IMG/VR virus record: IMGVR_UViG_3300042268_000478
Location: 42,925 to 106,924 of that record
Direction: 5' to 3' (one strand)
Length of the DNA stretch: 64,000 nt
Origin: a virus
Lineage: Duplodnaviria > Caudoviricetes
Below, piece by piece: positions 1-64,000 of this stretch. The position numbers were made by a program, and so were the translations under genes. The notes beneath the pieces were generated by a model. The model ran no database searches. It was not told the DNA's origin and worked only from the letters and a program-made list of their open reading frames with translations. The stretch's first letter is position 1. Every line of letters begins with the position of its first letter.

Positions 1-2
1 CC

Positions 3-368
3 GGCGCGACCGAGGTGAAAAACGTCAAAGATTTGACCTTGAGCCTTGAGTCAGGCGATGCTGACGTAACCACAAGAGCCACGGAGGGGTGGCGTGCTTC
101 CGTGGCGACTTTGAAAGAGGCGTCATTGGAGTTCGGCATGTTGTACGATACTGAGGACGCAGACTTTCAAGCATTCTCGGACGCTTACTTCAACAACACC
201 GCAATCGCCTTGTTCATCACCGACGGCGCAGGCAATGGTTTGGACGCCGATTTCTCAATCACTGGCTTTTCCGTTGAACAGCCGTTGGAAGAAGCATTGA
301 GCGTGTCCGTAACCGCAAAGCCAACCGCATCTGACCGCGCACCAAGCTGGACTGGAGGTGGCAGCTAA
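3..368 (+). CDS. Major tail tube protein (5'-truncated by window edge)
   Basis: Frame open from window start; DVTTRATEGWRASVATLKEASLEFGM and QPLEEALSVSVTAKPT are tail-tube-like; lies upstream of chaperone and tape measure genes. Confidence 0.8.
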   Translation, partial: GATEVKNVKDLTLSLESGDADVTTRATEGWRASVATLKEASLEFGMLYDTEDADFQAFSDAYFNNTAIALFITDGAGNGLDADFSITGFSVEQPLEEALSVSVTAKPTASDRAPSWTGGGS

Positions 369-859
369 TGAAAAGTTTCACTGACAACGCCGGGCGTTCA
401 TGGGTAATTGCCGTGAACGTGGGAACGGTAAAAAGGGTTCGGGCGATGTGCGAGGTTGACCTTGCCAACATCATCAGCATGGAGCCGGGCAAACCGCCGA
501 ATGTGGAGGTGCTTGAACAGCTTGCCGGCGACCCGGTTCTGCTGGTTGACGTGCTGTACGCCGTTTGCAAAGAAGAAGCCGATGCGAAGAACATATCTGA
601 TATCGACTTCGGTCAATCAATGGCTGGCGACGCTATCGAATTGGCAACGGCGGCATTACTTGATGAGGTGGTTGATTTTTTCCCCGAGGGGAAGCGGCGA
701 ATCCTGCAAAAGGTACTGAACGCCACTCGTCGCTTCCAGGAAAAAAGCAAGGCGGCGCTGAACGACCTGCTCGGCGACCCAACGCTGGACAGCAAAATCG
801 ACGGCGCATTAGAACAGTTGACCAGCTCATCAGCGAACTTGCCGGAATCTGCGGATTAA
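368..859 (+). CDS. Tail assembly chaperone (gpG-like)
   Basis: Between tail tube and tape measure; contains slippery T TTT TTC at 676-682 (DFFP). Confidence 0.75.
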   Translation: MKSFTDNAGRSWVIAVNVGTVKRVRAMCEVDLANIISMEPGKPPNVEVLEQLAGDPVLLVDVLYAVCKEEADAKNISDIDFGQSMAGDAIELATAALLDEVVDFFPEGKRRILQKVLNATRRFQEKSKAALNDLLGDPTLDSKIDGALEQLTSSSANLPESAD

Positions 860-1110
860 ATCCCGATCCGTTCACGCTGCGCGAGCTATTGGCAATGACC
901 GAAGCTCGCGGGCGTTTCGAATGGGAACAGACCTCCAGCTTAATGGCACTTGTAGTCAATTTGACTCGCAATCCCAAGAAAAGCAAAGCGGCAAAGGCGA
1001 CGGATTTTAATCCGTATTACGTCAAACCCAAGCCAATAATCACGGCTCCGCTTTCAATGCTAAAAGACGTATTCGTCAGGCAGAAACAAACTCAACAACA
1101 GGAATCTTAA
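676..1110 (+). CDS. Tail assembly chaperone gpGT-like -1 frameshift extension (includes ORF 889..1110)
   Basis: The -1 frame is stop-free from 676 to TAA at 1110 (…VDQLISELAGICGLNPDPFTLRELLAMTEARG…); a TGA at 673-675 immediately precedes the heptamer. Confidence 0.65.
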   Translation, partial: FFPRGEAANPAKGTERHSSLPGKKQGGAERPARRPNAGQQNRRRIRTVDQLISELAGICGLNPDPFTLRELLAMTEARGRFEWEQTSSLMALVVNLTRNPKKSKAAKATDFNPYYVKPKPIITAPLSMLKDVFVRQKQTQQQES

Positions 1111-4100
1111 TGTCAATATCCAGTAATATCCGCGCGGGAGCGGCTTATGTCGAGGTTACCGCCGAGACAAGCAAGCTCCAACGTAATTTAACCCAGGCGC
1201 AAGCTCAGCTTTACAGCTTTGGGCGTACTGCCACCGCTATCGGCCGCGATTTGATGGTCGCTGCTGGGGCGATGGCTGTGCCGCTGGCGCTGTCGGTTAA
1301 AAGTTTTGCTAATTTTGACGATCAGATGCGGTTGGTTCGGGCAGTAACGAAAGCCACGGAAGATGACTTTGAGTCGTTGACCAAGACTGCTCAAAAGCTT
1401 GGTCGTGAGACCAGTTTCACCGCTTCGCAGGTGGCACAGGGCATGACCAGCTTGGGGCGCATGGGATTTTCTCCGCAGGAAATCCAGTCATCAATTCAGC
1501 CGGTACTTGATTTGGCGAGAGCAACCGGCACGGAGCTTGGCGAGGCATCCAATATCGCGGCGAACTCCATGCGGATTTTCGGAGTGGAGGCGTCGAAGAT
1601 GTCCAGCGTGGTCGATGTGCTGACGGCGGCGGCGAACGGTTCGGCGCAGACCTTGACTGATTTGTTCGAGGGACTGAAAATGACCGGGCCGCAAGCCAAA
1701 GCAGCAGGGGAGAATATCCAGGACACCGCTGCAGCATTGGGTGTTCTGGCCAACCTTGGGATTAAGGGTTCGCTGGCTGGCACAGCTTTGCGTAAATCCT
1801 ACTCAAGATTTGCCAAGGTCAAGGTGCGCGAGAAGCTAAAGGAAGTCGGGGTTGAAACCGCCGACGCCAACGGCAACTTGCGTAAAATGGCCGACATTAT
1901 GGCCGACTTGGGCAAGGTCATGAACGACTTGCCCACCGCTGAAAAGCTCGCCTTTGCCGAGGATATTTTCGATATTCGCGGTTCACTGGCTGGCTTGAGT
2001 TTGGGCGGTAACACCAAAGAGCTTGACGCATTTATTGCCAAGCTAAAGGACATCGATGGCACCGCCAGGCAGACCGCATCTGAAATGGATGCCGGGCTTG
2101 GCGGTTCGTTCCGCTTGTTTCGTTCTGCGGTCGAGGGCGCGATGAACGCTATTGGCAAGGCGCTTGAGGGAACGCTCCAGCCGTTTGTCGATAAGCTAAC
2201 CAGCGTAACCTTGGCGGTTGTTGAATGGATTGAAGCAAATCAAAGCATGGTAACAGGCTTTGCCGTGGCGGTTGCCGGGGCGGCGGCGCTGGGGGCTGGA
2301 TTGGTAGCCATCGGCATGGCGGCAAAGGCGGCTTCTGCAGGAATCAGCGTGGTTCAGGGTGTATTGCAAGGCTTTACTTTTGTACAGGGATTATTCGTTG
2401 CCAAAGGCACGGCGATGGGTTCTTCGATTTCCTTGCTGACTCAAGCGTTCGCCAATTATCGCAACGCCGCTATGCCTGCAATGGTCGGGACTTCAAAGCT
2501 GCTTGCGGCATTGAACTTGCCGATTGACTCGCGAGCTAAACAAATCGCTGCAGGTCTTATATTAATGAATAAGGCGGAAACCGCGTCGACTGCAAAATCC
2601 ATGCTGGCGGCAAAATGGGCGGCGGCAACAACCTCAATGAAAAATTTCAGCTTGGCAACCGTCGCCGCGACTGCAACCACCAAAGCAAATACCGCCGCTT
2701 CAATCATCGCTACTGGAATTTCCAAGGCATTAGCTGGAGCGAAAGCATTTGCCGCCGGGGCAATCGGATTATTTAGCGCGGCGAACATCAAAGCCGCAGC
2801 AGTTGCGACGGCTGGAGGGGCAACGAATTTGTTCCTTGCGGTTACGACCAAGGCGGTTGCGGCTGGATATTTGGCAGCAAGCGCAGCGGCGGCAGCGTTC
2901 TGCGCAATTCCGGTTTCTTGGATTTTGATTGGGATTGGGGCGGCACTGGCTGGAGTGGTTATTGCCTTGAGTCAGGCTGGCAAATACACCGCTCAACTCA
3001 CTGATAAAATGAGTAAGCTCCGTGAGAAAGGTGATCAGCAACGGCAGAGCGATCAGCTCCGCATGGAACGGCTTCAACAGCTTGCCGGAAAGCAAAAACT
3101 TTCCAATGCGGAGATGGCGGAAGCTGAAAAACTCTCCGGCGAATTGCAGAAAAAGTATGGTGACCTTGGCATATCCGTTGATAAAGTCGGCAACAAGCTC
3201 TCTATCGCCGCCGGGGCGCAAGGCAAGCTCAACGAGGCGATGAAAAAGGCTTCATTGGCTGAACTTGACGCTGAGATGGCTGAAATAAGAGCCAACCTTA
3301 AGGAGCTTGGCAAAGAGAACGAGGCTCTGCAATCCTATTGGAACAATAATTTGTGGAGTCAGATGTCAGGTCGTCAGCAAGAGGCGATGGACAAGCTCGA
3401 AGTCAATTCCAATAAAGCTGCGGCAATGCGTACCAAGCTTGGAGCGTTGCGTCAGCGTAAAAAAGCGATTGAGGGCGGCGACCAGAAAGCCGTCACTGGT
3501 GAAGACGGCAAATCTACTCAAGATAAGGTGGAAGAACACAAAACCCAGAGTAAAGCCGCTAAAGATGCCGCCGATGATGCGGCAAAGCGGGTAGCCGATA
3601 TCGACAAACAGCTTGCTCGGGAACGTCAGACTGAATTGCAAAATGAGATTGCTGATATTATCGCACTGCGGGACGAGTACAAGCAATTGATAAAAACCAT
3701 GCTCGACTTTGAAAAATCCAAAGCCGACGACAAGCAGGACAAAAAGAAAATTGCCGAGCTTGAGGGCAAGCTTGCCGAGGCAGACCGCACCGCCAATCAG
3801 CGAGTAAAAGAGGCTCAAGGCAAGGCGCGAGAGAAAATGGAAAAGGATGTTGCGGATTATCAAAACCGCTTTGCATCTAACGAAAAATCCATCAAACAAC
3901 GCCGCACGGAACAAGCTCAAGACCGCAAGATTGACGAAACGCTTGAGAACGACAAAGGCGCTGGAATCGAAATGCTCCAAGGCATGATTGAACAGTACCG
4001 CCAAGCCGCTGAAGCCGCTAAAATCCAGTTCCAGGAGGAGCTTAAAAAAGCGCAGGCTGACGGTACAATTGACGATAAAGAGCGCGCCAAGCTGGACAAT

Positions 4101-4355
4101 ATCCAAGCTGGCTACAGTCAAGCAGAATCAATGCTCGACAAGTATGAGGGTAAACTCCGCGAGGCGCAGGACGGTACGCAACAGGTAGCCGAGGATGTAA
4201 AACCGCAAGGGGCTTTCCTGGCGGCGGCGCTTTCAAATATTGGCGAAAGTTCAGCGGCTGACCGTACCGCCAAGGCGACCGAATCGGTGGCAAGCAACAC
4301 CAAAAAAACAAACGATTTAATCAAAAAGAACTCAGGTATGGGAGTATTTACATAA
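1110..4355 (+). CDS. Tail tape measure protein (TP901-family core)
   Basis: 1081 aa; TSFTASQVAQGMTSLGRMGF, GIKGSLAGTALR motifs; Ala-rich and coiled-coil regions. Confidence 0.95.
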   Translation: MSISSNIRAGAAYVEVTAETSKLQRNLTQAQAQLYSFGRTATAIGRDLMVAAGAMAVPLALSVKSFANFDDQMRLVRAVTKATEDDFESLTKTAQKLGRETSFTASQVAQGMTSLGRMGFSPQEIQSSIQPVLDLARATGTELGEASNIAANSMRIFGVEASKMSSVVDVLTAAANGSAQTLTDLFEGLKMTGPQAKAAGENIQDTAAALGVLANLGIKGSLAGTALRKSYSRFAKVKVREKLKEVGVETADANGNLRKMADIMADLGKVMNDLPTAEKLAFAEDIFDIRGSLAGLSLGGNTKELDAFIAKLKDIDGTARQTASEMDAGLGGSFRLFRSAVEGAMNAIGKALEGTLQPFVDKLTSVTLAVVEWIEANQSMVTGFAVAVAGAAALGAGLVAIGMAAKAASAGISVVQGVLQGFTFVQGLFVAKGTAMGSSISLLTQAFANYRNAAMPAMVGTSKLLAALNLPIDSRAKQIAAGLILMNKAETASTAKSMLAAKWAAATTSMKNFSLATVAATATTKANTAASIIATGISKALAGAKAFAAGAIGLFSAANIKAAAVATAGGATNLFLAVTTKAVAAGYLAASAAAAAFCAIPVSWILIGIGAALAGVVIALSQAGKYTAQLTDKMSKLREKGDQQRQSDQLRMERLQQLAGKQKLSNAEMAEAEKLSGELQKKYGDLGISVDKVGNKLSIAAGAQGKLNEAMKKASLAELDAEMAEIRANLKELGKENEALQSYWNNNLWSQMSGRQQEAMDKLEVNSNKAAAMRTKLGALRQRKKAIEGGDQKAVTGEDGKSTQDKVEEHKTQSKAAKDAADDAAKRVADIDKQLARERQTELQNEIADIIALRDEYKQLIKTMLDFEKSKADDKQDKKKIAELEGKLAEADRTANQRVKEAQGKAREKMEKDVADYQNRFASNEKSIKQRRTEQAQDRKIDETLENDKGAGIEMLQGMIEQYRQAAEAAKIQFQEELKKAQADGTIDDKERAKLDNIQAGYSQAESMLDKYEGKLREAQDGTQQVAEDVKPQGAFLAAALSNIGESSAADRTAKATESVASNTKKTNDLIKKNSGMGVFT

Positions 4356-5182
4356 TGGCAACACGCATAGAAAAAGGATTTTTCGACCTTAACCGGAGCA
4401 TCAACGCCGAGGGATATCTGACCGCAATGGAAGTGCCGTACATCGTCTTTGAGGTTGATGACGAGGAAGCGGCGCTGGATGCGGTTCATTTAGAGGCTGA
4501 ACAGGAGATTGGGCGGCTTCGCTTGCAGAGTATTGAAATTGACGAACGCATCAACGAGGACACTTTCAAAGTTCGGGCAACATACGAACCGCTGGTTTAT
4601 GAAACCGATGGCGATACCCCGGAAATGGAGCCGAGTTTCGCTTTCGATACTGGCGGAGGTTCTCGGCATATCATGCAGAGCCTCAAAACAACCAATAAAT
4701 ATCCATCCAGCTCACCGGATTTTGGCGGTGCAATCGGAGTTGATAATGAGGGCAATGTCAATGGCGTGGACGTGACTATCCCGACGATGAATTTCACTGA
4801 AACCCATTACATGAGACCGTCGAAAGTTTCAACCCGATACAAGCAAACCATTGCAGATTTGACCGGGAGCGTCAATAATTCCAAATTCAAAGGCTATGAT
4901 GCTGGAGAAGTTTTATTCCTTGGCGCTTCGGGTTCAAGGCGTGGTAAACGTTCTGACGATTACTGGGAAATTACCTTCAAATTTGCGGTGTCGGTCAACG
5001 TCAAAAACATGAAAGTCGGCGACCTGACCGTGAGCAAGAAAGACGGTTGGGATTATCTGTGGGTACGCTATCACAACGATGTTTCAGACGATCAGAAGAA
5101 TCTAATTAAAAAGCCGGTTGGGGCTTACGTTGAGCAGGTCTACGAAGCAAAAAACTTTGGTGCTTTGGGGATTGGCCGATGA
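4355..5182 (+). CDS. Tail tip/hub protein
   Basis: Follows tape measure; homologous to 59896..60711 (KFKGxxAGExLFxGA, KKDGWDYxW, AYVxxVYExKxFxxLGIG). Confidence 0.7.
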   Translation: MATRIEKGFFDLNRSINAEGYLTAMEVPYIVFEVDDEEAALDAVHLEAEQEIGRLRLQSIEIDERINEDTFKVRATYEPLVYETDGDTPEMEPSFAFDTGGGSRHIMQSLKTTNKYPSSSPDFGGAIGVDNEGNVNGVDVTIPTMNFTETHYMRPSKVSTRYKQTIADLTGSVNNSKFKGYDAGEVLFLGASGSRRGKRSDDYWEITFKFAVSVNVKNMKVGDLTVSKKDGWDYLWVRYHNDVSDDQKNLIKKPVGAYVEQVYEAKNFGALGIGR

Positions 5183-5251
5183 CCAGAACAAGTTCTGGAC
5201 TTCGAGAAAATCCTCATGGATTTTCCGTACTTTTTAGGAGAGTGAATTATC

Positions 5252-6112
5252 ATGAATAAGGTTAAAACTGGACAGAAAGTTAATATCGCCGCTTCGACTT
5301 GGAACTCATTTATTGATGCGGCGAATCACACCAAGAATCTGCAAAGCGGAGGCATTAGCGCCGTTACTTCAAAAGGCATGTTCAAAACCGGGATTATGCT
5401 GGTTCAAAACGCCGCAGGGAATTTACTCAAGGAATTTACTCCAGTGGCATTGACTGATTTGATTATCACGCCAGAGAAGAACGAAAAGGAGTTCAAAACC
5501 CATGTCGCGGTATTGAAAGCCGAGGAGTTTGACGCAGACAACAAGGAGACCGCCACGATAGCTATTTTGCAGGAGCCAATTGATGACGGCAAACTTGGCC
5601 GCGCGATGGTCTTGGGGACGACTCCGGCAAAGGTGAATATTCAGGACAAGGAACATCTCTGTGCTACTCCAACCGATGACGGCAAACTCGAATCCAACGA
5701 TAAAGGCGATTGTCGAATTGTTTGGAAAGCTGATGATACAGGCGAACAATGGACATTACTTCTGCTTGGTGGTGGAGGCAAAGCCGCATGGGAGTACGAT
5801 GGGCCATTCGCAATCGAATGGGACAGTGAAACAGAGCAAATCAAAGTCAAAGCTGGATATTTGAGCCGCAATGGCGAATGGCTGGAAGTGAGCGAAACCG
5901 AGCTTGCACCGTCTGAGGGATATATCTGTGTTTGCAGCCAAATCGATGACGAGGGCAACTGGAGTGAGCCGGAAGTGGAAATCTCCACGCCGGGCAAAGA
6001 GGCATATCCGATTGGCTACTGCGAGATGAAAGACGGCAAGGCAAAACTTTCCTGCTACGGCGTGCCAGTGGTAATTCTGATAGTTTCGGAAGTTTGCGAG
6101 GCTGACACATGA
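5252..6112 (+). CDS. Tail tip protein
   Basis: Homologous to 60711..61616 (FTPVAxTxL, LGxAxxxGxTPxKV, GGG..YxGxF). Confidence 0.65.
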   Translation: MNKVKTGQKVNIAASTWNSFIDAANHTKNLQSGGISAVTSKGMFKTGIMLVQNAAGNLLKEFTPVALTDLIITPEKNEKEFKTHVAVLKAEEFDADNKETATIAILQEPIDDGKLGRAMVLGTTPAKVNIQDKEHLCATPTDDGKLESNDKGDCRIVWKADDTGEQWTLLLLGGGGKAAWEYDGPFAIEWDSETEQIKVKAGYLSRNGEWLEVSETELAPSEGYICVCSQIDDEGNWSEPEVEISTPGKEAYPIGYCEMKDGKAKLSCYGVPVVILIVSEVCEADT

Positions 6113-6537
6113 GCGAGGGTTCAAATAAATTATGGCTGCATCACGAAAACAAACGGCTCATTCGCAAAGAGAAAAACGGCAAGTTGGTCATTTGTTGGGT
6201 TTGCCCGTGCTGTGAGCCGAAAGTCATTGCTTCAAAGATTACCAACAGCCGTTACGAATCGCAAAAACGCTGGAATCTGCGTCCGTATCAGGGTGATAAG
6301 GTTGGCTTGCCGGGCGCAAGATGGCGACTCCGGGATGTGGGCGAAGCTCATCACAACAACCCGGACGCAAACTGTAGTGGAACCCAGTACAACAGCGGCA
6401 TAGTCGATGAAAACGGCAAGCTGGTCGGTCTGCCCGACGAGTTCGTTTCCAGCTATTCATACAACGGCTATATGCAACTTCAACAGGGGTGCATTCGTGA
6501 GGACGGCAACATCGAATGGCCGTGTCCCAATGGATAA
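6109..6537 (+). CDS. Cys-rich tail-tip accessory protein
   Basis: N-terminal KLW…CPC segment shared with 61613..62476; start overlaps upstream stop. Confidence 0.5.
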   Translation: MSEGSNKLWLHHENKRLIRKEKNGKLVICWVCPCCEPKVIASKITNSRYESQKRWNLRPYQGDKVGLPGARWRLRDVGEAHHNNPDANCSGTQYNSGIVDENGKLVGLPDEFVSSYSYNGYMQLQQGCIREDGNIEWPCPNG

Positions 6538-6552
6538 AAACAGAGGATTTCA

Positions 6553-7293
6553 ATGTTCAAATTTAATGAAAAAACTTACAATCACATGCCGTTTGCGGCT
6601 TACGATAAAGACGTCAATGCAAAGCAATTTTGCTGTTTGATGATTAACGGTTTGTGGAAGTTGCATCACTTCGACGGCGAAAGCTGGCAACGGATAAACA
6701 CACATCTCCCGAAGGATGCAACCGAGTGTTCACCGACCGCTGAATGGGAGGACTGCATGTGGAAGATTTCATTTGTCGCTGGAGGCTTCGAGGGTGGTCG
6801 GCAGTTCAAGCTCTACCGTATGTTGGGGCTGAATGGCACACCAATGGAGCAATGCCCGGCTGATGTTGGCTTTGTGTGGAAAGACCGCATCGCCTATGCC
6901 GGACGGCGCGGGCCGCTGTTCGTCATCGATCCCGAACAGCACATGGAGATAAAATTTCACAACGTCGAATTTCTCTACCGGGTTTCCTATGATGCAAGCA
7001 ATCCGCGAATGCTGCTGATTTCAGGTCAGTTGCATGGCGGCGAGATTTTCTCTTGGGCGTATCATCCGGAGATGAACCGGCTCTTTGAAGTCATTGCCGA
7101 TGGTCGAGTCGCCTACAAAGCCGCGAGTTGGAATAGCGACTGTTACTACGCTGAACGTCGGGGTGGCGACGATTTCGAGGAACGCCATATCCGTAAAGCT
7201 CAACATCTGCAACTCAAACCTTTTATTGTGGATGAATATGTCTCGCTGAATATCGAAAATACAGCAAGCGACATAGCACCGGAGTTTGAATAA
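6553..7293 (+). CDS. Hypothetical protein (beta-rich)
   Basis: 246-aa ORF with GAGGA SD in the tail operon. Confidence 0.55.
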   Translation: MFKFNEKTYNHMPFAAYDKDVNAKQFCCLMINGLWKLHHFDGESWQRINTHLPKDATECSPTAEWEDCMWKISFVAGGFEGGRQFKLYRMLGLNGTPMEQCPADVGFVWKDRIAYAGRRGPLFVIDPEQHMEIKFHNVEFLYRVSYDASNPRMLLISGQLHGGEIFSWAYHPEMNRLFEVIADGRVAYKAASWNSDCYYAERRGGDDFEERHIRKAQHLQLKPFIVDEYVSLNIENTASDIAPEFE

Positions 7294-7655
7294 TGAGTTG
7301 TAATTGTCATGGCAAAAACGGTGTCAGCGTCGGCAGAACTTCTCCCTATGACCAATGTAGTAGTTGTGCAAAGAAGCACATTGTCAAGGCGTGGAGTCTG
7401 TGGAATGAATTTACTTACCTTGATGACAACCGCGATACGATATCGGGGCAACTCCGGCTGGCGGTGGATCATCTGATGTACGATCACCGCGATACTGCGC
7501 TCAAGGCTCGTAATTTAGCAATGCTCATTGAGGAAAACCGAGATAAAGAAATTGGCAGTCAATGGCAAGAGCTACTTGAGGCGGTTCGGGGACATTTTTA
7601 TGCCGATAATCCGCGAATGGCAAAACGGCTAAACAAACTTAAAGAGGAAAGATAA
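7293..7655 (+). CDS. Hypothetical protein (CxC…CxxC, helical)
   Basis: TAATG coupling to upstream gene. Confidence 0.55.
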   Translation: MSCNCHGKNGVSVGRTSPYDQCSSCAKKHIVKAWSLWNEFTYLDDNRDTISGQLRLAVDHLMYDHRDTALKARNLAMLIEENRDKEIGSQWQELLEAVRGHFYADNPRMAKRLNKLKEER

Positions 7656-7656
7656 T

Positions 7657-9057
7657 ATGCAACAGGTGCAAATGTATTTAAGGGCGAATTCGACCTTGGC
7701 TACGCTGGTTGATGAGTTCAATCAGACGCTGTCGTCGTCGAGCGTCCCGGCGATTGTGCGGGGGATGCAGGTTGAATTGATTTTGACTTTGCTTGATCGT
7801 GACGGCGAACCTTATTCACCACTGGATTTCGATTCATGGGAGTTCGTACTGGCAACCGACTGGGATGCTGGAACACCACCGCAAATCTTGGTAAATTCAG
7901 GTATTACTATTGACGGTAGCAACGTCCATGTGCCGATTCTGAACACCAACACCGCTGAACTTGCGGCGGCATTGTCGACAAAGGAATCAATCAAAATTGG
8001 CGCTGAACTCTGTGGATTTAATGCAGGAGAAACCACTCCAGCATTTGTTTTACAGTTCAATCTTGGCATCCGCAACCGGCGCAGTTCGTCAGGCACCGGC
8101 ACGGCTGAACCTGTCGGCGACGGAACTTACAGCGCGGCGCAGGTTGATGCGTTGTTCGCCGCCGGATACGATGTTCAATTCTCAATCGACGGCGAAACTC
8201 TCTGGCATGAAGAACAGCTCTTTGGCGACCAGTATTTTCGCATCCGCAATGCGGCATATGAAAACAGCGCCTATTCTGACGCAATCCAGCTTCTACCCGG
8301 AGCCATCGGCGAACCCGGCGAGAGTTCTTACATCTACGTTGCCTGGGCAACCGCCGATGACGGGACTGGATTTGTCACTGAACCGGGCAACCTGACCAAC
8401 GCACACAAATACATCGCGTTCCTGGTCAGCGAGGTTGAAACCGCAGAGCTTTCCGCATCGGATTTTGCCGGACTATGGACAAAATATCGCGGTGAAGATG
8501 GCCAAGGCGTGGGTGATATGACCAAGGCGGTCTATGATTCAGATGACGACGGCAAGGTAAACGCCGCCGTCCATGCCGACAGCGCTGGAGCCGTTGACTG
8601 GTCTAACGTCGGCAACAAACCATCGGAGTTTACGCCTGAAGTTCACAATCACAGCATAGCGACATTGTCCGACCCGGTGAGGCAGAAAGCCGTCACCGAA
8701 AGCAACCCGGCAACGCTGTATGTCGATACGCCGATTATCCGCAAAAGTTCGCATAGCAGTTCAACGCTGAATATTGATTTTACCGCGATAAAAGACACGT
8801 TCGACGGTGAAGCTTATTCCGTGGTCAATGGAGATTTTTTCACTTGGGAATATCACGTTCCGGCGTCTGTGAATATTACCGGGATAATCGTTGGTTCGCT
8901 CAATTCGACCATGACTGGCATCAGCATCCCGGAGGCAATTGATCTGATTGGTGGCAATAACACCGTCCATGTCTTTGCGGTGCGCGGAGTCTATAAATCC
9001 GGGGCAGTAAACAATCTTGCTTTGCAGGTCAACTATGCCTACAGTTATGAGGGGTGA
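7657..9057 (+). CDS. Baseplate-upper/tail fibre protein
   Basis: N-terminal ~200 aa homologous to 62800..end (PxIVRG, ELC, LQFNLxIRNRR, GYxxQFSxDG); GDMTKAVYDxDxDGKV and HxH fibre motifs. Confidence 0.75.
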   Translation: MQQVQMYLRANSTLATLVDEFNQTLSSSSVPAIVRGMQVELILTLLDRDGEPYSPLDFDSWEFVLATDWDAGTPPQILVNSGITIDGSNVHVPILNTNTAELAAALSTKESIKIGAELCGFNAGETTPAFVLQFNLGIRNRRSSSGTGTAEPVGDGTYSAAQVDALFAAGYDVQFSIDGETLWHEEQLFGDQYFRIRNAAYENSAYSDAIQLLPGAIGEPGESSYIYVAWATADDGTGFVTEPGNLTNAHKYIAFLVSEVETAELSASDFAGLWTKYRGEDGQGVGDMTKAVYDSDDDGKVNAAVHADSAGAVDWSNVGNKPSEFTPEVHNHSIATLSDPVRQKAVTESNPATLYVDTPIIRKSSHSSSTLNIDFTAIKDTFDGEAYSVVNGDFFTWEYHVPASVNITGIIVGSLNSTMTGISIPEAIDLIGGNNTVHVFAVRGVYKSGAVNNLALQVNYAYSYEG

Positions 9058-10580
9058 GCATGGCAAAAATTCCATTTAAATTCAACCCGCTTGGCTGTAA
9101 AAATCTGACGGTCAACTCTGCTCGATACGGTACGGCTGGAGTGTTCAACTACCTTTCAAACGGACGTTGCAATCAGAGCGCGATGCAGATTTCAGGGACG
9201 GTTTTGCTGTCTCATCGGGTCTATTCGCAGTATCTGTTTTCAGGCGGCACGGCGACTCAAACCGAGATTAACTATGGCGCAAGACAGTACGTCAGCGGCG
9301 GCACGGCGATCAGCGCGGCGGTCAATTCAAACGGATATCAATATGTTTATTCAGGCGGCGCGACGCAGGAAGCCAAGGTCAATTACAGCGGACGCAAGAT
9401 TGTCAGCAACGGCGGCACGGCGGTAAGTGCGCAGGTTGCTTCGCGTGGTTACATGAGCGTTTGTTCAGGCGGTCAAGCCCACGGCGCAGTAGTCAGTTAC
9501 GGCGGTTATATCTATTTGAGCAACGGCGCTTACGCGAGCGGAGTTGAGATTAAATCCAACGGTAGCGTGTACCTCAACGGCGATTGTGAAGCGATCGACA
9601 CCATAATTTCAAGCGGTGCGCAGTTTATCGTCAACAACAGCCAGCGGGCAAATGGCGTAAATGTTCAGAGCCAAGGCAGATTTTATGTATCGTCGGGCGG
9701 TACTGCTTTGAATGTCAGTGCGCAACCCAACTCCTACATTATCGCCGGAATTTACGGCTATGATGAACGGACGGTAGTCGATGGTTCGCACGAATCCGGC
9801 GCATTCAGCTTGAGCGATGGGGTTGCAAATAACTGGCTGATTTACGGCGACCGCCAGTATGTCTATTACGGTGGGACGGCAATTTCAACCACGCTTCATT
9901 CGGGCGGCTCGCAGGTGGTTTCATTCGGCGGCGTTGCCAGCGATACCATCGCCAATTCCTACGGCAGATTATATGTCTACAGCTCGGGAACGGCGAAAAA
10001 TCCAATCGTTAGTTCGGGCGGTTACATGGAACTTCAGCAAGGCGGCATCGGCGAAAATATCACGCTTGAAAGCTATGCGTCGATGGGAGTTTATCAATTT
10101 TCGTTCGCTTCCGGCACGGTGATGTCCAGCCGCTCGTATCAGTATGTTTCGCTTGGAGCGTCATCGGTTGATGCAGTGATTATGTCGGGTGCGACCCAGT
10201 TTATTTCACAGGCATCTTATGCCAGCGGCACGGTGATTTCAAGCGGCGGTTATCAGGTGCTGTCTTACGGTGGGCAAGCCTACGACACAGTAATCTCGCC
10301 GGGCGGTCAGCAACGGATTTCGCACTACTGCACCGCAGGAGGATTGTCGGTATGTTCAGGCGGTCGCGGCTATTGCTACAGCCAAAGCGTCGCCAACTCC
10401 GTGACCATCGACGAGGGCGGCTACTATGACCTTGGTGCACACTGCAAAGGCTCGATTTATCACGTCGCTTTGGGAGGGACATTGAACGTCGGCAACAATG
10501 CCAGTGCTTTGGCGGTGACATCCGAAGCTGGAGCAGTAGTCAACAGCGGAACAAGTTCATTTATCGAATACACAACATAA
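9054..10580 (+). CDS. AIDA-I/TibA-like beta-helix repeat protein lacking signal peptide and autotransporter barrel
   Basis: Many ~19-aa repeats of the type V.SGG.Q.V.SGG.A..T plus an AIDA-type GAFSLSDGVANN insert; ends …SFIEYTT with no barrel; ATG at 9060 may be the true start. Confidence 0.85.
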   Translation: MSMAKIPFKFNPLGCKNLTVNSARYGTAGVFNYLSNGRCNQSAMQISGTVLLSHRVYSQYLFSGGTATQTEINYGARQYVSGGTAISAAVNSNGYQYVYSGGATQEAKVNYSGRKIVSNGGTAVSAQVASRGYMSVCSGGQAHGAVVSYGGYIYLSNGAYASGVEIKSNGSVYLNGDCEAIDTIISSGAQFIVNNSQRANGVNVQSQGRFYVSSGGTALNVSAQPNSYIIAGIYGYDERTVVDGSHESGAFSLSDGVANNWLIYGDRQYVYYGGTAISTTLHSGGSQVVSFGGVASDTIANSYGRLYVYSSGTAKNPIVSSGGYMELQQGGIGENITLESYASMGVYQFSFASGTVMSSRSYQYVSLGASSVDAVIMSGATQFISQASYASGTVISSGGYQVLSYGGQAYDTVISPGGQQRISHYCTAGGLSVCSGGRGYCYSQSVANSVTIDEGGYYDLGAHCKGSIYHVALGGTLNVGNNASALAVTSEAGAVVNSGTSSFIEYTT

Positions 10581-10588
10581 GGACAAAA

Positions 10589-11824
10589 ATGCAAAATCTA
10601 ACCATAAAATGCGGTGCGCAGCCAAGCGCACCAGAGGTACGACAGCCTCCAGTCTTTGCGCCGCCGCCTGAACAGCTCACGCAAGAAGCGGTTGAGGAAA
10701 TCAGATTTGATTATAATGACGGCGTGAGGGTTTCGTTTCCCAAATCGGGCAAGTACCGCTGTATGCTGACTGATATGGACAGCGGGGCGGTAGTCTATAA
10801 CATGGACGTTGAACCGGGGGTAACCGTTGCGAGTGTGAAGAAGTTTTTTGTGCCGTACAGAATCGATATTTTTGGAACTAAATCCAAGAAAAACGTGTTT
10901 TTTCACGACTTTAATCCGAAAAACAGAGATGTGCTGGTGCAAATCCCAATCGGGACGCTCGGCGACACTATTGCCTGGTTTTCCTACGTCGAGCGTTTTC
11001 AGCAAAAACATCAATGCCGATTACATGTGTCGATGGCTCCTTGGATTGCGGAGATTTTCAAGACTCAATATCCCGATATTCACTTCATTACGATGGATGA
11101 GGCTGCAAAACTCAAGCCGTATGCAACCATCAATCTCGGGCTGTTTTTTCAGGACAACACAGATAATCAGCCGGTTGATTTTCGTCAGGCAGGCTTGCAT
11201 AAAACCGCCGGGTGCATTCTCGGGCTGGATGACCTATCAGAAGTACCACCAAGGGTGGATTTGTCAGCGCTACGCTCAATCAAAGAGCCGTATGTGGTGA
11301 TAGCGACGCAAGCAAGCAGTCAGGCAAAATACTGGAACAACCCCAACGGCTGGCACGAGGTCATCGCTTATCTGAAATCTAAAGGCTACCGGGTGCTGTG
11401 CATCGACAAAAATCGAGTCTGCGGCGCCGGTGTGGTGTGGAATCATATTCCGCATGGGGCTGAGGACTTTACAGGCGATTTGCCGTTGCAGAAGCGCATT
11501 AATCTTATCAAAGATGCCGACATGTTCATCGGCTTGAGTTCGGGATTGAGCTGGTTGGCGTGGTGCTGCAAAGTTCCGGTACTGCTCATCAGCGGATTTA
11601 CCGCCGAAAACAACGAATTTCACACGCCGTACCGGGTAATAAACCATCGTGTCTGCCATTCCTGCTGGAACGATATGCGCTGCGATTTCGACCACTTCGA
11701 CTTTCTGTGGTGTCCGCGCCACAAGAACACCGAACGGCAATTCGAATGCACAAAATTCATCACGCCGAAAATGGTAATCGATAAAATTAAAATCATCAAA
11801 CACGGAGGCAAATCATGCAAATAG
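10589..11824 (+). CDS. tibC: Autotransporter O-heptosyltransferase (Aah/TibC, BAHT family)
   Basis: RFDYNDGVRV N-terminal region, catalytic GTLGD, QAKYWNNP, FIGLSSGLSWLAW, and iron-finger CHSCWND…WCPRH…QFEC all intact. Confidence 0.93.
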   Translation: MQNLTIKCGAQPSAPEVRQPPVFAPPPEQLTQEAVEEIRFDYNDGVRVSFPKSGKYRCMLTDMDSGAVVYNMDVEPGVTVASVKKFFVPYRIDIFGTKSKKNVFFHDFNPKNRDVLVQIPIGTLGDTIAWFSYVERFQQKHQCRLHVSMAPWIAEIFKTQYPDIHFITMDEAAKLKPYATINLGLFFQDNTDNQPVDFRQAGLHKTAGCILGLDDLSEVPPRVDLSALRSIKEPYVVIATQASSQAKYWNNPNGWHEVIAYLKSKGYRVLCIDKNRVCGAGVVWNHIPHGAEDFTGDLPLQKRINLIKDADMFIGLSSGLSWLAWCCKVPVLLISGFTAENNEFHTPYRVINHRVCHSCWNDMRCDFDHFDFLWCPRHKNTERQFECTKFITPKMVIDKIKIIKHGGKSCK

Positions 11825-12057
11825 ATCAGTACGGCTTTGAGGCGAGAAGCATGTTTTTTCAACGCAAACAACTCCAGCCTTACCGGGTTGTGGAGACCGC
11901 GTCGGCAACTTTTATGTGTTTCGGCGACGAACCGCAACGCCCGATTCACCGCATCACGAAAAACGGCACGGAGACCGTTGTTGAGTGGGCGTTCGGGGCG
12001 TGGAACGACAAAGAAACCCTTGCTTATGTGCCAATCAATCAAACCTTGGAGGTGTAG
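11815..12057 (+). CDS. Hypothetical protein
   Basis: GGAGG SD; overlaps heptosyltransferase stop. Confidence 0.6.
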   Translation: MQIDQYGFEARSMFFQRKQLQPYRVVETASATFMCFGDEPQRPIHRITKNGTETVVEWAFGAWNDKETLAYVPINQTLEV

Positions 12058-12060
12058 AAT

Positions 12061-12549
12061 ATGGACACAAAATTCGATTCTTTGCTTGGGCAGATGCGCG
12101 AATCCGACGGTTCAGGCGGCGAAATTAACTACACCATCAACGGTCAGGAGCCAGACGAAAGCGGTAATTTTGCCGTTACGGCCGCCGGGGTCGGTGCGGC
12201 TGAGGATGTTCATGCTCACATTATCGCTGACGTTACCGGTCTGCAAAGTGCTTTGGACGACAAATCTGATGCCGAACACAGTCACGAGCTTGTTGGCTCG
12301 GTGGCGGTTGGCGGCGAAACCGTCAGCGGCGAGATTACTTTGGAGGCGTCGGACAATATTCTGTTATCCGCTTCCGGTCAGGAAATAACCATCACCGGCG
12401 AACCATATGCCGTCACCGTCGCCGCATCGATTCCCGATTCCAATACCAGTAATACCGAACCGGTCAAAATCTTTTCAGGCACGCAGGCTGACTGGGATGC
12501 TTTCACGCCCGAAAGCAACGTCCGTTATGTGGTTTTCATTCATGAATAG
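12061..12549 (+). CDS. Short tail-fibre-like protein (HxH repeat)
   Basis: TINGQEPDESGNF and HAHIIADVTGLQSALDDK…HSH fibre motifs. Confidence 0.7.
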   Translation: MDTKFDSLLGQMRESDGSGGEINYTINGQEPDESGNFAVTAAGVGAAEDVHAHIIADVTGLQSALDDKSDAEHSHELVGSVAVGGETVSGEITLEASDNILLSASGQEITITGEPYAVTVAASIPDSNTSNTEPVKIFSGTQADWDAFTPESNVRYVVFIHE

Positions 12550-12555
12550 GGAGGC

Positions 12556-12990
12556 GTGATGCTTTACACAATAAACAATATTTACCCGGATATGAATTTC
12601 GCCTTTACCTTGACCGCGGGGACTTTGGGACTGGCTCCGCTGGCGCATACTCACGGCATTGGCGATATAAGCCAGCTTGCCGACGAACTTAACGGTAAAG
12701 CTGATGGCGGGCATCAGCACGAGGCGGTTCCGGCAGTAATCGTCGACCGGGATCGGTTGACTGGGAATATAACTCTAACCGGCGCTGGTTCAGTCGCCGC
12801 AAATAAATCGGGTTCAATTATAACCATCGCTTCAGCCCCGGCTCAATCCGGCAATGTCGCGGCGTTCCGCAACGCCAATCCGGCAAGACGGCACACCATG
12901 CTCAAACTCTTTTTCGGCGACTGCCGCAGCATCGACAGCGATTCAGAAAACTTAATTTTTACGGAGGACAGCAATGCTCCAGCATCTTGA
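12556..12990 (+). CDS. Short tail-fibre-like protein (HxH repeat), paralog of upstream gene
   Basis: HTHGIGDISQLADELNGK…HQH; colinear with 12061..12549. Confidence 0.65.
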   Translation: MMLYTINNIYPDMNFAFTLTAGTLGLAPLAHTHGIGDISQLADELNGKADGGHQHEAVPAVIVDRDRLTGNITLTGAGSVAANKSGSIITIASAPAQSGNVAAFRNANPARRHTMLKLFFGDCRSIDSDSENLIFTEDSNAPAS

Positions 12991-15900
12991 CAAACAGCGG
13001 GGAACAGGTATAAAAAATCTCTTGCTCGCTAACGACGCCAATGAAACCACGGTAAAAAAAGTGCTTTCATACACTTCTGCCGAAGGCGAAAAACAGCTCT
13101 GGCCAAACGCGCCGACGCATCTGCGTATTGAGTCAAATTACGATGACTCGACCGCCGTCAGAATCGAAAACGGCAAAATCTATGGTCATCCGGTAATTGA
13201 TCCGGGCAGCGACCTTTACAAGCCGTTGGAAATCACCGTCACGCCGTTCCCCATAAATTCCGCATGGACGCTGGAAGCGGAGAATTTCGACCTTGGGCAA
13301 CACGCCGGTAAAATGTTCCACGGTAAACAAACCGTCACTTTTGATGTGTCTGTACCGTCCGTCGTCGGGCATTTTCTGCACCGGATCAGCGCCGTGCCGA
13401 ACGCCGGTGAAGCAGAACGAGCCGTTTTCAGTTTCTGGAGCGTGAAGTTTTCCGAATCCGCACTGATCCCTAAACACTGGTGGAGTTTTGATGACGAAAC
13501 CCTTGCAGACCAGGTTGGAAACATGCCGCTGGTCAAGGAGACCACCGAGGGGACGACCACCTACACCGACGGAGTAAGGCGCAAGGCGTTGCAGGCTATT
13601 TACGTCAACGGCGCGACTGAACCAAACACCTACCGGGCTACAGTCAATCCATCCATGGCAAACGGCTTGAGCCTCAGCATGTTCGGGCAAATCAACCGGG
13701 GCGGCAGTTTTGGTTTTGTTGATTTAAATGATTACAACGCCACCAACGGCAATCATTTCGCCTTTAACTGGTATTATCGGCAACCGATTAATCTGCTTCT
13801 GGACGGATACGGCACCACGACACCGGAATCAACCGCATATGACCGCCTTGAACAAGGCGAATGGCATCATCTGGCGTTGACCATGTCGCCGCAAATTGAT
13901 TTGGCTAATCATCCCGATATTGAGGTTGACTACAGCGAAAACCAGTACGGCACAATTCGCTATGCCTCGCCGCATGTTGACTACAGCACAGAATGGGTCT
14001 GTGATTATTACAACAATTATTTAACACAGGAGTTTTACCTGGCGAAGTTCTATATTGACGGCGTGCTTCATTCCGAAAAGCTCATGAGCTTTTGGCCTGG
14101 AGGTTTCAATACTCCCGGCAACGGCGTGATAACATTAGATTTCAACAATTCTAATGAACAGGACGGTTATTATCCTGACCGAGTCGATGAACTTAAAGTC
14201 TTTGAACATGAGTTGTCGTTAGCGGAAATCCGCGGCGAATGTTCGTTGATTGGCTTGCAGTTTGAGAGCGACAACCCGACCGAGGGCGGCGGTGTAACTG
14301 TAGAGCCAATCGAACGCTCCGGGCGCAGTCGCGACGGCGAACCACCGGACATTGCCGCCGTGCCGCTGGACTGTCGACTCAAGGCGTTTGTGATTGACAA
14401 TCAGACCATCGCCGTCGGCGGCAACTTCCGCGATTTTTTCCTTGAGCGGCTGGAGACGGAGTTTCCTAACCTTGACGCGACCGAGTTCAATTTTCGCAAT
14501 GGTTTTTCGCACCGCTGGAGCCGGGACTTCAACTACCTCTATAATATGTGGGAGCTGTACCGCGACTATCAGCCGTTAATTGTTGCGGCGATGGACGATG
14601 CAAGCAACTGGTCGGTTGACAACTCACCGGTGACGATGCTCGGGCGCTGGCAGAACTCCACCGGGCTGATGCGCTTCGGCGACGCTTACGACGGCACGGA
14701 CGTTGTCACCACCGATTGCGCCGATATTGTTCATTTTGCCTACTTGCGTTTGCCGCAGCCAATGACCGAGGAGAGTTCACATGCAGTGGATTGGAACGGC
14801 AATCAGCTTGATTTTAGCTATTCGCGCGATAAAGCGGCAAGCAGCATCAAGGTGAATCAGGAGGGCTATCTACCCGAGGCCAGGCGCAAGTACGCCTACT
14901 TTGGCACATGGCTCGGAACCGGAGGCGCGTATCAACATTCGTTGAACGATCTGACCTTTCATTTAGTTCCGGTCGGCTCGACAATTCCGGCGTTCACCGG
15001 AACGATGACCAGGCGTAACACCGCTGAAACCCACACGCAGGGCGACGTGACTTTCCAGCTTACCGGCGAGGAAACTTACGTCTGCGATTTTTCCGCATTT
15101 CAAACCGAGGGTGATTATCAAATCCATATCCCGTCGGTCGGCTACAGCCATGTGTTCAAAGTCGGCAAAGCCGCTCTCGGCAAGGCGTTCTGGACGCATT
15201 GCCGGGGCATGTTCCATCAGCGTTCGGGCTGTGATTCGGTGGTCAATCCGTACACAAACTGGGAGTTTCCTGGAGCGGCACACTACTGGACGTGGGAGTC
15301 GAATTTCATCTGCGACGACCAGAGTTACAACAACTGCGCCACGGTCGACGGCACGACCTACGGCGAAATATTCCCGCAACGGCATTTTTCAATGATTCCG
15401 AATAACGTCACCGGCAAACTTTACCGCGATTTGCGCGGCGGCTGGTTCGACGCGGCCGACTTTGACCGCAGGCCCTACCACTTCTACTGCGTCCGGGATT
15501 TGGTTGAGGCGTATTTGCGCTTTCCGCAGAATTTCACCGACAGCCAGCTTGACCTGCCCGAAAGCGGCGACGGCATACCCGACGTCCTTTCGGAAGCTGA
15601 ATGGGGCTTGGACGTCTGGCGTCGGGCGCAGAAAACCAACGGTGGCGTGGCCTGCTGGATTGAGGCAGACGGACACGAATCAGGCTGGCCGTGGGAGTCG
15701 GATAGAAAGTATTACATCGGCATGCCGAACCGTAAGGACTCGTTGGAGTACGCTCAATGCGCTGCCAAGTTTGCCCGCGCTTTGCGGCTTGCCGGTACTC
15801 CGTCGGCATTGGCCAAGGCCGACGTTTACACCGAATCGGCCGTCAGGGCGTTTAACTTCGGTATTAATCCGGTCAACGCCGCCACGCTGGAGTTTACTCA

Positions 15901-16882
15901 AACCAACAGCTCAAACAGTCAGTTTGACTTCAGCTACACCGAAGCGGCGGAGCGCGCCGACTGGCATATCGTTCCCGCCGCTGCGGCATTGCTGGCGCTG
16001 ACCCGCGAGCCGAGGTTCGCCAAACATGTCACCGAATCGGCATGGGACAATTATTTCAGCTCATTGCAAGGCGATGAGAATAATTTTGCTCAGCGATGCT
16101 GTACGGAACTGCTGTTTGATTTGACGGCGAATTTCCCGGACTATTCAAAGGCTCTGCGTGAGTTTATCATCGCCAAGGCCGACCAGTGGCAAGGCTATCA
16201 GGAGCAGCAACCGTATTTCGAGATGAACTGGCCGCCGAACCATCAATTTTACCAGTATGTAAGTTGGGGCGTGGGACATCCTGAAAAGCGCGGCAAAGCC
16301 TTTATCTACGCATGGCTGGTGACCGGCGACGACTCGTACCGGGACTCGGCGTTGCTGGCGATGGACAACTTTGCTGGGTGCAACCCGATGGGCAGGAGTT
16401 TGACCACCGGGCTTGGGAAAGTGTCGCCGATTCATTTCCTCAACAGTTGGTTGCCTCGGGCTGAAATTGAACTCGGATTGCACGAACCGGTGCCGGGCAT
16501 TACGCCGTATACCTATATCGGCGACGGCGCAGGCAAAAGCACATCGCACGGGTTCTGTTTGTGGAAAGGCGCGAGGACGGATTTTGGTTTCGACGAAATG
16601 ACCCAAAACATCCTGCCCGGTGGCTACAGCCAAACGGTCGCGCCGTCGCGCGGCAACGTCGCCCAGTGGTTGCAAATCAACTGGCCGTTGTGGCGGCACG
16701 TGTTCGAGCTTGAGGCGTACAATGTCGCCCAAAGCGAATTCACAGTCAGTGAGACCGTCAGCGGTAAAGCCTTTATGGCCGGATGCCTGATGGGCAGCGG
16801 CGTTACGCCCGATCCGGCATGGAAAACCGCCAGCCCGGCAACCGAAAGATACGAGCCGGAAGGCTTGGTCTATTTACCATAA
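12974..16882 (+). CDS. LamG/ConA-like + Ig-like + glycoside hydrolase family 9 protein (putative tail depolymerase)
   Basis: HWWSFDD, GEWHHLALT, VDELKVF (LamG); IKVNQEGYLP (CelD-like Ig); GGWFDAAD, PESGDGIPDVLSEAEWGL, GCNPMGRS..TGLG, SEFTV (GH9). Confidence 0.85.
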   Translation: MLQHLDKQRGTGIKNLLLANDANETTVKKVLSYTSAEGEKQLWPNAPTHLRIESNYDDSTAVRIENGKIYGHPVIDPGSDLYKPLEITVTPFPINSAWTLEAENFDLGQHAGKMFHGKQTVTFDVSVPSVVGHFLHRISAVPNAGEAERAVFSFWSVKFSESALIPKHWWSFDDETLADQVGNMPLVKETTEGTTTYTDGVRRKALQAIYVNGATEPNTYRATVNPSMANGLSLSMFGQINRGGSFGFVDLNDYNATNGNHFAFNWYYRQPINLLLDGYGTTTPESTAYDRLEQGEWHHLALTMSPQIDLANHPDIEVDYSENQYGTIRYASPHVDYSTEWVCDYYNNYLTQEFYLAKFYIDGVLHSEKLMSFWPGGFNTPGNGVITLDFNNSNEQDGYYPDRVDELKVFEHELSLAEIRGECSLIGLQFESDNPTEGGGVTVEPIERSGRSRDGEPPDIAAVPLDCRLKAFVIDNQTIAVGGNFRDFFLERLETEFPNLDATEFNFRNGFSHRWSRDFNYLYNMWELYRDYQPLIVAAMDDASNWSVDNSPVTMLGRWQNSTGLMRFGDAYDGTDVVTTDCADIVHFAYLRLPQPMTEESSHAVDWNGNQLDFSYSRDKAASSIKVNQEGYLPEARRKYAYFGTWLGTGGAYQHSLNDLTFHLVPVGSTIPAFTGTMTRRNTAETHTQGDVTFQLTGEETYVCDFSAFQTEGDYQIHIPSVGYSHVFKVGKAALGKAFWTHCRGMFHQRSGCDSVVNPYTNWEFPGAAHYWTWESNFICDDQSYNNCATVDGTTYGEIFPQRHFSMIPNNVTGKLYRDLRGGWFDAADFDRRPYHFYCVRDLVEAYLRFPQNFTDSQLDLPESGDGIPDVLSEAEWGLDVWRRAQKTNGGVACWIEADGHESGWPWESDRKYYIGMPNRKDSLEYAQCAAKFARALRLAGTPSALAKADVYTESAVRAFNFGINPVNAATLEFTQTNSSNSQFDFSYTEAAERADWHIVPAAAALLALTREPRFAKHVTESAWDNYFSSLQGDENNFAQRCCTELLFDLTANFPDYSKALREFIIAKADQWQGYQEQQPYFEMNWPPNHQFYQYVSWGVGHPEKRGKAFIYAWLVTGDDSYRDSALLAMDNFAGCNPMGRSLTTGLGKVSPIHFLNSWLPRAEIELGLHEPVPGITPYTYIGDGAGKSTSHGFCLWKGARTDFGFDEMTQNILPGGYSQTVAPSRGNVAQWLQINWPLWRHVFELEAYNVAQSEFTVSETVSGKAFMAGCLMGSGVTPDPAWKTASPATERYEPEGLVYLP

Positions 16883-16904
16883 TAACCAACAAAATGGAGG
16901 ATTT

Positions 16905-17327
16905 ATGAATCGTTTCCAAGAAATCAAACGGCTCATCGTATTTGCGGATGAACTCCGGCTTGACAACCGTGTGATTGTCCGCAAGTATCGCAATTATGAG
17001 CTTGCGTCAATCTACAACGGCATCGGGCCGGACGCATTCCCCGATTGGCTTCGGGGGTTGATAACCGGACTGCATCCAACGCTGGCAGTCGTAGCGTTCA
17101 TCCACGATATAGAGTGGCACGAATCAGACGGATCGGAGGAGAAGTTCACCGAATCCAACCGCCGTTTCAAGGCCAACGGCTACAAGGCTGCCAAAGCCTT
17201 GCATGGCTGGTGGAACCCGCGGCGCTACCTGGTCATGAATCAGGCACGAAAGTTCGGCAATCTCTGCCAATGGTTCGGCTGGTTCGGCTGGCTTGAAGCA
17301 CAAAACAAAACCAATGGAGGAAAGTAA
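16905..17327 (+). CDS. Hypothetical protein, DUF1353/phospholipase-A2-like HD motif
   Basis: NGIGP…AFIHD pattern; GGAGG SD; lies at the lysis-module position. Confidence 0.45.
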   Translation: MNRFQEIKRLIVFADELRLDNRVIVRKYRNYELASIYNGIGPDAFPDWLRGLITGLHPTLAVVAFIHDIEWHESDGSEEKFTESNRRFKANGYKAAKALHGWWNPRRYLVMNQARKFGNLCQWFGWFGWLEAQNKTNGGK

Positions 17328-17329
17328 AC

Positions 17330-17704
17330 ATGTTCAAAATCATCATCACACTTAGTCTTATCATAGTTATCACGGGATGTTCCCACAATGTTTCAACTTA
17401 TTCGGACGGTGTCGGGCTTGAAACCACATTCCGGCCGGATTCGGGCAACTTCGGGATAATCCTGCGCTACGGCAAAATTTGGAACCTTGTCGCCCGCGAA
17501 AACACCGAAGCCGAAATGACAGGTTCAAATGAACTCGATGCCAAGGGCAATCCGGTAAGTGGCAAAACCGACGGCAACGTAAAAATCAAAATCGGCACGC
17601 AGACCACCGGCTACGAGCGCGACGTTATCAAACTGCTCAAGGACAACCCCGAGGCAATCAAGGCATTTTACGATTCAAAGAATCAGGTAAATTCAAAGCC
17701 CTAA
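17330..17704 (+). CDS. Lipoprotein (possible spanin/lysis accessory)
   Basis: Hydrophobic N-terminus with lipobox ITGC. Confidence 0.65.
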   Translation: MFKIIITLSLIIVITGCSHNVSTYSDGVGLETTFRPDSGNFGIILRYGKIWNLVARENTEAEMTGSNELDAKGNPVSGKTDGNVKIKIGTQTTGYERDVIKLLKDNPEAIKAFYDSKNQVNSKP

Positions 17705-17710
17705 ATCCCC

Positions 17711-17753
17711 AGTCCCGTCGTGAGCAAATCCAGTCATTGCGGGACTATTTTTT
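17711..17753 (+). terminator. Intrinsic terminator ending prophage A late operon
   Basis: AGTCCCG…CGGGACT stem followed by a T-run. Confidence 0.6.
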
Positions 17754-17919
17754 GCCCTCAGCCGTGAAATTAAAGATACTAAAATTTATATGCAAGAAAT
17801 AGCGATAATAGATGCTGTTTGAGCTTGAAACGAGTGGCTATTACCCTTGTTCACGCTAATGTAGCTACAGTACAAGGTACGATAAGCGAACCTCAAAAAA
17901 AACAAAAACGGAGAACAGC

Positions 17920-18858
17920 ATGAGCAAGCAAAAAGCAACCTTTAACGACCTGACCATCGGCGTGGAAATCGAACTGGTAGGCATCGAACGCGACACGGCC
18001 GCAGAAGCCATTAAATCGGTAGTAGGCGGCAACGTCCGCTACCTCGGCGGAGCCTACAACGCATGGAGCGTTACCGACGAAAGCAACAGAGTTTGGAAAA
18101 TAGTTAGCGACTCAAGCCTCGACGCACCGCGCCACCTGCAAGTCGAGGTCGTCAGCCCGATTTTAAAGTATGACGACATCGAAACCTTGCAGGAAGTTTT
18201 AAGAGCGTTACGCAGAGCCGGAAGTCGCACCTCACCATCGGCCGGAGTTCATATACACATTGGCCAAGAACCATTTAACGTTAAACAACTTGCGAATCTA
18301 GCCAAGATGGTCTACAAGAACGAAGAGCTTTACATCCACGCACTCGGCATCCACCGCCAGCGCATGCAGTACACCCAACGGATGAATCAACGGCTGATAG
18401 ACGAAATCACTGCCAAGCCACCGAAAACCATCGAAGACCTCAACAAAGCAATTTACGGCTACTACAACGACTGCCCAGAGCATTACAACAGCGCAAGGTA
18501 CTCTATCCTCAACCTCCATGCCGCCATTACCGGCCCCACGATAGAATTTAGAGCTGCGAATTCAACCTTGCACAGCGGTAAATTACGCTCATATATATTA
18601 CTAGTTATGAGCCTCGCACTAAAAGCCTTAAATTCTAAATGCGCCTCCAGCAAGAAAAAGGCATTTAACGAGGAGAGTGCCCGATATGACATGAGAGTTA
18701 TACTACTCAACCTTGGCTGGAAAAATTCACCTATTTTCAAGAATCCGCGCAAACATCTTTTAGCCAACATGCCCGGTAGCTCAGCCTTTAAAACTCAAGC
18801 CCAAGCCGATAAACACGCCGCCAAGTACGCCGCCAAGCGTCGGGCTGAAAAACAGTAG
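17920..18858 (+). CDS. Amidoligase enzyme (COOH-NH2 ligase type 2)
   Basis: GVEIE, WKIVSDSS, EVVSPIL, GVHIHIG, RY..LNL, TIEFR motifs. Confidence 0.9.
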   Translation: MSKQKATFNDLTIGVEIELVGIERDTAAEAIKSVVGGNVRYLGGAYNAWSVTDESNRVWKIVSDSSLDAPRHLQVEVVSPILKYDDIETLQEVLRALRRAGSRTSPSAGVHIHIGQEPFNVKQLANLAKMVYKNEELYIHALGIHRQRMQYTQRMNQRLIDEITAKPPKTIEDLNKAIYGYYNDCPEHYNSARYSILNLHAAITGPTIEFRAANSTLHSGKLRSYILLVMSLALKALNSKCASSKKKAFNEESARYDMRVILLNLGWKNSPIFKNPRKHLLANMPGSSAFKTQAQADKHAAKYAAKRRAEKQ

Positions 18859-18868
18859 GAGGTAGCCA

Positions 18869-19309
18869 ATGTTTTACTACTTCGCCTACGGCTCAAATCA
18901 AGACCCGAAAAGGGCGGCACGCCGGATGCCCGGCGCGATCGCCCTTGGCGTGGCGACTCTCCACAATTACCGCTTAGCCGAACGGCTCTATGCCGATGTT
19001 GATTTCGGTGAGGGAGCCAGCGTCCAAGGCGTTTTATATCTGATTAACTCGGCGCAATTATTCAATCTCGACATCTGCGAGGGCTACCCACTGGTTTACA
19101 AACGGCAATGGCTGGAGGTGGAGTTTCGTGGCGAAAAGCTACTGGCAATCACCTACGAAATGACCGCCGTCACCAAAGCCCAACGCGAGGGTAAGCCATA
19201 CCCAGAAAAATATCGAAAAATCTGTCACGCCGGAGCGCGGCACTACAAAATCAAAAGCCAATTTACCAAGAAAAGGAGTAAGAAACCATGTCCGAAAACA
19301 AAATCATAG
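18869..19309 (+). CDS. Gamma-glutamylcyclotransferase (AIG2/GGCT-like)
   Basis: YFAYGSN…LDICEGYP..Y. Confidence 0.88.
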   Translation: MFYYFAYGSNQDPKRAARRMPGAIALGVATLHNYRLAERLYADVDFGEGASVQGVLYLINSAQLFNLDICEGYPLVYKRQWLEVEFRGEKLLAITYEMTAVTKAQREGKPYPEKYRKICHAGARHYKIKSQFTKKRSKKPCPKTKS

Positions 19310-19653
19310 CCGTGTACGGAACTTTAAGAACTGATTGCAAAAATCACCACTTCGCCGCCGGAGCAATCAGTAACCAGCCATGCACAATCACCGGAACGCT
19401 CTACGATACCGGCTACGGCTTTCCGGCATTTGAACTGGAAGGCAACACCGAAATTGTCGCTGAACTCATCGAAGTAACCGCTCAAGATTTCGCCAATATA
19501 GAAAAACTGGAAGGTTACCCGAACCTTTACCGCCACCAACAGATCCCGGCAACGCTCCCCGACGGCTCAAATGTTCAAGCATGGGTTTACATCATGAACC
19601 GTTTACCCGAACATGCCACCGTAATCAAATCCGGCGACTGGAAAAAGAGATAA
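19288..19653 (+). CDS. Gamma-glutamylcyclotransferase (GGACT-like)
   Basis: AVYGTLR…LEGYPNLY…AWVY. Confidence 0.88.
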   Translation: MSENKIIAVYGTLRTDCKNHHFAAGAISNQPCTITGTLYDTGYGFPAFELEGNTEIVAELIEVTAQDFANIEKLEGYPNLYRHQQIPATLPDGSNVQAWVYIMNRLPEHATVIKSGDWKKR

Positions 19654-20416
19654 CCGCAACCACAGCCCTACAGAAATAACGCCACACACCGCCAACGTTC
19701 GCCTCAACGTGCGATTATATCCACGGCTCGGCATCGGCCTATAGCCGACCAAAATAATAACGCGACAAATCGCCACAGCTCTGCGAATCTCGGCAAGGTC
19801 AACAATCTCCCAATAACTTTGTAATAAAGTGGTTGCTATAATCTAAACCCACGCCATTGTACGCACATCGAGACCCGCCAGCAGCCCGCAACACCGACAG
19901 CGGAGCAACCCCGTGCCGGCCGGGGGATATAAATTGTCGGCCCTTTCTATTGTTGAACTTTCTCCTCGACCACTGGTCGGCGGTTCGTTGTGTTAATTTA
20001 AGAAAGCAGTTTTATTATATACGAACTGCAACATCCCTTGGATTTGAGGCTGATTTTGATAAATAGAGAAAATTCGATGCTTTAAAAATATCGAGTAAAG
20101 ATCGGATTTATTTATCGACCTTTGCTTTTTCAAAGAGATTTATTGAAATTTTAGTCTGTTTCGCACATGTTCTTTCTTAAGTACTTATTCTCTAAGTAGT
20201 TAGCTGTAAATGTAAAAGTAAAGGACGGCGACCTTTACTCAACGGAGAATTTGCGGGGATTTGGCTTGCGGATGGCAGATGAACACGGATTTGGAGATTC
20301 TCTGCTGGCTTGATTGCGAGAGAATGAAACTTCGCTAAGTCTTTACTGTCAGGCAGATATGTGACTTGTTTGCCTGTGTCGATTCCAATGGACTGGACGG
20401 CAGAGAATGAAAAAAA

Positions 20417-20463
20417 TGGTCGGGATGAGAAGATTCGAACTTCCGACCTTTTGACCCCCAGTC
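20417..20463 (-). pseudogene. 3' fragment of tRNA-Pro(GGG): att-site core of prophage B
   Basis: Reverse complement GACTGGGGGTCAAAAGGTCGGAAGTTCGAATCTTCTCATCCCGACCA covers anticodon arm to CCA; 5' half is absent; lies 132 bp from the integrase. Confidence 0.9.
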
Positions 20464-20484
20464 TATAGCATCAAGCAAAGAATA

Positions 20485-20510
20485 CTGAAAATGTTCTGAA
20501 AATGTTCTGA
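20485..20510 (+). repeat. Tandem 11-bp repeat CTGAAAATGTT (2.4 copies), candidate Xis/Int-arm site
   Basis: Seen directly between the att core and the integrase gene. Confidence 0.5.
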
Positions 20511-20595
20511 TTATACCCTAATGAAGCGCTTGTAATGGCGAGACTGAGCGTATATATTCCAGACAGTATAGCAAACAAAAATAACCAGTAAATCT

Positions 20596-21939
20596 ATGTC
20601 TGTTTTTAAAAGAAAAACCACAAAGGGCGAAACCAAAGAATACCACTACAAGTTTATATGTGGTGGAAAAACATTTTACGGCGTATGCAAGGAATGCTAT
20701 GACATCAAAGCAGCCCGTGAGTTTGAAGCCAATCAAAAAAACCTCGTTAAAGAATTGGCATCACAGAAAAGCGTTAAAGCTCTTGTTGAAAACTTCCGTA
20801 ATGAACTGTCTGGCGGCGTTAAAATTCCTTTAACGAAAGCATTTGATTTATCTCTAAAAAAGCCAAGGCGCTTTAACGCGTCAGAAAAGCACATTGATGT
20901 AAAACGTTCTCAATTCGATGATTTTGTACAGTATATGAAGGCTAAGCATAAAGATGTTATAAATATATCGGACGTGCAGAAAATGCACTCAGAGGGCTAT
21001 ATACATTATTTACGGACAAACGGAAAATTCAATAAAAAAGTATCATTCAAGAATAGAATGAAGGGAGGCAAAAAGAGCTCATATCAGCGCACAGAAAAAA
21101 GCTTGTCTCCAAGAACAATTAACGCTTACCATAAAACTATCACTGAAGTTTTTAATTTACTTTTTGAGGATGCTGGATTACATGAAAACTATTTTTCAAA
21201 AATCCATTTGCTACAAGAAAACAGTGAAACCAGAGAAGCCTTTTCTGAGGAAGAATTGGAACTCATTATAAAAGAAGCCAACCCGTTCATAAAAGCGATC
21301 TTCACCATAGGCTTTTTTACCGCTTTTCGTGAGGGAGATATATCAACTCTTCGCTGGCAAGAAGTAAACTTTAAAACTCACATCATACGGCGCAAGCTTA
21401 TTAAAACAGGAAAGATTGTTGAAGTTCCAATTATGCCACCATTGATGGAATTTCTCAAGAATCAATACAAGGTAACAGGTGAAGATGAGTATGTCCTACC
21501 GGAACATGCAGAAATGTACAAAAAGAACCCTTCTGGCATAAGCTACCGAGTGAAAAAATTTCTGGAAAGCCTTGGAATCCAAACGACAAAAAAAGTTGCT
21601 GGTAGAGACCGTGCTATCTCTGTCAAAGATGTCCATAGCCTACGGCATACTTTTTGCTACTTTGCCGGAATCGCCGGAATTCCTCTGGTCGTGGTTCAAT
21701 CTATCGTAGGTCATATGACCCCAGAAATGACAGCTCATTATACTGCACATGCTGACCGCAAAGCTAAACATGAAAAAATGTTACTGCTTCCCAATCTATT
21801 AAAGAGCCTACCAGAGCCAGAACCCGCAAATCCTGAAATTGATTCAAACGTTGAAGCAAAAAGAAAGCGTCTGCTTGAGCACTTAGCCCTTGCAGACGCA
21901 GGAGAGATAAATAAATTTCACGCTCTATTAGAAGCGTAA
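20596..21939 (+). CDS. int: Tyrosine integrase
   Basis: Catalytic R (FREGDI), K, HSLRH, GH, Y (TAHY) intact; adjacent to att. Confidence 0.95.
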   Translation: MSVFKRKTTKGETKEYHYKFICGGKTFYGVCKECYDIKAAREFEANQKNLVKELASQKSVKALVENFRNELSGGVKIPLTKAFDLSLKKPRRFNASEKHIDVKRSQFDDFVQYMKAKHKDVINISDVQKMHSEGYIHYLRTNGKFNKKVSFKNRMKGGKKSSYQRTEKSLSPRTINAYHKTITEVFNLLFEDAGLHENYFSKIHLLQENSETREAFSEEELELIIKEANPFIKAIFTIGFFTAFREGDISTLRWQEVNFKTHIIRRKLIKTGKIVEVPIMPPLMEFLKNQYKVTGEDEYVLPEHAEMYKKNPSGISYRVKKFLESLGIQTTKKVAGRDRAISVKDVHSLRHTFCYFAGIAGIPLVVVQSIVGHMTPEMTAHYTAHADRKAKHEKMLLLPNLLKSLPEPEPANPEIDSNVEAKRKRLLEHLALADAGEINKFHALLEA

Positions 21940-22638
21940 ATTAACTTCATAAGAAACTACAGGATATATCCAAAGCAAAGTCTGCCTTGCCTGAGTCTTC
22001 TTGAATTCTAGTTTTGCTTTTAAGTTTTGACTATTTGGTATTGTGTTTAGGACAATAGACTTGCCCTTATCGTTATATATTGCAAAAATTACCTGTTCAT
22101 CAACGGTTTTGAGAAAAACCATATCGCCATCCTGAGGATAATCTTTGCCTGCAATGAATACTGTAGCATTTTCAGGAAGAGAAGGCAGCCAATCCTTAGT
22201 ATCCATTTTGATTGCAAGCATGCCGCCAGGAATAGCTTTCTTGGCATGAAACTCTACTTTCTCGTTTGACATATTCTTTGCAAATTTGTCAAATGCATCT
22301 AGCATCCCAGGATATTGAGAGGCTGTCTCAAGATTTATTACTGGCAACATCGCCGGAATATATTTAGGGTCTAAATATTTTTCAGGGATATCATCTAAAG
22401 TGCTAGCATACTGCTCCTTGCCTGCATCATCAACATAAATACTATCAGCAGGAAGATATTTTTTAATGTATGAAAATAGTATCTGCCACTTAGGTTCTGT
22501 GATTCCATTACCCTTTTTTCGCCATTTGATAAGTGCGGCCTCGGAAATACCGAGCTTAGCGGCAAAATCTTTTGCAGGTTTTCCACTGTCCGAAATGTAC
22601 TTATTTATTGCGCTGGCAATATTGCTGTCTACTTTCAT
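21928..22638 (-). CDS. CI-like repressor (XRE HTH + degenerate S24-like domain)
   Basis: AKDFAAKLGISEAALIKWR HTH; divergent from early operon; start at 22638 preceded by AGGAG. Confidence 0.8.
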   Translation of the reverse strand: MKVDSNIASAINKYISDSGKPAKDFAAKLGISEAALIKWRKKGNGITEPKWQILFSYIKKYLPADSIYVDDAGKEQYASTLDDIPEKYLDPKYIPAMLPVINLETASQYPGMLDAFDKFAKNMSNEKVEFHAKKAIPGGMLAIKMDTKDWLPSLPENATVFIAGKDYPQDGDMVFLKTVDEQVIFAIYNDKGKSIVLNTIPNSQNLKAKLEFKKTQARQTLLWIYPVVSYEVNLRF

Positions 22639-22893
22639 AGTCTTGTGCTCCTGTGGTTTTCGCATAAAATAATTATGCGTCTTTTGCAGCCCATCAAAAA
22701 CTTCATTTACTACTCGTTATACTCCTCTGTGGTTTTTTAGGTAACTGTACTTGGTTAAAAAAAATAATTATATAACGTAATAATTATTTAATTATATATT
22801 GTAATAATAGAATATTGCATATTTCACCTCATTGCAAGTTTTTCCATTTAGCTGAGCTTAAAATATTTCACTATTTTTTTAATTTACTACTTT

Positions 22894-22909
22894 AATTTAC
22901 TAAATTAAC
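22894..22909 (+). promoter_or_regulatory. AATTTACTAAATTAAC operator-like box in switch region
   Basis: Same 16-mer recurs at 27247 and 43169. Confidence 0.6.
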
Positions 22910-22959
22910 CATTATAATAAACTTTATAATCTTTAAAAACCACAACAAAAGGAAACCAC

Positions 22960-23286
22960 ATGCATAAAAAAAGAGAATATCCTGAAGGGCTAATGGTTAA
23001 GATCAAACATCAATTAATCATTGGCTTCCTCGAAAAACAACGACTGAAAGGTAAATCAAACACTGAGATTGTTGAACACGCCTTGGCGAGCTTTCTCGGC
23101 ATTTCTTTGCCGGACAAGAAATATGGAACAAGGGCAAGAAAAAGCGGAGCTGACTACACAAAAGGGCTTCCGGTAAAAATCAGCGAGAACAGCCTGATCA
23201 AAGAAATACTTTATAGAAGAACAGCCAAAGGCATCCCGCATTGTTTCACTGTTGAGAAAGCAATGCTCGCCTACATGGAGGGATGA
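22960..23286 (+). CDS. Cro-position regulator with two tandem ribbon-helix-helix-like repeats
   Basis: YPEGLMVKI…EIVEHALASFL / YTKGLPVKI…TVEKAMLAYM internal duplication. Confidence 0.55.
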   Translation: MHKKREYPEGLMVKIKHQLIIGFLEKQRLKGKSNTEIVEHALASFLGISLPDKKYGTRARKSGADYTKGLPVKISENSLIKEILYRRTAKGIPHCFTVEKAMLAYMEG

Positions 23287-23287
23287 A

Positions 23288-23587
23288 ATGAATAGTGTAG
23301 CAAAGATACCTGAAAGCATTGTGACTTCAGTCTCAGTACTACTCCATCCATATGGCATAGATTTCAAGGAGCTTTTGAATAAGGCAAAAGATAATTTCGG
23401 CAAAACAGAAACAAAATACATGACCCCTTCACAGGCAGCACAGTATTGCGGTTTTTCTCCAAAAACAATTAGAGACAAAGCTCTTGCTGGAGAAATAGAC
23501 TCTACGAGAATTGGGCATTCCGAAAAAAGCCGAGTTCTAATCTTAAAAAGCAGTTTGGACGCATGGCTTGAAAGTTTCAAGTCATAA
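23288..23587 (+). CDS. Excisionase-like HTH_17 protein
   Basis: YMTPSQAAQYCGFSPKTIRD…RIG…ILKSSLDAWL. Confidence 0.8.
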   Translation: MNSVAKIPESIVTSVSVLLHPYGIDFKELLNKAKDNFGKTETKYMTPSQAAQYCGFSPKTIRDKALAGEIDSTRIGHSEKSRVLILKSSLDAWLESFKS

Positions 23588-23623
23588 CATAAAAAACCAC
23601 AAAAGAAAGAAAAGGAGCTTATC

Positions 23624-24340
23624 ATGAGCAACCTCGTAATCGCAAACGAAACAATCACGGCACTGGACAATGCGGCAAAAGCTGGATTGATTGCCCAGAA
23701 AGAAGCAAGCCAGTTTAAGAAAATGGCTTTAGTTGCCGGAGCAATTCAGGAATTAAGGGCTTTGCTTACTCCTAAAGTCATGGCTCCCGTTATGGCTTTG
23801 CAAGGCACGGCTATTGGATTCAGAACCGACAAAGACGGCAAAGGAGGATATGACGTTGATACCGTAAAAGATTGCCTCATTGAAGCTACTCTTCAGGGCG
23901 TTTTTCCGGTAGGGAACGAATTCAATATCATCGCCAGCAGGTGCTATATCACCAAGGAAGGTTTCGGGCATAAACTTCGTGATATTCCTGGGCTTTCCTA
24001 CATGATTACTCCATCCGTGCCGGTAATGAGAAACGGTGGTGCTGTTGTAAAAATGCTTGTTGAATGGACTTACAACGGCAAGTCTAACTCCAGAGAGCTA
24101 GAGATTGCCGTCAGGGTGAATAACGGCATGGGAACCGATGCTATCATTGGAAAAGCTGAACGCAAAGCCCGTGCATGGCTGTACAAAGCAGTTACGGGAC
24201 AGGAAATCGGCGAAGGCGATGTCGAAGACTTGGACGCTATTGACGTTACGGTTACTGATGTTGAAGCAACCTCCCCATTTGAGGAAGAAGCAACAACTGA
24301 ACCGCCACCGGAAGAAGCGCAAGACGAACTCCCAATGTAA
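23624..24340 (+). CDS. Putative single-strand annealing/recombination protein
   Basis: Upstream of exonuclease; acidic C-terminal tail; family only tentative. Confidence 0.45.
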   Translation: MSNLVIANETITALDNAAKAGLIAQKEASQFKKMALVAGAIQELRALLTPKVMAPVMALQGTAIGFRTDKDGKGGYDVDTVKDCLIEATLQGVFPVGNEFNIIASRCYITKEGFGHKLRDIPGLSYMITPSVPVMRNGGAVVKMLVEWTYNGKSNSRELEIAVRVNNGMGTDAIIGKAERKARAWLYKAVTGQEIGEGDVEDLDAIDVTVTDVEATSPFEEEATTEPPPEEAQDELPM

Positions 24341-24346
24341 ATACAC

Positions 24347-24368
24347 AGGCGGCTGAAATATGCCGCCT
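24347..24368 (+). repeat. Hairpin GGCGGC-TGAAATAT-GCCGCC, copy 1
   Basis: Identical 20-mer inside 51191-51214. Confidence 0.75.
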
Positions 24369-24407
24369 TTAAACTTAAAAAAAACCACAGCGAGGATATA
24401 CCACAAA

Positions 24408-25481
24408 ATGAGCAGCCAACAACATCACGAACATAGCCCAAGTAAATTAGAACAAATGCGGCTTTGTCCAGCAAGCAACCCAATGCAAAAGGGCATTCCA
24501 GATGCGCACGGAGAAGAGTGGACAGAGGAAGGGGGGCTTCTTCACGCAAGGGTTGTAACAAGAGATACAACAGACCTGAATGATGAACAGATAGAAACTC
24601 TAAATAAGTGCTGGAGATTCTTTAAAGGCATCTTTGAAAAAGGAGATACCGTTTTCTACGAAGAAAAAGTACAAATACATGACCACGAAGGCAACCTGCT
24701 TACCGAGGGTACAGCGGATGTAATCATCTTGAAACTTGATGGGTCTATGAAAATAATAGACTGGAAATTCGGTTGGATTCCTGTTGATAATGCAAATAAA
24801 AATATTCAGCTTGCCAGCTATGCGGTTGGAGCTATGCAAAAATACAAAAAGAAAGAATGCGAAGTACATGTTTTTCAGCCTCGCATCAGGCACCAGACAA
24901 AATTCACGTTCACAAACGAAAATGCAATAATTAAAAACATTAAAAAGATTATTACCCGTTCCACAATGGACACGTTGGTCTTCATGGCTAGCGAAAAAGC
25001 CTGTAGATATTGCAAGGCACGTTTGAACTGTCCGGCATTCCGTATCAAATTTCAAAAACTAGCTGCGTCACGCAACATTTATGATCTCTCTAACCCAGAT
25101 ATCGTCTCCAAGCTTTACGAAGTCTCAAAGGACATCAAAGTCTTCATACGGGAAATTGAAGACATCCTCAAAAAGATCATTGCACGGGACGGTGTTTGCG
25201 GTAAATGGAAAATCCAGAAAAAAGATGGCAGCAGACAGATCAAAAAACTTAACGACCTTTATGACCGCCTGGGCGTTTGGCTCACGCCAAAAGAATTTAA
25301 CTCCGTATGCAGCGTTACTCTCGGTAAACTGGAAAAACTGTGCGTAGAAAAGATTGTAGCAGAGGCTAAATCCAGAGGAGAGGAAATGTCAAAAGAAGAA
25401 GCAAGACGGCAATTGTACGTAGTCATAGGAGATTTAATCATACGGGGAAACCCGACTAAAAATATTGTAGAGGTGGCATGA
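24408..25481 (+). CDS. DUF2800-like PD-(D/E)xK (Cas4-like) exonuclease
   Basis: HSPS…CPAS, GTAD…IIDWKFG, QLASYA, FQPR, CRYC…CPA; ATG at 24408 follows GAGGA. Confidence 0.8.
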   Translation: MSSQQHHEHSPSKLEQMRLCPASNPMQKGIPDAHGEEWTEEGGLLHARVVTRDTTDLNDEQIETLNKCWRFFKGIFEKGDTVFYEEKVQIHDHEGNLLTEGTADVIILKLDGSMKIIDWKFGWIPVDNANKNIQLASYAVGAMQKYKKKECEVHVFQPRIRHQTKFTFTNENAIIKNIKKIITRSTMDTLVFMASEKACRYCKARLNCPAFRIKFQKLAASRNIYDLSNPDIVSKLYEVSKDIKVFIREIEDILKKIIARDGVCGKWKIQKKDGSRQIKKLNDLYDRLGVWLTPKEFNSVCSVTLGKLEKLCVEKIVAEAKSRGEEMSKEEARRQLYVVIGDLIIRGNPTKNIVEVA

Positions 25482-26287
25482 TGCCTAATAGAATTATCAG
25501 AGAAGGGATTTTGGACAGCGATGAAGTGGACAAACTGGATGTTCACGCAGAACTTTTTTACCGCAGATTGATGTCTGTAGTCGATGACTACGGAAGGTTT
25601 GACGCAAGACCGGCAATTCTCAGAGCCAGATGCTATCCGCTCCGGCTCGACAAAGTGACAGAAGAGGACATAAAAAATTATCTCAAAGCTTGCCATAAAC
25701 TGATTACTATTTACACGGCAAAAGGGAAACCATATCTCCAGATTAATAACTGGAAACAGCAGGTTCGAGCAAAATACAGCAAATATCCAGCACCCGAAGA
25801 ACAAACGTCTACCCCATGCGAAGCATATGATATACAACCGCAAACAGATGAACAGCATATGGACACTATAGACGAAGACGAAGTCGGAGTCGATATTAGA
25901 CCTAACGGTCTTGTTGACGTAACGCCAACAGAGCCCCCTGCTCCGAAAGCAAAACCTGTCAATTTTAAGGAAATTGTCGACAGGTGGAATACCTTTGCCA
26001 AGGAAAATGGCTTGTCGCAAGTGGAAATAATCACAGACAAGCGCAAGAACAAGATTAAAACACGACTTGCGGAGAACATAAATTTTCCAGCAATCGAACA
26101 GAAAATAAAGGACAGCCCGTTTCTCAGGGGTGATAACAATAAGCAGTGGAAGATAACTTTTGATTGGCTGATTGAAAATGATTCCAACTGGGTCAAGGTC
26201 GCAGAAGGGCAGTACGACAAAAAGAAACCAGGCGGTTCAAGGCAAAATAAGCAAATCCAGAAGCAAGACTACCAAGAGGCATTCTGA
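25478..26287 (+). CDS. Phage replication initiator
   Basis: MPNRIIREGI…LFYRRLMSVVDDYGRF; C-terminal WKITFDWLI…KVAEGQY. Confidence 0.8.
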   Translation: MMPNRIIREGILDSDEVDKLDVHAELFYRRLMSVVDDYGRFDARPAILRARCYPLRLDKVTEEDIKNYLKACHKLITIYTAKGKPYLQINNWKQQVRAKYSKYPAPEEQTSTPCEAYDIQPQTDEQHMDTIDEDEVGVDIRPNGLVDVTPTEPPAPKAKPVNFKEIVDRWNTFAKENGLSQVEIITDKRKNKIKTRLAENINFPAIEQKIKDSPFLRGDNNKQWKITFDWLIENDSNWVKVAEGQYDKKKPGGSRQNKQIQKQDYQEAF

Positions 26288-26949
26288 TGATAATAAACCT
26301 TGAAAAAATACGTCCCAAAACACGACGTGAACCGTCTGCCCAAGCTCTGGATAAACTAAAAAAGCACTATGCTGGAGTTATGCAGAAATACGGTTACGAT
26401 ACCCGTTCATCCAAGGCATTTGATAAGCTTGCTGAATATTTTGCCAGATACTACGCAGGAACAAAATACCTGCATGAAGGAGCAGAGGACAGTGCGCAAA
26501 GTAATGAAATATTCGACTTGCCGGAAAGAGGCTTGCTGCTTTTTGGTCCATGTGGCACCGGCAAAACTTACGCAATGCAAATTTTTTCCGGCTTGTTTTC
26601 CATAGAGATTATCTATGCTGATGAACTGGCTCAAGCGTACGGAATTGGAGGCGAAAAGCAATTCTGGGATTATGTTGCGCTTTTTGATAATAAGCCTCTT
26701 ATCGTTGATGATATTGCGAGTGAGCGTGAAATTAAGAGCTACGGCAACGAAAGCATAATGATAGACTTCATTTATCGCAGGGAGCGCCGGTTTAAATACG
26801 CCGGAGTATTAACTTTTTTCACCAGCAATGTCATAAACCGCAAGGGACTAGTAGAGCGTTATGGAGACAGGGCTGTAAGTCGGATGCTCGGCATGACTGA
26901 TCAAATTCTACTGACCGGTACTGATGGTCGTTTGATTCGTAAAAGTTGA
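26287..26949 (+). CDS. DnaC/IstB-like helicase loader ATPase
   Basis: GPCGTGKT, LIVDD, TSN, YGDRAVSRM. Confidence 0.85.
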   Translation: MIINLEKIRPKTRREPSAQALDKLKKHYAGVMQKYGYDTRSSKAFDKLAEYFARYYAGTKYLHEGAEDSAQSNEIFDLPERGLLLFGPCGTGKTYAMQIFSGLFSIEIIYADELAQAYGIGGEKQFWDYVALFDNKPLIVDDIASEREIKSYGNESIMIDFIYRRERRFKYAGVLTFFTSNVINRKGLVERYGDRAVSRMLGMTDQILLTGTDGRLIRKS

Positions 26950-27051
26950 ATAAAAGGCAAATAAATTTTATCTTAAATATTTTGTGTTTGCTCGGAGTAA
27001 TAAAAGTTCAGGGCACAATTTAGTAACTTATTTCCAAAGGAGAAGGACAAG

Positions 27052-27201
27052 ATGAAGTCCCAAACAGCGACTAACGAAGGTAAGAGACAAGAAGTAATTG
27101 CAGTTCCATGCTCGAAGATAGGAGTTCAAGCCTATCATGGTGAAGTAAAAAATCCTGAAAAGCTTCGTTTTAAGCCCCTCAAGGAAATTAGCAACAAGTA
27201 G
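27052..27201 (+). CDS. Small hypothetical protein (49 aa, MKSQTATNEG…)
   Basis: Strong AAGGAGAAGGA SD; below the ORF-track size cutoff. Confidence 0.5.
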   Translation: MKSQTATNEGKRQEVIAVPCSKIGVQAYHGEVKNPEKLRFKPLKEISNK

Positions 27202-27242
27202 TAAATTTCACCTCACAGGCCAAAAAAAAGGATATTTTTATA

Positions 27243-27290
27243 AAATAATTTACTAAATTAACTTGCTTTTAGTAAATAAAGTTATAGTTT
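27243..27290 (+). promoter_or_regulatory. Early promoter with operator box
   Basis: AAATAATTTACTAAATTAACTTG (identical to 43165-43187), TTGCTT-16-TAGTTT, TTTACTA…TAGTAAA inverted repeat. Confidence 0.6.
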
Positions 27291-27350
27291 AATATTACAG
27301 TTCACAAAAAACCACAAACCCCGTAAGGGAAAAAACCACAGGAGAGTAAC

Positions 27351-28538
27351 ATGAGTACGGAAGTACAGCCCATCGAAGAAGTGAAAGTAACTGAACTGAG
27401 AAAAGCAGCACGTCACTTCGCACCGGAAACCAGAGGCGTTGGTGGACTTGCCCACGCTGGAACCCGTGAACAATTAATTCAGCTTCTTCTTCAAGACAAG
27501 GGCGTAATGGCAAGCGAAATTCAAGAGTTTCTGGCTGGCGGTGATGTCCAAGCTCCCCAAGATACTCCAGAACCCTACTGGCACGGTTTTGATGCAGGGG
27601 CTGGAGCAGGTGAAGGAGAAGAGCCAGAACAACAGCCGGAGCAAAAGCAGGAACAGCCACAAGAAAAAGAAGCTTCAAAAGGCGAAAATGATGAACTCGA
27701 AATTATCCGCAAAATCATCAATAAGGGCAAAGGCGTAGACGAAGAGGCTGTCAAAAAGATCGTAAGGGAAGAGCTGAAAAAGAAAGTAAAAGTTATCGAA
27801 GTCAAGCGCCAAGACCTCCCTCCGAAAGAAATCGGCATGTGCCATCATCTTACAGAGCAAATTGCAAAGGTCTGTAATCTAGGCATCAATCAGATGCTTG
27901 TTGGTCCAGCAGGTGGCGGTAAAACTACCACAGGCGAAAAGGTTGCAGAAATTCTCGATATTCCGTTCTATCCTATGAGTGTCGGCCCACAAACAACTAA
28001 AAGCGACTTGCTCGGCTTTATTGATGCTCACGGCAACTATCACGCTACACCGCTCCGCAATGCTTTCGAGAATGGCGGTTTACTTCTTCTCGATGAAATG
28101 GATGCGGCAAACGCTGGAGTTCTCACCATCATCAACGCCCTGCTTGCGAATGGCTACTGCTCATTCCCAGACGGCATTAAGAAACGCCATGATGATTTTC
28201 GTTGCATCTGCGCATGTAACACTTTCGGGAGAGGAGCTGACCGCCAGTATGTGGGACGTAACCAACTGGACGCGGCAACCCTTGACCGTTTCGCTGTAGT
28301 TGATTTTGATTATGATGAAGACCTTGAGCGCCAGCTTGCCGGACATGATGAATGGGTCAGCAAAATTCAGCGTTACCGCAAGCGTGTTTTTCAGACTAAG
28401 CAGCGGGTGGTAATTTCTCCACGTGCTAGCATTTACGGAGCTCAACTTCTAGCATCCGGCATGAAAGAAAAAGATGTCGAAGAGCTCGTTGTCTGGAAAG
28501 GCGTAAGCGCTGAAATCCGTAGCAAAATCCAAGGCTAG
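27351..28538 (+). CDS. MoxR/CobS-like AAA+ ATPase
   Basis: GPAGGGKT, LLLLDEMD, YVGRNQLDAATLDRF. Confidence 0.88.
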   Translation: MSTEVQPIEEVKVTELRKAARHFAPETRGVGGLAHAGTREQLIQLLLQDKGVMASEIQEFLAGGDVQAPQDTPEPYWHGFDAGAGAGEGEEPEQQPEQKQEQPQEKEASKGENDELEIIRKIINKGKGVDEEAVKKIVREELKKKVKVIEVKRQDLPPKEIGMCHHLTEQIAKVCNLGINQMLVGPAGGGKTTTGEKVAEILDIPFYPMSVGPQTTKSDLLGFIDAHGNYHATPLRNAFENGGLLLLDEMDAANAGVLTIINALLANGYCSFPDGIKKRHDDFRCICACNTFGRGADRQYVGRNQLDAATLDRFAVVDFDYDEDLERQLAGHDEWVSKIQRYRKRVFQTKQRVVISPRASIYGAQLLASGMKEKDVEELVVWKGVSAEIRSKIQG

Positions 28539-28559
28539 TAAGAGCTGAGAGGTGTAGTC

Positions 28560-29393
28560 ATGAATATTGAAAAACGTCCAAGTGAAATGTTCGTTGATTT
28601 CGAGAACATTCTGGAATTTGCTAATTTTGCCAATGAAATACCAGACACAAACTATTCTAAAGACAGAGATGACGAAGAATGGTGCGGAGGAACTTTTGAA
28701 GATGCAATGACTCAGGCAAAAACTGGAAATCCAGAGCTTTGCAATAAACTCTTTGATGACGTAAGAGTTCTTGAAGCTCTTATTGAGGAAGACAAGATTG
28801 GAGAAATTCGGGACGTTACCGGAGAATATTTCGATGTTGGAGACGTTATTTCAGGAGAGCCGGAATGTTGGAGGAGAGACGAATACGGAGAGCAGAAACC
28901 AGTAATTCCCATATATGCTAGTTTCGGAATGAATGCCGGTATTTCTCCAGAAACTATTTTTCATCGAGGAGCAGCAATAGTTGCAATGATTGACGAATTA
29001 GAATCAAATGGATTTACTGTAGACTTATATCTTGAAAAAGGCACAACATACAGAAATGTTACTTATCATTATTTCATAAAAGTAAAAACTGACCCTATTG
29101 ATTTGGATACTGTTGCATTTATTCTTGCAAATCCTTTATGTCAAAGACGATTGTCCTTTGCAGTTCTTGAAAAGCTTACAGAAGAGGATTATTGCTCAGG
29201 TTATGGCGTTTCCAAGAACTTGCCTTCTGAACGTATTTTGCAGGATACTGATTTGTCCGGCTTTTACTTCTGTTGTTCAAATGCGATTCAGTTTAGGGAA
29301 AAAAATTACAGCACCCTCGAAGCAGCGAAAGATCACATCCTTAAAATGCTTGAAGACTTCAAGAATAACGCGGCACAAGTAATAATCGGGTAG
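28560..29393 (+). CDS. Degenerate vWA-like partner of the AAA ATPase
   Basis: Directly downstream of MoxR-type ATPase; FDVG…GEPECW pattern. Confidence 0.55.
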   Translation: MNIEKRPSEMFVDFENILEFANFANEIPDTNYSKDRDDEEWCGGTFEDAMTQAKTGNPELCNKLFDDVRVLEALIEEDKIGEIRDVTGEYFDVGDVISGEPECWRRDEYGEQKPVIPIYASFGMNAGISPETIFHRGAAIVAMIDELESNGFTVDLYLEKGTTYRNVTYHYFIKVKTDPIDLDTVAFILANPLCQRRLSFAVLEKLTEEDYCSGYGVSKNLPSERILQDTDLSGFYFCCSNAIQFREKNYSTLEAAKDHILKMLEDFKNNAAQVIIG

Positions 29394-29443
29394 CTTTTTT
29401 TTAATCCTGAAATTAACTAAATTAACCACAAGAGAAGTAAATC

Positions 29444-29758
29444 ATGCAACACGAGTTCACAATATGGGCAGAAGGCGAAAGCGGAAGCGAACACGAATTC
29501 TTTGTTATTGCTGACTGCGATGTTGTAGACAACGGAATTGGCGCAACTGAATTCTGGGGCATCAGAAGCTATCACGTCCAACTGCAAAATGAATGCGAAC
29601 TCGTTGAAGCCTACCTCGTAGGCAGAAACGAGCGCAAGCGCAAGCTCGACCTCAACAAACTGTCGTGCTACATGCCGATACTGAACGGCGTAAAGGAAAA
29701 GTTTGAGGAACTTGTAGAAGACGCAAAGCTTGAAGCGCAACTGAATAAAGCCAGTTGA
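29444..29758 (+). CDS. Hypothetical protein
   Basis: ORF in early operon. Confidence 0.6.
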   Translation: MQHEFTIWAEGESGSEHEFFVIADCDVVDNGIGATEFWGIRSYHVQLQNECELVEAYLVGRNERKRKLDLNKLSCYMPILNGVKEKFEELVEDAKLEAQLNKAS

Positions 29759-29790
29759 AATAAATAACCACAAAAAGGAGTAACCACAAA

Positions 29791-30069
29791 ATGAGTACCA
29801 ACTCGGAACTTAAAAAGGGAGTCGTCAGATGGTTCAGTCCCAGCAGGGGCTACGGATTCATTGACAGCAAGCAAGGTGACGTTTTCGTCCACTATTCAGC
29901 AATCAGCACAAAGGGCTATAGAGAGTTGCAGAGCGGCGATGTTGTACAATACACCTCTCAACCCACGGAAAAGGGCTTGATGGCTTTAACGGTCTTCCCT
30001 GCCCCTTCACGCAAGGCATCCTCCGCTAAATACTCACGCCGTAGACAATGGAGACGTAAAAATGCCTAA
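29791..30069 (+). CDS. Cold-shock domain protein with Arg-rich tail
   Basis: GVVRWF…GYGFI (RNP1), DVFVHYSAI (RNP2); C-terminal SRRRQWRRK. Confidence 0.9.
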   Translation: MSTNSELKKGVVRWFSPSRGYGFIDSKQGDVFVHYSAISTKGYRELQSGDVVQYTSQPTEKGLMALTVFPAPSRKASSAKYSRRRQWRRKNA

Positions 30070-30661
30070 TCCAAGAATTGAAATTGATGTTCCTGATGGA
30101 GTCTCTGGAAACTGGCAGGTCAGCAGCTTTGAAGTTTCTGAAAAAGACGCTTCTTGGTTTAATCTGGGGCAAGCGATCAAAGGGACACGCAGAAATATTG
30201 TAGCTGGCAAATACAAGAGAATTTGCAGAAACGGCAGGGTGATAATGTCTAATACTCCTGCCGAAATAGCCGACCATATGAAGTTCATTCTTACCGCCAA
30301 ACAGGAAGGCGGTCACATCTTGATAAATGGGCTCGGTCTTGGTGTAGCACTCAAAGAAATATTGACCAGCGAAAAGGTGAAATCCGTTACTGTCGTAGAA
30401 AAGTCAAAGGACGTGATCGCTCTGGTTGCCTCAACATACCTGAAAGATAGCAGGGTAAAAATCATCGAAGCAGATGCTTATGATTACACGCCACCGGCTG
30501 AAATTAAATACAGTGCGGTATGGCATGACATTTGGGACGATATTAGCTCGCAGAATCTTCCAGAAATGGCAAAATTGCGGAGAAAATACTCCAAGTTCGC
30601 AGACTGGCAGGGTTCCTGGGCTGAGAATGAATGCCGTAGACAAAAGAGACGTGGCTATTAG
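30062..30661 (+). CDS. Spermidine-synthase-like class I SAM-dependent transferase
   Basis: ILINGLGLG, VTVVEKS, ADAY, WHDIW. Confidence 0.8.
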   Translation: MPNPRIEIDVPDGVSGNWQVSSFEVSEKDASWFNLGQAIKGTRRNIVAGKYKRICRNGRVIMSNTPAEIADHMKFILTAKQEGGHILINGLGLGVALKEILTSEKVKSVTVVEKSKDVIALVASTYLKDSRVKIIEADAYDYTPPAEIKYSAVWHDIWDDISSQNLPEMAKLRRKYSKFADWQGSWAENECRRQKRRGY

Positions 30662-30672
30662 GAGAATACATC

Positions 30673-31146
30673 ATGTCTTCCAGCTATGAAACCAGAGAGA
30701 ATTTGCGGGATGCTAACCGTGCTCTACGAAAAACCATCAACGAAAAAAACATTGAAATACTTAAACTTAGAAAGGAGCTTGAGATTTATATGCAGGAGCA
30801 ATTAAAACAACTGGATTCATTCAAACAGGTATTCAATTCCTTCCAAATGAAAATCCATGAAAACGCCAAGGATAAAGGCTGGCACGAACAGGAACCAAGA
30901 AACAACGGGGAGCTTATCGCTCTCTGCCACAGTGAGCTTTCCGAAGCCTTGGAATACCTGCGTCACGACAATCCGAAAAGTGACCATATTCCAGAATTCA
31001 CTGGAGTAGAGGAAGAACTTGCAGATGTCATTATCCGTATCATGGATATGGCGCAATTGAGAGGTTGGGATATCGCAGGCGCGATGATTGCCAAGCACGA
31101 GTTTAACCGCATAAGATCACACCGGCACGGCGGTAAGCAGTTTTAA
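30673..31146 (+). CDS. MazG-like nucleotide pyrophosphohydrolase
   Basis: LCHSELSEALE…EEELADVIIRIMD. Confidence 0.85.
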   Translation: MSSSYETRENLRDANRALRKTINEKNIEILKLRKELEIYMQEQLKQLDSFKQVFNSFQMKIHENAKDKGWHEQEPRNNGELIALCHSELSEALEYLRHDNPKSDHIPEFTGVEEELADVIIRIMDMAQLRGWDIAGAMIAKHEFNRIRSHRHGGKQF

Positions 31147-31173
31147 CAAGTCAGCAGAAAGGAAAATAAAGCT

Positions 31174-31431
31174 ATGACTCCTACAAACTTCCCAGAAAGT
31201 AATAGAACCTTAGTGAAACCTGCAAACCTGACCGAAGAAGAATGTGGCAGCCTTCCGATATTCACAGATGGGCAAATCTGCGTAAGCTGTTGGGAATTGT
31301 CAGAAGAAGAAAAACAGAAAATACTCAAGACCGGAAAGATATGGCTGATGGTTTGGTCTGGAACGACTCAACCGCCAGTATGTATTACCGCTGAAAGTCC
31401 AATTATTACGAATGAAACTGAGGAAAAATAA
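31174..31431 (+). CDS. Hypothetical phage protein
   Basis: CGSLP…SCWELSEEE…IWL…QPPV pattern typical of small phage proteins. Confidence 0.65.
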   Translation: MTPTNFPESNRTLVKPANLTEEECGSLPIFTDGQICVSCWELSEEEKQKILKTGKIWLMVWSGTTQPPVCITAESPIITNETEEK

Positions 31432-31444
31432 AAGGATTTGAACA

Positions 31445-32032
31445 ATGAAAAACGAAATTAAACTAGACATCAACAAGGTCATTTCGCCACTAGCATTGAA
31501 AGTAAAAGTCAAAGGCGTTTCTCGGTTTAAGATAAGGACAAAAATAACTTATTTCCTGCTTAGGATCGTAGGCATGGTTTGCCCTGTCGATACCAAGCTG
31601 GAGATAGAGATGCTGGATAAAGAAAAGAAGAATCTTAACAGCCTGTATCCAGATAAATGCCCGATTACCCAGAGACCGTTTTTTATGACTATCGAGCACC
31701 CAGAAAAAGGCATAGTTCCGACTTATGGAGGTCCATTCGACTCGTACACAATCCCTGAAATGTACGGTCACCCTGAGCAACCTTGGCATGAGCGTGAATT
31801 ATGCTACGAGCGTTATGATCATGACGAAGGTTGTTGGACAGATGAATTGACAATATCAACGCTCCGCATAGTGGATGAAAACTATCTATTTGAGGCAGAA
31901 GATAAAGTTAAAAATATGATGGGGACGTTGAAAGAATTCTTGGCTTATTATGAAGCGGACGAAAATCTATCTTGGGGCAGTTTATCACAGGATGCAAGAG
32001 CCATAATAGCCAAAGTGGAAGGAGTGGAATGA
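31445..32032 (+). CDS. Hypothetical protein
   Basis: ORF in operon with AAGGA SD. Confidence 0.6.
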   Translation: MKNEIKLDINKVISPLALKVKVKGVSRFKIRTKITYFLLRIVGMVCPVDTKLEIEMLDKEKKNLNSLYPDKCPITQRPFFMTIEHPEKGIVPTYGGPFDSYTIPEMYGHPEQPWHERELCYERYDHDEGCWTDELTISTLRIVDENYLFEAEDKVKNMMGTLKEFLAYYEADENLSWGSLSQDARAIIAKVEGVE

Positions 32033-32607
32033 TGAATAGTCAAGAAATCATTGAGAAGCTGAAGGCTCATTACAAAACCTTTAATGAAATTCCTGAACAT
32101 TTTGACCTTGCGGAGTTTGTAAAAAAGGATTTAACAGAAGACGAGAAAACGGCGCGTGATGCCAAGCTGTCAATCAGGAATCTGAAACATATTATAAACG
32201 ATATTATTTTCTTGGTTAAAGCTTCTGAATTGAAAGAAACTGAGTTTTCAAGTGATAAGCCATTGAGAACCGAAAAGGCGTTGTTTTCAGATACAAAAAC
32301 CGGTGATTTTGTCGCAGTCCGCCCATGCGGGGACGAATACGATAATAAAACATTTCTTGGAGTGTATTTAGGTGAAGCCGCTTTGTCGCAGATTATAAAG
32401 ATTGAAGACAATAAAATAAAAACTGAGCTTGGTTTTTATAATCCGGCGATCTTCGTACCTGATTTGAATGAAATTATATACGGGTGTGCCAGTTGGTGGG
32501 GCAAAATCAAATCTCCTGACGACCTTAAACAGATATCCGATGTAGATATTAATAATGTTTGGTATGTCAAGGTAATGAAAACTATTGCCCAAGCGGAGAA
32601 AGAATAA
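32029..32607 (+). CDS. Hypothetical protein
   Basis: ATGA overlap with upstream stop. Confidence 0.6.
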   Translation: MMNSQEIIEKLKAHYKTFNEIPEHFDLAEFVKKDLTEDEKTARDAKLSIRNLKHIINDIIFLVKASELKETEFSSDKPLRTEKALFSDTKTGDFVAVRPCGDEYDNKTFLGVYLGEAALSQIIKIEDNKIKTELGFYNPAIFVPDLNEIIYGCASWWGKIKSPDDLKQISDVDINNVWYVKVMKTIAQAEKE

Positions 32608-32609
32608 TC

Positions 32610-33176
32610 ATGGAAATCACTAAAACCACTACACACAAGTACGAAGTTGCCAATGTTGCCTTGAACTTGTTCGTGTTCAATGAAAATTTCAGGAAGATAA
32701 GAGGCAGATTCAAGTATAAAGGCTTTGCTTGCTTCCGCTGTCACCACAAGTTTAAAGATGGCGAAAAAATAAGCTTGCTGCAATTCAAAAACTACCCGAA
32801 CCGCCTGGTGTGTCACGAGTGCGCAAAGGCGTGTGATGATGCTCTGAAAGCTGAAAAAAAGAGTAATAAACTGAAAATAAAAAATATTCTTCAAACATGT
32901 TCCTCTTGCCCGTCTCAGTGGGAGGCAAAGTTGGATGATGGCAGAATGGCTTACTTTCGATACAGGCACGGGTACTTGGCTGTAAGTGTGAGCAAAGAAA
33001 TAACCAATGACATTTATGATGCTATTGGCGATACTGCTGATTATGTATATGAAAAAGAAATAGGTGGAGAATATGATGGCGATATGGAAACAGAAGAAAT
33101 GATGAAGCTTACTTCACATATTTTTGAATATCCAGAGGTCGAGCTAACAAGTTTATTAATACAGGAAGGTGAATAA
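32610..33176 (+). CDS. Hypothetical Zn-finger protein
   Basis: CFRC…CHEC plus TCSSCPSQWE…YFRYRHG module. Confidence 0.6.
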   Translation: MEITKTTTHKYEVANVALNLFVFNENFRKIRGRFKYKGFACFRCHHKFKDGEKISLLQFKNYPNRLVCHECAKACDDALKAEKKSNKLKIKNILQTCSSCPSQWEAKLDDGRMAYFRYRHGYLAVSVSKEITNDIYDAIGDTADYVYEKEIGGEYDGDMETEEMMKLTSHIFEYPEVELTSLLIQEGE

Positions 33177-33571
33177 TGAAAGAAACTATCAAATACACAA
33201 TACCTAAAGTGCTGTTTTCCTTAGTTACATTTTTTATTGTTATGTACGGAGTAATTGGAATCAGTTACACTTGGGATTATAGCAAAGGAATCTGGAATAT
33301 AGCTCAGGTCTACATGTGGTTTCATGTTTGTGCTGAATGCTTTGTCATACCATGTGCATTCTCTCTGCTCACTGATAAAAAAGCTCTCAAGAAAGCCAGA
33401 AAGAATTACCAAAAAACTCACCCTACTCCTATTTCTGAAGTAATTGGTATATTTACACATATAATTGAAATTGCGACATTGGCGTACTTCGGTCATTTCT
33501 TCTATGCTGCAATATGGATACTTTCATTTATACTTTGCTTCTTTGTAAGTTTAATTCTTAAAAATAAATAA
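33176..33571 (+). CDS. Membrane protein
   Basis: 3-4 hydrophobic segments. Confidence 0.6.
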   Translation: MKETIKYTIPKVLFSLVTFFIVMYGVIGISYTWDYSKGIWNIAQVYMWFHVCAECFVIPCAFSLLTDKKALKKARKNYQKTHPTPISEVIGIFTHIIEIATLAYFGHFFYAAIWILSFILCFFVSLILKNK

Positions 33572-33589
33572 TGCAGGAGGAGATAAATA

Positions 33590-33802
33590 ATGAAACTTTT
33601 TATAAACAAGAATAGTTCCTCGGAGCTTATAGAATGGCTCAAGGCAGTTTGTGAGTACATAGAGGATGATGCAAATAACCTTACGGCAGGAAACTTGTCG
33701 CATCATCGTCCATCTATCAGATGGAAAGCAACCAGGATGAAGCAAGTCTTAGATGCCTTGCCTGATAAAATTAAGCAGGAAAAAGAAAAGGAAGATAAAT
33801 AA
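33590..33802 (+). CDS. Hypothetical protein
   Basis: GGAGG SD. Confidence 0.55.
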   Translation: MKLFINKNSSSELIEWLKAVCEYIEDDANNLTAGNLSHHRPSIRWKATRMKQVLDALPDKIKQEKEKEDK

Positions 33803-34674
33803 TGCTATACGAAAAATCTACTTGGTGGGATGAAGCCTGGAACCCAGTCTGGGGATGCACTCCAGTCAGTGAAGAGTGCGAACACTGTTATGCGAAGTCT
33901 CTTGTTGAGACTCGATTTGCAAATAATCCTCTTGCGCCGGTGCATGATTTCAACGTAAAAATTGTTGAGAAGCAGTTCAATAAGCGTTTCAAGAAGAGTT
34001 CTAAGCGGATTTTTATCTGCAACATGAGTGACCTTTTTCATGAGCAAGTGCCGTTTGAAGTAGTTGACCGAGTGCTAGCACGAGTAGCCCAAGACCAAGA
34101 ACGGCAGTATTTTATTCTGACCAAGCGTGAAAAGCGAATGGCTGAGTATTTCAGCTACCATGACACTTGCTTGAGAGTGGCGAACGAAGCAAAAATCAGA
34201 CCTCACAAATTACTCGAACGCTGGCCATTAAAAAATCTTTGGCTTGGGGTAACTGCCGGTAATCAAAAGAATCTGGATTTAAGAGTTCCATACCTCCTAA
34301 AAACTGGCTGGTCTAATTTGTTTGTAAGTATTGAGCCAATGCTTGAAGATGCAAATCTAAAATATGAATGGTTTGAAACTGACAACGAGAAAGAGTGTCC
34401 AAACAAAAACCTTACTCTCCACAGAAAAATACATCTATGTCCTAAGTGTGCACCGAAAACGTCCGGTGGAATTGGCTGGATTATTTTTGGAGCTGAATCC
34501 GGTTCAGATCGGAGACGTTGTGAAAATCAATGGATAACCAACGGAGTAAAGATGTGCAAATCAGCAAACATTCCCGTATTCGTCAAGCAGTTAGACATTA
34601 ATGGTAAACTTGTTAAGGATATTTACAAGTTCCCTGAGCTCTTGAGAATAAGAGAATTTCCCGAAATGTCGTAA
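33802..34674 (+). CDS. DUF5131 (Gp37Gp68, radical-SAM-like) protein
   Basis: WNPVWGCTPVSEECEHCYA, MSDLFHE, ILTKR, SIEPML, GAESG, FVKQL. Confidence 0.9.
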   Translation: MLYEKSTWWDEAWNPVWGCTPVSEECEHCYAKSLVETRFANNPLAPVHDFNVKIVEKQFNKRFKKSSKRIFICNMSDLFHEQVPFEVVDRVLARVAQDQERQYFILTKREKRMAEYFSYHDTCLRVANEAKIRPHKLLERWPLKNLWLGVTAGNQKNLDLRVPYLLKTGWSNLFVSIEPMLEDANLKYEWFETDNEKECPNKNLTLHRKIHLCPKCAPKTSGGIGWIIFGAESGSDRRRCENQWITNGVKMCKSANIPVFVKQLDINGKLVKDIYKFPELLRIREFPEMS

Positions 34675-34763
34675 AAGAATTTTTTGCAGCTTGCAATTTA
34701 CTATATTTATCATTATTTTTTACTTTATAAACTAAAAATAACCAAAAGAGAGAGTAGATAATA

Positions 34764-35294
34764 ATGAACGATTGCCCAAGCTGCTTTGCGACACAGGAGT
34801 GCGGCAGGATTCCCGAATGCACCATGTGCGAGTTTACAGAATCCTGTCGCTATTGTTTTGAAAATGATGGAGATAAATGTGATCGAACTTCAGGTCACGT
34901 GTCTTTTGAAAACTACGACTACAGCGAAGAAACTGCGGAAACAGCTGAGGGCGTATATTCGTTTGATAACAGCAGTCGAAAGACTGACCCAAGATACACC
35001 GATGAAGACCTCTTGAAGCTAATGGAATTCATGTTGAGAATAGATGATTATTCCCTCGGCATTGTAGAAAGCGTCATAAACGGCAATCTCATGACCGTCA
35101 GTGATGCGGCAAGGGTCTTCAAGGTATCCAGACAGGCTATGCATAGAAAAATTCTTGATTCTGTCCGCAAGCATCCAGAACTTAAAAACCTTTTCCGTGC
35201 GAACCTGTACCGATGCAAGAAACTGCGCAATGAGCATTTGAATCATGGCGAAAACCAGAGAAACAAAGAACGAGAACAAATGGAGTTATTCTAA
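34764..35294 (+). CDS. Cys-rich + sigma-region-4-like HTH protein (candidate late regulator)
   Basis: N-terminal Cys cluster; TVSDAARVFKVSRQAMHRKI HTH. Confidence 0.6.
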   Translation: MNDCPSCFATQECGRIPECTMCEFTESCRYCFENDGDKCDRTSGHVSFENYDYSEETAETAEGVYSFDNSSRKTDPRYTDEDLLKLMEFMLRIDDYSLGIVESVINGNLMTVSDAARVFKVSRQAMHRKILDSVRKHPELKNLFRANLYRCKKLRNEHLNHGENQRNKEREQMELF

Positions 35295-35785
35295 TGGCAT
35301 GTATCAATAAAGTTATTATAATGGGTAATCTTACCAGAGAGCCGGAACTTCGCTACACCCAAGGCGGTTCGCCGGTATGCGAAATGAGCCTTGCACTGAA
35401 CCGTAAATCCAGAGGCAGAGAAGATGTGTGCTACGTTGAAGTTGTAGCATGGGGAAAGATCGGAGAGAATGCCAACCGTTATCTTGGCAAAGGCTCCAGC
35501 GCTCTCGTTGAAGGCTATCTGAAATTTGAGCAGTGGCAAGACCAGTTCGGCAACAATCGCTCAAAGCTCAAAATAACGGCTGAAAACGTTCAGTTCATAT
35601 CTTCACCCCAAGAACCCTATAACAGAGCTCAAAACTCCGCTTATGATGAAAATAGAGGTACTCCAACGCCTCCACCACAGCAACGCTTTACTACGGAAGA
35701 TCGCCCAGACACACCGCCCCCTGCCCCAGAGCCGAAACCAAGTGATTACGCAGAACCTCCAGCAGAAGATGATATCCCGTTTTAG
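35294..35785 (+). CDS. ssb: Single-stranded DNA-binding protein
   Basis: NKVIIMGNLTREPELRYT…DDIPF. Confidence 0.95.
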   Translation: MACINKVIIMGNLTREPELRYTQGGSPVCEMSLALNRKSRGREDVCYVEVVAWGKIGENANRYLGKGSSALVEGYLKFEQWQDQFGNNRSKLKITAENVQFISSPQEPYNRAQNSAYDENRGTPTPPPQQRFTTEDRPDTPPPAPEPKPSDYAEPPAEDDIPF

Positions 35786-35787
35786 TC

Positions 35788-36207
35788 ATGAAAAAGCGAA
35801 GGAATTTGTTCAATGCCGAAAAGCTCAACCTCTGGAATTGCTGCGGAGAATATTACCCTGGAGGAATTACCCACTGCCGGAAATGCGGAAAGCCCAGACT
35901 TGACGCTAGTAGTTCTGAACGAAGTACCCCCAAGCCTCAACAAAGTCAACCAGATGCATTGGACGCAAAAAGCCAGGTTACGGAAGCACTGGGAAACTAT
36001 TCTGGACGGCTCCGTATCGTTATCGAGCGACACTCCAACCGCATGCTTGACGATGATAATGCCATAGGTGGAGCCAAGCAGCTCAGGGATGCTATAGCAC
36101 ATCTTCTCGATCGCAAAGGTGACAGCGAGCAAGACGGATTGACATTCGAATACATTCAGGTAAAGAGCAAGGCAAAAAAGACGGTAATAAAATTCTATAA
36201 AATATAG
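35788..36207 (+). CDS. Zn-ribbon fused to C-terminal half of a RusA-like resolvase
   Basis: WNCC…CRKC; RMLDDDNAIGGAKQLRDAI…D. Confidence 0.6.
   Translation: MKKRRNLFNAEKLNLWNCCGEYYPGGITHCRKCGKPRLDASSSERSTPKPQQSQPDALDAKSQVTEALGNYSGRLRIVIERHSNRMLDDDNAIGGAKQLRDAIAHLLDRKGDSEQDGLTFEYIQVKSKAKKTVIKFYKI
35813..36067 (+). CDS. Overlapping ORF carrying RusA-like N-terminal motif
   Basis: VPPSLNKVNQMHWTQKARLRKHW; AAGGA SD upstream. Confidence 0.4.
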   Translation: MPKSSTSGIAAENITLEELPTAGNAESPDLTLVVLNEVPPSLNKVNQMHWTQKARLRKHWETILDGSVSLSSDTPTACLTMIMP

Positions 36208-36220
36208 AGGGATATTAATT

Positions 36221-36988
36221 ATGGCGACCAGAAAAACAAGTGCTCGGGCTAAAAACAAAAAAGCCACAGAAAAGACGGTCAAGAAAGCTGTGCTTCAAAT
36301 CAAAGAATATGACATTGAGTATCTTCTTGCCTGTAAGGCTAAGTACAATCCGAGAAAAATCTCTGGAGAACAGCAGGCTGGCTTACGCCTTTCCATGACC
36401 AAGTTTGGCTATGTCCAGAACATTATCTTCAACGAAAAGACCGAAACTGTAGTATCGGGTCATCAAAGGCTTGATATTCTTCATGCGGAAGGTTATGAGC
36501 GCGTTGAAGTGCATGTCGTTAATCTTTCCGAAGAGCAGGAGAAGCAGCTTAATGTTGCAATGAATGCCTCGACGATTTCCGGGGATTTTACTGCCGGAAT
36601 TAACGAAATGATCGAAGACATTCTCAAGGAAGACCCGGAGCTTTATGACTTGGCAAACCTTGGGTCGCTTATGGTGCTTGATGAAGACGAAGAAAAGCCT
36701 GAAAAGAAAAATGATGACAAGGAAGGCGTACCGGGGATGGACCTGCTGCCATACGAACACTATGACTGCATGCTGGTGGTGTTCAAAAACGTTGACGACT
36801 ATCTATACCTCAGCAGCGCGCTCGGACTGGATGAAAAGCGGGTCATATCAGCCCCGATGGTCAAAAACAAACGTCTCGGGAAAGTGCGAGCCGTAGCAGC
36901 GGATAAACTGCTTGCGCTGATCGAAGGCGGCAATGAGGGCGCGATCGACATCATACTTGACGATCTTGAAGATATTAAGGGGTTGTGA
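36221..36988 (+). CDS. ParB/Sulfiredoxin-like N-terminal domain protein
   Basis: YNPRKI…SMTKFGYVQNII…VVSGHQRL…EKQLNVAMN. Confidence 0.85.
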   Translation: MATRKTSARAKNKKATEKTVKKAVLQIKEYDIEYLLACKAKYNPRKISGEQQAGLRLSMTKFGYVQNIIFNEKTETVVSGHQRLDILHAEGYERVEVHVVNLSEEQEKQLNVAMNASTISGDFTAGINEMIEDILKEDPELYDLANLGSLMVLDEDEEKPEKKNDDKEGVPGMDLLPYEHYDCMLVVFKNVDDYLYLSSALGLDEKRVISAPMVKNKRLGKVRAVAADKLLALIEGGNEGAIDIILDDLEDIKGL

Positions 36989-36989
36989 T

Positions 36990-37769
36990 ATGGCTGGTGA
37001 AGTAAAAACATTCGATGATTATTCCGGCAGGGATTATCTCACCATTATCCCATCCAAGGGCAGACCCGACAGAGTGGCTAAGGTGCAGAAGGTGTTTCCT
37101 AATGCCGTCATGTACATAAACGCCAGTGAGCTCGAAAGCTATGCCCCGAACTGCGACATTCCTATCATACTCCATAATGAGACCATGGGCTATGGTAGTG
37201 TCATGAATAGCATCTTCCGTGAATGCACCAAGGCGAATATCAGGTACAGTGTTGTGTTTGACGACGATGTTGAATCATTCGATTCTCTTGTCGGCAACCG
37301 CCCTCGCAAACTAACCGTCGAACAGACGGAAGAGGCGATTGTTAATGCTTGCCAGATACTGGAAGACTTGGACGCTTACATCTATCTGTTCAGTACATGT
37401 TCTTCGTGCGTAAAATACCAGCAGTCGGAGCCGTTTAAGATTGGGTTCAGTTTATCACAAGGGGCTTGGGTGTTGAGAAACGATAAGATGGGCAGGTTCA
37501 AACTCGGAATGCACCACTACGAAGATTTTGATTTCTGTATGGATTACGTCTTGAAGCACCGGTACATGGTTATAGAAAACCGGTTTCAGGCAGTATCAAA
37601 AGGCGCATACGAAGCCGGTGGCTGCAATTCGTTCAGAACCTCGGAAAACGAAAAATCTAGCATGGAATACATCAGGAAAAAGTGGAAGGGCAATGTCGCC
37701 TTCGTGGTGAATCAGGGTGGCACGATTCGCCCTACTGCCAAAATAAACAGGCAGCAAAGAAGGAAATAA
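36990..37769 (+). CDS. GT-A fold glycosyltransferase (TET/JBP-associated, GREB1-like type)
   Basis: IIPSKGRP, FDDD, EDFDF, GGC..FR. Confidence 0.8.
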   Translation: MAGEVKTFDDYSGRDYLTIIPSKGRPDRVAKVQKVFPNAVMYINASELESYAPNCDIPIILHNETMGYGSVMNSIFRECTKANIRYSVVFDDDVESFDSLVGNRPRKLTVEQTEEAIVNACQILEDLDAYIYLFSTCSSCVKYQQSEPFKIGFSLSQGAWVLRNDKMGRFKLGMHHYEDFDFCMDYVLKHRYMVIENRFQAVSKGAYEAGGCNSFRTSENEKSSMEYIRKKWKGNVAFVVNQGGTIRPTAKINRQQRRK

Positions 37770-37894
37770 TAAAAAAAGATTTTTTTTTATTTTAAGATTG
37801 GAAATACAAAATCATAAGATTATGATAACGCTATAGTAATCAACAACTTACATAAAGTTGTTAAACAAAAAAACCACAAGGGAGCACGAGAAAG

Positions 37895-38083
37895 ATGAGT
37901 AACATGAGCTATTGCAGATTTAGGAACACCGAAACTGACCTCGAAGACTGCTACGCAAGTATGGAAAATGGAGACGAACTGTCACACGAAGAAGCCGAGG
38001 CAAGGAAAAGACTTATTGAGCGATGTGTTGATATCGCTCTTGACTATGGGCATGAAGTTGGCAGAGCAGTTGAGGAAGTATAA
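37895..38083 (+). CDS. Small phage protein (MSNMSYCRFRNT)
   Basis: GGAG SD; motif typical of phage proteins. Confidence 0.65.
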   Translation: MSNMSYCRFRNTETDLEDCYASMENGDELSHEEAEARKRLIERCVDIALDYGHEVGRAVEEV

Positions 38084-38140
38084 AAATAACCATTGTAAAC
38101 TAAAAGCAAGACTAACCACAAACCGAAAGGAAAAAACCAC

Positions 38141-38764
38141 ATGAGCAACCCGATGAAACAACCGACCCCAAGAGGGTACAATCCGTATGAACTGATGTCC
38201 GCTATGCAGAAGTTTGTTCGCCGCAGTATGGAGCGCGAAGCCCTGTTTTGCTTCTATGAGCTTGAAGCAGCCGGACTTTACTATGCAGCCGCATCCCGTC
38301 TCACAGTCATTGTTTACGAAGACTGCGGCATGGCGAACCCGGCCTTGCTTAACTCCATTCAGGGGCATATGGAGCAGATGGCTAAATGGTGGAAGGCTAA
38401 CAACGGCGCATGGCGGCTTGTGCTAGGCAACATTATCCTGCAAGCCTGTCGCGGCAAGAAGACCAGAATTGCCGACCACTTCGTTTGCTCCATGATGGGA
38501 GCTATGGTGAACGGCTACAAGGTTGACCTTGAGCAGTACAGCGAGTTCGTCTTTGATATGCATACTCGACAGGGCAAGCAAATGGGGCGCGGGCTAGACC
38601 ACTTCTTTGAGCACGGCATGACGATTATCGAAAGCACAGAAACCACTGATTATGCCAATGATGAAATGCGCGAACTTCTCAAGGCTGAAAAGATCAGTGA
38701 TGACATTTCCGAAGATTATAAAAAAGACCCGCGAAACCTCGCAAAACAAGGAGACCTTTTTTGA
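38141..38764 (+). CDS. MgsA/RarA C-terminal-like helical protein (no ATPase domain)
   Basis: SAMQKFVRRS…RL..IVYEDCG.ANP…DMHT..G..MGRG..HF. Confidence 0.7.
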   Translation: MSNPMKQPTPRGYNPYELMSAMQKFVRRSMEREALFCFYELEAAGLYYAAASRLTVIVYEDCGMANPALLNSIQGHMEQMAKWWKANNGAWRLVLGNIILQACRGKKTRIADHFVCSMMGAMVNGYKVDLEQYSEFVFDMHTRQGKQMGRGLDHFFEHGMTIIESTETTDYANDEMRELLKAEKISDDISEDYKKDPRNLAKQGDLF

Positions 38765-39441
38765 ACTCGAAAACTGTTCATATATCACAACCAAGGATTT
38801 ATCCGCATTTGTCTTATTTGGAGAAAATAGCAAGTGCGGATTTATTTGTCGTTCTGGATGATTTAATGCTTAAGCCGGAGCTTTTCGAGCGGCGCAATCG
38901 CTACTACTGCTTCAACGCCGGAGAACCGCGCTTTCTTACCATTCCTACCGAAAAAAAAAGGCAGCACCGGCATTTGAAAATCACCGACTTGGATTTTGCC
39001 AAGAAGCACCGGCGCATACTTAAAGACAACTACTGGAAACGCACAGCCCGCTTTGATGAAGACATTCTCAATGAAATTGTTTTCGACCCGGCTAATGAAT
39101 CCTTTCTCGAATACTACACCGAATCATTAGCCCGTACAATGAAGCTCCTTGGCTTTCACACTGAAATCGCTTTATCATCCCAAGTTGCCAGCCCAAACGT
39201 CAAAACAGAGCGCCTTAATGATATTCTACGCTATCATCAGGCAGATACCTACCTGTCGGGCGCATGTGGAGCCGAATACATGGGCGAAGACTGCTGTGTG
39301 CCGGTTGTCTTCCGTAGGCACGAGGAAGAAGTGAGCCGCTTCCACTCCAACAGCAATACTGACATGATGCTTATGTTTATCGACACACTTTTTGATAAAG
39401 GACTGGAATTCACAAAAGGACTGTTGCATAAAAATGATTGA
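38761..39441 (+). CDS. WbqC-family protein (putative glycyl/aminoacyl transferase)
   Basis: ISQP…PHLSYLEKIASADLFVVLDD…RNR…LTIP…YLSG..G..Y; TTG start with AAGGAG SD. Confidence 0.8.
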   Translation: MNSKTVHISQPRIYPHLSYLEKIASADLFVVLDDLMLKPELFERRNRYYCFNAGEPRFLTIPTEKKRQHRHLKITDLDFAKKHRRILKDNYWKRTARFDEDILNEIVFDPANESFLEYYTESLARTMKLLGFHTEIALSSQVASPNVKTERLNDILRYHQADTYLSGACGAEYMGEDCCVPVVFRRHEEEVSRFHSNSNTDMMLMFIDTLFDKGLEFTKGLLHKND

Positions 39442-40057
39442 TACTTTGATTATAGCTGCTCACGACGACGATGAGGCCTTGATGGCTGGTGGATACATTG
39501 CGAAGTATGCCAGCCAAAAGGAAATCGTTGTATGTGTTGTTATCGGCTGCACCGATGACCAGAAAGCAGCTTCCGCAAAAAACGCAGAAGCATTCGGCTA
39601 CACGATTGAGCCCATTTATGAAAAGCAATTCGCAACCCCGCTTCACGTCCTTGCGGCAAAGATTAATCAGGTCATTTTAAAGCACCGTCCTCAGACCATT
39701 ATCACACACACTTATTTCGATACCCATCAGGAACACAAGCTGGTTCACGATGCCGTTGAGATTGCCACGCGGGCTATTGATATGAGAGAGGCAGGGGGTG
39801 GGCACTTTGTCCCGAATATTTTACTTGGGCTCGGCACCGGCTTGTATGAAAACTCTATAACTTTAACCAGACCGCAGTGCTTTGTCGGGCTCTCCCGGAA
39901 AGAAGTCAATCGTAAGGTGGATATGATGAATCGCTACGGTCTTGAAATGAAGGGAATCAGAAGCAGGATCGGTGCTATCACCGATGCTAGGTTTTGGGGC
40001 AAGATGAACGGGACGCAATTCGCCGAGGCGTTTATTGCTAAAAGGATAGCCGTGTAG
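39434..40057 (+). CDS. PIG-L/LmbE-family N-acetylhexosamine deacetylase
   Basis: AHDDDE…GG, ITH…DTHQEH, AEAF. Confidence 0.85.
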   Translation: MIDTLIIAAHDDDEALMAGGYIAKYASQKEIVVCVVIGCTDDQKAASAKNAEAFGYTIEPIYEKQFATPLHVLAAKINQVILKHRPQTIITHTYFDTHQEHKLVHDAVEIATRAIDMREAGGGHFVPNILLGLGTGLYENSITLTRPQCFVGLSRKEVNRKVDMMNRYGLEMKGIRSRIGAITDARFWGKMNGTQFAEAFIAKRIAV

Positions 40058-40086
40058 CCCGGCATAATAAGGTTATTATTAATTAT

Positions 40087-40112
40087 ATATATTATATAAA
40101 TATATTATATAA
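40087..40112 (+). repeat. Tandem 13-bp repeat ATATATTATATAA upstream of terS
   Basis: Two exact adjacent copies. Confidence 0.55.
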
Positions 40113-40130
40113 GAGAGGATATTATTTATA

Positions 40131-40502
40131 ATGAGCAAATCTGACGAAAAAAAGCCAGAGGAAAAAAATCCAGGCGGTAGACCCAAAAAAGAAATCAACT
40201 ATGATACCGTTGAAAAGCTCGCACGGATTATGTGCACTCAGGAAGAGATTGCTGCCGTTCTTGACATAAGCGTGAGGACATTACAGAGAGATGAGGAGTT
40301 TTGTCGCATATATAAAAAGGGACAGGAACTTGGCAAGGCAAGCCTTCGCCGCTCTCAATATAATCTTGCCATGAGCGGCAATGCCACGATGCTGGTCTGG
40401 CTTGGCAAACAACTCCTTGACCAATCGGACAAACAAACCCACGAAGTTGACGTTACTCAGCCCATTGTGCTAAAAGTAGACGAAGATGACGCAAAAGCCT
40501 AA
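40131..40502 (+). CDS. terS: Terminase small subunit
   Basis: GGRPKK…CTQEEIAAVLDISVRTL…SLRR.Q…MLVWLGKQ. Confidence 0.85.
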   Translation: MSKSDEKKPEEKNPGGRPKKEINYDTVEKLARIMCTQEEIAAVLDISVRTLQRDEEFCRIYKKGQELGKASLRRSQYNLAMSGNATMLVWLGKQLLDQSDKQTHEVDVTQPIVLKVDEDDAKA

Positions 40503-41757
40503 ATTCAAAAAGACCCAAGACCAGATTCAGGCGGTAAAACTCATGATTGGCAGTGCGGTGCATGTGCTACTGTTCGGCGGCTCCCGCTCTGGCAAAACAT
40601 TTATTATTATCCGGCAGATTCTTTTAAGGGCGATAAAAGCCCCCGGCTCCAGACACTGTATCCTGCGCAAAACCCAAACTGATATTAGAAAAAGTATCTG
40701 GCTTGATACCTTGCCAAAAGTGCTTGAATTGTGCTTTCCCGGCGTTCCGATCAAGAAGAACGAAGCGTATCTGAGGATTATCCTGCCGAACAAGTCCGAA
40801 ATATGGCTCGGGGGCTTGGATAAAACAGATAAAATCCTCGGTAACGAGTACGCCACGATGTACTTTAATGAAATCTCTGAAATCTCATACGAGCAGGTTG
40901 AAACGGCACATTCCCGACTTGCCCAAAAGTGCCCGGAACTCGTGAACAAGTTCTTCTACGACTGCAACCCGCCGAGCAAGTCACACTGGAGCTATAAGGT
41001 TTTCAATCAGAAAGTGAATCCGGTGGAGAACACGCCTCTCCCAAGACCGGAGCTCTATACTTATATGCGCCTGAACCCAGACGGCAACAAGGAAAACCTT
41101 GCAGACGGATACATTGAAACAACCCTTGAGGGTATGTCCGAACGCAAAAAGAAACGTTTCCTGCGTGGCGAATGGGCAGACGACAACGAAAATGCTCTCT
41201 GGAAACGTGATAGCATGATTAATCCGTTCAGGGTAAAAAGCCTGCCTCCAGATTTGGAACGTATCGTGGTAGCTGTAGACCCTGCCGTCACGAGCAAGGA
41301 AACTTCCGACCATACCGGCATTGTGATAGCTGGCTCCAAGCGTTTCAACGGCGAAAAGCATTACTATGTGCTAGATGATCGCTCCCTGATAGGCACTCCG
41401 AAAGAATGGGCAAGCACAACGGTAAACGCCTATCGTGAATATTTTGCTGATCGTGTCGTTGCTGAGGTGAATCAAGGTGGTGATCTGGTTGAAGCCACGT
41501 TAAGGAACATTGATAAGAGTATCAGTTACCGTGGTGTCCGTGCTTCAAGAGGAAAAATCCTGCGAGCGGAGCCGATTGCTGAACTTTACGAACGTGGTTT
41601 AGTTCACCATGTCGGCTCGTTTCCGCTGCTGGAAGATGAAATGTGCTCGTATTGTGGTTTCGATAACGAGCAGTCCCCCGACAGGCTTGACGCTCTGGTT
41701 TGGGCTCTCACAGAACTCTCGCACCGTGCCGGAGGCTTTAGGGCTATACTGGCTTAA
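40486..41757 (+). CDS. terL: Terminase large subunit
   Basis: GGSRSGKT, YFNE, DCNP, VAVDPA, DRLDALVWA. Confidence 0.95.
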   Translation: MTQKPKFKKTQDQIQAVKLMIGSAVHVLLFGGSRSGKTFIIIRQILLRAIKAPGSRHCILRKTQTDIRKSIWLDTLPKVLELCFPGVPIKKNEAYLRIILPNKSEIWLGGLDKTDKILGNEYATMYFNEISEISYEQVETAHSRLAQKCPELVNKFFYDCNPPSKSHWSYKVFNQKVNPVENTPLPRPELYTYMRLNPDGNKENLADGYIETTLEGMSERKKKRFLRGEWADDNENALWKRDSMINPFRVKSLPPDLERIVVAVDPAVTSKETSDHTGIVIAGSKRFNGEKHYYVLDDRSLIGTPKEWASTTVNAYREYFADRVVAEVNQGGDLVEATLRNIDKSISYRGVRASRGKILRAEPIAELYERGLVHHVGSFPLLEDEMCSYCGFDNEQSPDRLDALVWALTELSHRAGGFRAILA

Positions 41758-42140
41758 TATTGACTTGGAAATATAACTTGCTGATATATTTCATATTGCC
41801 TCAGCCATTCCATCTCTTTAGGACTAAAGTCTAAATCATCATAATTTTCAATAGCAATGGATTCGCATTTTGATATAATACGTTCCAAGTCATGAACCAT
41901 TTTTTTATATTTTATTTGAGTTTCAACCTGTTCGAACTTATCACCGTCGAGCATACAATTAATGTTTGCCATTAAAGACTTAGCATCAACATAAATCTCT
42001 TCCACATCATCAAAATGATCTACAATGCTAATAGCTGCATCTACATTTTCTTTTGCGCGACGCAATTCAGACGCTTTTGCTACTATCTGATTGTATTCTT
42101 GTATGTATTTCTTGTATTTTCCCTGATTTACTCTTGGCAT
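41754..42140 (-). CDS. Hypothetical protein (moron)
   Basis: AT-rich, GAGGA SD, downstream of the AbiTii gene. Confidence 0.6.
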   Translation of the reverse strand: MPRVNQGKYKKYIQEYNQIVAKASELRRAKENVDAAISIVDHFDDVEEIYVDAKSLMANINCMLDGDKFEQVETQIKYKKMVHDLERIISKCESIAIENYDDLDFSPKEMEWLRQYEIYQQVIFPSQY

Positions 42141-42180
42141 TTTTATATCCTCTAGGTTATTTTGAGTATATTATTCTAAA

Positions 42181-43074
42181 TTATGAAGGAATACCATAAT
42201 AAAAAGAGATTGCTTTTGTAAGTAATGCCCCTGCAGTGTCAATTCCGATATTCCAAATGCCGGAAGCAGATTTACCAACCATTTCCCCAATCCATCTGCC
42301 AACTTTCGAGCCGAAATGCTCAGTACTTACTGGTTTTGGGTCTTCCTCAATACACTGCTTCAGATTTGCAATATCGTCGTTGGAAATACCATTTGATTTC
42401 AGATAATTTGATAACGATTCAAAGTTATTCTTCTTGATATCCATAGTCAAATTCTGATTGACAGTACTGTTTTTTATATCTCCGAGATTACCTTGAAAAT
42501 TCCCGCCAATATTAATATTAGTAGTCATATGTGTTGCTAGCTCTTTTTCTTCTTGCGAAAACGACATTCCTTCTCCAGTTATTCCTTGCTCTTCTAATTC
42601 TAGAGACCAATTTAAAATTTTATTTCGTACAGTGCTAACAATGCACATCAGTACATTCGGAGCCACTGAAAACCGAACTTTCATTGGATATGTTTGCTGG
42701 CTAATCAAATATTTTTCCATTTCTGCAGGAAATGTCATTTGTAAACAACCATCTTTATATTTTGATAACTCATCAAGATTCTCAATGGGATCGTGAACTT
42801 TTCTTATTTTGAAAATATTTGCAGACTCTTCATCTTCAAAAAAAAATGGAATCCAACCATTATATGGGTTAAAGGCTTCGACTTGTCCGTGAACAGTACG
42901 ATATTCTGGAATAAGCGATATATCGCTATATCCATTAAGCTCATTGTTTATCCATTCTCGATAAGAATCAATTTTAAGTTTACGAGAAATAACAAGAGCT
43001 TTTTTTAGTAAGTTCCCAGCCGTGACATTATTATCAAGTGCATCCCGTTGTAATTCTGAAACTAGACCTTCCAT
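42181..43074 (-). CDS. AbiTii-domain protein (putative anti-phage)
   Basis: ELQRDAL…LLKKALVISRKL…WINNELNGY…PEYR.V.G…NPYNGWIP; start at 43074 after GGAG. Confidence 0.8.
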   Translation of the reverse strand: MEGLVSELQRDALDNNVTAGNLLKKALVISRKLKIDSYREWINNELNGYSDISLIPEYRTVHGQVEAFNPYNGWIPFFFEDEESANIFKIRKVHDPIENLDELSKYKDGCLQMTFPAEMEKYLISQQTYPMKVRFSVAPNVLMCIVSTVRNKILNWSLELEEQGITGEGMSFSQEEKELATHMTTNINIGGNFQGNLGDIKNSTVNQNLTMDIKKNNFESLSNYLKSNGISNDDIANLKQCIEEDPKPVSTEHFGSKVGRWIGEMVGKSASGIWNIGIDTAGALLTKAISFYYGIPS

Positions 43075-43164
43075 GCAACTCTCCAATGTTCGTTTATTAT
43101 TGGTTAAGCTATCACTAACGTTTATTGTTATCAACTCAAAATGAAGCGGGAAGTATAAATTTTT

Positions 43165-43212
43165 AAATAATTTACTAAATTAACTTGACAACGGTAAATA
43201 TAAAAGTAGGTT
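43165..43212 (+). promoter_or_regulatory. Early-type promoter with operator box
   Basis: 23-bp identity with 27243-27265; TTGACA-16-TAGGTT. Confidence 0.65.
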
Positions 43213-43270
43213 CTAATTATAAACTAAATTTACTAACACCAAGTAAACAAAAAACACAAGGAGCTGTAAG

Positions 43271-43648
43271 ATGAGTACAAAGAGTGAAAAAATTGAAGTC
43301 GTAGCAAAACAAATCAAGAGAGCGGAGTTTCGCTTGAATGAAATAAGTGAATGGGCAGCGGAAAATTTTGGAAATGCCATTAATGCCTATGCAAGTTCCT
43401 ATTTTGAATTACAAAGGTACTTAAAGCATCTCAAAAGCTTGCATTCAGTCCTGGATACAGAAGTTGAAGAACCAAACACAAATGAAATTCTAACTGGCAT
43501 GATTGACAGTGAAATATCTTACATAACTTCCGAAATATTCAGCGTGAGAACCGATCCATGCGGTCAACTTGAATCAAAAGGATACGTTCAGTTGGTTCGC
43601 AAAGGCGGCACTCTCGAAACCTTAAAAGACCTTTTAGAACTCAATTAA
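43271..43648 (+). CDS. Hypothetical protein
   Basis: AAGGAG SD. Confidence 0.65.
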   Translation: MSTKSEKIEVVAKQIKRAEFRLNEISEWAAENFGNAINAYASSYFELQRYLKHLKSLHSVLDTEVEEPNTNEILTGMIDSEISYITSEIFSVRTDPCGQLESKGYVQLVRKGGTLETLKDLLELN

Positions 43649-43679
43649 TCATAAAAACCACAACAGAAAGGGAACCAAG

Positions 43680-43973
43680 ATGGAACACCGGCACGAAGTA
43701 GCATTCAAAATCGACAAAAGCACAATCTTAGGCGAAGACTTCAAAGCCACCGTACGTGAAATGGTGCGCATGACGACAATCAACGATTTTATGAGCAAGC
43801 GGCATGGCAAAAAAGTAGAAATGCAGTACACCCCAACGGTTAACTTCCTCTATGATATCGCAAGAGAAGCAATACACGACCAGATAGGTGACGTTCTGGC
43901 AGAAATGGAAGAAGAAGACCCTGTCGAAATCTACAAATCAATGGTCGCAGAATTCGAAAACAAACCACAATAA
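43680..43973 (+). CDS. Hypothetical protein
   Basis: ORF preceded by AACCACA leader. Confidence 0.6.
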   Translation: MEHRHEVAFKIDKSTILGEDFKATVREMVRMTTINDFMSKRHGKKVEMQYTPTVNFLYDIAREAIHDQIGDVLAEMEEEDPVEIYKSMVAEFENKPQ

Positions 43974-44019
43974 CCCAAATAACCACAATTCAAATCCACA
44001 GAAACAAGGAGTATTCCAA

Positions 44020-44445
44020 ATGTCTACTAGATCAACTATTGCAATCCATGAGAATGATAAAATCAGAGCAATCTATTGCCACTTTGACGGCTATCTTCAT
44101 GGGGTCGGCTCAACTCTTCATAATCATTATAACACCGAAGAGAAAGTAAAAGAACTCATAGAGCTTGGAGACCTGAGCTCTCTTTCTGAAAATGTAAAAC
44201 CCCGAGAAGGCACACCCCACTCATTCGACAAGCCACAAAAGGGCGTAACAGTTGCTTATATGAGAGATCGCGGAGAGAGCGAAGTAGAACCAAATGAATA
44301 CTCTAGCCGAGAAGAATTGTTTGAAGCAGCAAATAGCTGTTATGGAGCCGAATTTGTTTATCTCTTTGAGAACGGGGAGTGGATTTATAGACAGGTTTAC
44401 GACGAACAGGAAGAAGGCTGGCAAGTTGTCGCAGAAGAACTTTAA
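44020..44445 (+). CDS. Conserved phage protein (MSTRS…IYCHxDGY family)
   Basis: MSTRSTI…IYCHFDGY..GVG..L..HY…LGDLSSL…YLF..GEW. Confidence 0.75.
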   Translation: MSTRSTIAIHENDKIRAIYCHFDGYLHGVGSTLHNHYNTEEKVKELIELGDLSSLSENVKPREGTPHSFDKPQKGVTVAYMRDRGESEVEPNEYSSREELFEAANSCYGAEFVYLFENGEWIYRQVYDEQEEGWQVVAEEL

Positions 44446-44489
44446 GTAAAAAAAATAACCACACAATAGCCACAAAAGGAGCAACCACA

Positions 44490-44852
44490 ATGACCACAAT
44501 CAAAGGACTGCTGATTGACCCCGCAAAAAGGACGATCAACGAAGTAGAACTAGAAGAGAAAAATGACAGCTACCTGAGCGACATGCGCCGTCTTTTGGGC
44601 TGCAGCACTGTTGATGTAGCTAGAGAACAAATTGCCGGAATCAACCTTGATATATGGGTTGATGACGAAGGGGCTTTCAAGAGCCCTGAGTATTTCTTCC
44701 ATCTTCCAAATTATCCAGAATGGCTGTGCGGAAAAGGCTTGGTGCTAGGCAATGACGACTTGGGCAACTGCATTTCCCACGGTCTGACCCAGGAGCAAAT
44801 CGAAGCCTTCGCCCAAAGCGTAAAGCTCGGAACCAGAAGAAAGGATATATGA
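44490..44852 (+). CDS. DUF3846-like protein
   Basis: LLIDP…IWVDDEG…G.GLVLG. Confidence 0.7.
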   Translation: MTTIKGLLIDPAKRTINEVELEEKNDSYLSDMRRLLGCSTVDVAREQIAGINLDIWVDDEGAFKSPEYFFHLPNYPEWLCGKGLVLGNDDLGNCISHGLTQEQIEAFAQSVKLGTRRKDI

Positions 44853-45304
44853 TCATGAATTTGAATGATATGAACGAAAAGCAGTTAAGACAATACAAGA
44901 CTCCTGTCGTTGAAAGCATAGAGGAGCTTGCAACAATAATTAATTCGCTTGCGAACAGAAAACACGATTATGGAACCTGTGTCTATGCCATGAGCATTGC
45001 TGCACATGCTACATTCAGGTATATCGCAAATCATCTTGGCGTAACTGGTTTTCAGGCAAGCTGTGCAGACCTTGATTTTCTTCGCAGAACGAGAAATATA
45101 GATGCTTTCAAAATCGTTGACTACAGCAAGGTTCTATACCCGCAGTATCATGATGAAATCAATAACATCTGCGTTGATAAAATCATTGCTGAAAATAAAG
45201 ATTATTTTCGTGCAGAATGCAAGAGACTCCTGAAAAACCCAGAACATGCGTCTGCAAACGTGATCGCCAACTGGAAAGCAGTACTAAAAAAATGCGGAGA
45301 CTGA
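44849..45304 (+). CDS. Hypothetical phage protein
   Basis: HDYGTCVYA…GVTGFQASC…LYPQY pattern. Confidence 0.65.
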   Translation: MIMNLNDMNEKQLRQYKTPVVESIEELATIINSLANRKHDYGTCVYAMSIAAHATFRYIANHLGVTGFQASCADLDFLRRTRNIDAFKIVDYSKVLYPQYHDEINNICVDKIIAENKDYFRAECKRLLKNPEHASANVIANWKAVLKKCGD

Positions 45305-45307
45305 AAG

Positions 45308-45517
45308 ATGCAAACCAAAACCTTAGCAGAACTTAGAGCTGAATTTGAAAAAATGGCTATTGAAAAAATGTATATGCTTGGAAGAGAAGTATGCGGTGTA
45401 TATGACTCTCCTGTAACACAACAGTTCTGGTGTGGCTATTGGCAATGCGCTAAGAAATACGGAGTAATTGTTGGAAAAGATGCAAACGTGCAAAATATGA
45501 ATAAATGGGAGGAATAA
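45308..45517 (+). CDS. Hypothetical protein
   Basis: ORF in operon. Confidence 0.55.
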   Translation: MQTKTLAELRAEFEKMAIEKMYMLGREVCGVYDSPVTQQFWCGYWQCAKKYGVIVGKDANVQNMNKWEE

Positions 45518-45798
45518 CCATGCCTATCTGTAACCGCAACCATTCCCCTATAGTCCACAACAAAATGATCTGTCCACTTTGCAGGGCTATCAACGATTGC
45601 CTAGAGGCTAACAAACAGATAATTGCTATTGCCGTTGAAGCTGTCCACTGGAGACGGGAATTTAAAGATGCTTGCCCAGATGTTGGATGGGGAGAGTCCT
45701 TGGAAACGTCAATTGATAAAGTCACAGAAGCAGCAGGAGCTTTCATTGACACAAATAAGCTCGTTGAAGCGTATAAACTTAAATACGGGAAAAGATGA
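45505..45798 (+). CDS. Hypothetical protein
   Basis: ORF in operon; the internal ATG at 45520 has a GGAGG SD. Confidence 0.55.
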   Translation: MGGITMPICNRNHSPIVHNKMICPLCRAINDCLEANKQIIAIAVEAVHWRREFKDACPDVGWGESLETSIDKVTEAAGAFIDTNKLVEAYKLKYGKR

Positions 45799-46217
45799 TC
45801 ATGATATACAAAGGGACACGAGGAAAGCCAGTCAAAACGCTTGAGCACTTGCAGGAGCTTGCTGAAAACCGCAAGTCGATTATTATAAACCATTGGGTCA
45901 AATCGAGCGTCCTTCCAGCCAAGTCTATTCTCTATCGCCAGTGTGCGGATGTCATAAGCCTTTTAAAGAGCGATAGGTTGTTTGAATACATCAAGCCTAC
46001 TCCACACCCCAAACAGAAAACAACGAGGTTGTACGGGCGTAAAAAGGGCAAAAAAGAAGACCCCCGTATCGAACTCAGCCAGCAGGACATAAAAGACATG
46101 CTACAATTGCTTAATGACATCCCGAACAGTTCCCCCGGCCACAACGATTATCGGTTCAAGAACACATATGCGATCTGCTCTTTTTTGAGAGGAAAGCTTA
46201 GAGAGCTGGAGGGCTAG
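45795..46217 (+). CDS. Hypothetical protein
   Basis: ORF in operon. Confidence 0.55.
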   Translation: MIMIYKGTRGKPVKTLEHLQELAENRKSIIINHWVKSSVLPAKSILYRQCADVISLLKSDRLFEYIKPTPHPKQKTTRLYGRKKGKKEDPRIELSQQDIKDMLQLLNDIPNSSPGHNDYRFKNTYAICSFLRGKLRELEG

Positions 46218-46221
46218 CACA

Positions 46222-46491
46222 ATGCTTTGCAACGTTTGCGGCGAGGACAAGCCAAAGAGCAAGTTCTACAAGCACTATCACAAGTGCAAAACCGGCACCT
46301 GCATCCTGTGTTTTCGGGAAAAGCAAAACAAGACTTACAATAGAGCCAGTACTCCCCCTATGTCTCATGAAGACATACGTGACTGGAACAGGCAGCACCC
46401 GTTCGACAAGGCAATACTCCGAGGCATGGTCTACAGCCTCAGAAACATGCGTATGAATTCCCCTGAAGGTAGAGCATCTAAGTTATTTTGA
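46222..46491 (+). CDS. Zn-finger protein
   Basis: CNVCGEDKPKSKFY…CILC. Confidence 0.6.
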   Translation: MLCNVCGEDKPKSKFYKHYHKCKTGTCILCFREKQNKTYNRASTPPMSHEDIRDWNRQHPFDKAILRGMVYSLRNMRMNSPEGRASKLF

Positions 46492-46525
46492 ATTTCAGGA
46501 TATAGTTGGAAACACCAATTTAATA

Positions 46526-46554
46526 TTGAAATTTTGCTCCTGCTTAATTATATT
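46526..46554 (+). promoter_or_regulatory. Sigma70-like moron promoter
   Basis: TTGAAA-17-TATATT. Confidence 0.55.
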
Positions 46555-46582
46555 AACGCAAATATAAAGCAGGAGTTTTATT

Positions 46583-47269
46583 ATGTCTAAAGAGAAACCA
46601 AAAGATGTACGTGAAGATATGGGCGTACCTCATTATTGTGAAGAATTCGACAAAGAATTAAACTACAAACTTTGGTCTACAGCAGGCGCTAGATATAATG
46701 CTAGCAAAAGGTTAGAAAAAAAAGCGCGCTGGTCTTGTTGGGCAATAAATTTTTGCTCTGGTTATGTTATACTATTTTCTATATTCAGTGTTTTATTTTC
46801 AAAATATATGTTCGTCCACAATACCGAAATTGTAAATTTGATAATAATCTTTTTTAGCATTACGCTGTCTCTTTTTATTATAATTTTCAGTTTGGCTGAA
46901 TCGAATTCACGCTATGACCTTAGAGCATCAAGACATCATTCATGTGCTCTTGAAGTAGCTAGTTTATACAAAAGATTACGTTATCTAAAAAGTTGCTACA
47001 AAAATAAAACCAAAGATGATTCTTTCCTGGATAAAGCATATCAGATATCTCTCGAATATGATAAAATTCTTGCTCAACATGAAAACCACGAAGAAATTGA
47101 TTTTTTTAAATTCAAACTACAAAAGCCTGATTACGTTAGTCATAAAATGTCATGGTGTGAGAAAAAATCAATCAGATGGATTACATACCCTAAAGAGTTT
47201 ATTGTGTATTGGCTTGTGATAGTAGTTCCACTTGTTTTATTCTCAATCATGTGTTACGTATTGAGTTAA
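46583..47269 (+). CDS. SLATT-domain 2TM effector (SLATT_5-like)
   Basis: W.T.GARYNAS.RL, two TM helices, A..HH.CA.E, Y..IL…ENH..IDF. Confidence 0.8.
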   Translation: MSKEKPKDVREDMGVPHYCEEFDKELNYKLWSTAGARYNASKRLEKKARWSCWAINFCSGYVILFSIFSVLFSKYMFVHNTEIVNLIIIFFSITLSLFIIIFSLAESNSRYDLRASRHHSCALEVASLYKRLRYLKSCYKNKTKDDSFLDKAYQISLEYDKILAQHENHEEIDFFKFKLQKPDYVSHKMSWCEKKSIRWITYPKEFIVYWLVIVVPLVLFSIMCYVLS

Positions 47270-47295
47270 TCCTAAACTTCGAAATTAAACATATA

Positions 47296-47336
47296 TTGAC
47301 AAACTCCGCACGTGTAAAAAACAGCGGAGTTTTTTT
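47296..47336 (+). promoter_or_regulatory. Late-gene cassette (TTGACA-N12-GTAAA + SD-occluding hairpin + T-run)
   Basis: AAACTCCGC…GCGGAGTTT stem immediately before the portal ATG. Confidence 0.65.
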
Positions 47337-56633: not shown

Positions 56634-56641
56634 GGTGAATA

Positions 56642-57025
56642 ATGGCTATCATGTTTCCAACCCTCGGTAAAAAGAAAGTTCATATCGGCATTGGCGATGG
56701 TAATTGGATTGAAGTATCAATGCTTCCGGTAGCCGACTACGACAGGTTTCGTGAAATCCAGTTGGATATCAGTAACTTGCCGGAAGGCGATACACAGGAA
56801 GAAAAAACAAAAAGAGTTGAAACCGTCAACTCTGCCAGAAATGAACTTCTTGCCCTTGCTGAAAAGGTCATGCCGGAAGAACTTCACGACCATGTGCGAC
56901 GGCTCGATTACATGAAACTGACCGCTCTTGTGCTAGCACTCTGCACTGGAGACGATGACTCGGAAGAAGATGATCCTGAAAAAAAAATTACCCTGCCGAG
57001 CCAGATGGAGAACAAGTCAGCGTAG
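56642..57025 (+). CDS. Tail assembly chaperone (gpG-like)
   Basis: A9 slippery run at 56979-56987. Confidence 0.75.
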   Translation: MAIMFPTLGKKKVHIGIGDGNWIEVSMLPVADYDRFREIQLDISNLPEGDTQEEKTKRVETVNSARNELLALAEKVMPEELHDHVRRLDYMKLTALVLALCTGDDDSEEDDPEKKITLPSQMENKSA

Positions 57026-57342
57026 AAGTTGACTGGGAGTACGCCGCACTCTCGATTGCCAAAACTTTTGGCTGGTCGCTTGAGTATGTTCTCTCCTTGC
57101 CATATCCGGTTTTTGAATCCGTGACGCTAAGGCTTGGAGAACTTCAAGCGGAACGTGCTAAAAACGAGGTATTCATGGGAGTTGTGGCGGCTCTCAACGG
57201 CAAAGACACAATAAAGCTGCTGATGGACAGCAGTGGAAATATCATCAAGCAAACCAAGTACAAATACACCGAAGAACAACTGAAAAAAGCAACCCAGAGA
57301 GCAATGGAGGTTGCTAAGCAATTCAGCAAAGGAAGTGAATAA
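56979..57342 (+). CDS. gpGT-like -1 frameshift extension (includes ORF 57097..57342)
   Basis: -1 frame open from the A9 run: NYPAEPDGEQVSVEVDWEYAALSIAKTFGWSLEYVLSLPYP…. Confidence 0.75.
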
Positions 57343-59033
57343 TGGCATTTGAACTTGGTACAATTGGTGCGGCTGTTACGCTTGATGATACCCAGTATGT
57401 AAAAAAAATGCATGGTATCCAGAACCAGACCATTTCAATGATGAAAAAGGTCGCTGGAATGGCTGCCATGTATCTATCCGCTCGTTCGATATTCAATTTT
57501 ATCTATGATTCTGTAAGCCTGTATTCAGACCTTGAAGAAACTTCCAGTAAATTTGGAGTAGTTTTCAGTAAGGTAGCGAAAAAAGCCCAAAAAGCAGCCG
57601 ATGAACTACAACGTTATTATGGACAGTCAGAGCAAAGCGCAAAACAAATGTTGGGCGATACTGGAGACTTGCTCACTGGTTTTGGTTTTGACCCTAAGAC
57701 TGCGCTTGAATTATCAGAGCAAGTCACTAAGCTTGGTGTTGATCTTGCCTCTTTTACTAATTATGCTGGAGGAGCAAAGGGAGCGTCTTTTGCACTGACC
57801 AAAGCTATGCTTGGAGAAACCGAACAGGCTAAAATGCTCGGCATTGCAATCAAGGCCGATACCCAAGAATACAAAACACGCTTGAAAGAAATCATGCGTA
57901 CCAAGCAAATCACCGAGTTACAGGCAAAGGCATTTCTTGCTCTTGAAATTGCGGTGCAACAATCCAAGAATGCGATTGGAGACTACGCCAGGACTCAGGA
58001 TAGCATTGCTAATCAGGGACGGCTTTTGGGAGAACGCTGGAAAGAACTTAAAGCCGCTGTTGGAGCATTTATTGATGAATTATTCGGAGTTGGAACCGGA
58101 TTAAAGTCGGTCAACAACTGGATTCTAGAAGCAACTTGCGTCATTAAAGAGCGAACCAATGAATGGGTGTTTGCGATAAAATCCGTATGGTATGAAATTG
58201 AAGCTGGAGCAAAAATAATCTGGGCTTTAATAGAGCCTGTTGCATCTCATCTTGGGGAAGTAATCAGGAGAAACTTTGAAAACATAGCCATCGGTTTCAA
58301 GAACACCATGAAAGTTGCAAAATGGTTTGCCGAAAACCTTGGGAAATTTGCGGATAACATTATTACTGTTTTTATAGCGGTTGGAAAAGATATCTTGCAT
58401 TGCATGACTTTACCACAAACGCTGATCGTTGATTCTTTTATTGAACTCGGAAAAAACATCTTCCAAATACTTTCCAATGTAGGGAAAAACATCTGGAAGG
58501 TGCTCAAGGGCGAAATGTCCCTTGAGGATGCAATGAAAGACAGCTGGTCTGGCATAAAGAATAATTTCTCTAAAGCAATTGACGGCATTAAAGACAAAGC
58601 CGCCAAAAGTTTTTCAGAAATTGGACGCAATACTGGTAAAATGCTTGACGATATTGGCGCAACAAAGTTCCCGGAACTTGAGATGCCAATAAATCCGGTT
58701 GTAGACCCGAAAACAATGATCGACAAATATTCTCAGATAGGCAAGACCATTGATGATATTAACCGTGACAAGCTGAAAAAGATACAAGACCTCGAAAAAA
58801 GACTCAAGGACAAGCTGGATAAAAAAGGAGCAGATAAAGATAAAAATGGGACTTCAAATGCTGCCGAAGCCGCTGGCAAGATGAATGTTTTTGGCAACTT
58901 CCAGGCGGCTCTTCTTGAGGTAATGGGTGGCAGTAATTCTCCCCAGAAGCGCACTGCTGACGCAGCTGAAAAACAGTTGAAAGTTCTCAGAAAGGTTGAG
59001 AGGAATACCAAAGATAACAAACTTACGTATTAA
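57342..59033 (+). CDS. Tape measure protein (short, 563 aa)
   Basis: SDLEET.SKF.VVF, DLASFTN, GETE.AK.LGI, GDYART.DS.ANQ. Confidence 0.9.
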   Translation: MAFELGTIGAAVTLDDTQYVKKMHGIQNQTISMMKKVAGMAAMYLSARSIFNFIYDSVSLYSDLEETSSKFGVVFSKVAKKAQKAADELQRYYGQSEQSAKQMLGDTGDLLTGFGFDPKTALELSEQVTKLGVDLASFTNYAGGAKGASFALTKAMLGETEQAKMLGIAIKADTQEYKTRLKEIMRTKQITELQAKAFLALEIAVQQSKNAIGDYARTQDSIANQGRLLGERWKELKAAVGAFIDELFGVGTGLKSVNNWILEATCVIKERTNEWVFAIKSVWYEIEAGAKIIWALIEPVASHLGEVIRRNFENIAIGFKNTMKVAKWFAENLGKFADNIITVFIAVGKDILHCMTLPQTLIVDSFIELGKNIFQILSNVGKNIWKVLKGEMSLEDAMKDSWSGIKNNFSKAIDGIKDKAAKSFSEIGRNTGKMLDDIGATKFPELEMPINPVVDPKTMIDKYSQIGKTIDDINRDKLKKIQDLEKRLKDKLDKKGADKDKNGTSNAAEAAGKMNVFGNFQAALLEVMGGSNSPQKRTADAAEKQLKVLRKVERNTKDNKLTY

Positions 59034-59107
59034 TTAACTTGACAAACGCTAATAGAAGTTTTATGTTTTTATATAGGTTAATTATAGAATTTGAGGATAT
59101 TCCCATA

Positions 59108-59833
59108 ATGAAGAGAATACTTTTACTTGTTGCTGTTTTTACTTTTTTTACTGCTAATATCTTTGCCGAGCAACGAGCTCGTTACAGCGCAGGTTGCCAC
59201 TTTGATGAAAACGACATGTGTAAAGAATGTCAAGGAAAAGGAAAACTAAAAAATCCTGACTACAGCCGTAAGAAAATGGGGTCAAAAAAGATTCTCATGT
59301 GTCGTTTCTGCAATGGAACTGGCAAAAAGCCTCGTAAAATTGACGGAAAACTACTGGTTACCAGAAATTACCAGCGCTATAAGAATTACACCATCAAGAG
59401 CATAGATTCCAAAGGAATTACGATCATTTTTAGCGTTTATGGGAACAAGGAAAAAGAAGCTCTCATAAAGCCTCAGCTCTGGCCCAAGCATTTGCAAAAA
59501 AGTTTAGCTGAAAAATTGTATCTTGATTCAAACGAAAAAATGTATATCCTAGAAAAGCTTCCTAATAATATTAAACTTGATGTAGGCGATGCTTTTTTAT
59601 GTACCGGCACTCCAAGCAAGAATACAATGGGCTGCTGGATGAGTCTTCCTAGATCACAGTCTCTAGTTTTTGTAAATCAAGATAAGGTCAAATTATTGAA
59701 AGCTGGTTATCAGCAAAAAATGGCTGTTTTAATTGTAGGTAAAAAAAGTAGTTATAGCTTTAATGCAGAAATCCTCTCAAAACCAACCAACAAGCAACTA
59801 GTCGCATATTTCAACGGCAATAAAATAAAATAA
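59108..59833 (+). CDS. Secreted moron protein with two CxxCxGxG motifs
   Basis: Signal peptide MKRILLLVAV…IFA; CKECQGKG, CRFCNGTG; promoter TTGACA-17-TATGTT at 59039-59067. Confidence 0.7.
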   Translation: MKRILLLVAVFTFFTANIFAEQRARYSAGCHFDENDMCKECQGKGKLKNPDYSRKKMGSKKILMCRFCNGTGKKPRKIDGKLLVTRNYQRYKNYTIKSIDSKGITIIFSVYGNKEKEALIKPQLWPKHLQKSLAEKLYLDSNEKMYILEKLPNNIKLDVGDAFLCTGTPSKNTMGCWMSLPRSQSLVFVNQDKVKLLKAGYQQKMAVLIVGKKSSYSFNAEILSKPTNKQLVAYFNGNKIK

Positions 59834-59855
59834 TAGCTCATTCATAACTGATAAG

Positions 59856-59895
59856 TTGACATCTAACGTCTCTGGTAAAAAGGAGACGTTTTTTT
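59856..59895 (+). promoter_or_regulatory. Late-gene cassette (TTGACA-N13-GTAAA + SD hairpin)
   Basis: AACGTCTC…GAGACGTT then T-run then ATG. Confidence 0.65.
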
Positions 59896-60711
59896 ATGGC
59901 TGCTGAAATAAAGAAAGAACAGGAGTTCACCACCAGCCGTGATTACCAAGGTAATCCAACAGCGCAGACTGCTCAATATCTTGTTCATGGAGCGACAAGT
60001 GAAGAAGAAGCTTTTGCTTTGTTGAGAACTACAGCCCCTTCCTTTATAGGTAATCTCGCACTCAGTTCTTATGAAATTAACGAGGTGAAAGGTGGTGGAG
60101 CGTTCACATATGACGTTAATTATGTTCAAAGCGCCTCCTCTGGTCTTGATGGCAATGGCACCGCTCAGGAACCGCAATATGGTTTTAATACAGGCAGTGC
60201 ATCTGCCAAAATGACTACTCCGCTGTCGCATCAGGGAAAATATCCTTCAGACACAGCCACACAATACGAAGGTATCGGTTGGAATGGAGAAAAATACGAA
60301 GGAGTTGAAATTGCAAAGGCTAATCCGACAGAAAGCTACACGATTACTATCAGCAAAAGTAAAGTAACAACAGACTATAAGAAAAAACTGGTAGAACTTG
60401 CGTTTACGGTAAATAATGAAAAATTCAAAGGTTGGGAAGCTGGAGAGTGTCTTTTTATAGGAGCAAATATCAGTCAGTCAGGCGATAATGACTGCACGAT
60501 TGTTTTTAATTTTGCGATTTCTCTGAATAAGACTGAAAACTTCACGATTCTTGGAATAGAAATAGATAAGAAAGACGGATGGGATTATGCCTGGGGATTG
60601 CCTAGTAAAGGAGATCATAAAGACAAAACCATCATATTAACCGGTAAGGCTGCATATGTTGACCGTGTTTACGAGCGCAAAGACTTTAAAGAGCTGGGGA
60701 TAGGTACATAA
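59896..60711 (+). CDS. Tail tip/hub protein
   Basis: Homologous to 4355..5182. Confidence 0.7.
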   Translation: MAAEIKKEQEFTTSRDYQGNPTAQTAQYLVHGATSEEEAFALLRTTAPSFIGNLALSSYEINEVKGGGAFTYDVNYVQSASSGLDGNGTAQEPQYGFNTGSASAKMTTPLSHQGKYPSDTATQYEGIGWNGEKYEGVEIAKANPTESYTITISKSKVTTDYKKKLVELAFTVNNEKFKGWEAGECLFIGANISQSGDNDCTIVFNFAISLNKTENFTILGIEIDKKDGWDYAWGLPSKGDHKDKTIILTGKAAYVDRVYERKDFKELGIGT

Positions 60712-61616
60712 TGAAATTCAACGAAGTAAAACCAGGCGATCCTTTTATTCCCAATGCCAATATGACTAATGCAATAGTCGGTATACTAAACCATGATCCT
60801 CAAATATTCAATGAAAATAGCCAGGGATTGTATCTTAAAGCTGGCGAAGTGCTGATAATTAATGACAGTGAGGTACCTCTTGATCTTTTTACTCCGGTAG
60901 CTATCACGGAGCTAGCATCTGACCCTCTAGAGCCAGCTTCTATGCTTGAAAATCAAGTCTATAAAGTACAAAAAATTACAGAAGACAATAAGAACAACCC
61001 CATCGGGATAATAACCTGTGAGCTTGAGGCCAAAGAAGCAGGCAAAGCGCCTTTGGGAAAAGCTATAATAAATGGGATTACTCCAGTTAAAGTTGTTGTT
61101 TCTGATGTGAAGCATCGATATATAGACTTTGACAATTCTGGCTGTTTCATTTCGTCAGAATCTGGCAGATTTCAATTACTTTATCCTGCCATAGCAACTG
61201 CTCCTGAAGCTCAATTTTTAAAAATCAACATTGGAGCAAGTGGTGGCGGCTCGGACTACAACGGGTATTTTAAGGTGGTGAAAACTGCTGCAAGTAAAAT
61301 AAAAATCGTAGATGGACTAAATGCAGAAGCACAAAATTGTGCAGAGATACAAGTAAATAAATTCAAGGTTAGCGTTGCGTCTCAAGAATTAACAGTTACA
61401 TCTAGCGCACCTAACATATATTTAGAATCTAAATTAAATGGCACCCCTGCCACAAGTGCAACATCTGTATTTGTAGCATTATCTCAATTACCAGATTTTA
61501 ACCCAAGTAAAACATATTCTCTAGTAAGTAGAGTTACTTTTAATAACGATGAAATATCAGATTTTACCCGTGAAAATGTACCTCTTCATGTTTATGTAAT
61601 TGGAGATTGCGAATGA
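60711..61616 (+). CDS. Tail tip protein
   Basis: Homologous to 5252..6112. Confidence 0.65.
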   Translation: MKFNEVKPGDPFIPNANMTNAIVGILNHDPQIFNENSQGLYLKAGEVLIINDSEVPLDLFTPVAITELASDPLEPASMLENQVYKVQKITEDNKNNPIGIITCELEAKEAGKAPLGKAIINGITPVKVVVSDVKHRYIDFDNSGCFISSESGRFQLLYPAIATAPEAQFLKINIGASGGGSDYNGYFKVVKTAASKIKIVDGLNAEAQNCAEIQVNKFKVSVASQELTVTSSAPNIYLESKLNGTPATSATSVFVALSQLPDFNPSKTYSLVSRVTFNNDEISDFTRENVPLHVYVIGDCE

Positions 61617-62476
61617 GTAAATTATGGTATACATCAGCAGGAAAACTTGCATTGTGCAGTAATGGTAGAGTTGCCCTTTCTGACAATTGCCCTTGTGAAA
61701 TTCCGTATTTCTCCATGAAATTTAATATAGAGCAATCTCTGTTTCGCATAGGTTTTAGCACTACACAACAATATGCAATTATAGACTGGGGTGATGGAGA
61801 AACACAATCATTGTATGAATCTGGCTGGAAATCATATTCACATGTATATGCTACCGCAGGAGAATATTTAGTAACTGTTTATGGTAATATTAGAGAGTTT
61901 ACACTTGGAGATATCTGTAGATATCAACTGACAGAAATTGATGTCGGTAATATGCCTTTCGAAAAATTTAATTTTAACAGACCAGGCAACCTGACAACTC
62001 TAACAGGAAAATTAAATGGAACTAGATTAACAAACATAGAATCGGCATTCTGGCAAGCGTATTCTTTACAAGCAATACCAGCAGGTTTTTTTGATAATTG
62101 TAACCTTTTAAAAGATTGTCATGGGGCATTTAGTAATTGCACCTCTTTACAAGCAATACCAGCAGGGCTTTTTGACAATTGCGTGCTTTTGGAAGATTGC
62201 AACGTAACGTTTAGCAGTTGCACATCTTTGCAAGCAATTCCTAATGCTATATTTAATAACTGCCCTAATATAAAAAACTTAAGTTTAACCTTCTCGCAAT
62301 GCACCTCTCTACAAGGAGCTAGTGGACAATTATGGTTGAACAATTCTAGTTCTCCAATTTATACTTTACAGCCTCCAGATTATGATGCAGGAACTCCGCT
62401 AGGATGGCTTTGTTATGCTGGGTGTACGGGATTGTCTGACTACAATACAATTCCTGATTCCTGGAAAATATCATAA
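61613..62476 (+). CDS. PKD + BspA-like leucine-rich repeat protein (putative receptor-binding)
   Basis: IDWGDG…SHVY…GEY.VTV; SLQAIPAGxFDNC repeats. Confidence 0.8.
   Translation: MSKLWYTSAGKLALCSNGRVALSDNCPCEIPYFSMKFNIEQSLFRIGFSTTQQYAIIDWGDGETQSLYESGWKSYSHVYATAGEYLVTVYGNIREFTLGDICRYQLTEIDVGNMPFEKFNFNRPGNLTTLTGKLNGTRLTNIESAFWQAYSLQAIPAGFFDNCNLLKDCHGAFSNCTSLQAIPAGLFDNCVLLEDCNVTFSSCTSLQAIPNAIFNNCPNIKNLSLTFSQCTSLQGASGQLWLNNSSSPIYTLQPPDYDAGTPLGWLCYAGCTGLSDYNTIPDSWKIS
62063..62316 (+). repeat. 81-bp tandem coding repeats (27-aa LRR units)
   Basis: CTTTACAAGCAATACCAGCAGG-like starts at 62064, 62145, 62226, 62307. Confidence 0.8.
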
Positions 62477-62754
62477 TGAAAAAAGAAATAGAAAAGTTAG
62501 ATTGTTTAATATCTAAAGAAAAGAATAAAGAAAAAATATTATTCTATAAAAAAATAAGAAGTTTTTTGATTAAAAAAATTCCATGCAAATACGGCGAATA
62601 TACAAATGAACCATTTAACACGCATGGTTGCATAACATGCGGAATCCCTAACACTGTCATTTGCTCGAATACTAACGTTATAGGAAAACGGCGAAACGGC
62701 AATTTGTGTAACCCTCAAAACTGCAAATATTTTGAACATCCAGATTTGACATAA
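62476..62754 (+). CDS. Small Cys-rich protein
   Basis: TAATG coupling to upstream gene. Confidence 0.55.
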   Translation: MKKEIEKLDCLISKEKNKEKILFYKKIRSFLIKKIPCKYGEYTNEPFNTHGCITCGIPNTVICSNTNVIGKRRNGNLCNPQNCKYFEHPDLT

Positions 62755-62762
62755 TCCCCCTA

Positions 62763-62799
62763 TTGACAAAAGCCATTTCTTATAAAAGGGATGGTTTTT
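62763..62799 (+). promoter_or_regulatory. Late-gene cassette (TTGACA-N13-ATAAA + SD hairpin)
   Basis: AAAAGCCATTTC…GGGATGGTTTTT before ATG at 62800. Confidence 0.55.
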
Positions 62800-64000
62800 A
62801 TGTTACAGAAGATTATATGTTATGTAAACGCCGATGGTCCAGTAGGGAAAGTAACCGATTCCAGTGGACAAACCATTACAGGGGCAGCAAATCCGGTCAT
62901 AGTGCGAGGAATTGATGCGTTACTTTGTGTTCGTCTCTTGCGTGAAGGCAAAGCTTATCCTGCGTCTGAATTGGCGTTTGAAACTTGGGGTTGTTATTTT
63001 TGCGACGACTGGAATGACGCAACCCCTCCCCTGATGGTAGCTGATAATGATAATATAGTTCTCGTAGAAGAGGCTGAATATACTGAACTGCAAATTCCTC
63101 TTCTCGCATCAAACACCAGTGCTATCATTGAAAGAATCACAGGAAATTCAGAAATTACCCTTGGCTTGGAACTATGCGCTTATATTGCAGGAGATGCCAA
63201 GGCTAAGTTTGCCTTGCAATTTAATCTTGATATCCGCAATCGCCGTAATATGAACGGAGAAATTCCAGCGGAACAGGCTGATCTATATTATAATGCCGAT
63301 CAGATTGACGCGCTGCTGAAAGCTGGTTACGAGCTGCAATTCAGCGTTGACGGCTCTACGTCTTGGCATGATACGCAAGTTACGGAAGATCATTACTGGC
63401 GTTATCGTTATCCGGGCGGCGTCTGGTCTGACGGAATAAAGATGATCGATAGCAGTGATTTTTCCGGTTACGGAACAAAAGAAGCCTTCGTTGACGCTGA
63501 TACTCTGCTGGCAAATGATTCTGCAAATTCCGGCAACCCGATCACAATGACTCTACTAAAAGCATGGAACTACGTCAAGAGCAAAGCCGATACAGTTTAT
63601 GCGGCGATAACTCATTCACACGCCATATCAGACGTTACCGATCTGCAAACAAGCCTGGACGCAAAACAGGCAGTCAGCGAAAAAGGGCAAGCCAACGGCT
63701 ATGCGGAATTAGATGCTGCCGGTAAAGTGCCGAGTGCACAGCTTCCGGCGTATGTTGATGATGTACTGGAATATCCCGATTTTGCCAGCCTTCCGGCAAC
63801 CGGCGAATCCGGTAAAATTTATGTCACTTTGGACAATAACCTAACTTACCGCTGGAGTGGCTCAGCTTACGTTGAAATATCAGCCAGCCTTGCGCTTGGG
63901 GAAACAGAATCAACCGCCCATCGCGGAGATCACGGCAAGGCGGCTTATGATCACTCACAATTAACCAGCGGAAATCCGCATGTCGTCACAAAAACAGATG
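62800..64000 (+). CDS. Baseplate-upper/tail fibre protein (3'-truncated; absent from ORF track)
   Basis: Open from ATG 62800 (MLQKIICYVNADG…) to window end; homologous to 7657..9057; HSHAISDVTDLQ, LDAAGKVPSAQLP, GNPH fibre motifs. Confidence 0.85.
   Translation, partial: MLQKIICYVNADGPVGKVTDSSGQTITGAANPVIVRGIDALLCVRLLREGKAYPASELAFETWGCYFCDDWNDATPPLMVADNDNIVLVEEAEYTELQIPLLASNTSAIIERITGNSEITLGLELCAYIAGDAKAKFALQFNLDIRNRRNMNGEIPAEQADLYYNADQIDALLKAGYELQFSVDGSTSWHDTQVTEDHYWRYRYPGGVWSDGIKMIDSSDFSGYGTKEAFVDADTLLANDSANSGNPITMTLLKAWNYVKSKADTVYAAITHSHAISDVTDLQTSLDAKQAVSEKGQANGYAELDAAGKVPSAQLPAYVDDVLEYPDFASLPATGESGKIYVTLDNNLTYRWSGSAYVEISASLALGETESTAHRGDHGKAAYDHSQLTSGNPHVVTKTD

What the first reader, a model, noticed from the sequence alone, without database searches (positions are those of the whole stretch)
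9054..11824. Prophage tail operon encodes an autotransporter heptosyltransferase and a barrel-less AIDA-repeat substrate: candidate virion heptosylation system
Seen: a 508-aa protein made almost entirely of ~19-aa Ser-rich AIDA-I/TibA-type repeats, with no signal peptide and no autotransporter barrel. Eight bp later comes an Aah/TibC-family enzyme with intact GTLGD catalytic motif and four-Cys iron finger. The pair overlaps the genes on both sides (9054/9057 and 11815/11824), sits among tail-fibre genes, and leaves no room for its own promoter or terminator, so it looks like part of the late operon rather than a moron. Known: Aah/TibC enzymes transfer heptose from ADP-heptose onto Ser residues of exactly these repeats in bacterial autotransporter adhesins, and adhesion depends on it. 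Inference: the phage co-opted the adhesin passenger as a tail appendage and heptosylates it in the cytoplasm using host LPS precursor, for adsorption, stability or immune masking. I know of no described phage virion heptosylation.
Basis: partly seen in the sequence, partly recalled or inferred. Interest (0 to 1): 0.92.

Follow-up and report, generated by a model that had tools for sequence, protein, structure and literature searches.

The report
Phage tail fibre with own heptosyltransferase
A family of phages of gut and digester Lentisphaerota carries, between its tail-fibre genes, a rod-shaped protein built from adhesin-type repeats together with the enzyme that in E. coli attaches heptose sugars to such repeats, so these phages probably sugar-coat one of their own tail fibres, which has not been described for any phage.

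Summary
Window 9060-10580 (the GTG at 9054 is probably not the start) encodes a 506-aa AIDA/TIGR04415-repeat protein with no signal peptide and no barrel. Window 10589-11824 encodes a canonical TibC/Aah heptosyltransferase (TIGR04414, 553 bits). It keeps the catalytic Asp, the sugar-binding residues, the four-Cys iron finger and the thumb.

The pair lies in one tightly packed, same-strand tail operon. It has the operon's GC content and no promoter or terminator signal above chance.

The new result is comparative. The pair, with the C-terminal half of the upstream fibre-like protein (7657-9057), forms a conserved three-part cassette:
- It occurs in 46 distinct phage, prophage or metagenome loci, including contigs of Victivallales MAGs.
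- TibC follows in 32 of 32 loci with enough sequence.
- The repeat protein's conserved N- and C-terminal ends occur only in phage copies.
- The phage enzymes group apart from the 76 chromosomal ones.
- One related tail module lacks the whole cassette.

Presence in virions and heptosylation are still inferred.

No paper found describes this. Virion glycosylation is known in mycobacteriophages. This scan earlier noted fused TibC-like domains in lake phages on other DNA, but not this standalone enzyme with a true AIDA-repeat partner.

The parts
7657..9057 (+). 466-aa fibre-like adaptor protein (P0003). The N-terminal part (1-223) is shared with collagen-like tail fibres of sister phages. The C-terminal part (227-465) is found only directly upstream of the repeat protein and enzyme.
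   Evidence: Residues 1-223 match the N-terminus of L161:15120-17021, which matches PHROG tail-fibre families at 8e-66, and of the L165 fibre. Residues 227-465 precede the pair even in L173/L290, where the N-terminal part is different. There are no Pfam or PHROG hits. The monomer model is poor, pLDDT 40.
9060..10580 (+). It is predicted to be one long right-handed beta-helix with a conserved, phage-specific N-terminal peptide of about 55 aa and a phage-specific C-terminal cap. It is the proposed heptosylated tail fibre.
   Evidence: Pfam AIDA 1.8e-30 and TIGR04415 9e-37. The AlphaFold model has pLDDT 84.8: beta-helix over residues 38-508, residues 1-38 disordered. The best structural matches are Ag43 4KH3 (5e-15) and TibA 4Q1Q (5e-13). 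Both ends hit only phage-context copies: 17 phage-context ORFs for each end, no chromosomal ORFs. No signal peptide and no barrel.
10589..11824 (+). 411-aa TibC/Aah-family protein O-heptosyltransferase (BAHT), a standalone canonical form.
   Evidence: TIGR04414 at 552.6 bits against a cut-off of 200. 459 bits to TibC 4RB4. The catalytic Asp, sugar-binding residues, iron-finger cysteines and thumb are present and invariant in all 11 phage copies checked. Ser317 sits at the position of TibC Pro300, as in Aah.
11815..12057 (+). 80-aa protein of unknown function that overlaps the end of the enzyme gene. It follows the enzyme in a subset of related phages.
   Evidence: tblastn hits directly after TibC in L167/L170 (69%), L173 (45%), L175 (43%) and L002 (31%), and in L258, L260, L261, L268, L270, L289 and L290. 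No Pfam or PHROG family.
12061..12990 (+). Two small 'phage tail repeat' proteins (12061-12549 and 12556-12990). They are context: tail-fibre-type genes downstream of the cassette.
   Evidence: Pfam PTR PF12789 at 3e-06 and 7e-06. PHROG tail fibre phrog_8443. Conserved in L167 at 59% and 52%.
12974..16882 (+). 1302-aa protein with LamG-like, CelD_N Ig and GH9 domains, probably an enzymatic tail spike. It is context: the variable distal gene of the module.
   Evidence: Pfam GH9 1.3e-19, CelD_N 1.7e-10, Laminin_G_3 2e-04, the last below its cut-off. 63% identical over its full length in L167. Replaced by other fibres in L081, L083 and L161.
1110..4355 (+). Tail tape measure protein (context: marks the start of the distal tail genes).
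   Evidence: PHROG tape-measure families down to 1.9e-75.

Best explanation
This is a three-part tail-fibre cassette of a temperate, siphovirus-like phage of Lentisphaerota (Victivallales-type hosts).

The parts:
1. P0003 (7657-9057) is an adaptor. Its N-terminal 220 residues are the same baseplate-anchoring module that sister phages use for collagen-like fibres. Its C-terminal 240 residues are specific to this cassette.
2. P0001 (9060-10580) is a beta-helical rod of about 470 residues built from AIDA/TibA-type 19-residue rungs. It was most likely derived from the barrel-less AIDA-repeat surface proteins of the host clade. It has gained phage-specific ends. One of these, most likely the conserved N-terminal peptide that is disordered on its own, docks it onto P0003.
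3. P0002 (10589-11824) is a complete TibC/Aah-type heptosyltransferase.

How it works: all three are made late, with the tail genes. In the cytoplasm P0002 transfers heptose from host ADP-heptose onto serines in the SGG-type turns of P0001, before the fibre joins the tail.

What the sugar does: by analogy with AIDA-I and TibA, the heptose coat is needed for a stable, protease-resistant and binding-competent rod. The rod acts as an accessory adsorption fibre.

Shown: gene identities, residues, fold model, operon structure, cassette conservation and co-occurrence. Inferred: late expression, heptosylation of P0001, docking on P0003, presence in the virion, and a role in adsorption.
For: Enzyme:
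- TIGR04414 at 552.6 bits and 459 bits to TibC.
- All residues shown by mutagenesis to be needed in TibC are present and invariant in 11 phage copies that are 59-94% identical to each other.

Substrate:
- AIDA and TIGR04415 repeats.
- A confident beta-helix model that matches Ag43 and TibA.
- 9 SGG motifs. TibC modifies the Ser of an NSGG turn (PMC4358343).

Operon:
- Same strand, gaps from -17 to +22 nt between 7293 and 17704, uniform GC and GC3.
- Ribosome sites lie inside the preceding genes.
- No promoter or terminator excess.

Tail context:
- Tape measure, tail tube, PTR proteins and a GH9 protein surround the pair.
- The N-terminal domain of P0003 is shared with PHROG-recognised collagen-like tail fibres.

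Conservation:
- Syntenic cassettes occur in a Victivallis vadensis MAG contig (L081), in other Victivallales or Lentisphaeria MAGs (L082, L083, L104) and in many IMG/VR contigs (L001, L161, L163, L164, L167, L173-L175, L190).
- There are 46 distinct P0003-C sequences. TibC is present in 32 of 32 with at least 2.3 kb of room. The repeat protein is next in 30 of 32 by tblastn, and in L190 it was found by blastp.
- 55 of 55 loci with the repeat protein's N-terminal peptide have P0003-C upstream.
- L165, a related tail module, lacks all three parts together.

Phage-specific features:
- The ends of P0001 hit no chromosomal AIDA protein.
- In the tree, the 7 phage enzymes form one group (SH-aLRT 85) and the 76 chromosomal ones form one clade (99).

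Sugar donor:
- Genomes holding related prophages have a full-length heptose-7-phosphate kinase-like gene (321-341 bits, cut-off 345) and gmhA-like genes.
- The phage record has no such kinase.
Against: - No experiment or expression data exist. No RNA run holds the stretch.
- P0001 has no similarity to any protein known to be in a virion. PHROGs gives only two families of unknown function.
- AIDA-type beta-helices are monomeric adhesins, whereas most tail fibres and spikes are trimers.
- The proposed docking of P0001 on P0003 rests only on co-occurrence. The complex predictor was not available, and the P0003 monomer model is poor.
- The tree has long branches in the phage group, and that group's support is only 85.
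- The hosts already carry many enzymes of this family, so it is not obvious why the phage needs its own.
- The promoter scan uses an E. coli-type consensus that may not fit Lentisphaerota.
Confidence: 0.6

Rival explanations
1. Lysogenic-conversion cargo (a moron). The pair is expressed from the prophage. It gives the host cell an extra heptosylated adhesin, or P0002 re-decorates the host's own AIDA-repeat surface proteins. It sits in the tail region only because cargo genes often lodge there.
For: The host clade uses this enzyme family for large surface proteins: TibC is followed by 700-2500-aa AIDA-repeat proteins with RTX, PPC or peptidase domains. Prophage-encoded glycosyltransferases that change the cell surface are well known (general knowledge). 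One related phage does without the cassette (L165).
Against: - P0001 has no signal peptide, no RTX repeats and no barrel, so no visible export route.
- There is no separate promoter or terminator signal and no compositional break, and the reading frames are packed tightly together.
- The pair always travels with a fibre-adaptor domain.
- It lies between two tail-fibre genes in sister phages.
- The ends of P0001 are absent from chromosomal AIDA proteins.
Confidence: 0.12
2. P0002 mainly glycosylates other phage structural proteins, such as P0003, the collagen-like or PTR fibres, or the GH9 spike. P0001 is a non-virion helper: a scaffold, chaperone or decoy.
For: In lake phages, fused TibC-like domains sit beside collagen-like fibres with no AIDA-repeat neighbour. 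This comes from earlier notes of this scan. My own HMM search found no AIDA-like ORF in L192-L245. In a rumen clade the chromosomal enzyme is followed by a GH9-like protein instead of an AIDA protein.
Against: In E. coli, canonical enzymes of this family recognise the AIDA-type beta-helix itself (cryo-EM of TibC12-TibA6, PMC4358343). P0001 is exactly that fold and lies directly upstream in every cassette. The downstream fibres vary between phages while P0001 stays. A protein of 506-690 aa with conserved ends is large for a helper.
Confidence: 0.1
3. P0001 is a tail fibre, but the enzyme's main job is on the host. It over-glycosylates or masks the host's AIDA-repeat surface proteins late in infection or in lysogens. 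This would block superinfection or stop progeny from sticking to debris.
For: The enzyme is 57-64% identical to the chromosomal enzymes of Victivallales. The chromosomal substrates share the middle repeats with P0001 at up to 46% local identity.
Against: Strict linkage of the enzyme to P0001 and P0003-C would not be needed for this role. Host cells already have their own enzymes next to each substrate. No data support it directly.
Confidence: 0.08

Closest known systems
TibC-TibA and Aah-AIDA-I of E. coli (bacterial autotransporter heptosyltransferases with self-associating autotransporter adhesins; PDB 4RAP, 4RB4, 4Q1Q; eLife 2014, PMC4358343)
   Same: The enzyme has the same domain order: N-terminal barrel, GT-B core, thumb and iron finger. 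It keeps all residues known to be essential. The substrate has the same 19-residue repeat and the same predicted beta-helix. The enzyme and substrate genes are adjacent, and modification would occur in the cytoplasm with ADP-heptose.
   Different: The substrate has no signal peptide and no translocator barrel. It is encoded upstream of the enzyme, not downstream. It has phage-specific ends. It sits inside a phage tail operon linked to a fibre-adaptor gene. The host is Lentisphaerota, not Proteobacteria.
Chromosomal TibC-like enzymes of Victivallales with giant AIDA-repeat proteins
   Same: The enzymes are 57-64% identical. The substrates share the middle repeats and also lack an autotransporter barrel.
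   Different: The chromosomal order is enzyme first, then a 700-2500-aa protein with RTX, PPC or C10-peptidase domains. The chromosomal enzymes form a separate clade. They have no P0003-C neighbour and lack the phage-type ends.
Mycobacteriophage virion glycosylation (Freeman et al. 2023, Cell Host Microbe, PMC10527164; cited in PMC12619734)
   Same: A phage-encoded glycosyltransferase placed among structural genes and acting on the phage's own virion proteins.
   Different: There the targets are the C-termini of the capsid and tail-tube subunits, the enzymes are unrelated, and the hosts are actinobacteria. Here the proposal is serine O-heptosylation of a dedicated repeat fibre by a TibC-type enzyme. 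I did not read the original paper, only a citing description.
Fused TibC-like domains of large freshwater phages
   Same: A TibC-related catalytic domain with GD motif and four cysteines, encoded by phages.
   Different: Those are only 32-43% identical. They are usually part of proteins of about 700-930 aa with other enzyme domains. Some lack three residues in the thumb region. They have no AIDA-repeat neighbour. They form the outgroup in the tree.
Beta-helical phage tailspikes (HK620, Sf6, P22 type)
   Same: A right-handed beta-helix encoded in a tail module.
   Different: The structural match is only weak (Foldseek E about 1e-3, against 5e-15 for Ag43). Tailspikes are trimeric enzymes with wide rungs and catalytic grooves. 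P0001 has the narrow, regular adhesin-type rungs.

Membership tests
BAHT (TibC/Aah autotransporter O-heptosyltransferase, TIGR04414) | Score above the curated family cut-off | tested here: met
   552.6 bits against a cut-off of 200, covering profile positions 2-373 of 374.
BAHT (TibC/Aah autotransporter O-heptosyltransferase, TIGR04414) | N-terminal flattened beta-barrel domain plus a GT-B (GT9) catalytic core | tested here: met
   PF21129 TibC_1st at 63 bits (cut-off 27) and PF01075 at 42.8 bits (cut-off 22). The alignment to TibC residues 8-380 has no large gaps.
BAHT (TibC/Aah autotransporter O-heptosyltransferase, TIGR04414) | Catalytic base Asp110 and sugar-binding Arg286, Trp305, Lys230, Thr226 | tested here: met
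   D126, R303, W322 and K247 are present, with S243 in place of the Thr. All are invariant in 11 phage copies.
BAHT (TibC/Aah autotransporter O-heptosyltransferase, TIGR04414) | Four-cysteine iron finger (Cys339, 342, 358, 370) | tested here: met
   C356, C359, C375 and C387 align to them. Iron binding itself was not tested.
BAHT (TibC/Aah autotransporter O-heptosyltransferase, TIGR04414) | Beta-hairpin thumb with a hydrophobic tip (Phe265, Val266, plus Phe368) that builds the dodecamer | tested here: met
   V282, V283 and F385 align without gaps. The tip is less hydrophobic in sister phage and chromosomal copies (YV, YT, IN, LN). Dodecamer formation is not testable here.
BAHT (TibC/Aah autotransporter O-heptosyltransferase, TIGR04414) | Transfers heptose from ADP-heptose to serines of an AIDA-type beta-helix | not testable with these tools
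   Needs co-expression and mass spectrometry.
Self-associating autotransporter adhesins (AIDA-I, TibA, Ag43) | Imperfect repeats of about 19 residues that form a right-handed beta-helix | tested here: met
   PF16168 at 1.8e-30 and TIGR04415 at 9e-37. The model matches Ag43 and TibA structures.
Self-associating autotransporter adhesins (AIDA-I, TibA, Ag43) | N-terminal Sec signal peptide | tested here: not met
   There is no hydrophobic stretch in the first 60 residues, judged by a hydropathy scan, not by a dedicated predictor.
Self-associating autotransporter adhesins (AIDA-I, TibA, Ag43) | C-terminal beta-barrel translocator domain | tested here: not met
   AIDA is the only Pfam family found. 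The protein ends in beta-helix rungs and the next gene is the enzyme. It is therefore not an autotransporter.
Phage tail fibre / virion protein | Encoded within the tail module and conserved there in related phages | tested here: met
Phage tail fibre / virion protein | Homology to a protein known to be in virions, or direct detection in particles | tested here: not met
   PHROGs gives only families of unknown function (phrog_21473 and phrog_30792). The INPHARED phage collection has no close relative. Detection in particles is not testable here.

The most novel reading that the evidence does not exclude
The phage fibre is a copy of the host's own self-associating adhesin module. It adsorbs by the same homotypic 'Velcro' contact that Ag43, AIDA-I and TibA use between cells. 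The heptosylated phage rod would pair with the heptosylated AIDA-repeat surface proteins of Victivallales cells. The phage carries its own enzyme so that its fibre bears the matching sugar coat. This would be receptor recognition by mimicry of the receptor, dependent on protein glycosylation on both sides.
Probability: 0.12. Interest if true: 0.85.

Novelty: new variant of a known kind. Interest (0 to 1): 0.68.

Why it matters
If true, this moves the TibC/Aah enzyme family out of its only known setting, bacterial autotransporter adhesins, and into virus particles. It would be the first case of a heptose-decorated phage tail fibre.

It also gives a compact, soluble and export-free enzyme-substrate pair (about 500 plus 410 residues). 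That pair could be used to study processive protein O-heptosylation or to build glycosylated beta-helix scaffolds.

For phage biology it adds a second, independent route to virion glycosylation besides the mycobacteriophage one. It suggests that phages of gut and digester Lentisphaerota borrow the host's adhesin chemistry for adsorption.

The cassette is widespread enough to be tested: 46 distinct versions in human gut, rumen, fermenter and digester data, including prophages in Victivallis MAG contigs.

Tried and rejected
- The AlphaFold model of P0003 from a 7-sequence alignment was too poor to search with (pLDDT 40).
- The Atlas look-up for P0003 gave only weak leads: BppU_N or collagen-type phage proteins at scores 0.77-0.87 and TM at most 0.41. 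I do not count these as evidence.
- No RNA holder is listed for the stretch, so expression timing could not be checked.
- Megablast of window 1-20000 against 50,697 phage records found nothing. tblastn of P0001 found one weak fragment, MT836861.1 at 28%. tblastn of P0002 found only the fused lake-phage type.
- PHROGs gave no function for P0003, P0002, the 80-aa protein, or the genes at 4355-7655, 16905-17327 and 17330-17704.
- I considered a link between the enzyme and GH9 proteins, because a rumen clade has a GH9-like gene after TibC. I set it aside: only the GH9 catalytic part is shared (26-28%), and those proteins have signal peptides and no AIDA repeats.
- I considered that the contig might be a chimera at about 20 kb. 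Instead, a 511-nt contig of another run bridges the junction, and the junction is half of a tRNA gene.

Full report
**What is there.** On the + strand the window opens with the end of a tail-tube gene (15-368, PF06199). Two chaperone-like ORFs follow, then a 1081-aa tape measure (1110-4355) and five unassigned distal-tail genes (4355-7655). Next come:
- P0003 (7657-9057)
- the repeat protein P0001 (9054/9060-10580)
- the enzyme P0002 (10589-11824)
- an 80-aa ORF (11815-12057)
- two 'phage tail repeat' proteins (12061-12990)
- a 1302-aa LamG/CelD_N/GH9 protein (12974-16882)
- two small ORFs, then an amidoligase and two GGACT genes (17920-19653)

Gaps between genes from 7293 to 17704 range from -17 to +22 nt. 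GC (0.46-0.54) and GC3 (0.45-0.65) are uniform. Promoter-like and terminator-like sites are no more frequent than in shuffled sequence: 14 against 15.3 expected, and 31 against 26.1. The record is a 106,924-bp IMG/VR virus record, and the window is its last 64 kb.

**The enzyme.** P0002 scores 552.6 bits on TIGR04414 (cut-off 200) and 459 bits on solved TibC. I mapped it onto the TibC numbering of the eLife 2014 paper (PMC4358343):
- the catalytic base is D126 (TibC D110, in GTLGD)
- the sugar-binding residues are R303, W322, K247 and S243
- the iron finger is C356/C359/C375/C387
- the thumb tip is V282-V283, with F385

At the position that sets heptose stereoselectivity (TibC Pro300, Aah Ser294), P0002 has Ser317, as in Aah. 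It may therefore accept both ADP-heptose epimers; this is an inference. All these residues are invariant in 11 phage copies that are 59-94% identical to one another.

**The repeat protein.** P0001 matches AIDA (PF16168) and the 'O-heptosylation target' repeat TIGR04415. By homology and ribosome site it starts at ATG 9060. It has no hydrophobic N-terminus, no barrel and no RTX repeats, and it has 9 SGG motifs. With a 6-sequence alignment, AlphaFold gives a confident continuous beta-helix over residues 38-508 (pLDDT 84.8). The first 38 residues are disordered, although they are the most conserved part of the family. Foldseek ranks Ag43 and TibA first (E from 5e-15 to 5e-13). Phage tailspikes match only at about 1e-3.

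**Where relatives are found.** The closest proteins to P0002 (57-64% identical) are almost all from Victivallales or Lentisphaeria MAGs of gut, rumen and digesters. They occur in two contexts:
- In most loci the enzyme comes first and is followed by a 700-2500-aa AIDA-repeat protein. These proteins carry RTX, PPC or C10-peptidase domains and no barrel. Barrel-less substrates are thus the norm in this host clade.
- In L081 (a 267-kb Victivallis vadensis MAG contig), L082, L083 and L104, and in IMG/VR contigs L001, L002, L161, L163, L164, L167, L168, L173-L175 and L190, the order is P0003-like, AIDA protein, enzyme. This sits inside a tail module syntenic with the window. The other tail proteins there are 30-75% identical. 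L167 matches the window gene for gene, including the GH9 protein at 63%.

Downstream of the enzyme the fibres differ between phages. Sister phages have a collagen-like fibre of 633-656 aa and a protein of about 720 aa.

**The cassette has three parts.** P0003 is modular:
- Residues 1-223 recur at the N-terminus of the collagen-like fibres of sister phages, which match PHROG tail-fibre families at 8e-66, and of the only fibre in L165.
- Residues 227-465 recur only directly upstream of the AIDA protein. This holds even in L173/L290, where they are joined to a different N-terminal part and the cassette is transcribed away from the baseplate genes.

I scanned IMG/VR and JGI metagenomes with the P0003 alignment and pooled all loci. 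This gave 64 loci and 46 distinct P0003-C sequences. Of the 32 distinct sequences with at least 2.3 kb of room downstream, all 32 have the enzyme. Thirty have the AIDA protein detectably adjacent. For the other two, L190 has it by blastp, and L267 has an unassigned gap of 1.9 kb. All 55 loci with the AIDA N-terminal peptide have P0003-C upstream. L165 is a related module that lacks P0003-C, the AIDA protein and the enzyme together.

**Phage-specific features.** The first 58 and last 60 residues of P0001 each hit 17 phage-context ORFs and no chromosomal ORF, always at the extreme ends. The middle repeats hit 20 phage-context and 32 other ORFs, mostly chromosomal. I built a maximum-likelihood tree of 89 enzymes (quick IQ-TREE, LG+G4), rooted on the fused lake-phage type. 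The 76 chromosomal enzymes form one clade (SH-aLRT 99) and the 7 phage enzymes form one group (85). The phage branches are long, so this placement carries a caveat.

**Sugar donor.** Genomes that hold related prophages have a full-length rfaE-domain-I-type kinase gene at 321-341 bits (cut-off 345) and gmhA-like genes at about 90-110 bits (cut-off 209). The phage record has no such kinase. Use of host ADP-heptose is an inference.

**Reading.** The simplest account is a late-expressed accessory fibre. P0003 anchors to the baseplate through its shared N-domain and holds P0001 through its cassette-specific C-domain. P0002 heptosylates P0001 in the cytoplasm before assembly. What the sugar does (stability, protease resistance, binding) is taken by analogy from AIDA-I and TibA.

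**Rivals.**
- The moron reading is weakened by the lack of any export signal, the tight operon, and the strict linkage to a fibre-adaptor domain.
- The 'other target' reading is weakened by the constancy of P0001 while the downstream fibres vary.
- The 'host target' reading does not explain the linkage.
- None of the three is excluded without experiments.

**Prior knowledge.** Full-text searches for heptosyltransferase, autotransporter, prophage, AIDA, tail fiber, heptosylation with phage, and Victivallis with prophage found no description of such a system. Virion glycosylation is established for mycobacteriophages (Freeman 2023, seen through PMC12619734). This scan's earlier notes report TibC-like domains fused to other enzymes in lake phages on other DNA. 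I saw the same group as loci L003-L080 and L192-L245. They are 32-43% identical, have no AIDA neighbour, and some have a shortened thumb region. The present case is distinct: a standalone canonical enzyme with a true AIDA-repeat partner and an adaptor.

**Setting.** The stretch is held by wastewater and bioreactor metagenome runs, and parts of it by oil-field runs. One run carries the first phage at about 30-fold depth up to position 20439 but nothing of the lower-GC region beyond 21020. Positions 20416-20463 are the 3' half of a tRNA gene on the minus strand, and loose ends in three runs continue into its 5' half. The integrase at 20596-21939 (GC 0.38) therefore belongs to a second element that inserted into a tRNA gene next to the right end of the first phage.

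Noticed in passing
window 20416-20463 (and 20596-21939): There is a 48-nt 3' half of a tRNA gene on the minus strand. By eye it is tRNA-Pro, anticodon GGG. It marks the junction between the GC-50% phage and a second, GC-38-45% phage-like element that starts with an integrase. One wastewater run has the first phage at about 30x depth but none of the second. Loose ends in three runs continue into the tRNA's 5' half.
   Followed up: partly
window 12974-16882: A 1302-aa tail-module protein with LamG-like, CelD_N Ig and GH9 (cellulase-family) domains. It is conserved at 63% over its full length in L167 and replaced by other fibres in sister phages. It is probably an enzymatic tail spike against a beta-glucan-type surface polymer.
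   Followed up: partly
L084-L160 (for example L088:11312-14890, L093:11198-15718, L116:3838-6084): Victivallales chromosomes hold many TibC-like genes, up to three in one 21-kb stretch (L157). Each is followed by a giant AIDA-repeat protein with RTX, PPC, PKD or C10-peptidase domains and no autotransporter barrel. This looks like a large, undescribed set of non-autotransporter heptosylation substrates.
   Followed up: partly
L103:11905-15513, also L108, L111, L113, L115, L117, L120, L121: In a rumen clade the chromosomal TibC-like gene is followed by a secreted GH9-like protein of about 1200 aa with a signal peptide and no AIDA repeats. It shares only the GH9 part (26-28%) with the window's tail protein.
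   Followed up: partly
L003-L080, L192-L245 (IMG/VR): More than 500 viral contigs, mostly large freshwater phages, encode a TibC-related domain at 32-43% identity. It is usually the C-terminal part of proteins of about 700-930 aa, and there is no AIDA-repeat ORF nearby. Some have a 3-residue deletion in the thumb region.
   Followed up: partly
L173:1-9436 (same contig as L290): Here the cassette (adaptor with a different N-terminal part, AIDA protein, enzyme, 80-aa protein) is transcribed divergently from the baseplate genes. This suggests the cassette moves as a unit or lies on an inverted segment.
   Followed up: partly
L165:10001-16700: A related tail module that lacks the adaptor C-domain, the AIDA protein and the enzyme together. 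It goes straight from the 7293-7655 homologue to a 601-aa fibre with the shared N-terminal anchor.
   Followed up: partly
L137:831-2108: In a locus otherwise like L104, from the same MAG, the TibC-like gene is split into two ORFs (831-1718 and 1740-2108). This is a possible frameshift or assembly error.
   Followed up: no
window 17920-19653: An Amidoligase_2 gene followed by two gamma-glutamyl cyclotransferase-like (GGACT) genes, after a 215-nt gap at the right end of the phage. It is a peptide-ligase-type accessory cluster of unknown role.
   Followed up: no
window 368-1110: Two short ORFs (368-859 and 889-1110) lie between the tail tube and the tape measure. This is the usual place of the tail assembly chaperone pair made by a programmed frameshift. 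No slippery site was looked for.
   Followed up: no

What the first reader, a model, noticed from the sequence alone, without database searches (positions are those of the whole stretch)
36221..40057. ParB-glycosyltransferase-MgsA_C-like-WbqC-PIG-L cluster before terS: candidate new aminoacyl-aminosugar DNA (or virion) hypermodification
Seen: five enzyme-like genes, interrupted only by one 62-aa ORF, immediately upstream of the terminase. Known: ParB-like genes with TET/JBP-associated GT-A glycosyltransferases near terminases mark predicted packaging-linked DNA modification loci. PIG-L enzymes de-N-acetylate HexNAc. WbqC/WbnG proteins are implicated in adding glycine to amino sugars in O-antigen synthesis. 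Inference: the GT adds HexNAc, PIG-L unmasks the amine and WbqC aminoacylates it, the same three-step logic as mycothiol/bacillithiol synthesis but on phage DNA or capsid. I recognised no TET, methylase or hydroxymethylase in the window, so the acceptor is unknown, which is itself novel.
Basis: partly seen in the sequence, partly recalled or inferred. Interest (0 to 1): 0.82.

Follow-up and report, generated by a model that had tools for sequence, protein, structure and literature searches.

The report
Phage ParB-glycosyltransferase amino-sugar tailoring cassette
A prophage carries, just before its DNA-packaging genes, a conserved five-gene set that most likely attaches an amino sugar to the phage's own DNA and then links an amino acid to it; the enzymes are well supported, but the target is unproven and no known enzyme for preparing the DNA base is present.

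Summary
Five co-directional genes lie at 36221-40057, directly upstream of terS/terL:
- a short ParB-like protein
- a TAGT-family GT-A glycosyltransferase
- a stand-alone MgsA/RarA C-terminal-like protein
- a WbqC-family protein
- a PIG-L/LmbE deacetylase

A sixth ORF of 62 aa is not conserved.

These five families, and no sixth, are shared by all 11 non-redundant related loci. They occur in three gene orders, and ten of the eleven loci place them directly before one of at least three terminase lineages. ParB is always immediately upstream of the GT.

The WbqC model (pLDDT 95) matches BshC best (Z 13.8), followed by class I aminoacyl-tRNA synthetases. BshC is the cysteine-adding enzyme of bacillithiol synthesis.

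More distant phages keep only ParB + TAGT + MgsA_C-like. That trio is therefore the core, and WbqC and PIG-L are lineage-specific tailoring enzymes.

No Pfam Tet_JBP or thymidylate-synthase homologue was found, so the acceptor is unknown. DNA is the favoured target on indirect grounds only.

This scan has flagged the same module on other DNA before (e1-3753884, e1-726490, e1-5835411, e1-5679563). I found no publication describing it.

Verdict: a real, undescribed variant of phage glyco-hypermodification clusters. Interest 0.68.

The parts
36221..36988 (+). Short ParB-like protein (255 aa). It has an N-terminal ParB/Srx-type nucleotide-binding domain with an invariant G80-H81-Q82-R83, an acidic linker, and a conserved C-terminal domain (invariant P177-Y178-E179, Y181-D182). 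No HTH DNA-binding domain was recognised.
   Evidence: PHROG ParB-like families and the ParB N-terminus of phage DNA methylases. Alignment A3 of 11 cassette homologues, 51-60% identical. The ESM Atlas model resembles the N-terminal roughly 250 aa of viral ParB_N-N6_N4_Mtase fusions, TM 0.58 over residues 15-254. It lies immediately upstream of the GT in all three gene orders.
36990..37769 (+). TAGT-family GT-A glycosyltransferase (259 aa from the ATG at 36990). The motifs R25, D91-D92-D93 and E178-D179-F180 form the R...DDD...EDY/F signature.
   Evidence: PF20691 above its cut-off and phrog_842. Alignment A2 gives the invariant residues. AF2 model pLDDT 86. The best BFVD matches are phage TAGT-domain proteins, TM 0.7-0.77, including a T-even 'beta-glucosyl-HMC-alpha-glucosyl-transferase'. 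The PDB shows a generic GT-A fold, Z 12-13. The motif is described for DNA-acting phage GT-A enzymes and JGT in bioRxiv 10.1101/2023.12.21.572611.
37895..38083 (+). 62-aa acidic ORF that follows an AT-rich gap containing a promoter-like site. It is not part of the conserved cassette and is probably an inserted small gene.
   Evidence: phrog_8760, unknown function. No tblastn match in any related locus. A promoter-like TTGGAA-17-TATGAT lies at 37798-37826; the gap sequence is shown.
38141..38764 (+). Stand-alone MgsA/RarA C-terminal-like protein (207 aa) with no AAA+ ATPase module. It carries many invariant polar residues: Q23 K24 R27 R28 E31 E33 R53 E60 D61 W91 R92 C103 R104 R109 D112 D139 H141 T142 R150 H154.
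   Evidence: phmmer against PDB 2r9g, 8g28 and 3pvs, all C-terminal regions of MgsA-family proteins. Alignment A4. The Atlas places it among stand-alone MgsA_C clusters, mostly viral. It is the most conserved cassette protein, 50-69% identity across phage backgrounds.
38761..39441 (+). WbqC-family protein (226 aa; the TTG start overlaps the upstream stop codon). It has a HUP / class I aaRS-like fold closest to BshC and is the predicted ligase that acylates the sugar amine.
   Evidence: PF08889, 2.9e-24. AF2 model pLDDT 95.3. Foldseek top hit is BshC 4wbd, prob 0.99. VIA-align gives BshC Z 13.8, class I LysRS 11.1, GluRS about 8.5 and MshC 6.5. Invariant Q10 and R45, and a conserved N-terminal QP motif, show that the 207-aa database gene call is too short.
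39434..40057 (+). PIG-L/LmbE-family zinc de-N-acetylase (207 aa from the ATG at 39434, which overlaps the WbqC stop by 8 nt). Motifs A-H10-x-D12-D13-E and H98-x-x-H101.
   Evidence: PF02585, 3.4e-12. Weak NCBIfam matches to BshB1 and MshB. Alignment A5 shows H10, D12, D13 and H101 invariant in 11 cassettes.
40131..41757 (+). terS (40131-40502) and terL (40486-41757). These packaging genes are the context, and the cassette directly precedes them.
   Evidence: phrog_309 and phrog_979; Terminase_6N/3/6C. No convincing terminator lies between PIG-L and terS.

Best explanation
This is a late-expressed, self-contained phage cassette for post-replicative glyco-modification of the phage's own DNA.

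Proposed mechanism:
1. The core is a trio. The TAGT-family GT-A enzyme transfers a hexosamine-type sugar, most simply GlcNAc or GalNAc from a UDP-sugar, onto DNA.
2. A short ParB-like protein lacking an HTH domain helps it. I propose it acts as the cognate activator or DNA-access factor, as shown for ParB-dependent phage thymine dioxygenases.
3. A stand-alone RarA/MgsA C-terminal-like protein also belongs to the core. Its role is unknown; it may be an oligomeric or DNA-structure-binding adaptor.
4. In the sublineage that includes this prophage, two tailoring enzymes follow. The PIG-L/LmbE deacetylase removes the N-acetyl group. The WbqC protein, a BshC-like member of the class I aaRS fold, then acylates the freed amine with an amino acid or another activated carboxylate. 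The product would be an aminoacyl-hexosaminyl adduct.

Shown here: the gene content, family and fold assignments, intact catalytic motifs, strict co-occurrence, and linkage to ParB and terminase.
Inferred: the donor sugar, the acyl group, the order of steps and DNA as the target.
Unknown: the acceptor atom on DNA. No recognisable 5mYOX/TET, thymidylate-synthase-type hydroxymethylase or any sixth conserved gene accompanies the cassette.
For: 1. Functional unit. Exactly five families are shared by 11 of 11 non-redundant loci. They occur in three gene orders and in phages with different capsid, portal and terminase types.
2. GT. It scores above the Pfam TAGT cut-off. Its nearest predicted structures are phage TAGT proteins, including the T-even enzyme that acts on glucosyl-hmC DNA (PMC13390438). 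It carries the R...DDD...EDY/F motif shared by DNA-acting phage GT-A enzymes and JGT. One 5mYOX-cluster GT (GT14-II) was shown to add Glc or GlcNAc to 5hmC (PMC8256090).
3. ParB. It has the short NBD+CTD architecture described for the ParB activators of phage T-dioxygenases, which are needed on dsDNA (PMC13229309). It resembles the N-terminal module of viral ParB-DNA-methylase fusions. It is always adjacent to the GT.
4. Position. The cassette lies directly upstream of terS/terL in 10 of 11 loci, and the minimal trio in L025 precedes a lambda-type terminase. Terminase and ParB are among the commonest neighbours of phage DNA-hypermodification genes.
5. Tailoring logic. The PIG-L catalytic and zinc motifs are invariant. 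The WbqC model's best match is BshC, Z 13.8. Genetics places BshC immediately after the LmbE-type deacetylase BshB (PMC5790435). WbqC-GNAT fusions parallel MshC/MshD.
6. All cassette proteins lack hydrophobic segments, with a maximum KD19 of about 1.1, so they are cytoplasmic.
Against: - There is no direct evidence that DNA is modified.
- The usual acceptor-making enzymes are absent. No Pfam Tet_JBP and no thymidylate-synthase homologue occur in the 106.9-kb record. No Tet_JBP occurs in five related trio-bearing records. No sixth conserved gene exists. No chemistry is known for glycosylating unmodified DNA.
- Against solved structures the GT fold is generic GT-A. Teichoic-acid, protein and glycan HexNAc-transferases tie at the top.
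- By recollection, not checked here, the animal TAGT-like GREB1 domain glycosylates a protein.
- The MgsA_C-like protein also occurs alone, at 57% identity, in non-phage mobile elements without a GT or ParB.
- BshC's own reaction has never been reconstituted, so the ligase chemistry of the fold is itself inferred.
Confidence: 0.5

Rival explanations
1. The cassette glycosylates a protein, not DNA. Candidates include a virion or packaging protein (terminase, portal, capsid), the cassette's own ParB-like or MgsA_C-like protein, or a host DNA-metabolism protein. The attached HexNAc would then be remodelled to an aminoacyl-hexosamine.
For: Against the PDB the GT is a generic GT-A enzyme, and protein- and glycan-directed HexNAc transferases (POMGNT1, GnT-I, GalNAc-Ts) tie at the top, Z 12.5-13.2. 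No acceptor-making DNA enzyme is present. The cassette sits beside the morphogenesis genes. By recollection (a lead from note e1-5841985, not checked here), the TAGT-like domain of animal GREB1 O-GlcNAcylates a protein.
Against: The universal partners are a ParB-like protein and a RarA C-terminal-like protein, both from DNA-handling families. The ParB type is the one fused to DNA methylases and shown to activate DNA dioxygenases. The closest predicted structures are phage TAGT proteins, not protein glycosyltransferases. The capsid, portal and terminase families differ among cassette-bearing phages, so no common structural-protein target is evident.
Confidence: 0.2
2. The cassette makes or modifies a soluble metabolite or a cytoplasmic envelope-glycan precursor. 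Possibilities are a bacillithiol/mycothiol-like aminoacyl-glucosaminide, or prophage-driven surface-glycan conversion like TarP. ParB and MgsA_C-like would then be unrelated neighbours.
For: GT, then LmbE deacetylase, then BshC-like enzyme is exactly the enzyme logic of bacillithiol synthesis. WbqC is named after O-antigen clusters (Pfam description). The prophage enzyme TarP is among the tied top PDB matches, Z 12.7, and is the top PDB hit reported for phage GT-A enzymes.
Against: ParB-like and MgsA_C-like are present in 11 of 11 cassettes despite gene-order shuffling, with ParB always abutting the GT. Distant phages keep ParB + GT + MgsA_C-like and drop the two 'thiol-pathway' enzymes. The GT is GT-A/TAGT, not the GT-B (GT4) type of BshA/MshA. 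None of the proteins has a membrane segment. The position before the terminase is that of a late lytic gene, not of a lysogenic-conversion gene with its own promoter.
Confidence: 0.13
3. The acceptor is an ordinary 5-hydroxymethylpyrimidine after all. It would be made by a dioxygenase too divergent for Pfam Tet_JBP, encoded elsewhere in the phage or host. The locus would then be a standard 5mYOX-GT pathway with unusual tailoring.
For: O'Toole et al. report that thousands of contigs retrieved with phage-specific 5mYOX profiles lack the Pfam TET/JBP annotation. The Tet_JBP search rang in none of the 14 control genomes, so its sensitivity was not demonstrated here. Several prophage ORFs of about 200-240 aa remain unannotated.
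Against: No family beyond the five is shared among 11 cassette loci, and none beyond the trio among 10 more diverse loci, within 5-10 kb flanks. In described pathways the 5mYOX clusters with its ParB and GT. The unannotated ORFs of this prophage have no counterparts in the other phage backgrounds.
Confidence: 0.1

Closest known systems
Post-replicative phage DNA hypermodification clusters: 5mYOX (TET/JBP), with or without C5-MTase, plus GT-A/GT-B glycosyltransferases and ParB (Burke et al. 2021, PMC8256090; bioRxiv 10.1101/2023.12.21.572611; O'Toole et al. 2026, PMC13229309)
   Same: It has a TAGT/JGT-like GT-A enzyme with the R...DDD...EDY/F motif. It has a short ParB (NBD+CTD, no HTH) next to the modifying enzyme. 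It lies close to the terminase. Extra tailoring enzymes are attached to the cluster.
   Different: There is no 5mYOX, C5-MTase or thymidylate-synthase homologue in or near the cassette. ParB is paired with the GT itself, not with a dioxygenase. A RarA C-terminal-like protein is an obligatory third member. The LmbE deacetylase plus BshC-like WbqC tailoring pair is not mentioned in these papers.
T2/T6 beta-glucosyl-HMC-alpha-glucosyltransferase (TAGT family) and trypanosome base-J glucosyltransferase JGT
   Same: It belongs to the same Pfam/PHROG family or fold and has the same active-site motifs.
   Different: Those enzymes need a pre-formed acceptor: glucosyl-hmC or hmU. They use UDP-glucose, work without ParB, and their product is not remodelled further.
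Bacillithiol (BshA-BshB-BshC) and mycothiol (MshA-MshB-MshC-MshD) biosynthesis
   Same: The chemical logic has the same three steps: a glycosyltransferase adds GlcNAc, an LmbE/PIG-L zinc deacetylase frees the amine, and a class I aaRS-fold enzyme adds an amino acid. The WbqC model's best structural match is BshC (Z 13.8), and MshC is also listed (Z 6.5).
   Different: The GT is GT-A/TAGT, not GT-B (GT4). WbqC has 226 aa, lacks BshC's coiled-coil domain, and has no detectable sequence similarity to it. The context is a phage late operon with ParB, not thiol metabolism. The amino acid is unknown.
ParB-like partners of other DNA-modifying enzymes: viral ParB_N-N6/N4 methylase fusions, and DpdB with DpdA (the second from my own knowledge)
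   Same: A ParB/Srx-fold module is physically or genetically coupled to an enzyme that must reach a base in duplex DNA. The window's protein resembles the N-terminal part of the methylase fusions.
   Different: The partner here is a glycosyltransferase. Nucleotide binding and hydrolysis were not tested.
WbqC proteins of bacterial O-antigen clusters (Pfam PF08889)
   Same: Family membership is clear (86.6 bits). Bacterial members are fused to GNAT acetyltransferases.
   Different: No WbqC has a published biochemical activity that I could find. The phage proteins form a divergent group: only 5 of 2149 representative hits reach E <= 1e-30.

Membership tests
TAGT glycosyltransferase (PF20691) / DNA-acting phage GT-A | Pfam score above the gathering threshold | tested here: met
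   36.8 bits against a cut-off of 27.5, covering profile positions 4-205 of 205.
TAGT glycosyltransferase (PF20691) / DNA-acting phage GT-A | GT-A fold with the R...DDD...EDY/F active-site motifs | tested here: met
   AF2 model pLDDT 86. GT-A matches at Z 12-13. Phage TAGT proteins at TM 0.7-0.77. R25, D91-93 and E178-D179-F180 are invariant or nearly so. The motif is defined in the preprint read.
TAGT glycosyltransferase (PF20691) / DNA-acting phage GT-A | Transfers sugar to a base or a sugar on DNA | not testable with these tools
   This needs an enzyme assay or nucleoside mass spectrometry.
5mYOX/TET-GT-ParB hypermodification cluster | A 5-methylpyrimidine dioxygenase (or a ThyS-type hydroxymethylase) that makes the acceptor | tested here: not met
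   No PF12851 and no PF00303 match in the 106.9-kb record. No PF12851 match in five trio-bearing records. No sixth conserved family. Caveat: the PF12851 controls rang nowhere, and Pfam misses some phage 5mYOX enzymes.
5mYOX-associated short ParB (O'Toole et al. 2026) | ParB N-terminal nucleotide-binding domain plus a C-terminal domain, without the central HTH DNA-binding domain | tested here: inconclusive
   PHROG ParB families match residues 23-167. The GHQR motif and a conserved C-terminal domain are present. No HTH family hit. However, there was no direct comparison with the published ParB176 sequence, and the Atlas model is poor (pLDDT 0.61). The homologue in L021 scores 23.6 bits on ParB_N, below the 26.3 cut-off.
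PIG-L / LmbE deacetylase (PF02585) | Pfam score above threshold, with the zinc and catalytic motifs AHxDDE and HxxH | tested here: met
   47.4 bits against 28.2. H10, D12, D13 and H101 are invariant and H98 is nearly so in 11 cassette homologues.
WbqC family (PF08889) | Pfam score above threshold | tested here: met
   86.6 bits against 21.3. 2149 representative relatives at E <= 0.001.
BshC (bacillithiol cysteine-adding enzyme) | Sequence family membership and the full architecture (Rossmann core plus coiled-coil dimerisation domain, about 540 aa) | tested here: not met
   No PDB sequence match at E <= 1. The protein has 226 aa against 540. Only the catalytic-core fold is shared: Z 13.8, rmsd 3.0, 212 residues aligned. 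It therefore plausibly works like BshC but is not a BshC.
RarA/MgsA replication-associated recombination protein | AAA+ ATPase module preceding the MgsA_C domain | tested here: not met
   The protein has 207 aa and aligns only to residues 239-380 of the 426-aa chain 8g28. There is no AAA hit. The window's protein itself has no PF12002 hit at E <= 0.01, but the homologue in L025 passes PF12002, 34.8 bits against 27.

The most novel reading that the evidence does not exclude
The ParB + TAGT + MgsA_C-like trio glycosylates DNA that carries no pre-oxidised pyrimidine. The sugar would go directly onto a canonical base, or onto the DNA ends or structures created during packaging. This sublineage then converts the sugar into an aminoacyl-hexosamine. 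That would be the first DNA glycosylation pathway independent of 5hm/5ho-pyrimidines, and the first amino-acid-bearing sugar on DNA.
Probability: 0.2. Interest if true: 0.9.

Novelty: new variant of a known kind. Interest (0 to 1): 0.68.

Why it matters
Phage DNA hypermodifications determine sensitivity to restriction, CRISPR and type IV systems, and they supply enzymes for DNA labelling and sequencing chemistry. All sugar modifications described so far start from 5-hydroxymethyl- or 5-hydroxy-pyrimidines.

A 2023 preprint notes that about two thirds of mined phage GT contigs lack any such enzyme and leaves them unexplained. This cassette gives that orphan class a concrete, compact and testable form:
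- a three-gene core (ParB, TAGT, RarA-C-like)
- in this lineage, two tailoring enzymes whose folds predict an aminoacyl-amino-sugar product.

If DNA is the target, this extends ParB-dependent activation from dioxygenases to glycosyltransferases and adds a new chemical class of DNA adduct. Whatever the target, it would also give the first functional context for the uncharacterised WbqC family and a tractable relative of BshC, whose reaction has never been reconstituted.

Tried and rejected
- blastn of the locus and tblastn of the GT against 50,697 phage records found nothing. tblastn of the MgsA_C-like protein gave only distant hits. One is a full-length RarA in an unverified Enterococcus phage contig. 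Another is a lone MgsA_C-like gene in a 4.8-kb faecal contig without a GT or ParB. No cultured phage with the cassette was found. I could not confirm the lead in note e1-5782478, about cultured phages with restriction-resistant DNA, for this GT.
- A single-sequence WbqC pattern scan of viral contigs found no relative.
- Sequencing runs: only wastewater and bioreactor metagenomes, kept as contigs. No RNA holder is listed and no raw reads are held, so neither expression nor modification-dependent read errors could be examined.
- The Tet_JBP Pfam search rang in none of the control genomes, so its negative result is weak.
- The methyltransferase-like gene at 30062-30661 was considered as a cassette accessory. 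It was rejected because it is not similar to the extra SAM-MT-like gene inside the L021 cassette and is absent from the other loci.
- DUF5131 (33802-34674, radical-SAM-pair-like) was considered as an acceptor-making enzyme. It was rejected because only a fragment is present in L003 and it is absent from the other cassette loci.
- The promoter/terminator scan was at background level and is not used as evidence beyond 'no obvious terminator before terS'.
- Literature searches for WbqC biochemistry and for LmbE + ParB + glycosyltransferase + phage returned nothing relevant. Iyer et al. 2013 could not be retrieved.
- The genome-contig scan found the GT in only one GTDB species genome, a Victivallaceae MAG that is the same record as L003.

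Full report
**Setting**

The window is the last 64 kb of a 106,924-bp IMG/VR virus record. GC content falls from about 0.52 to about 0.40 near 20 kb, and a tyrosine integrase starts at 20596. From about 20 kb on, the window therefore holds a temperate phage. Its genes include:
- replication genes: a PD-(D/E)XK/DUF2800 nuclease, a replication initiator, an AAA_5 ATPase, DUF7192, SSB
- the cassette studied here, followed by terS/terL
- an inserted AbiTii/SLATT island
- SPP1-type portal, scaffold, SU10-type capsid and tail genes.

The nearest relatives are prophages in Victivallaceae MAGs. Runs holding the sequence are wastewater and bioreactor metagenomes.

**Observation**

| Gene | Coordinates | Evidence |
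|---|---|---|
| ParB-like | 36221-36988 | Pfam misses it; three PHROG ParB families and the ParB N-terminus of a phage DNA-methylase family match at 1e-21 to 1e-24 |
| GT | 36990-37769 | Passes the Pfam TAGT threshold; matches the PHROG of the T-even beta-glucosyl-HMC-alpha-glucosyltransferase |
| MgsA_C-like (207 aa) | 38141-38764 | Aligns over about 150 residues to the C-terminal region of three solved MgsA/RarA-family proteins |
| WbqC | 38761-39441 | Passes Pfam threshold comfortably |
| PIG-L | 39434-40057 | Passes Pfam threshold comfortably |

Start codons were refined by comparison with homologues: GT from the ATG at 36990, PIG-L from the ATG at 39434, and WbqC from the TTG at 38761. 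The conserved N-terminal strand and QP motif of WbqC require this upstream start. With these starts the genes abut or overlap by a few bases. The exception is an AT-rich 125-nt gap with a promoter-like site before the 62-aa ORF.

**Is it a unit?**

Homologues of WbqC, the GT and the MgsA_C-like protein were traced to their contigs. Eleven non-redundant loci were compared by all-against-all BLASTP of every ORF.
- Exactly five families occur in all eleven, and nothing else is shared by more than the closely related Victivallaceae prophages.
- Three gene orders exist:
 - ParB-GT-MgsAC-WbqC-PIGL
 - PIGL-ParB-GT-MgsAC-WbqC
 - MgsAC-PIGL-WbqC-ParB-GT
- ParB is always immediately upstream of the GT.
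- Ten of the eleven loci place the cassette directly before terS/terL, although the terminase, portal and capsid families differ.
- One variant (L021) has an extra SAM-methyltransferase-like gene inserted between the GT and MgsAC.
- The 62-aa ORF of the window is not conserved.

**Core and add-ons**

ParB, the GT and the MgsA_C-like protein are 41-69% identical across the cassette-bearing phage backgrounds. WbqC and PIG-L drop to 20-37%.

A profile scan with the MgsA_C-like alignment recovered more distant IMG/VR phages at 31-40% identity.
- In seven independent loci the MgsA_C-like gene lies within about 3 kb of a TAGT-like GT, and in six of them also a ParB-like gene; in the seventh (L032) the contig ends inside the GT.
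- Five of these records (20-58 kb) have no PIG-L, WbqC or Tet_JBP match in six-frame Pfam searches.
- In L025 the bare trio sits directly before a lambda-type gpA terminase and portal.

ParB + TAGT + MgsA_C-like is therefore the ancestral core, and WbqC + PIG-L is a tailoring pair acquired by the sublineage containing this prophage. This agrees with what an earlier follow-up in this scan concluded from different DNA (note e1-3753884). I reached it independently from this window.

The MgsA_C-like protein can also stand alone. It occurs at 57% identity, beside an AAA/S8-peptidase pair, an HNH protein and serine recombinases, with no GT or ParB nearby.

**The enzymes**

- GT. The model (pLDDT 86) is a GT-A fold. 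Its nearest predicted viral structures are TAGT-domain proteins at TM 0.70-0.77. Its invariant R25, D91-D93 and E178-D179-F180 correspond to the R...DDD...EDY/F motif reported for 5mYOX-associated phage GT-A enzymes and trypanosome JGT.
- PIG-L. It keeps the LmbE zinc/catalytic motifs AHxDDE and HxxH in all eleven homologues.
- WbqC. The model is very confident (pLDDT 95.3). By two methods its best match in the PDB is BshC: Foldseek probability 0.99, and VIA-align Z 13.8 at rmsd 3.0 over 212 of 226 residues. Class I LysRS (Z 11.1), GluRS (about 8.5), CysRS and MshC (6.5) follow.
- What BshC does. It is the enzyme genetically required to add cysteine to GlcN-malate, after the GT BshA and the LmbE-type deacetylase BshB. 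Its reaction has not been reconstituted (PMC5790435).
- Fusions. Bacterial WbqC proteins fused to GNAT acetyltransferases recall the MshC-MshD succession.

The donor sugar, the acyl group and the order of steps remain inferences.

**Target**

The arguments for DNA are indirect but consistent.
- The GT family's characterised members act on DNA: T2/T6 TAGT adds the second glucose to glucosyl-hmC and JGT acts on hmU. Separately, a 5mYOX-cluster GT adds Glc or GlcNAc to 5hmC.
- The invariant neighbour is a short ParB. ParB modules are fused to phage DNA methylases. O'Toole et al. showed that a short ParB with NBD and CTD but no DNA-binding domain is required for a phage thymine dioxygenase to act on duplex DNA. 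In their survey GT, ParB and terminase are the commonest neighbours.
- The third core protein derives from a replication and recombination factor.
- All cassette proteins are soluble.

The argument against DNA is the missing acceptor.
- No Tet_JBP or thymidylate-synthase homologue was found.
- The C5-methylases of the record lie upstream of the window, beyond the higher-GC stretch that precedes the integrase.
- No sixth conserved gene exists.
- The Tet_JBP search could not be validated on controls, and Pfam misses some phage 5mYOX enzymes, so a cryptic dioxygenase is kept as a rival at low probability.
- The authors of the GT survey found that about 65% of GT contigs lack a 5mYOX/ThyS neighbour and treated them as less obviously DNA-related. 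This cassette is a well-defined member of that unexplained majority.

**Rivals**

- A protein target. It is favoured by the generic GT-A matches and the recalled GREB1 precedent.
- A small-molecule or envelope-precursor target. It is favoured by the bacillithiol logic and the TarP similarity.

Neither can be excluded. Both fail to explain why ParB and the RarA-C-like protein are the most conserved and inseparable partners, or why distant phages keep those and drop the sugar-tailoring enzymes.

**Novelty**

No paper in the searchable library links WbqC, LmbE/PIG-L, MgsA_C and TAGT/ParB in phages. No cultured phage in the 2025 INPHARED set has this GT. The scan itself has noted the same or sister modules several times on other genomes, so this is a recurrent, still undescribed system and not a one-off.

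I class it as a new variant of a known kind, namely ParB-linked phage glyco-hypermodification. It would become categorically new if canonical DNA turns out to be the acceptor.

**Limits**

There is no experimental or read-level evidence of modification. Only two structures could be predicted, so the ParB C-terminal domain and the MgsA_C-like protein rest on sequence matches and Atlas look-alikes.

Noticed in passing
window 17920-19653: An Amidoligase_2 gene (312 aa, 1.5e-51) is followed by two gamma-glutamyl-cyclotransferase-like (GGACT/AIG2) genes. They lie at the end of the higher-GC stretch (window 1-20000) that precedes the integrase. This may be a peptide- or amine-ligation system of unknown target.
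   Followed up: no
window 1-20000 and G000:C1:1-62900: The IMG/VR record does not look like one phage. The stretch upstream of the integrase at 20596 has a GC of about 0.52 and holds large, mostly unannotated + strand genes. Two adjacent C5-cytosine methylases (C1:12741-14739) and a 620-aa C5-MTase-containing ORF (C1:35801-37420) lie upstream of the window, outside the prophage studied here.
   Followed up: partly
L008:4362-9738, also L009 and L010: A MgsA_C-like gene 57% identical to the phage one stands alone in a mobile element, with no GT or ParB. It is flanked by large serine recombinases, next to an AAA ATPase + 824-aa S8 peptidase pair, an HNH_5 protein and an unannotated 258-aa gene. 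This may be a defence-island context that hints at a second role for this protein.
   Followed up: partly
window 33802-34674: A DUF5131 (phage Gp37/Gp68) protein shows a weak match to the 'radical SAM mobile pair protein A' model. It lies 1.5 kb upstream of the cassette. Only a fragment is present in one relative (L003), and it is not part of the conserved set.
   Followed up: partly
window 41754-47269: terL and the portal gene are separated by a 5.5-kb insertion. It carries a leftward AbiTii-domain gene (42181-43134) and a SLATT_5 two-TM effector gene (46583-47269), so defence-type morons sit inside the packaging module.
   Followed up: no
window 54107-54259: Two adjacent tRNA genes, Met-CAT and Gly-TCC, lie inside the late structural region of the prophage.
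   Followed up: no
window 30062-31146: A SAM-methyltransferase-like gene (phrog_15480, with weak similarity to polyamine aminopropyltransferases) is followed directly by a MazG-type pyrophosphatase (phrog_3301). This nucleotide or polyamine-related pair has an unknown role and is not conserved in relatives.
   Followed up: partly
L021:4667-5305: One distant cassette variant has a 212-aa gene with weak spermine-synthase/SAM-MT similarity inserted between the GT and the MgsA_C-like gene. This suggests further tailoring, by methylation or aminopropylation, in some lineages.
   Followed up: partly
L036:4611-5900: In a distant trio-bearing phage, a DNA polymerase III beta-clamp homologue lies immediately upstream of the MgsA_C-like gene.
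   Followed up: no
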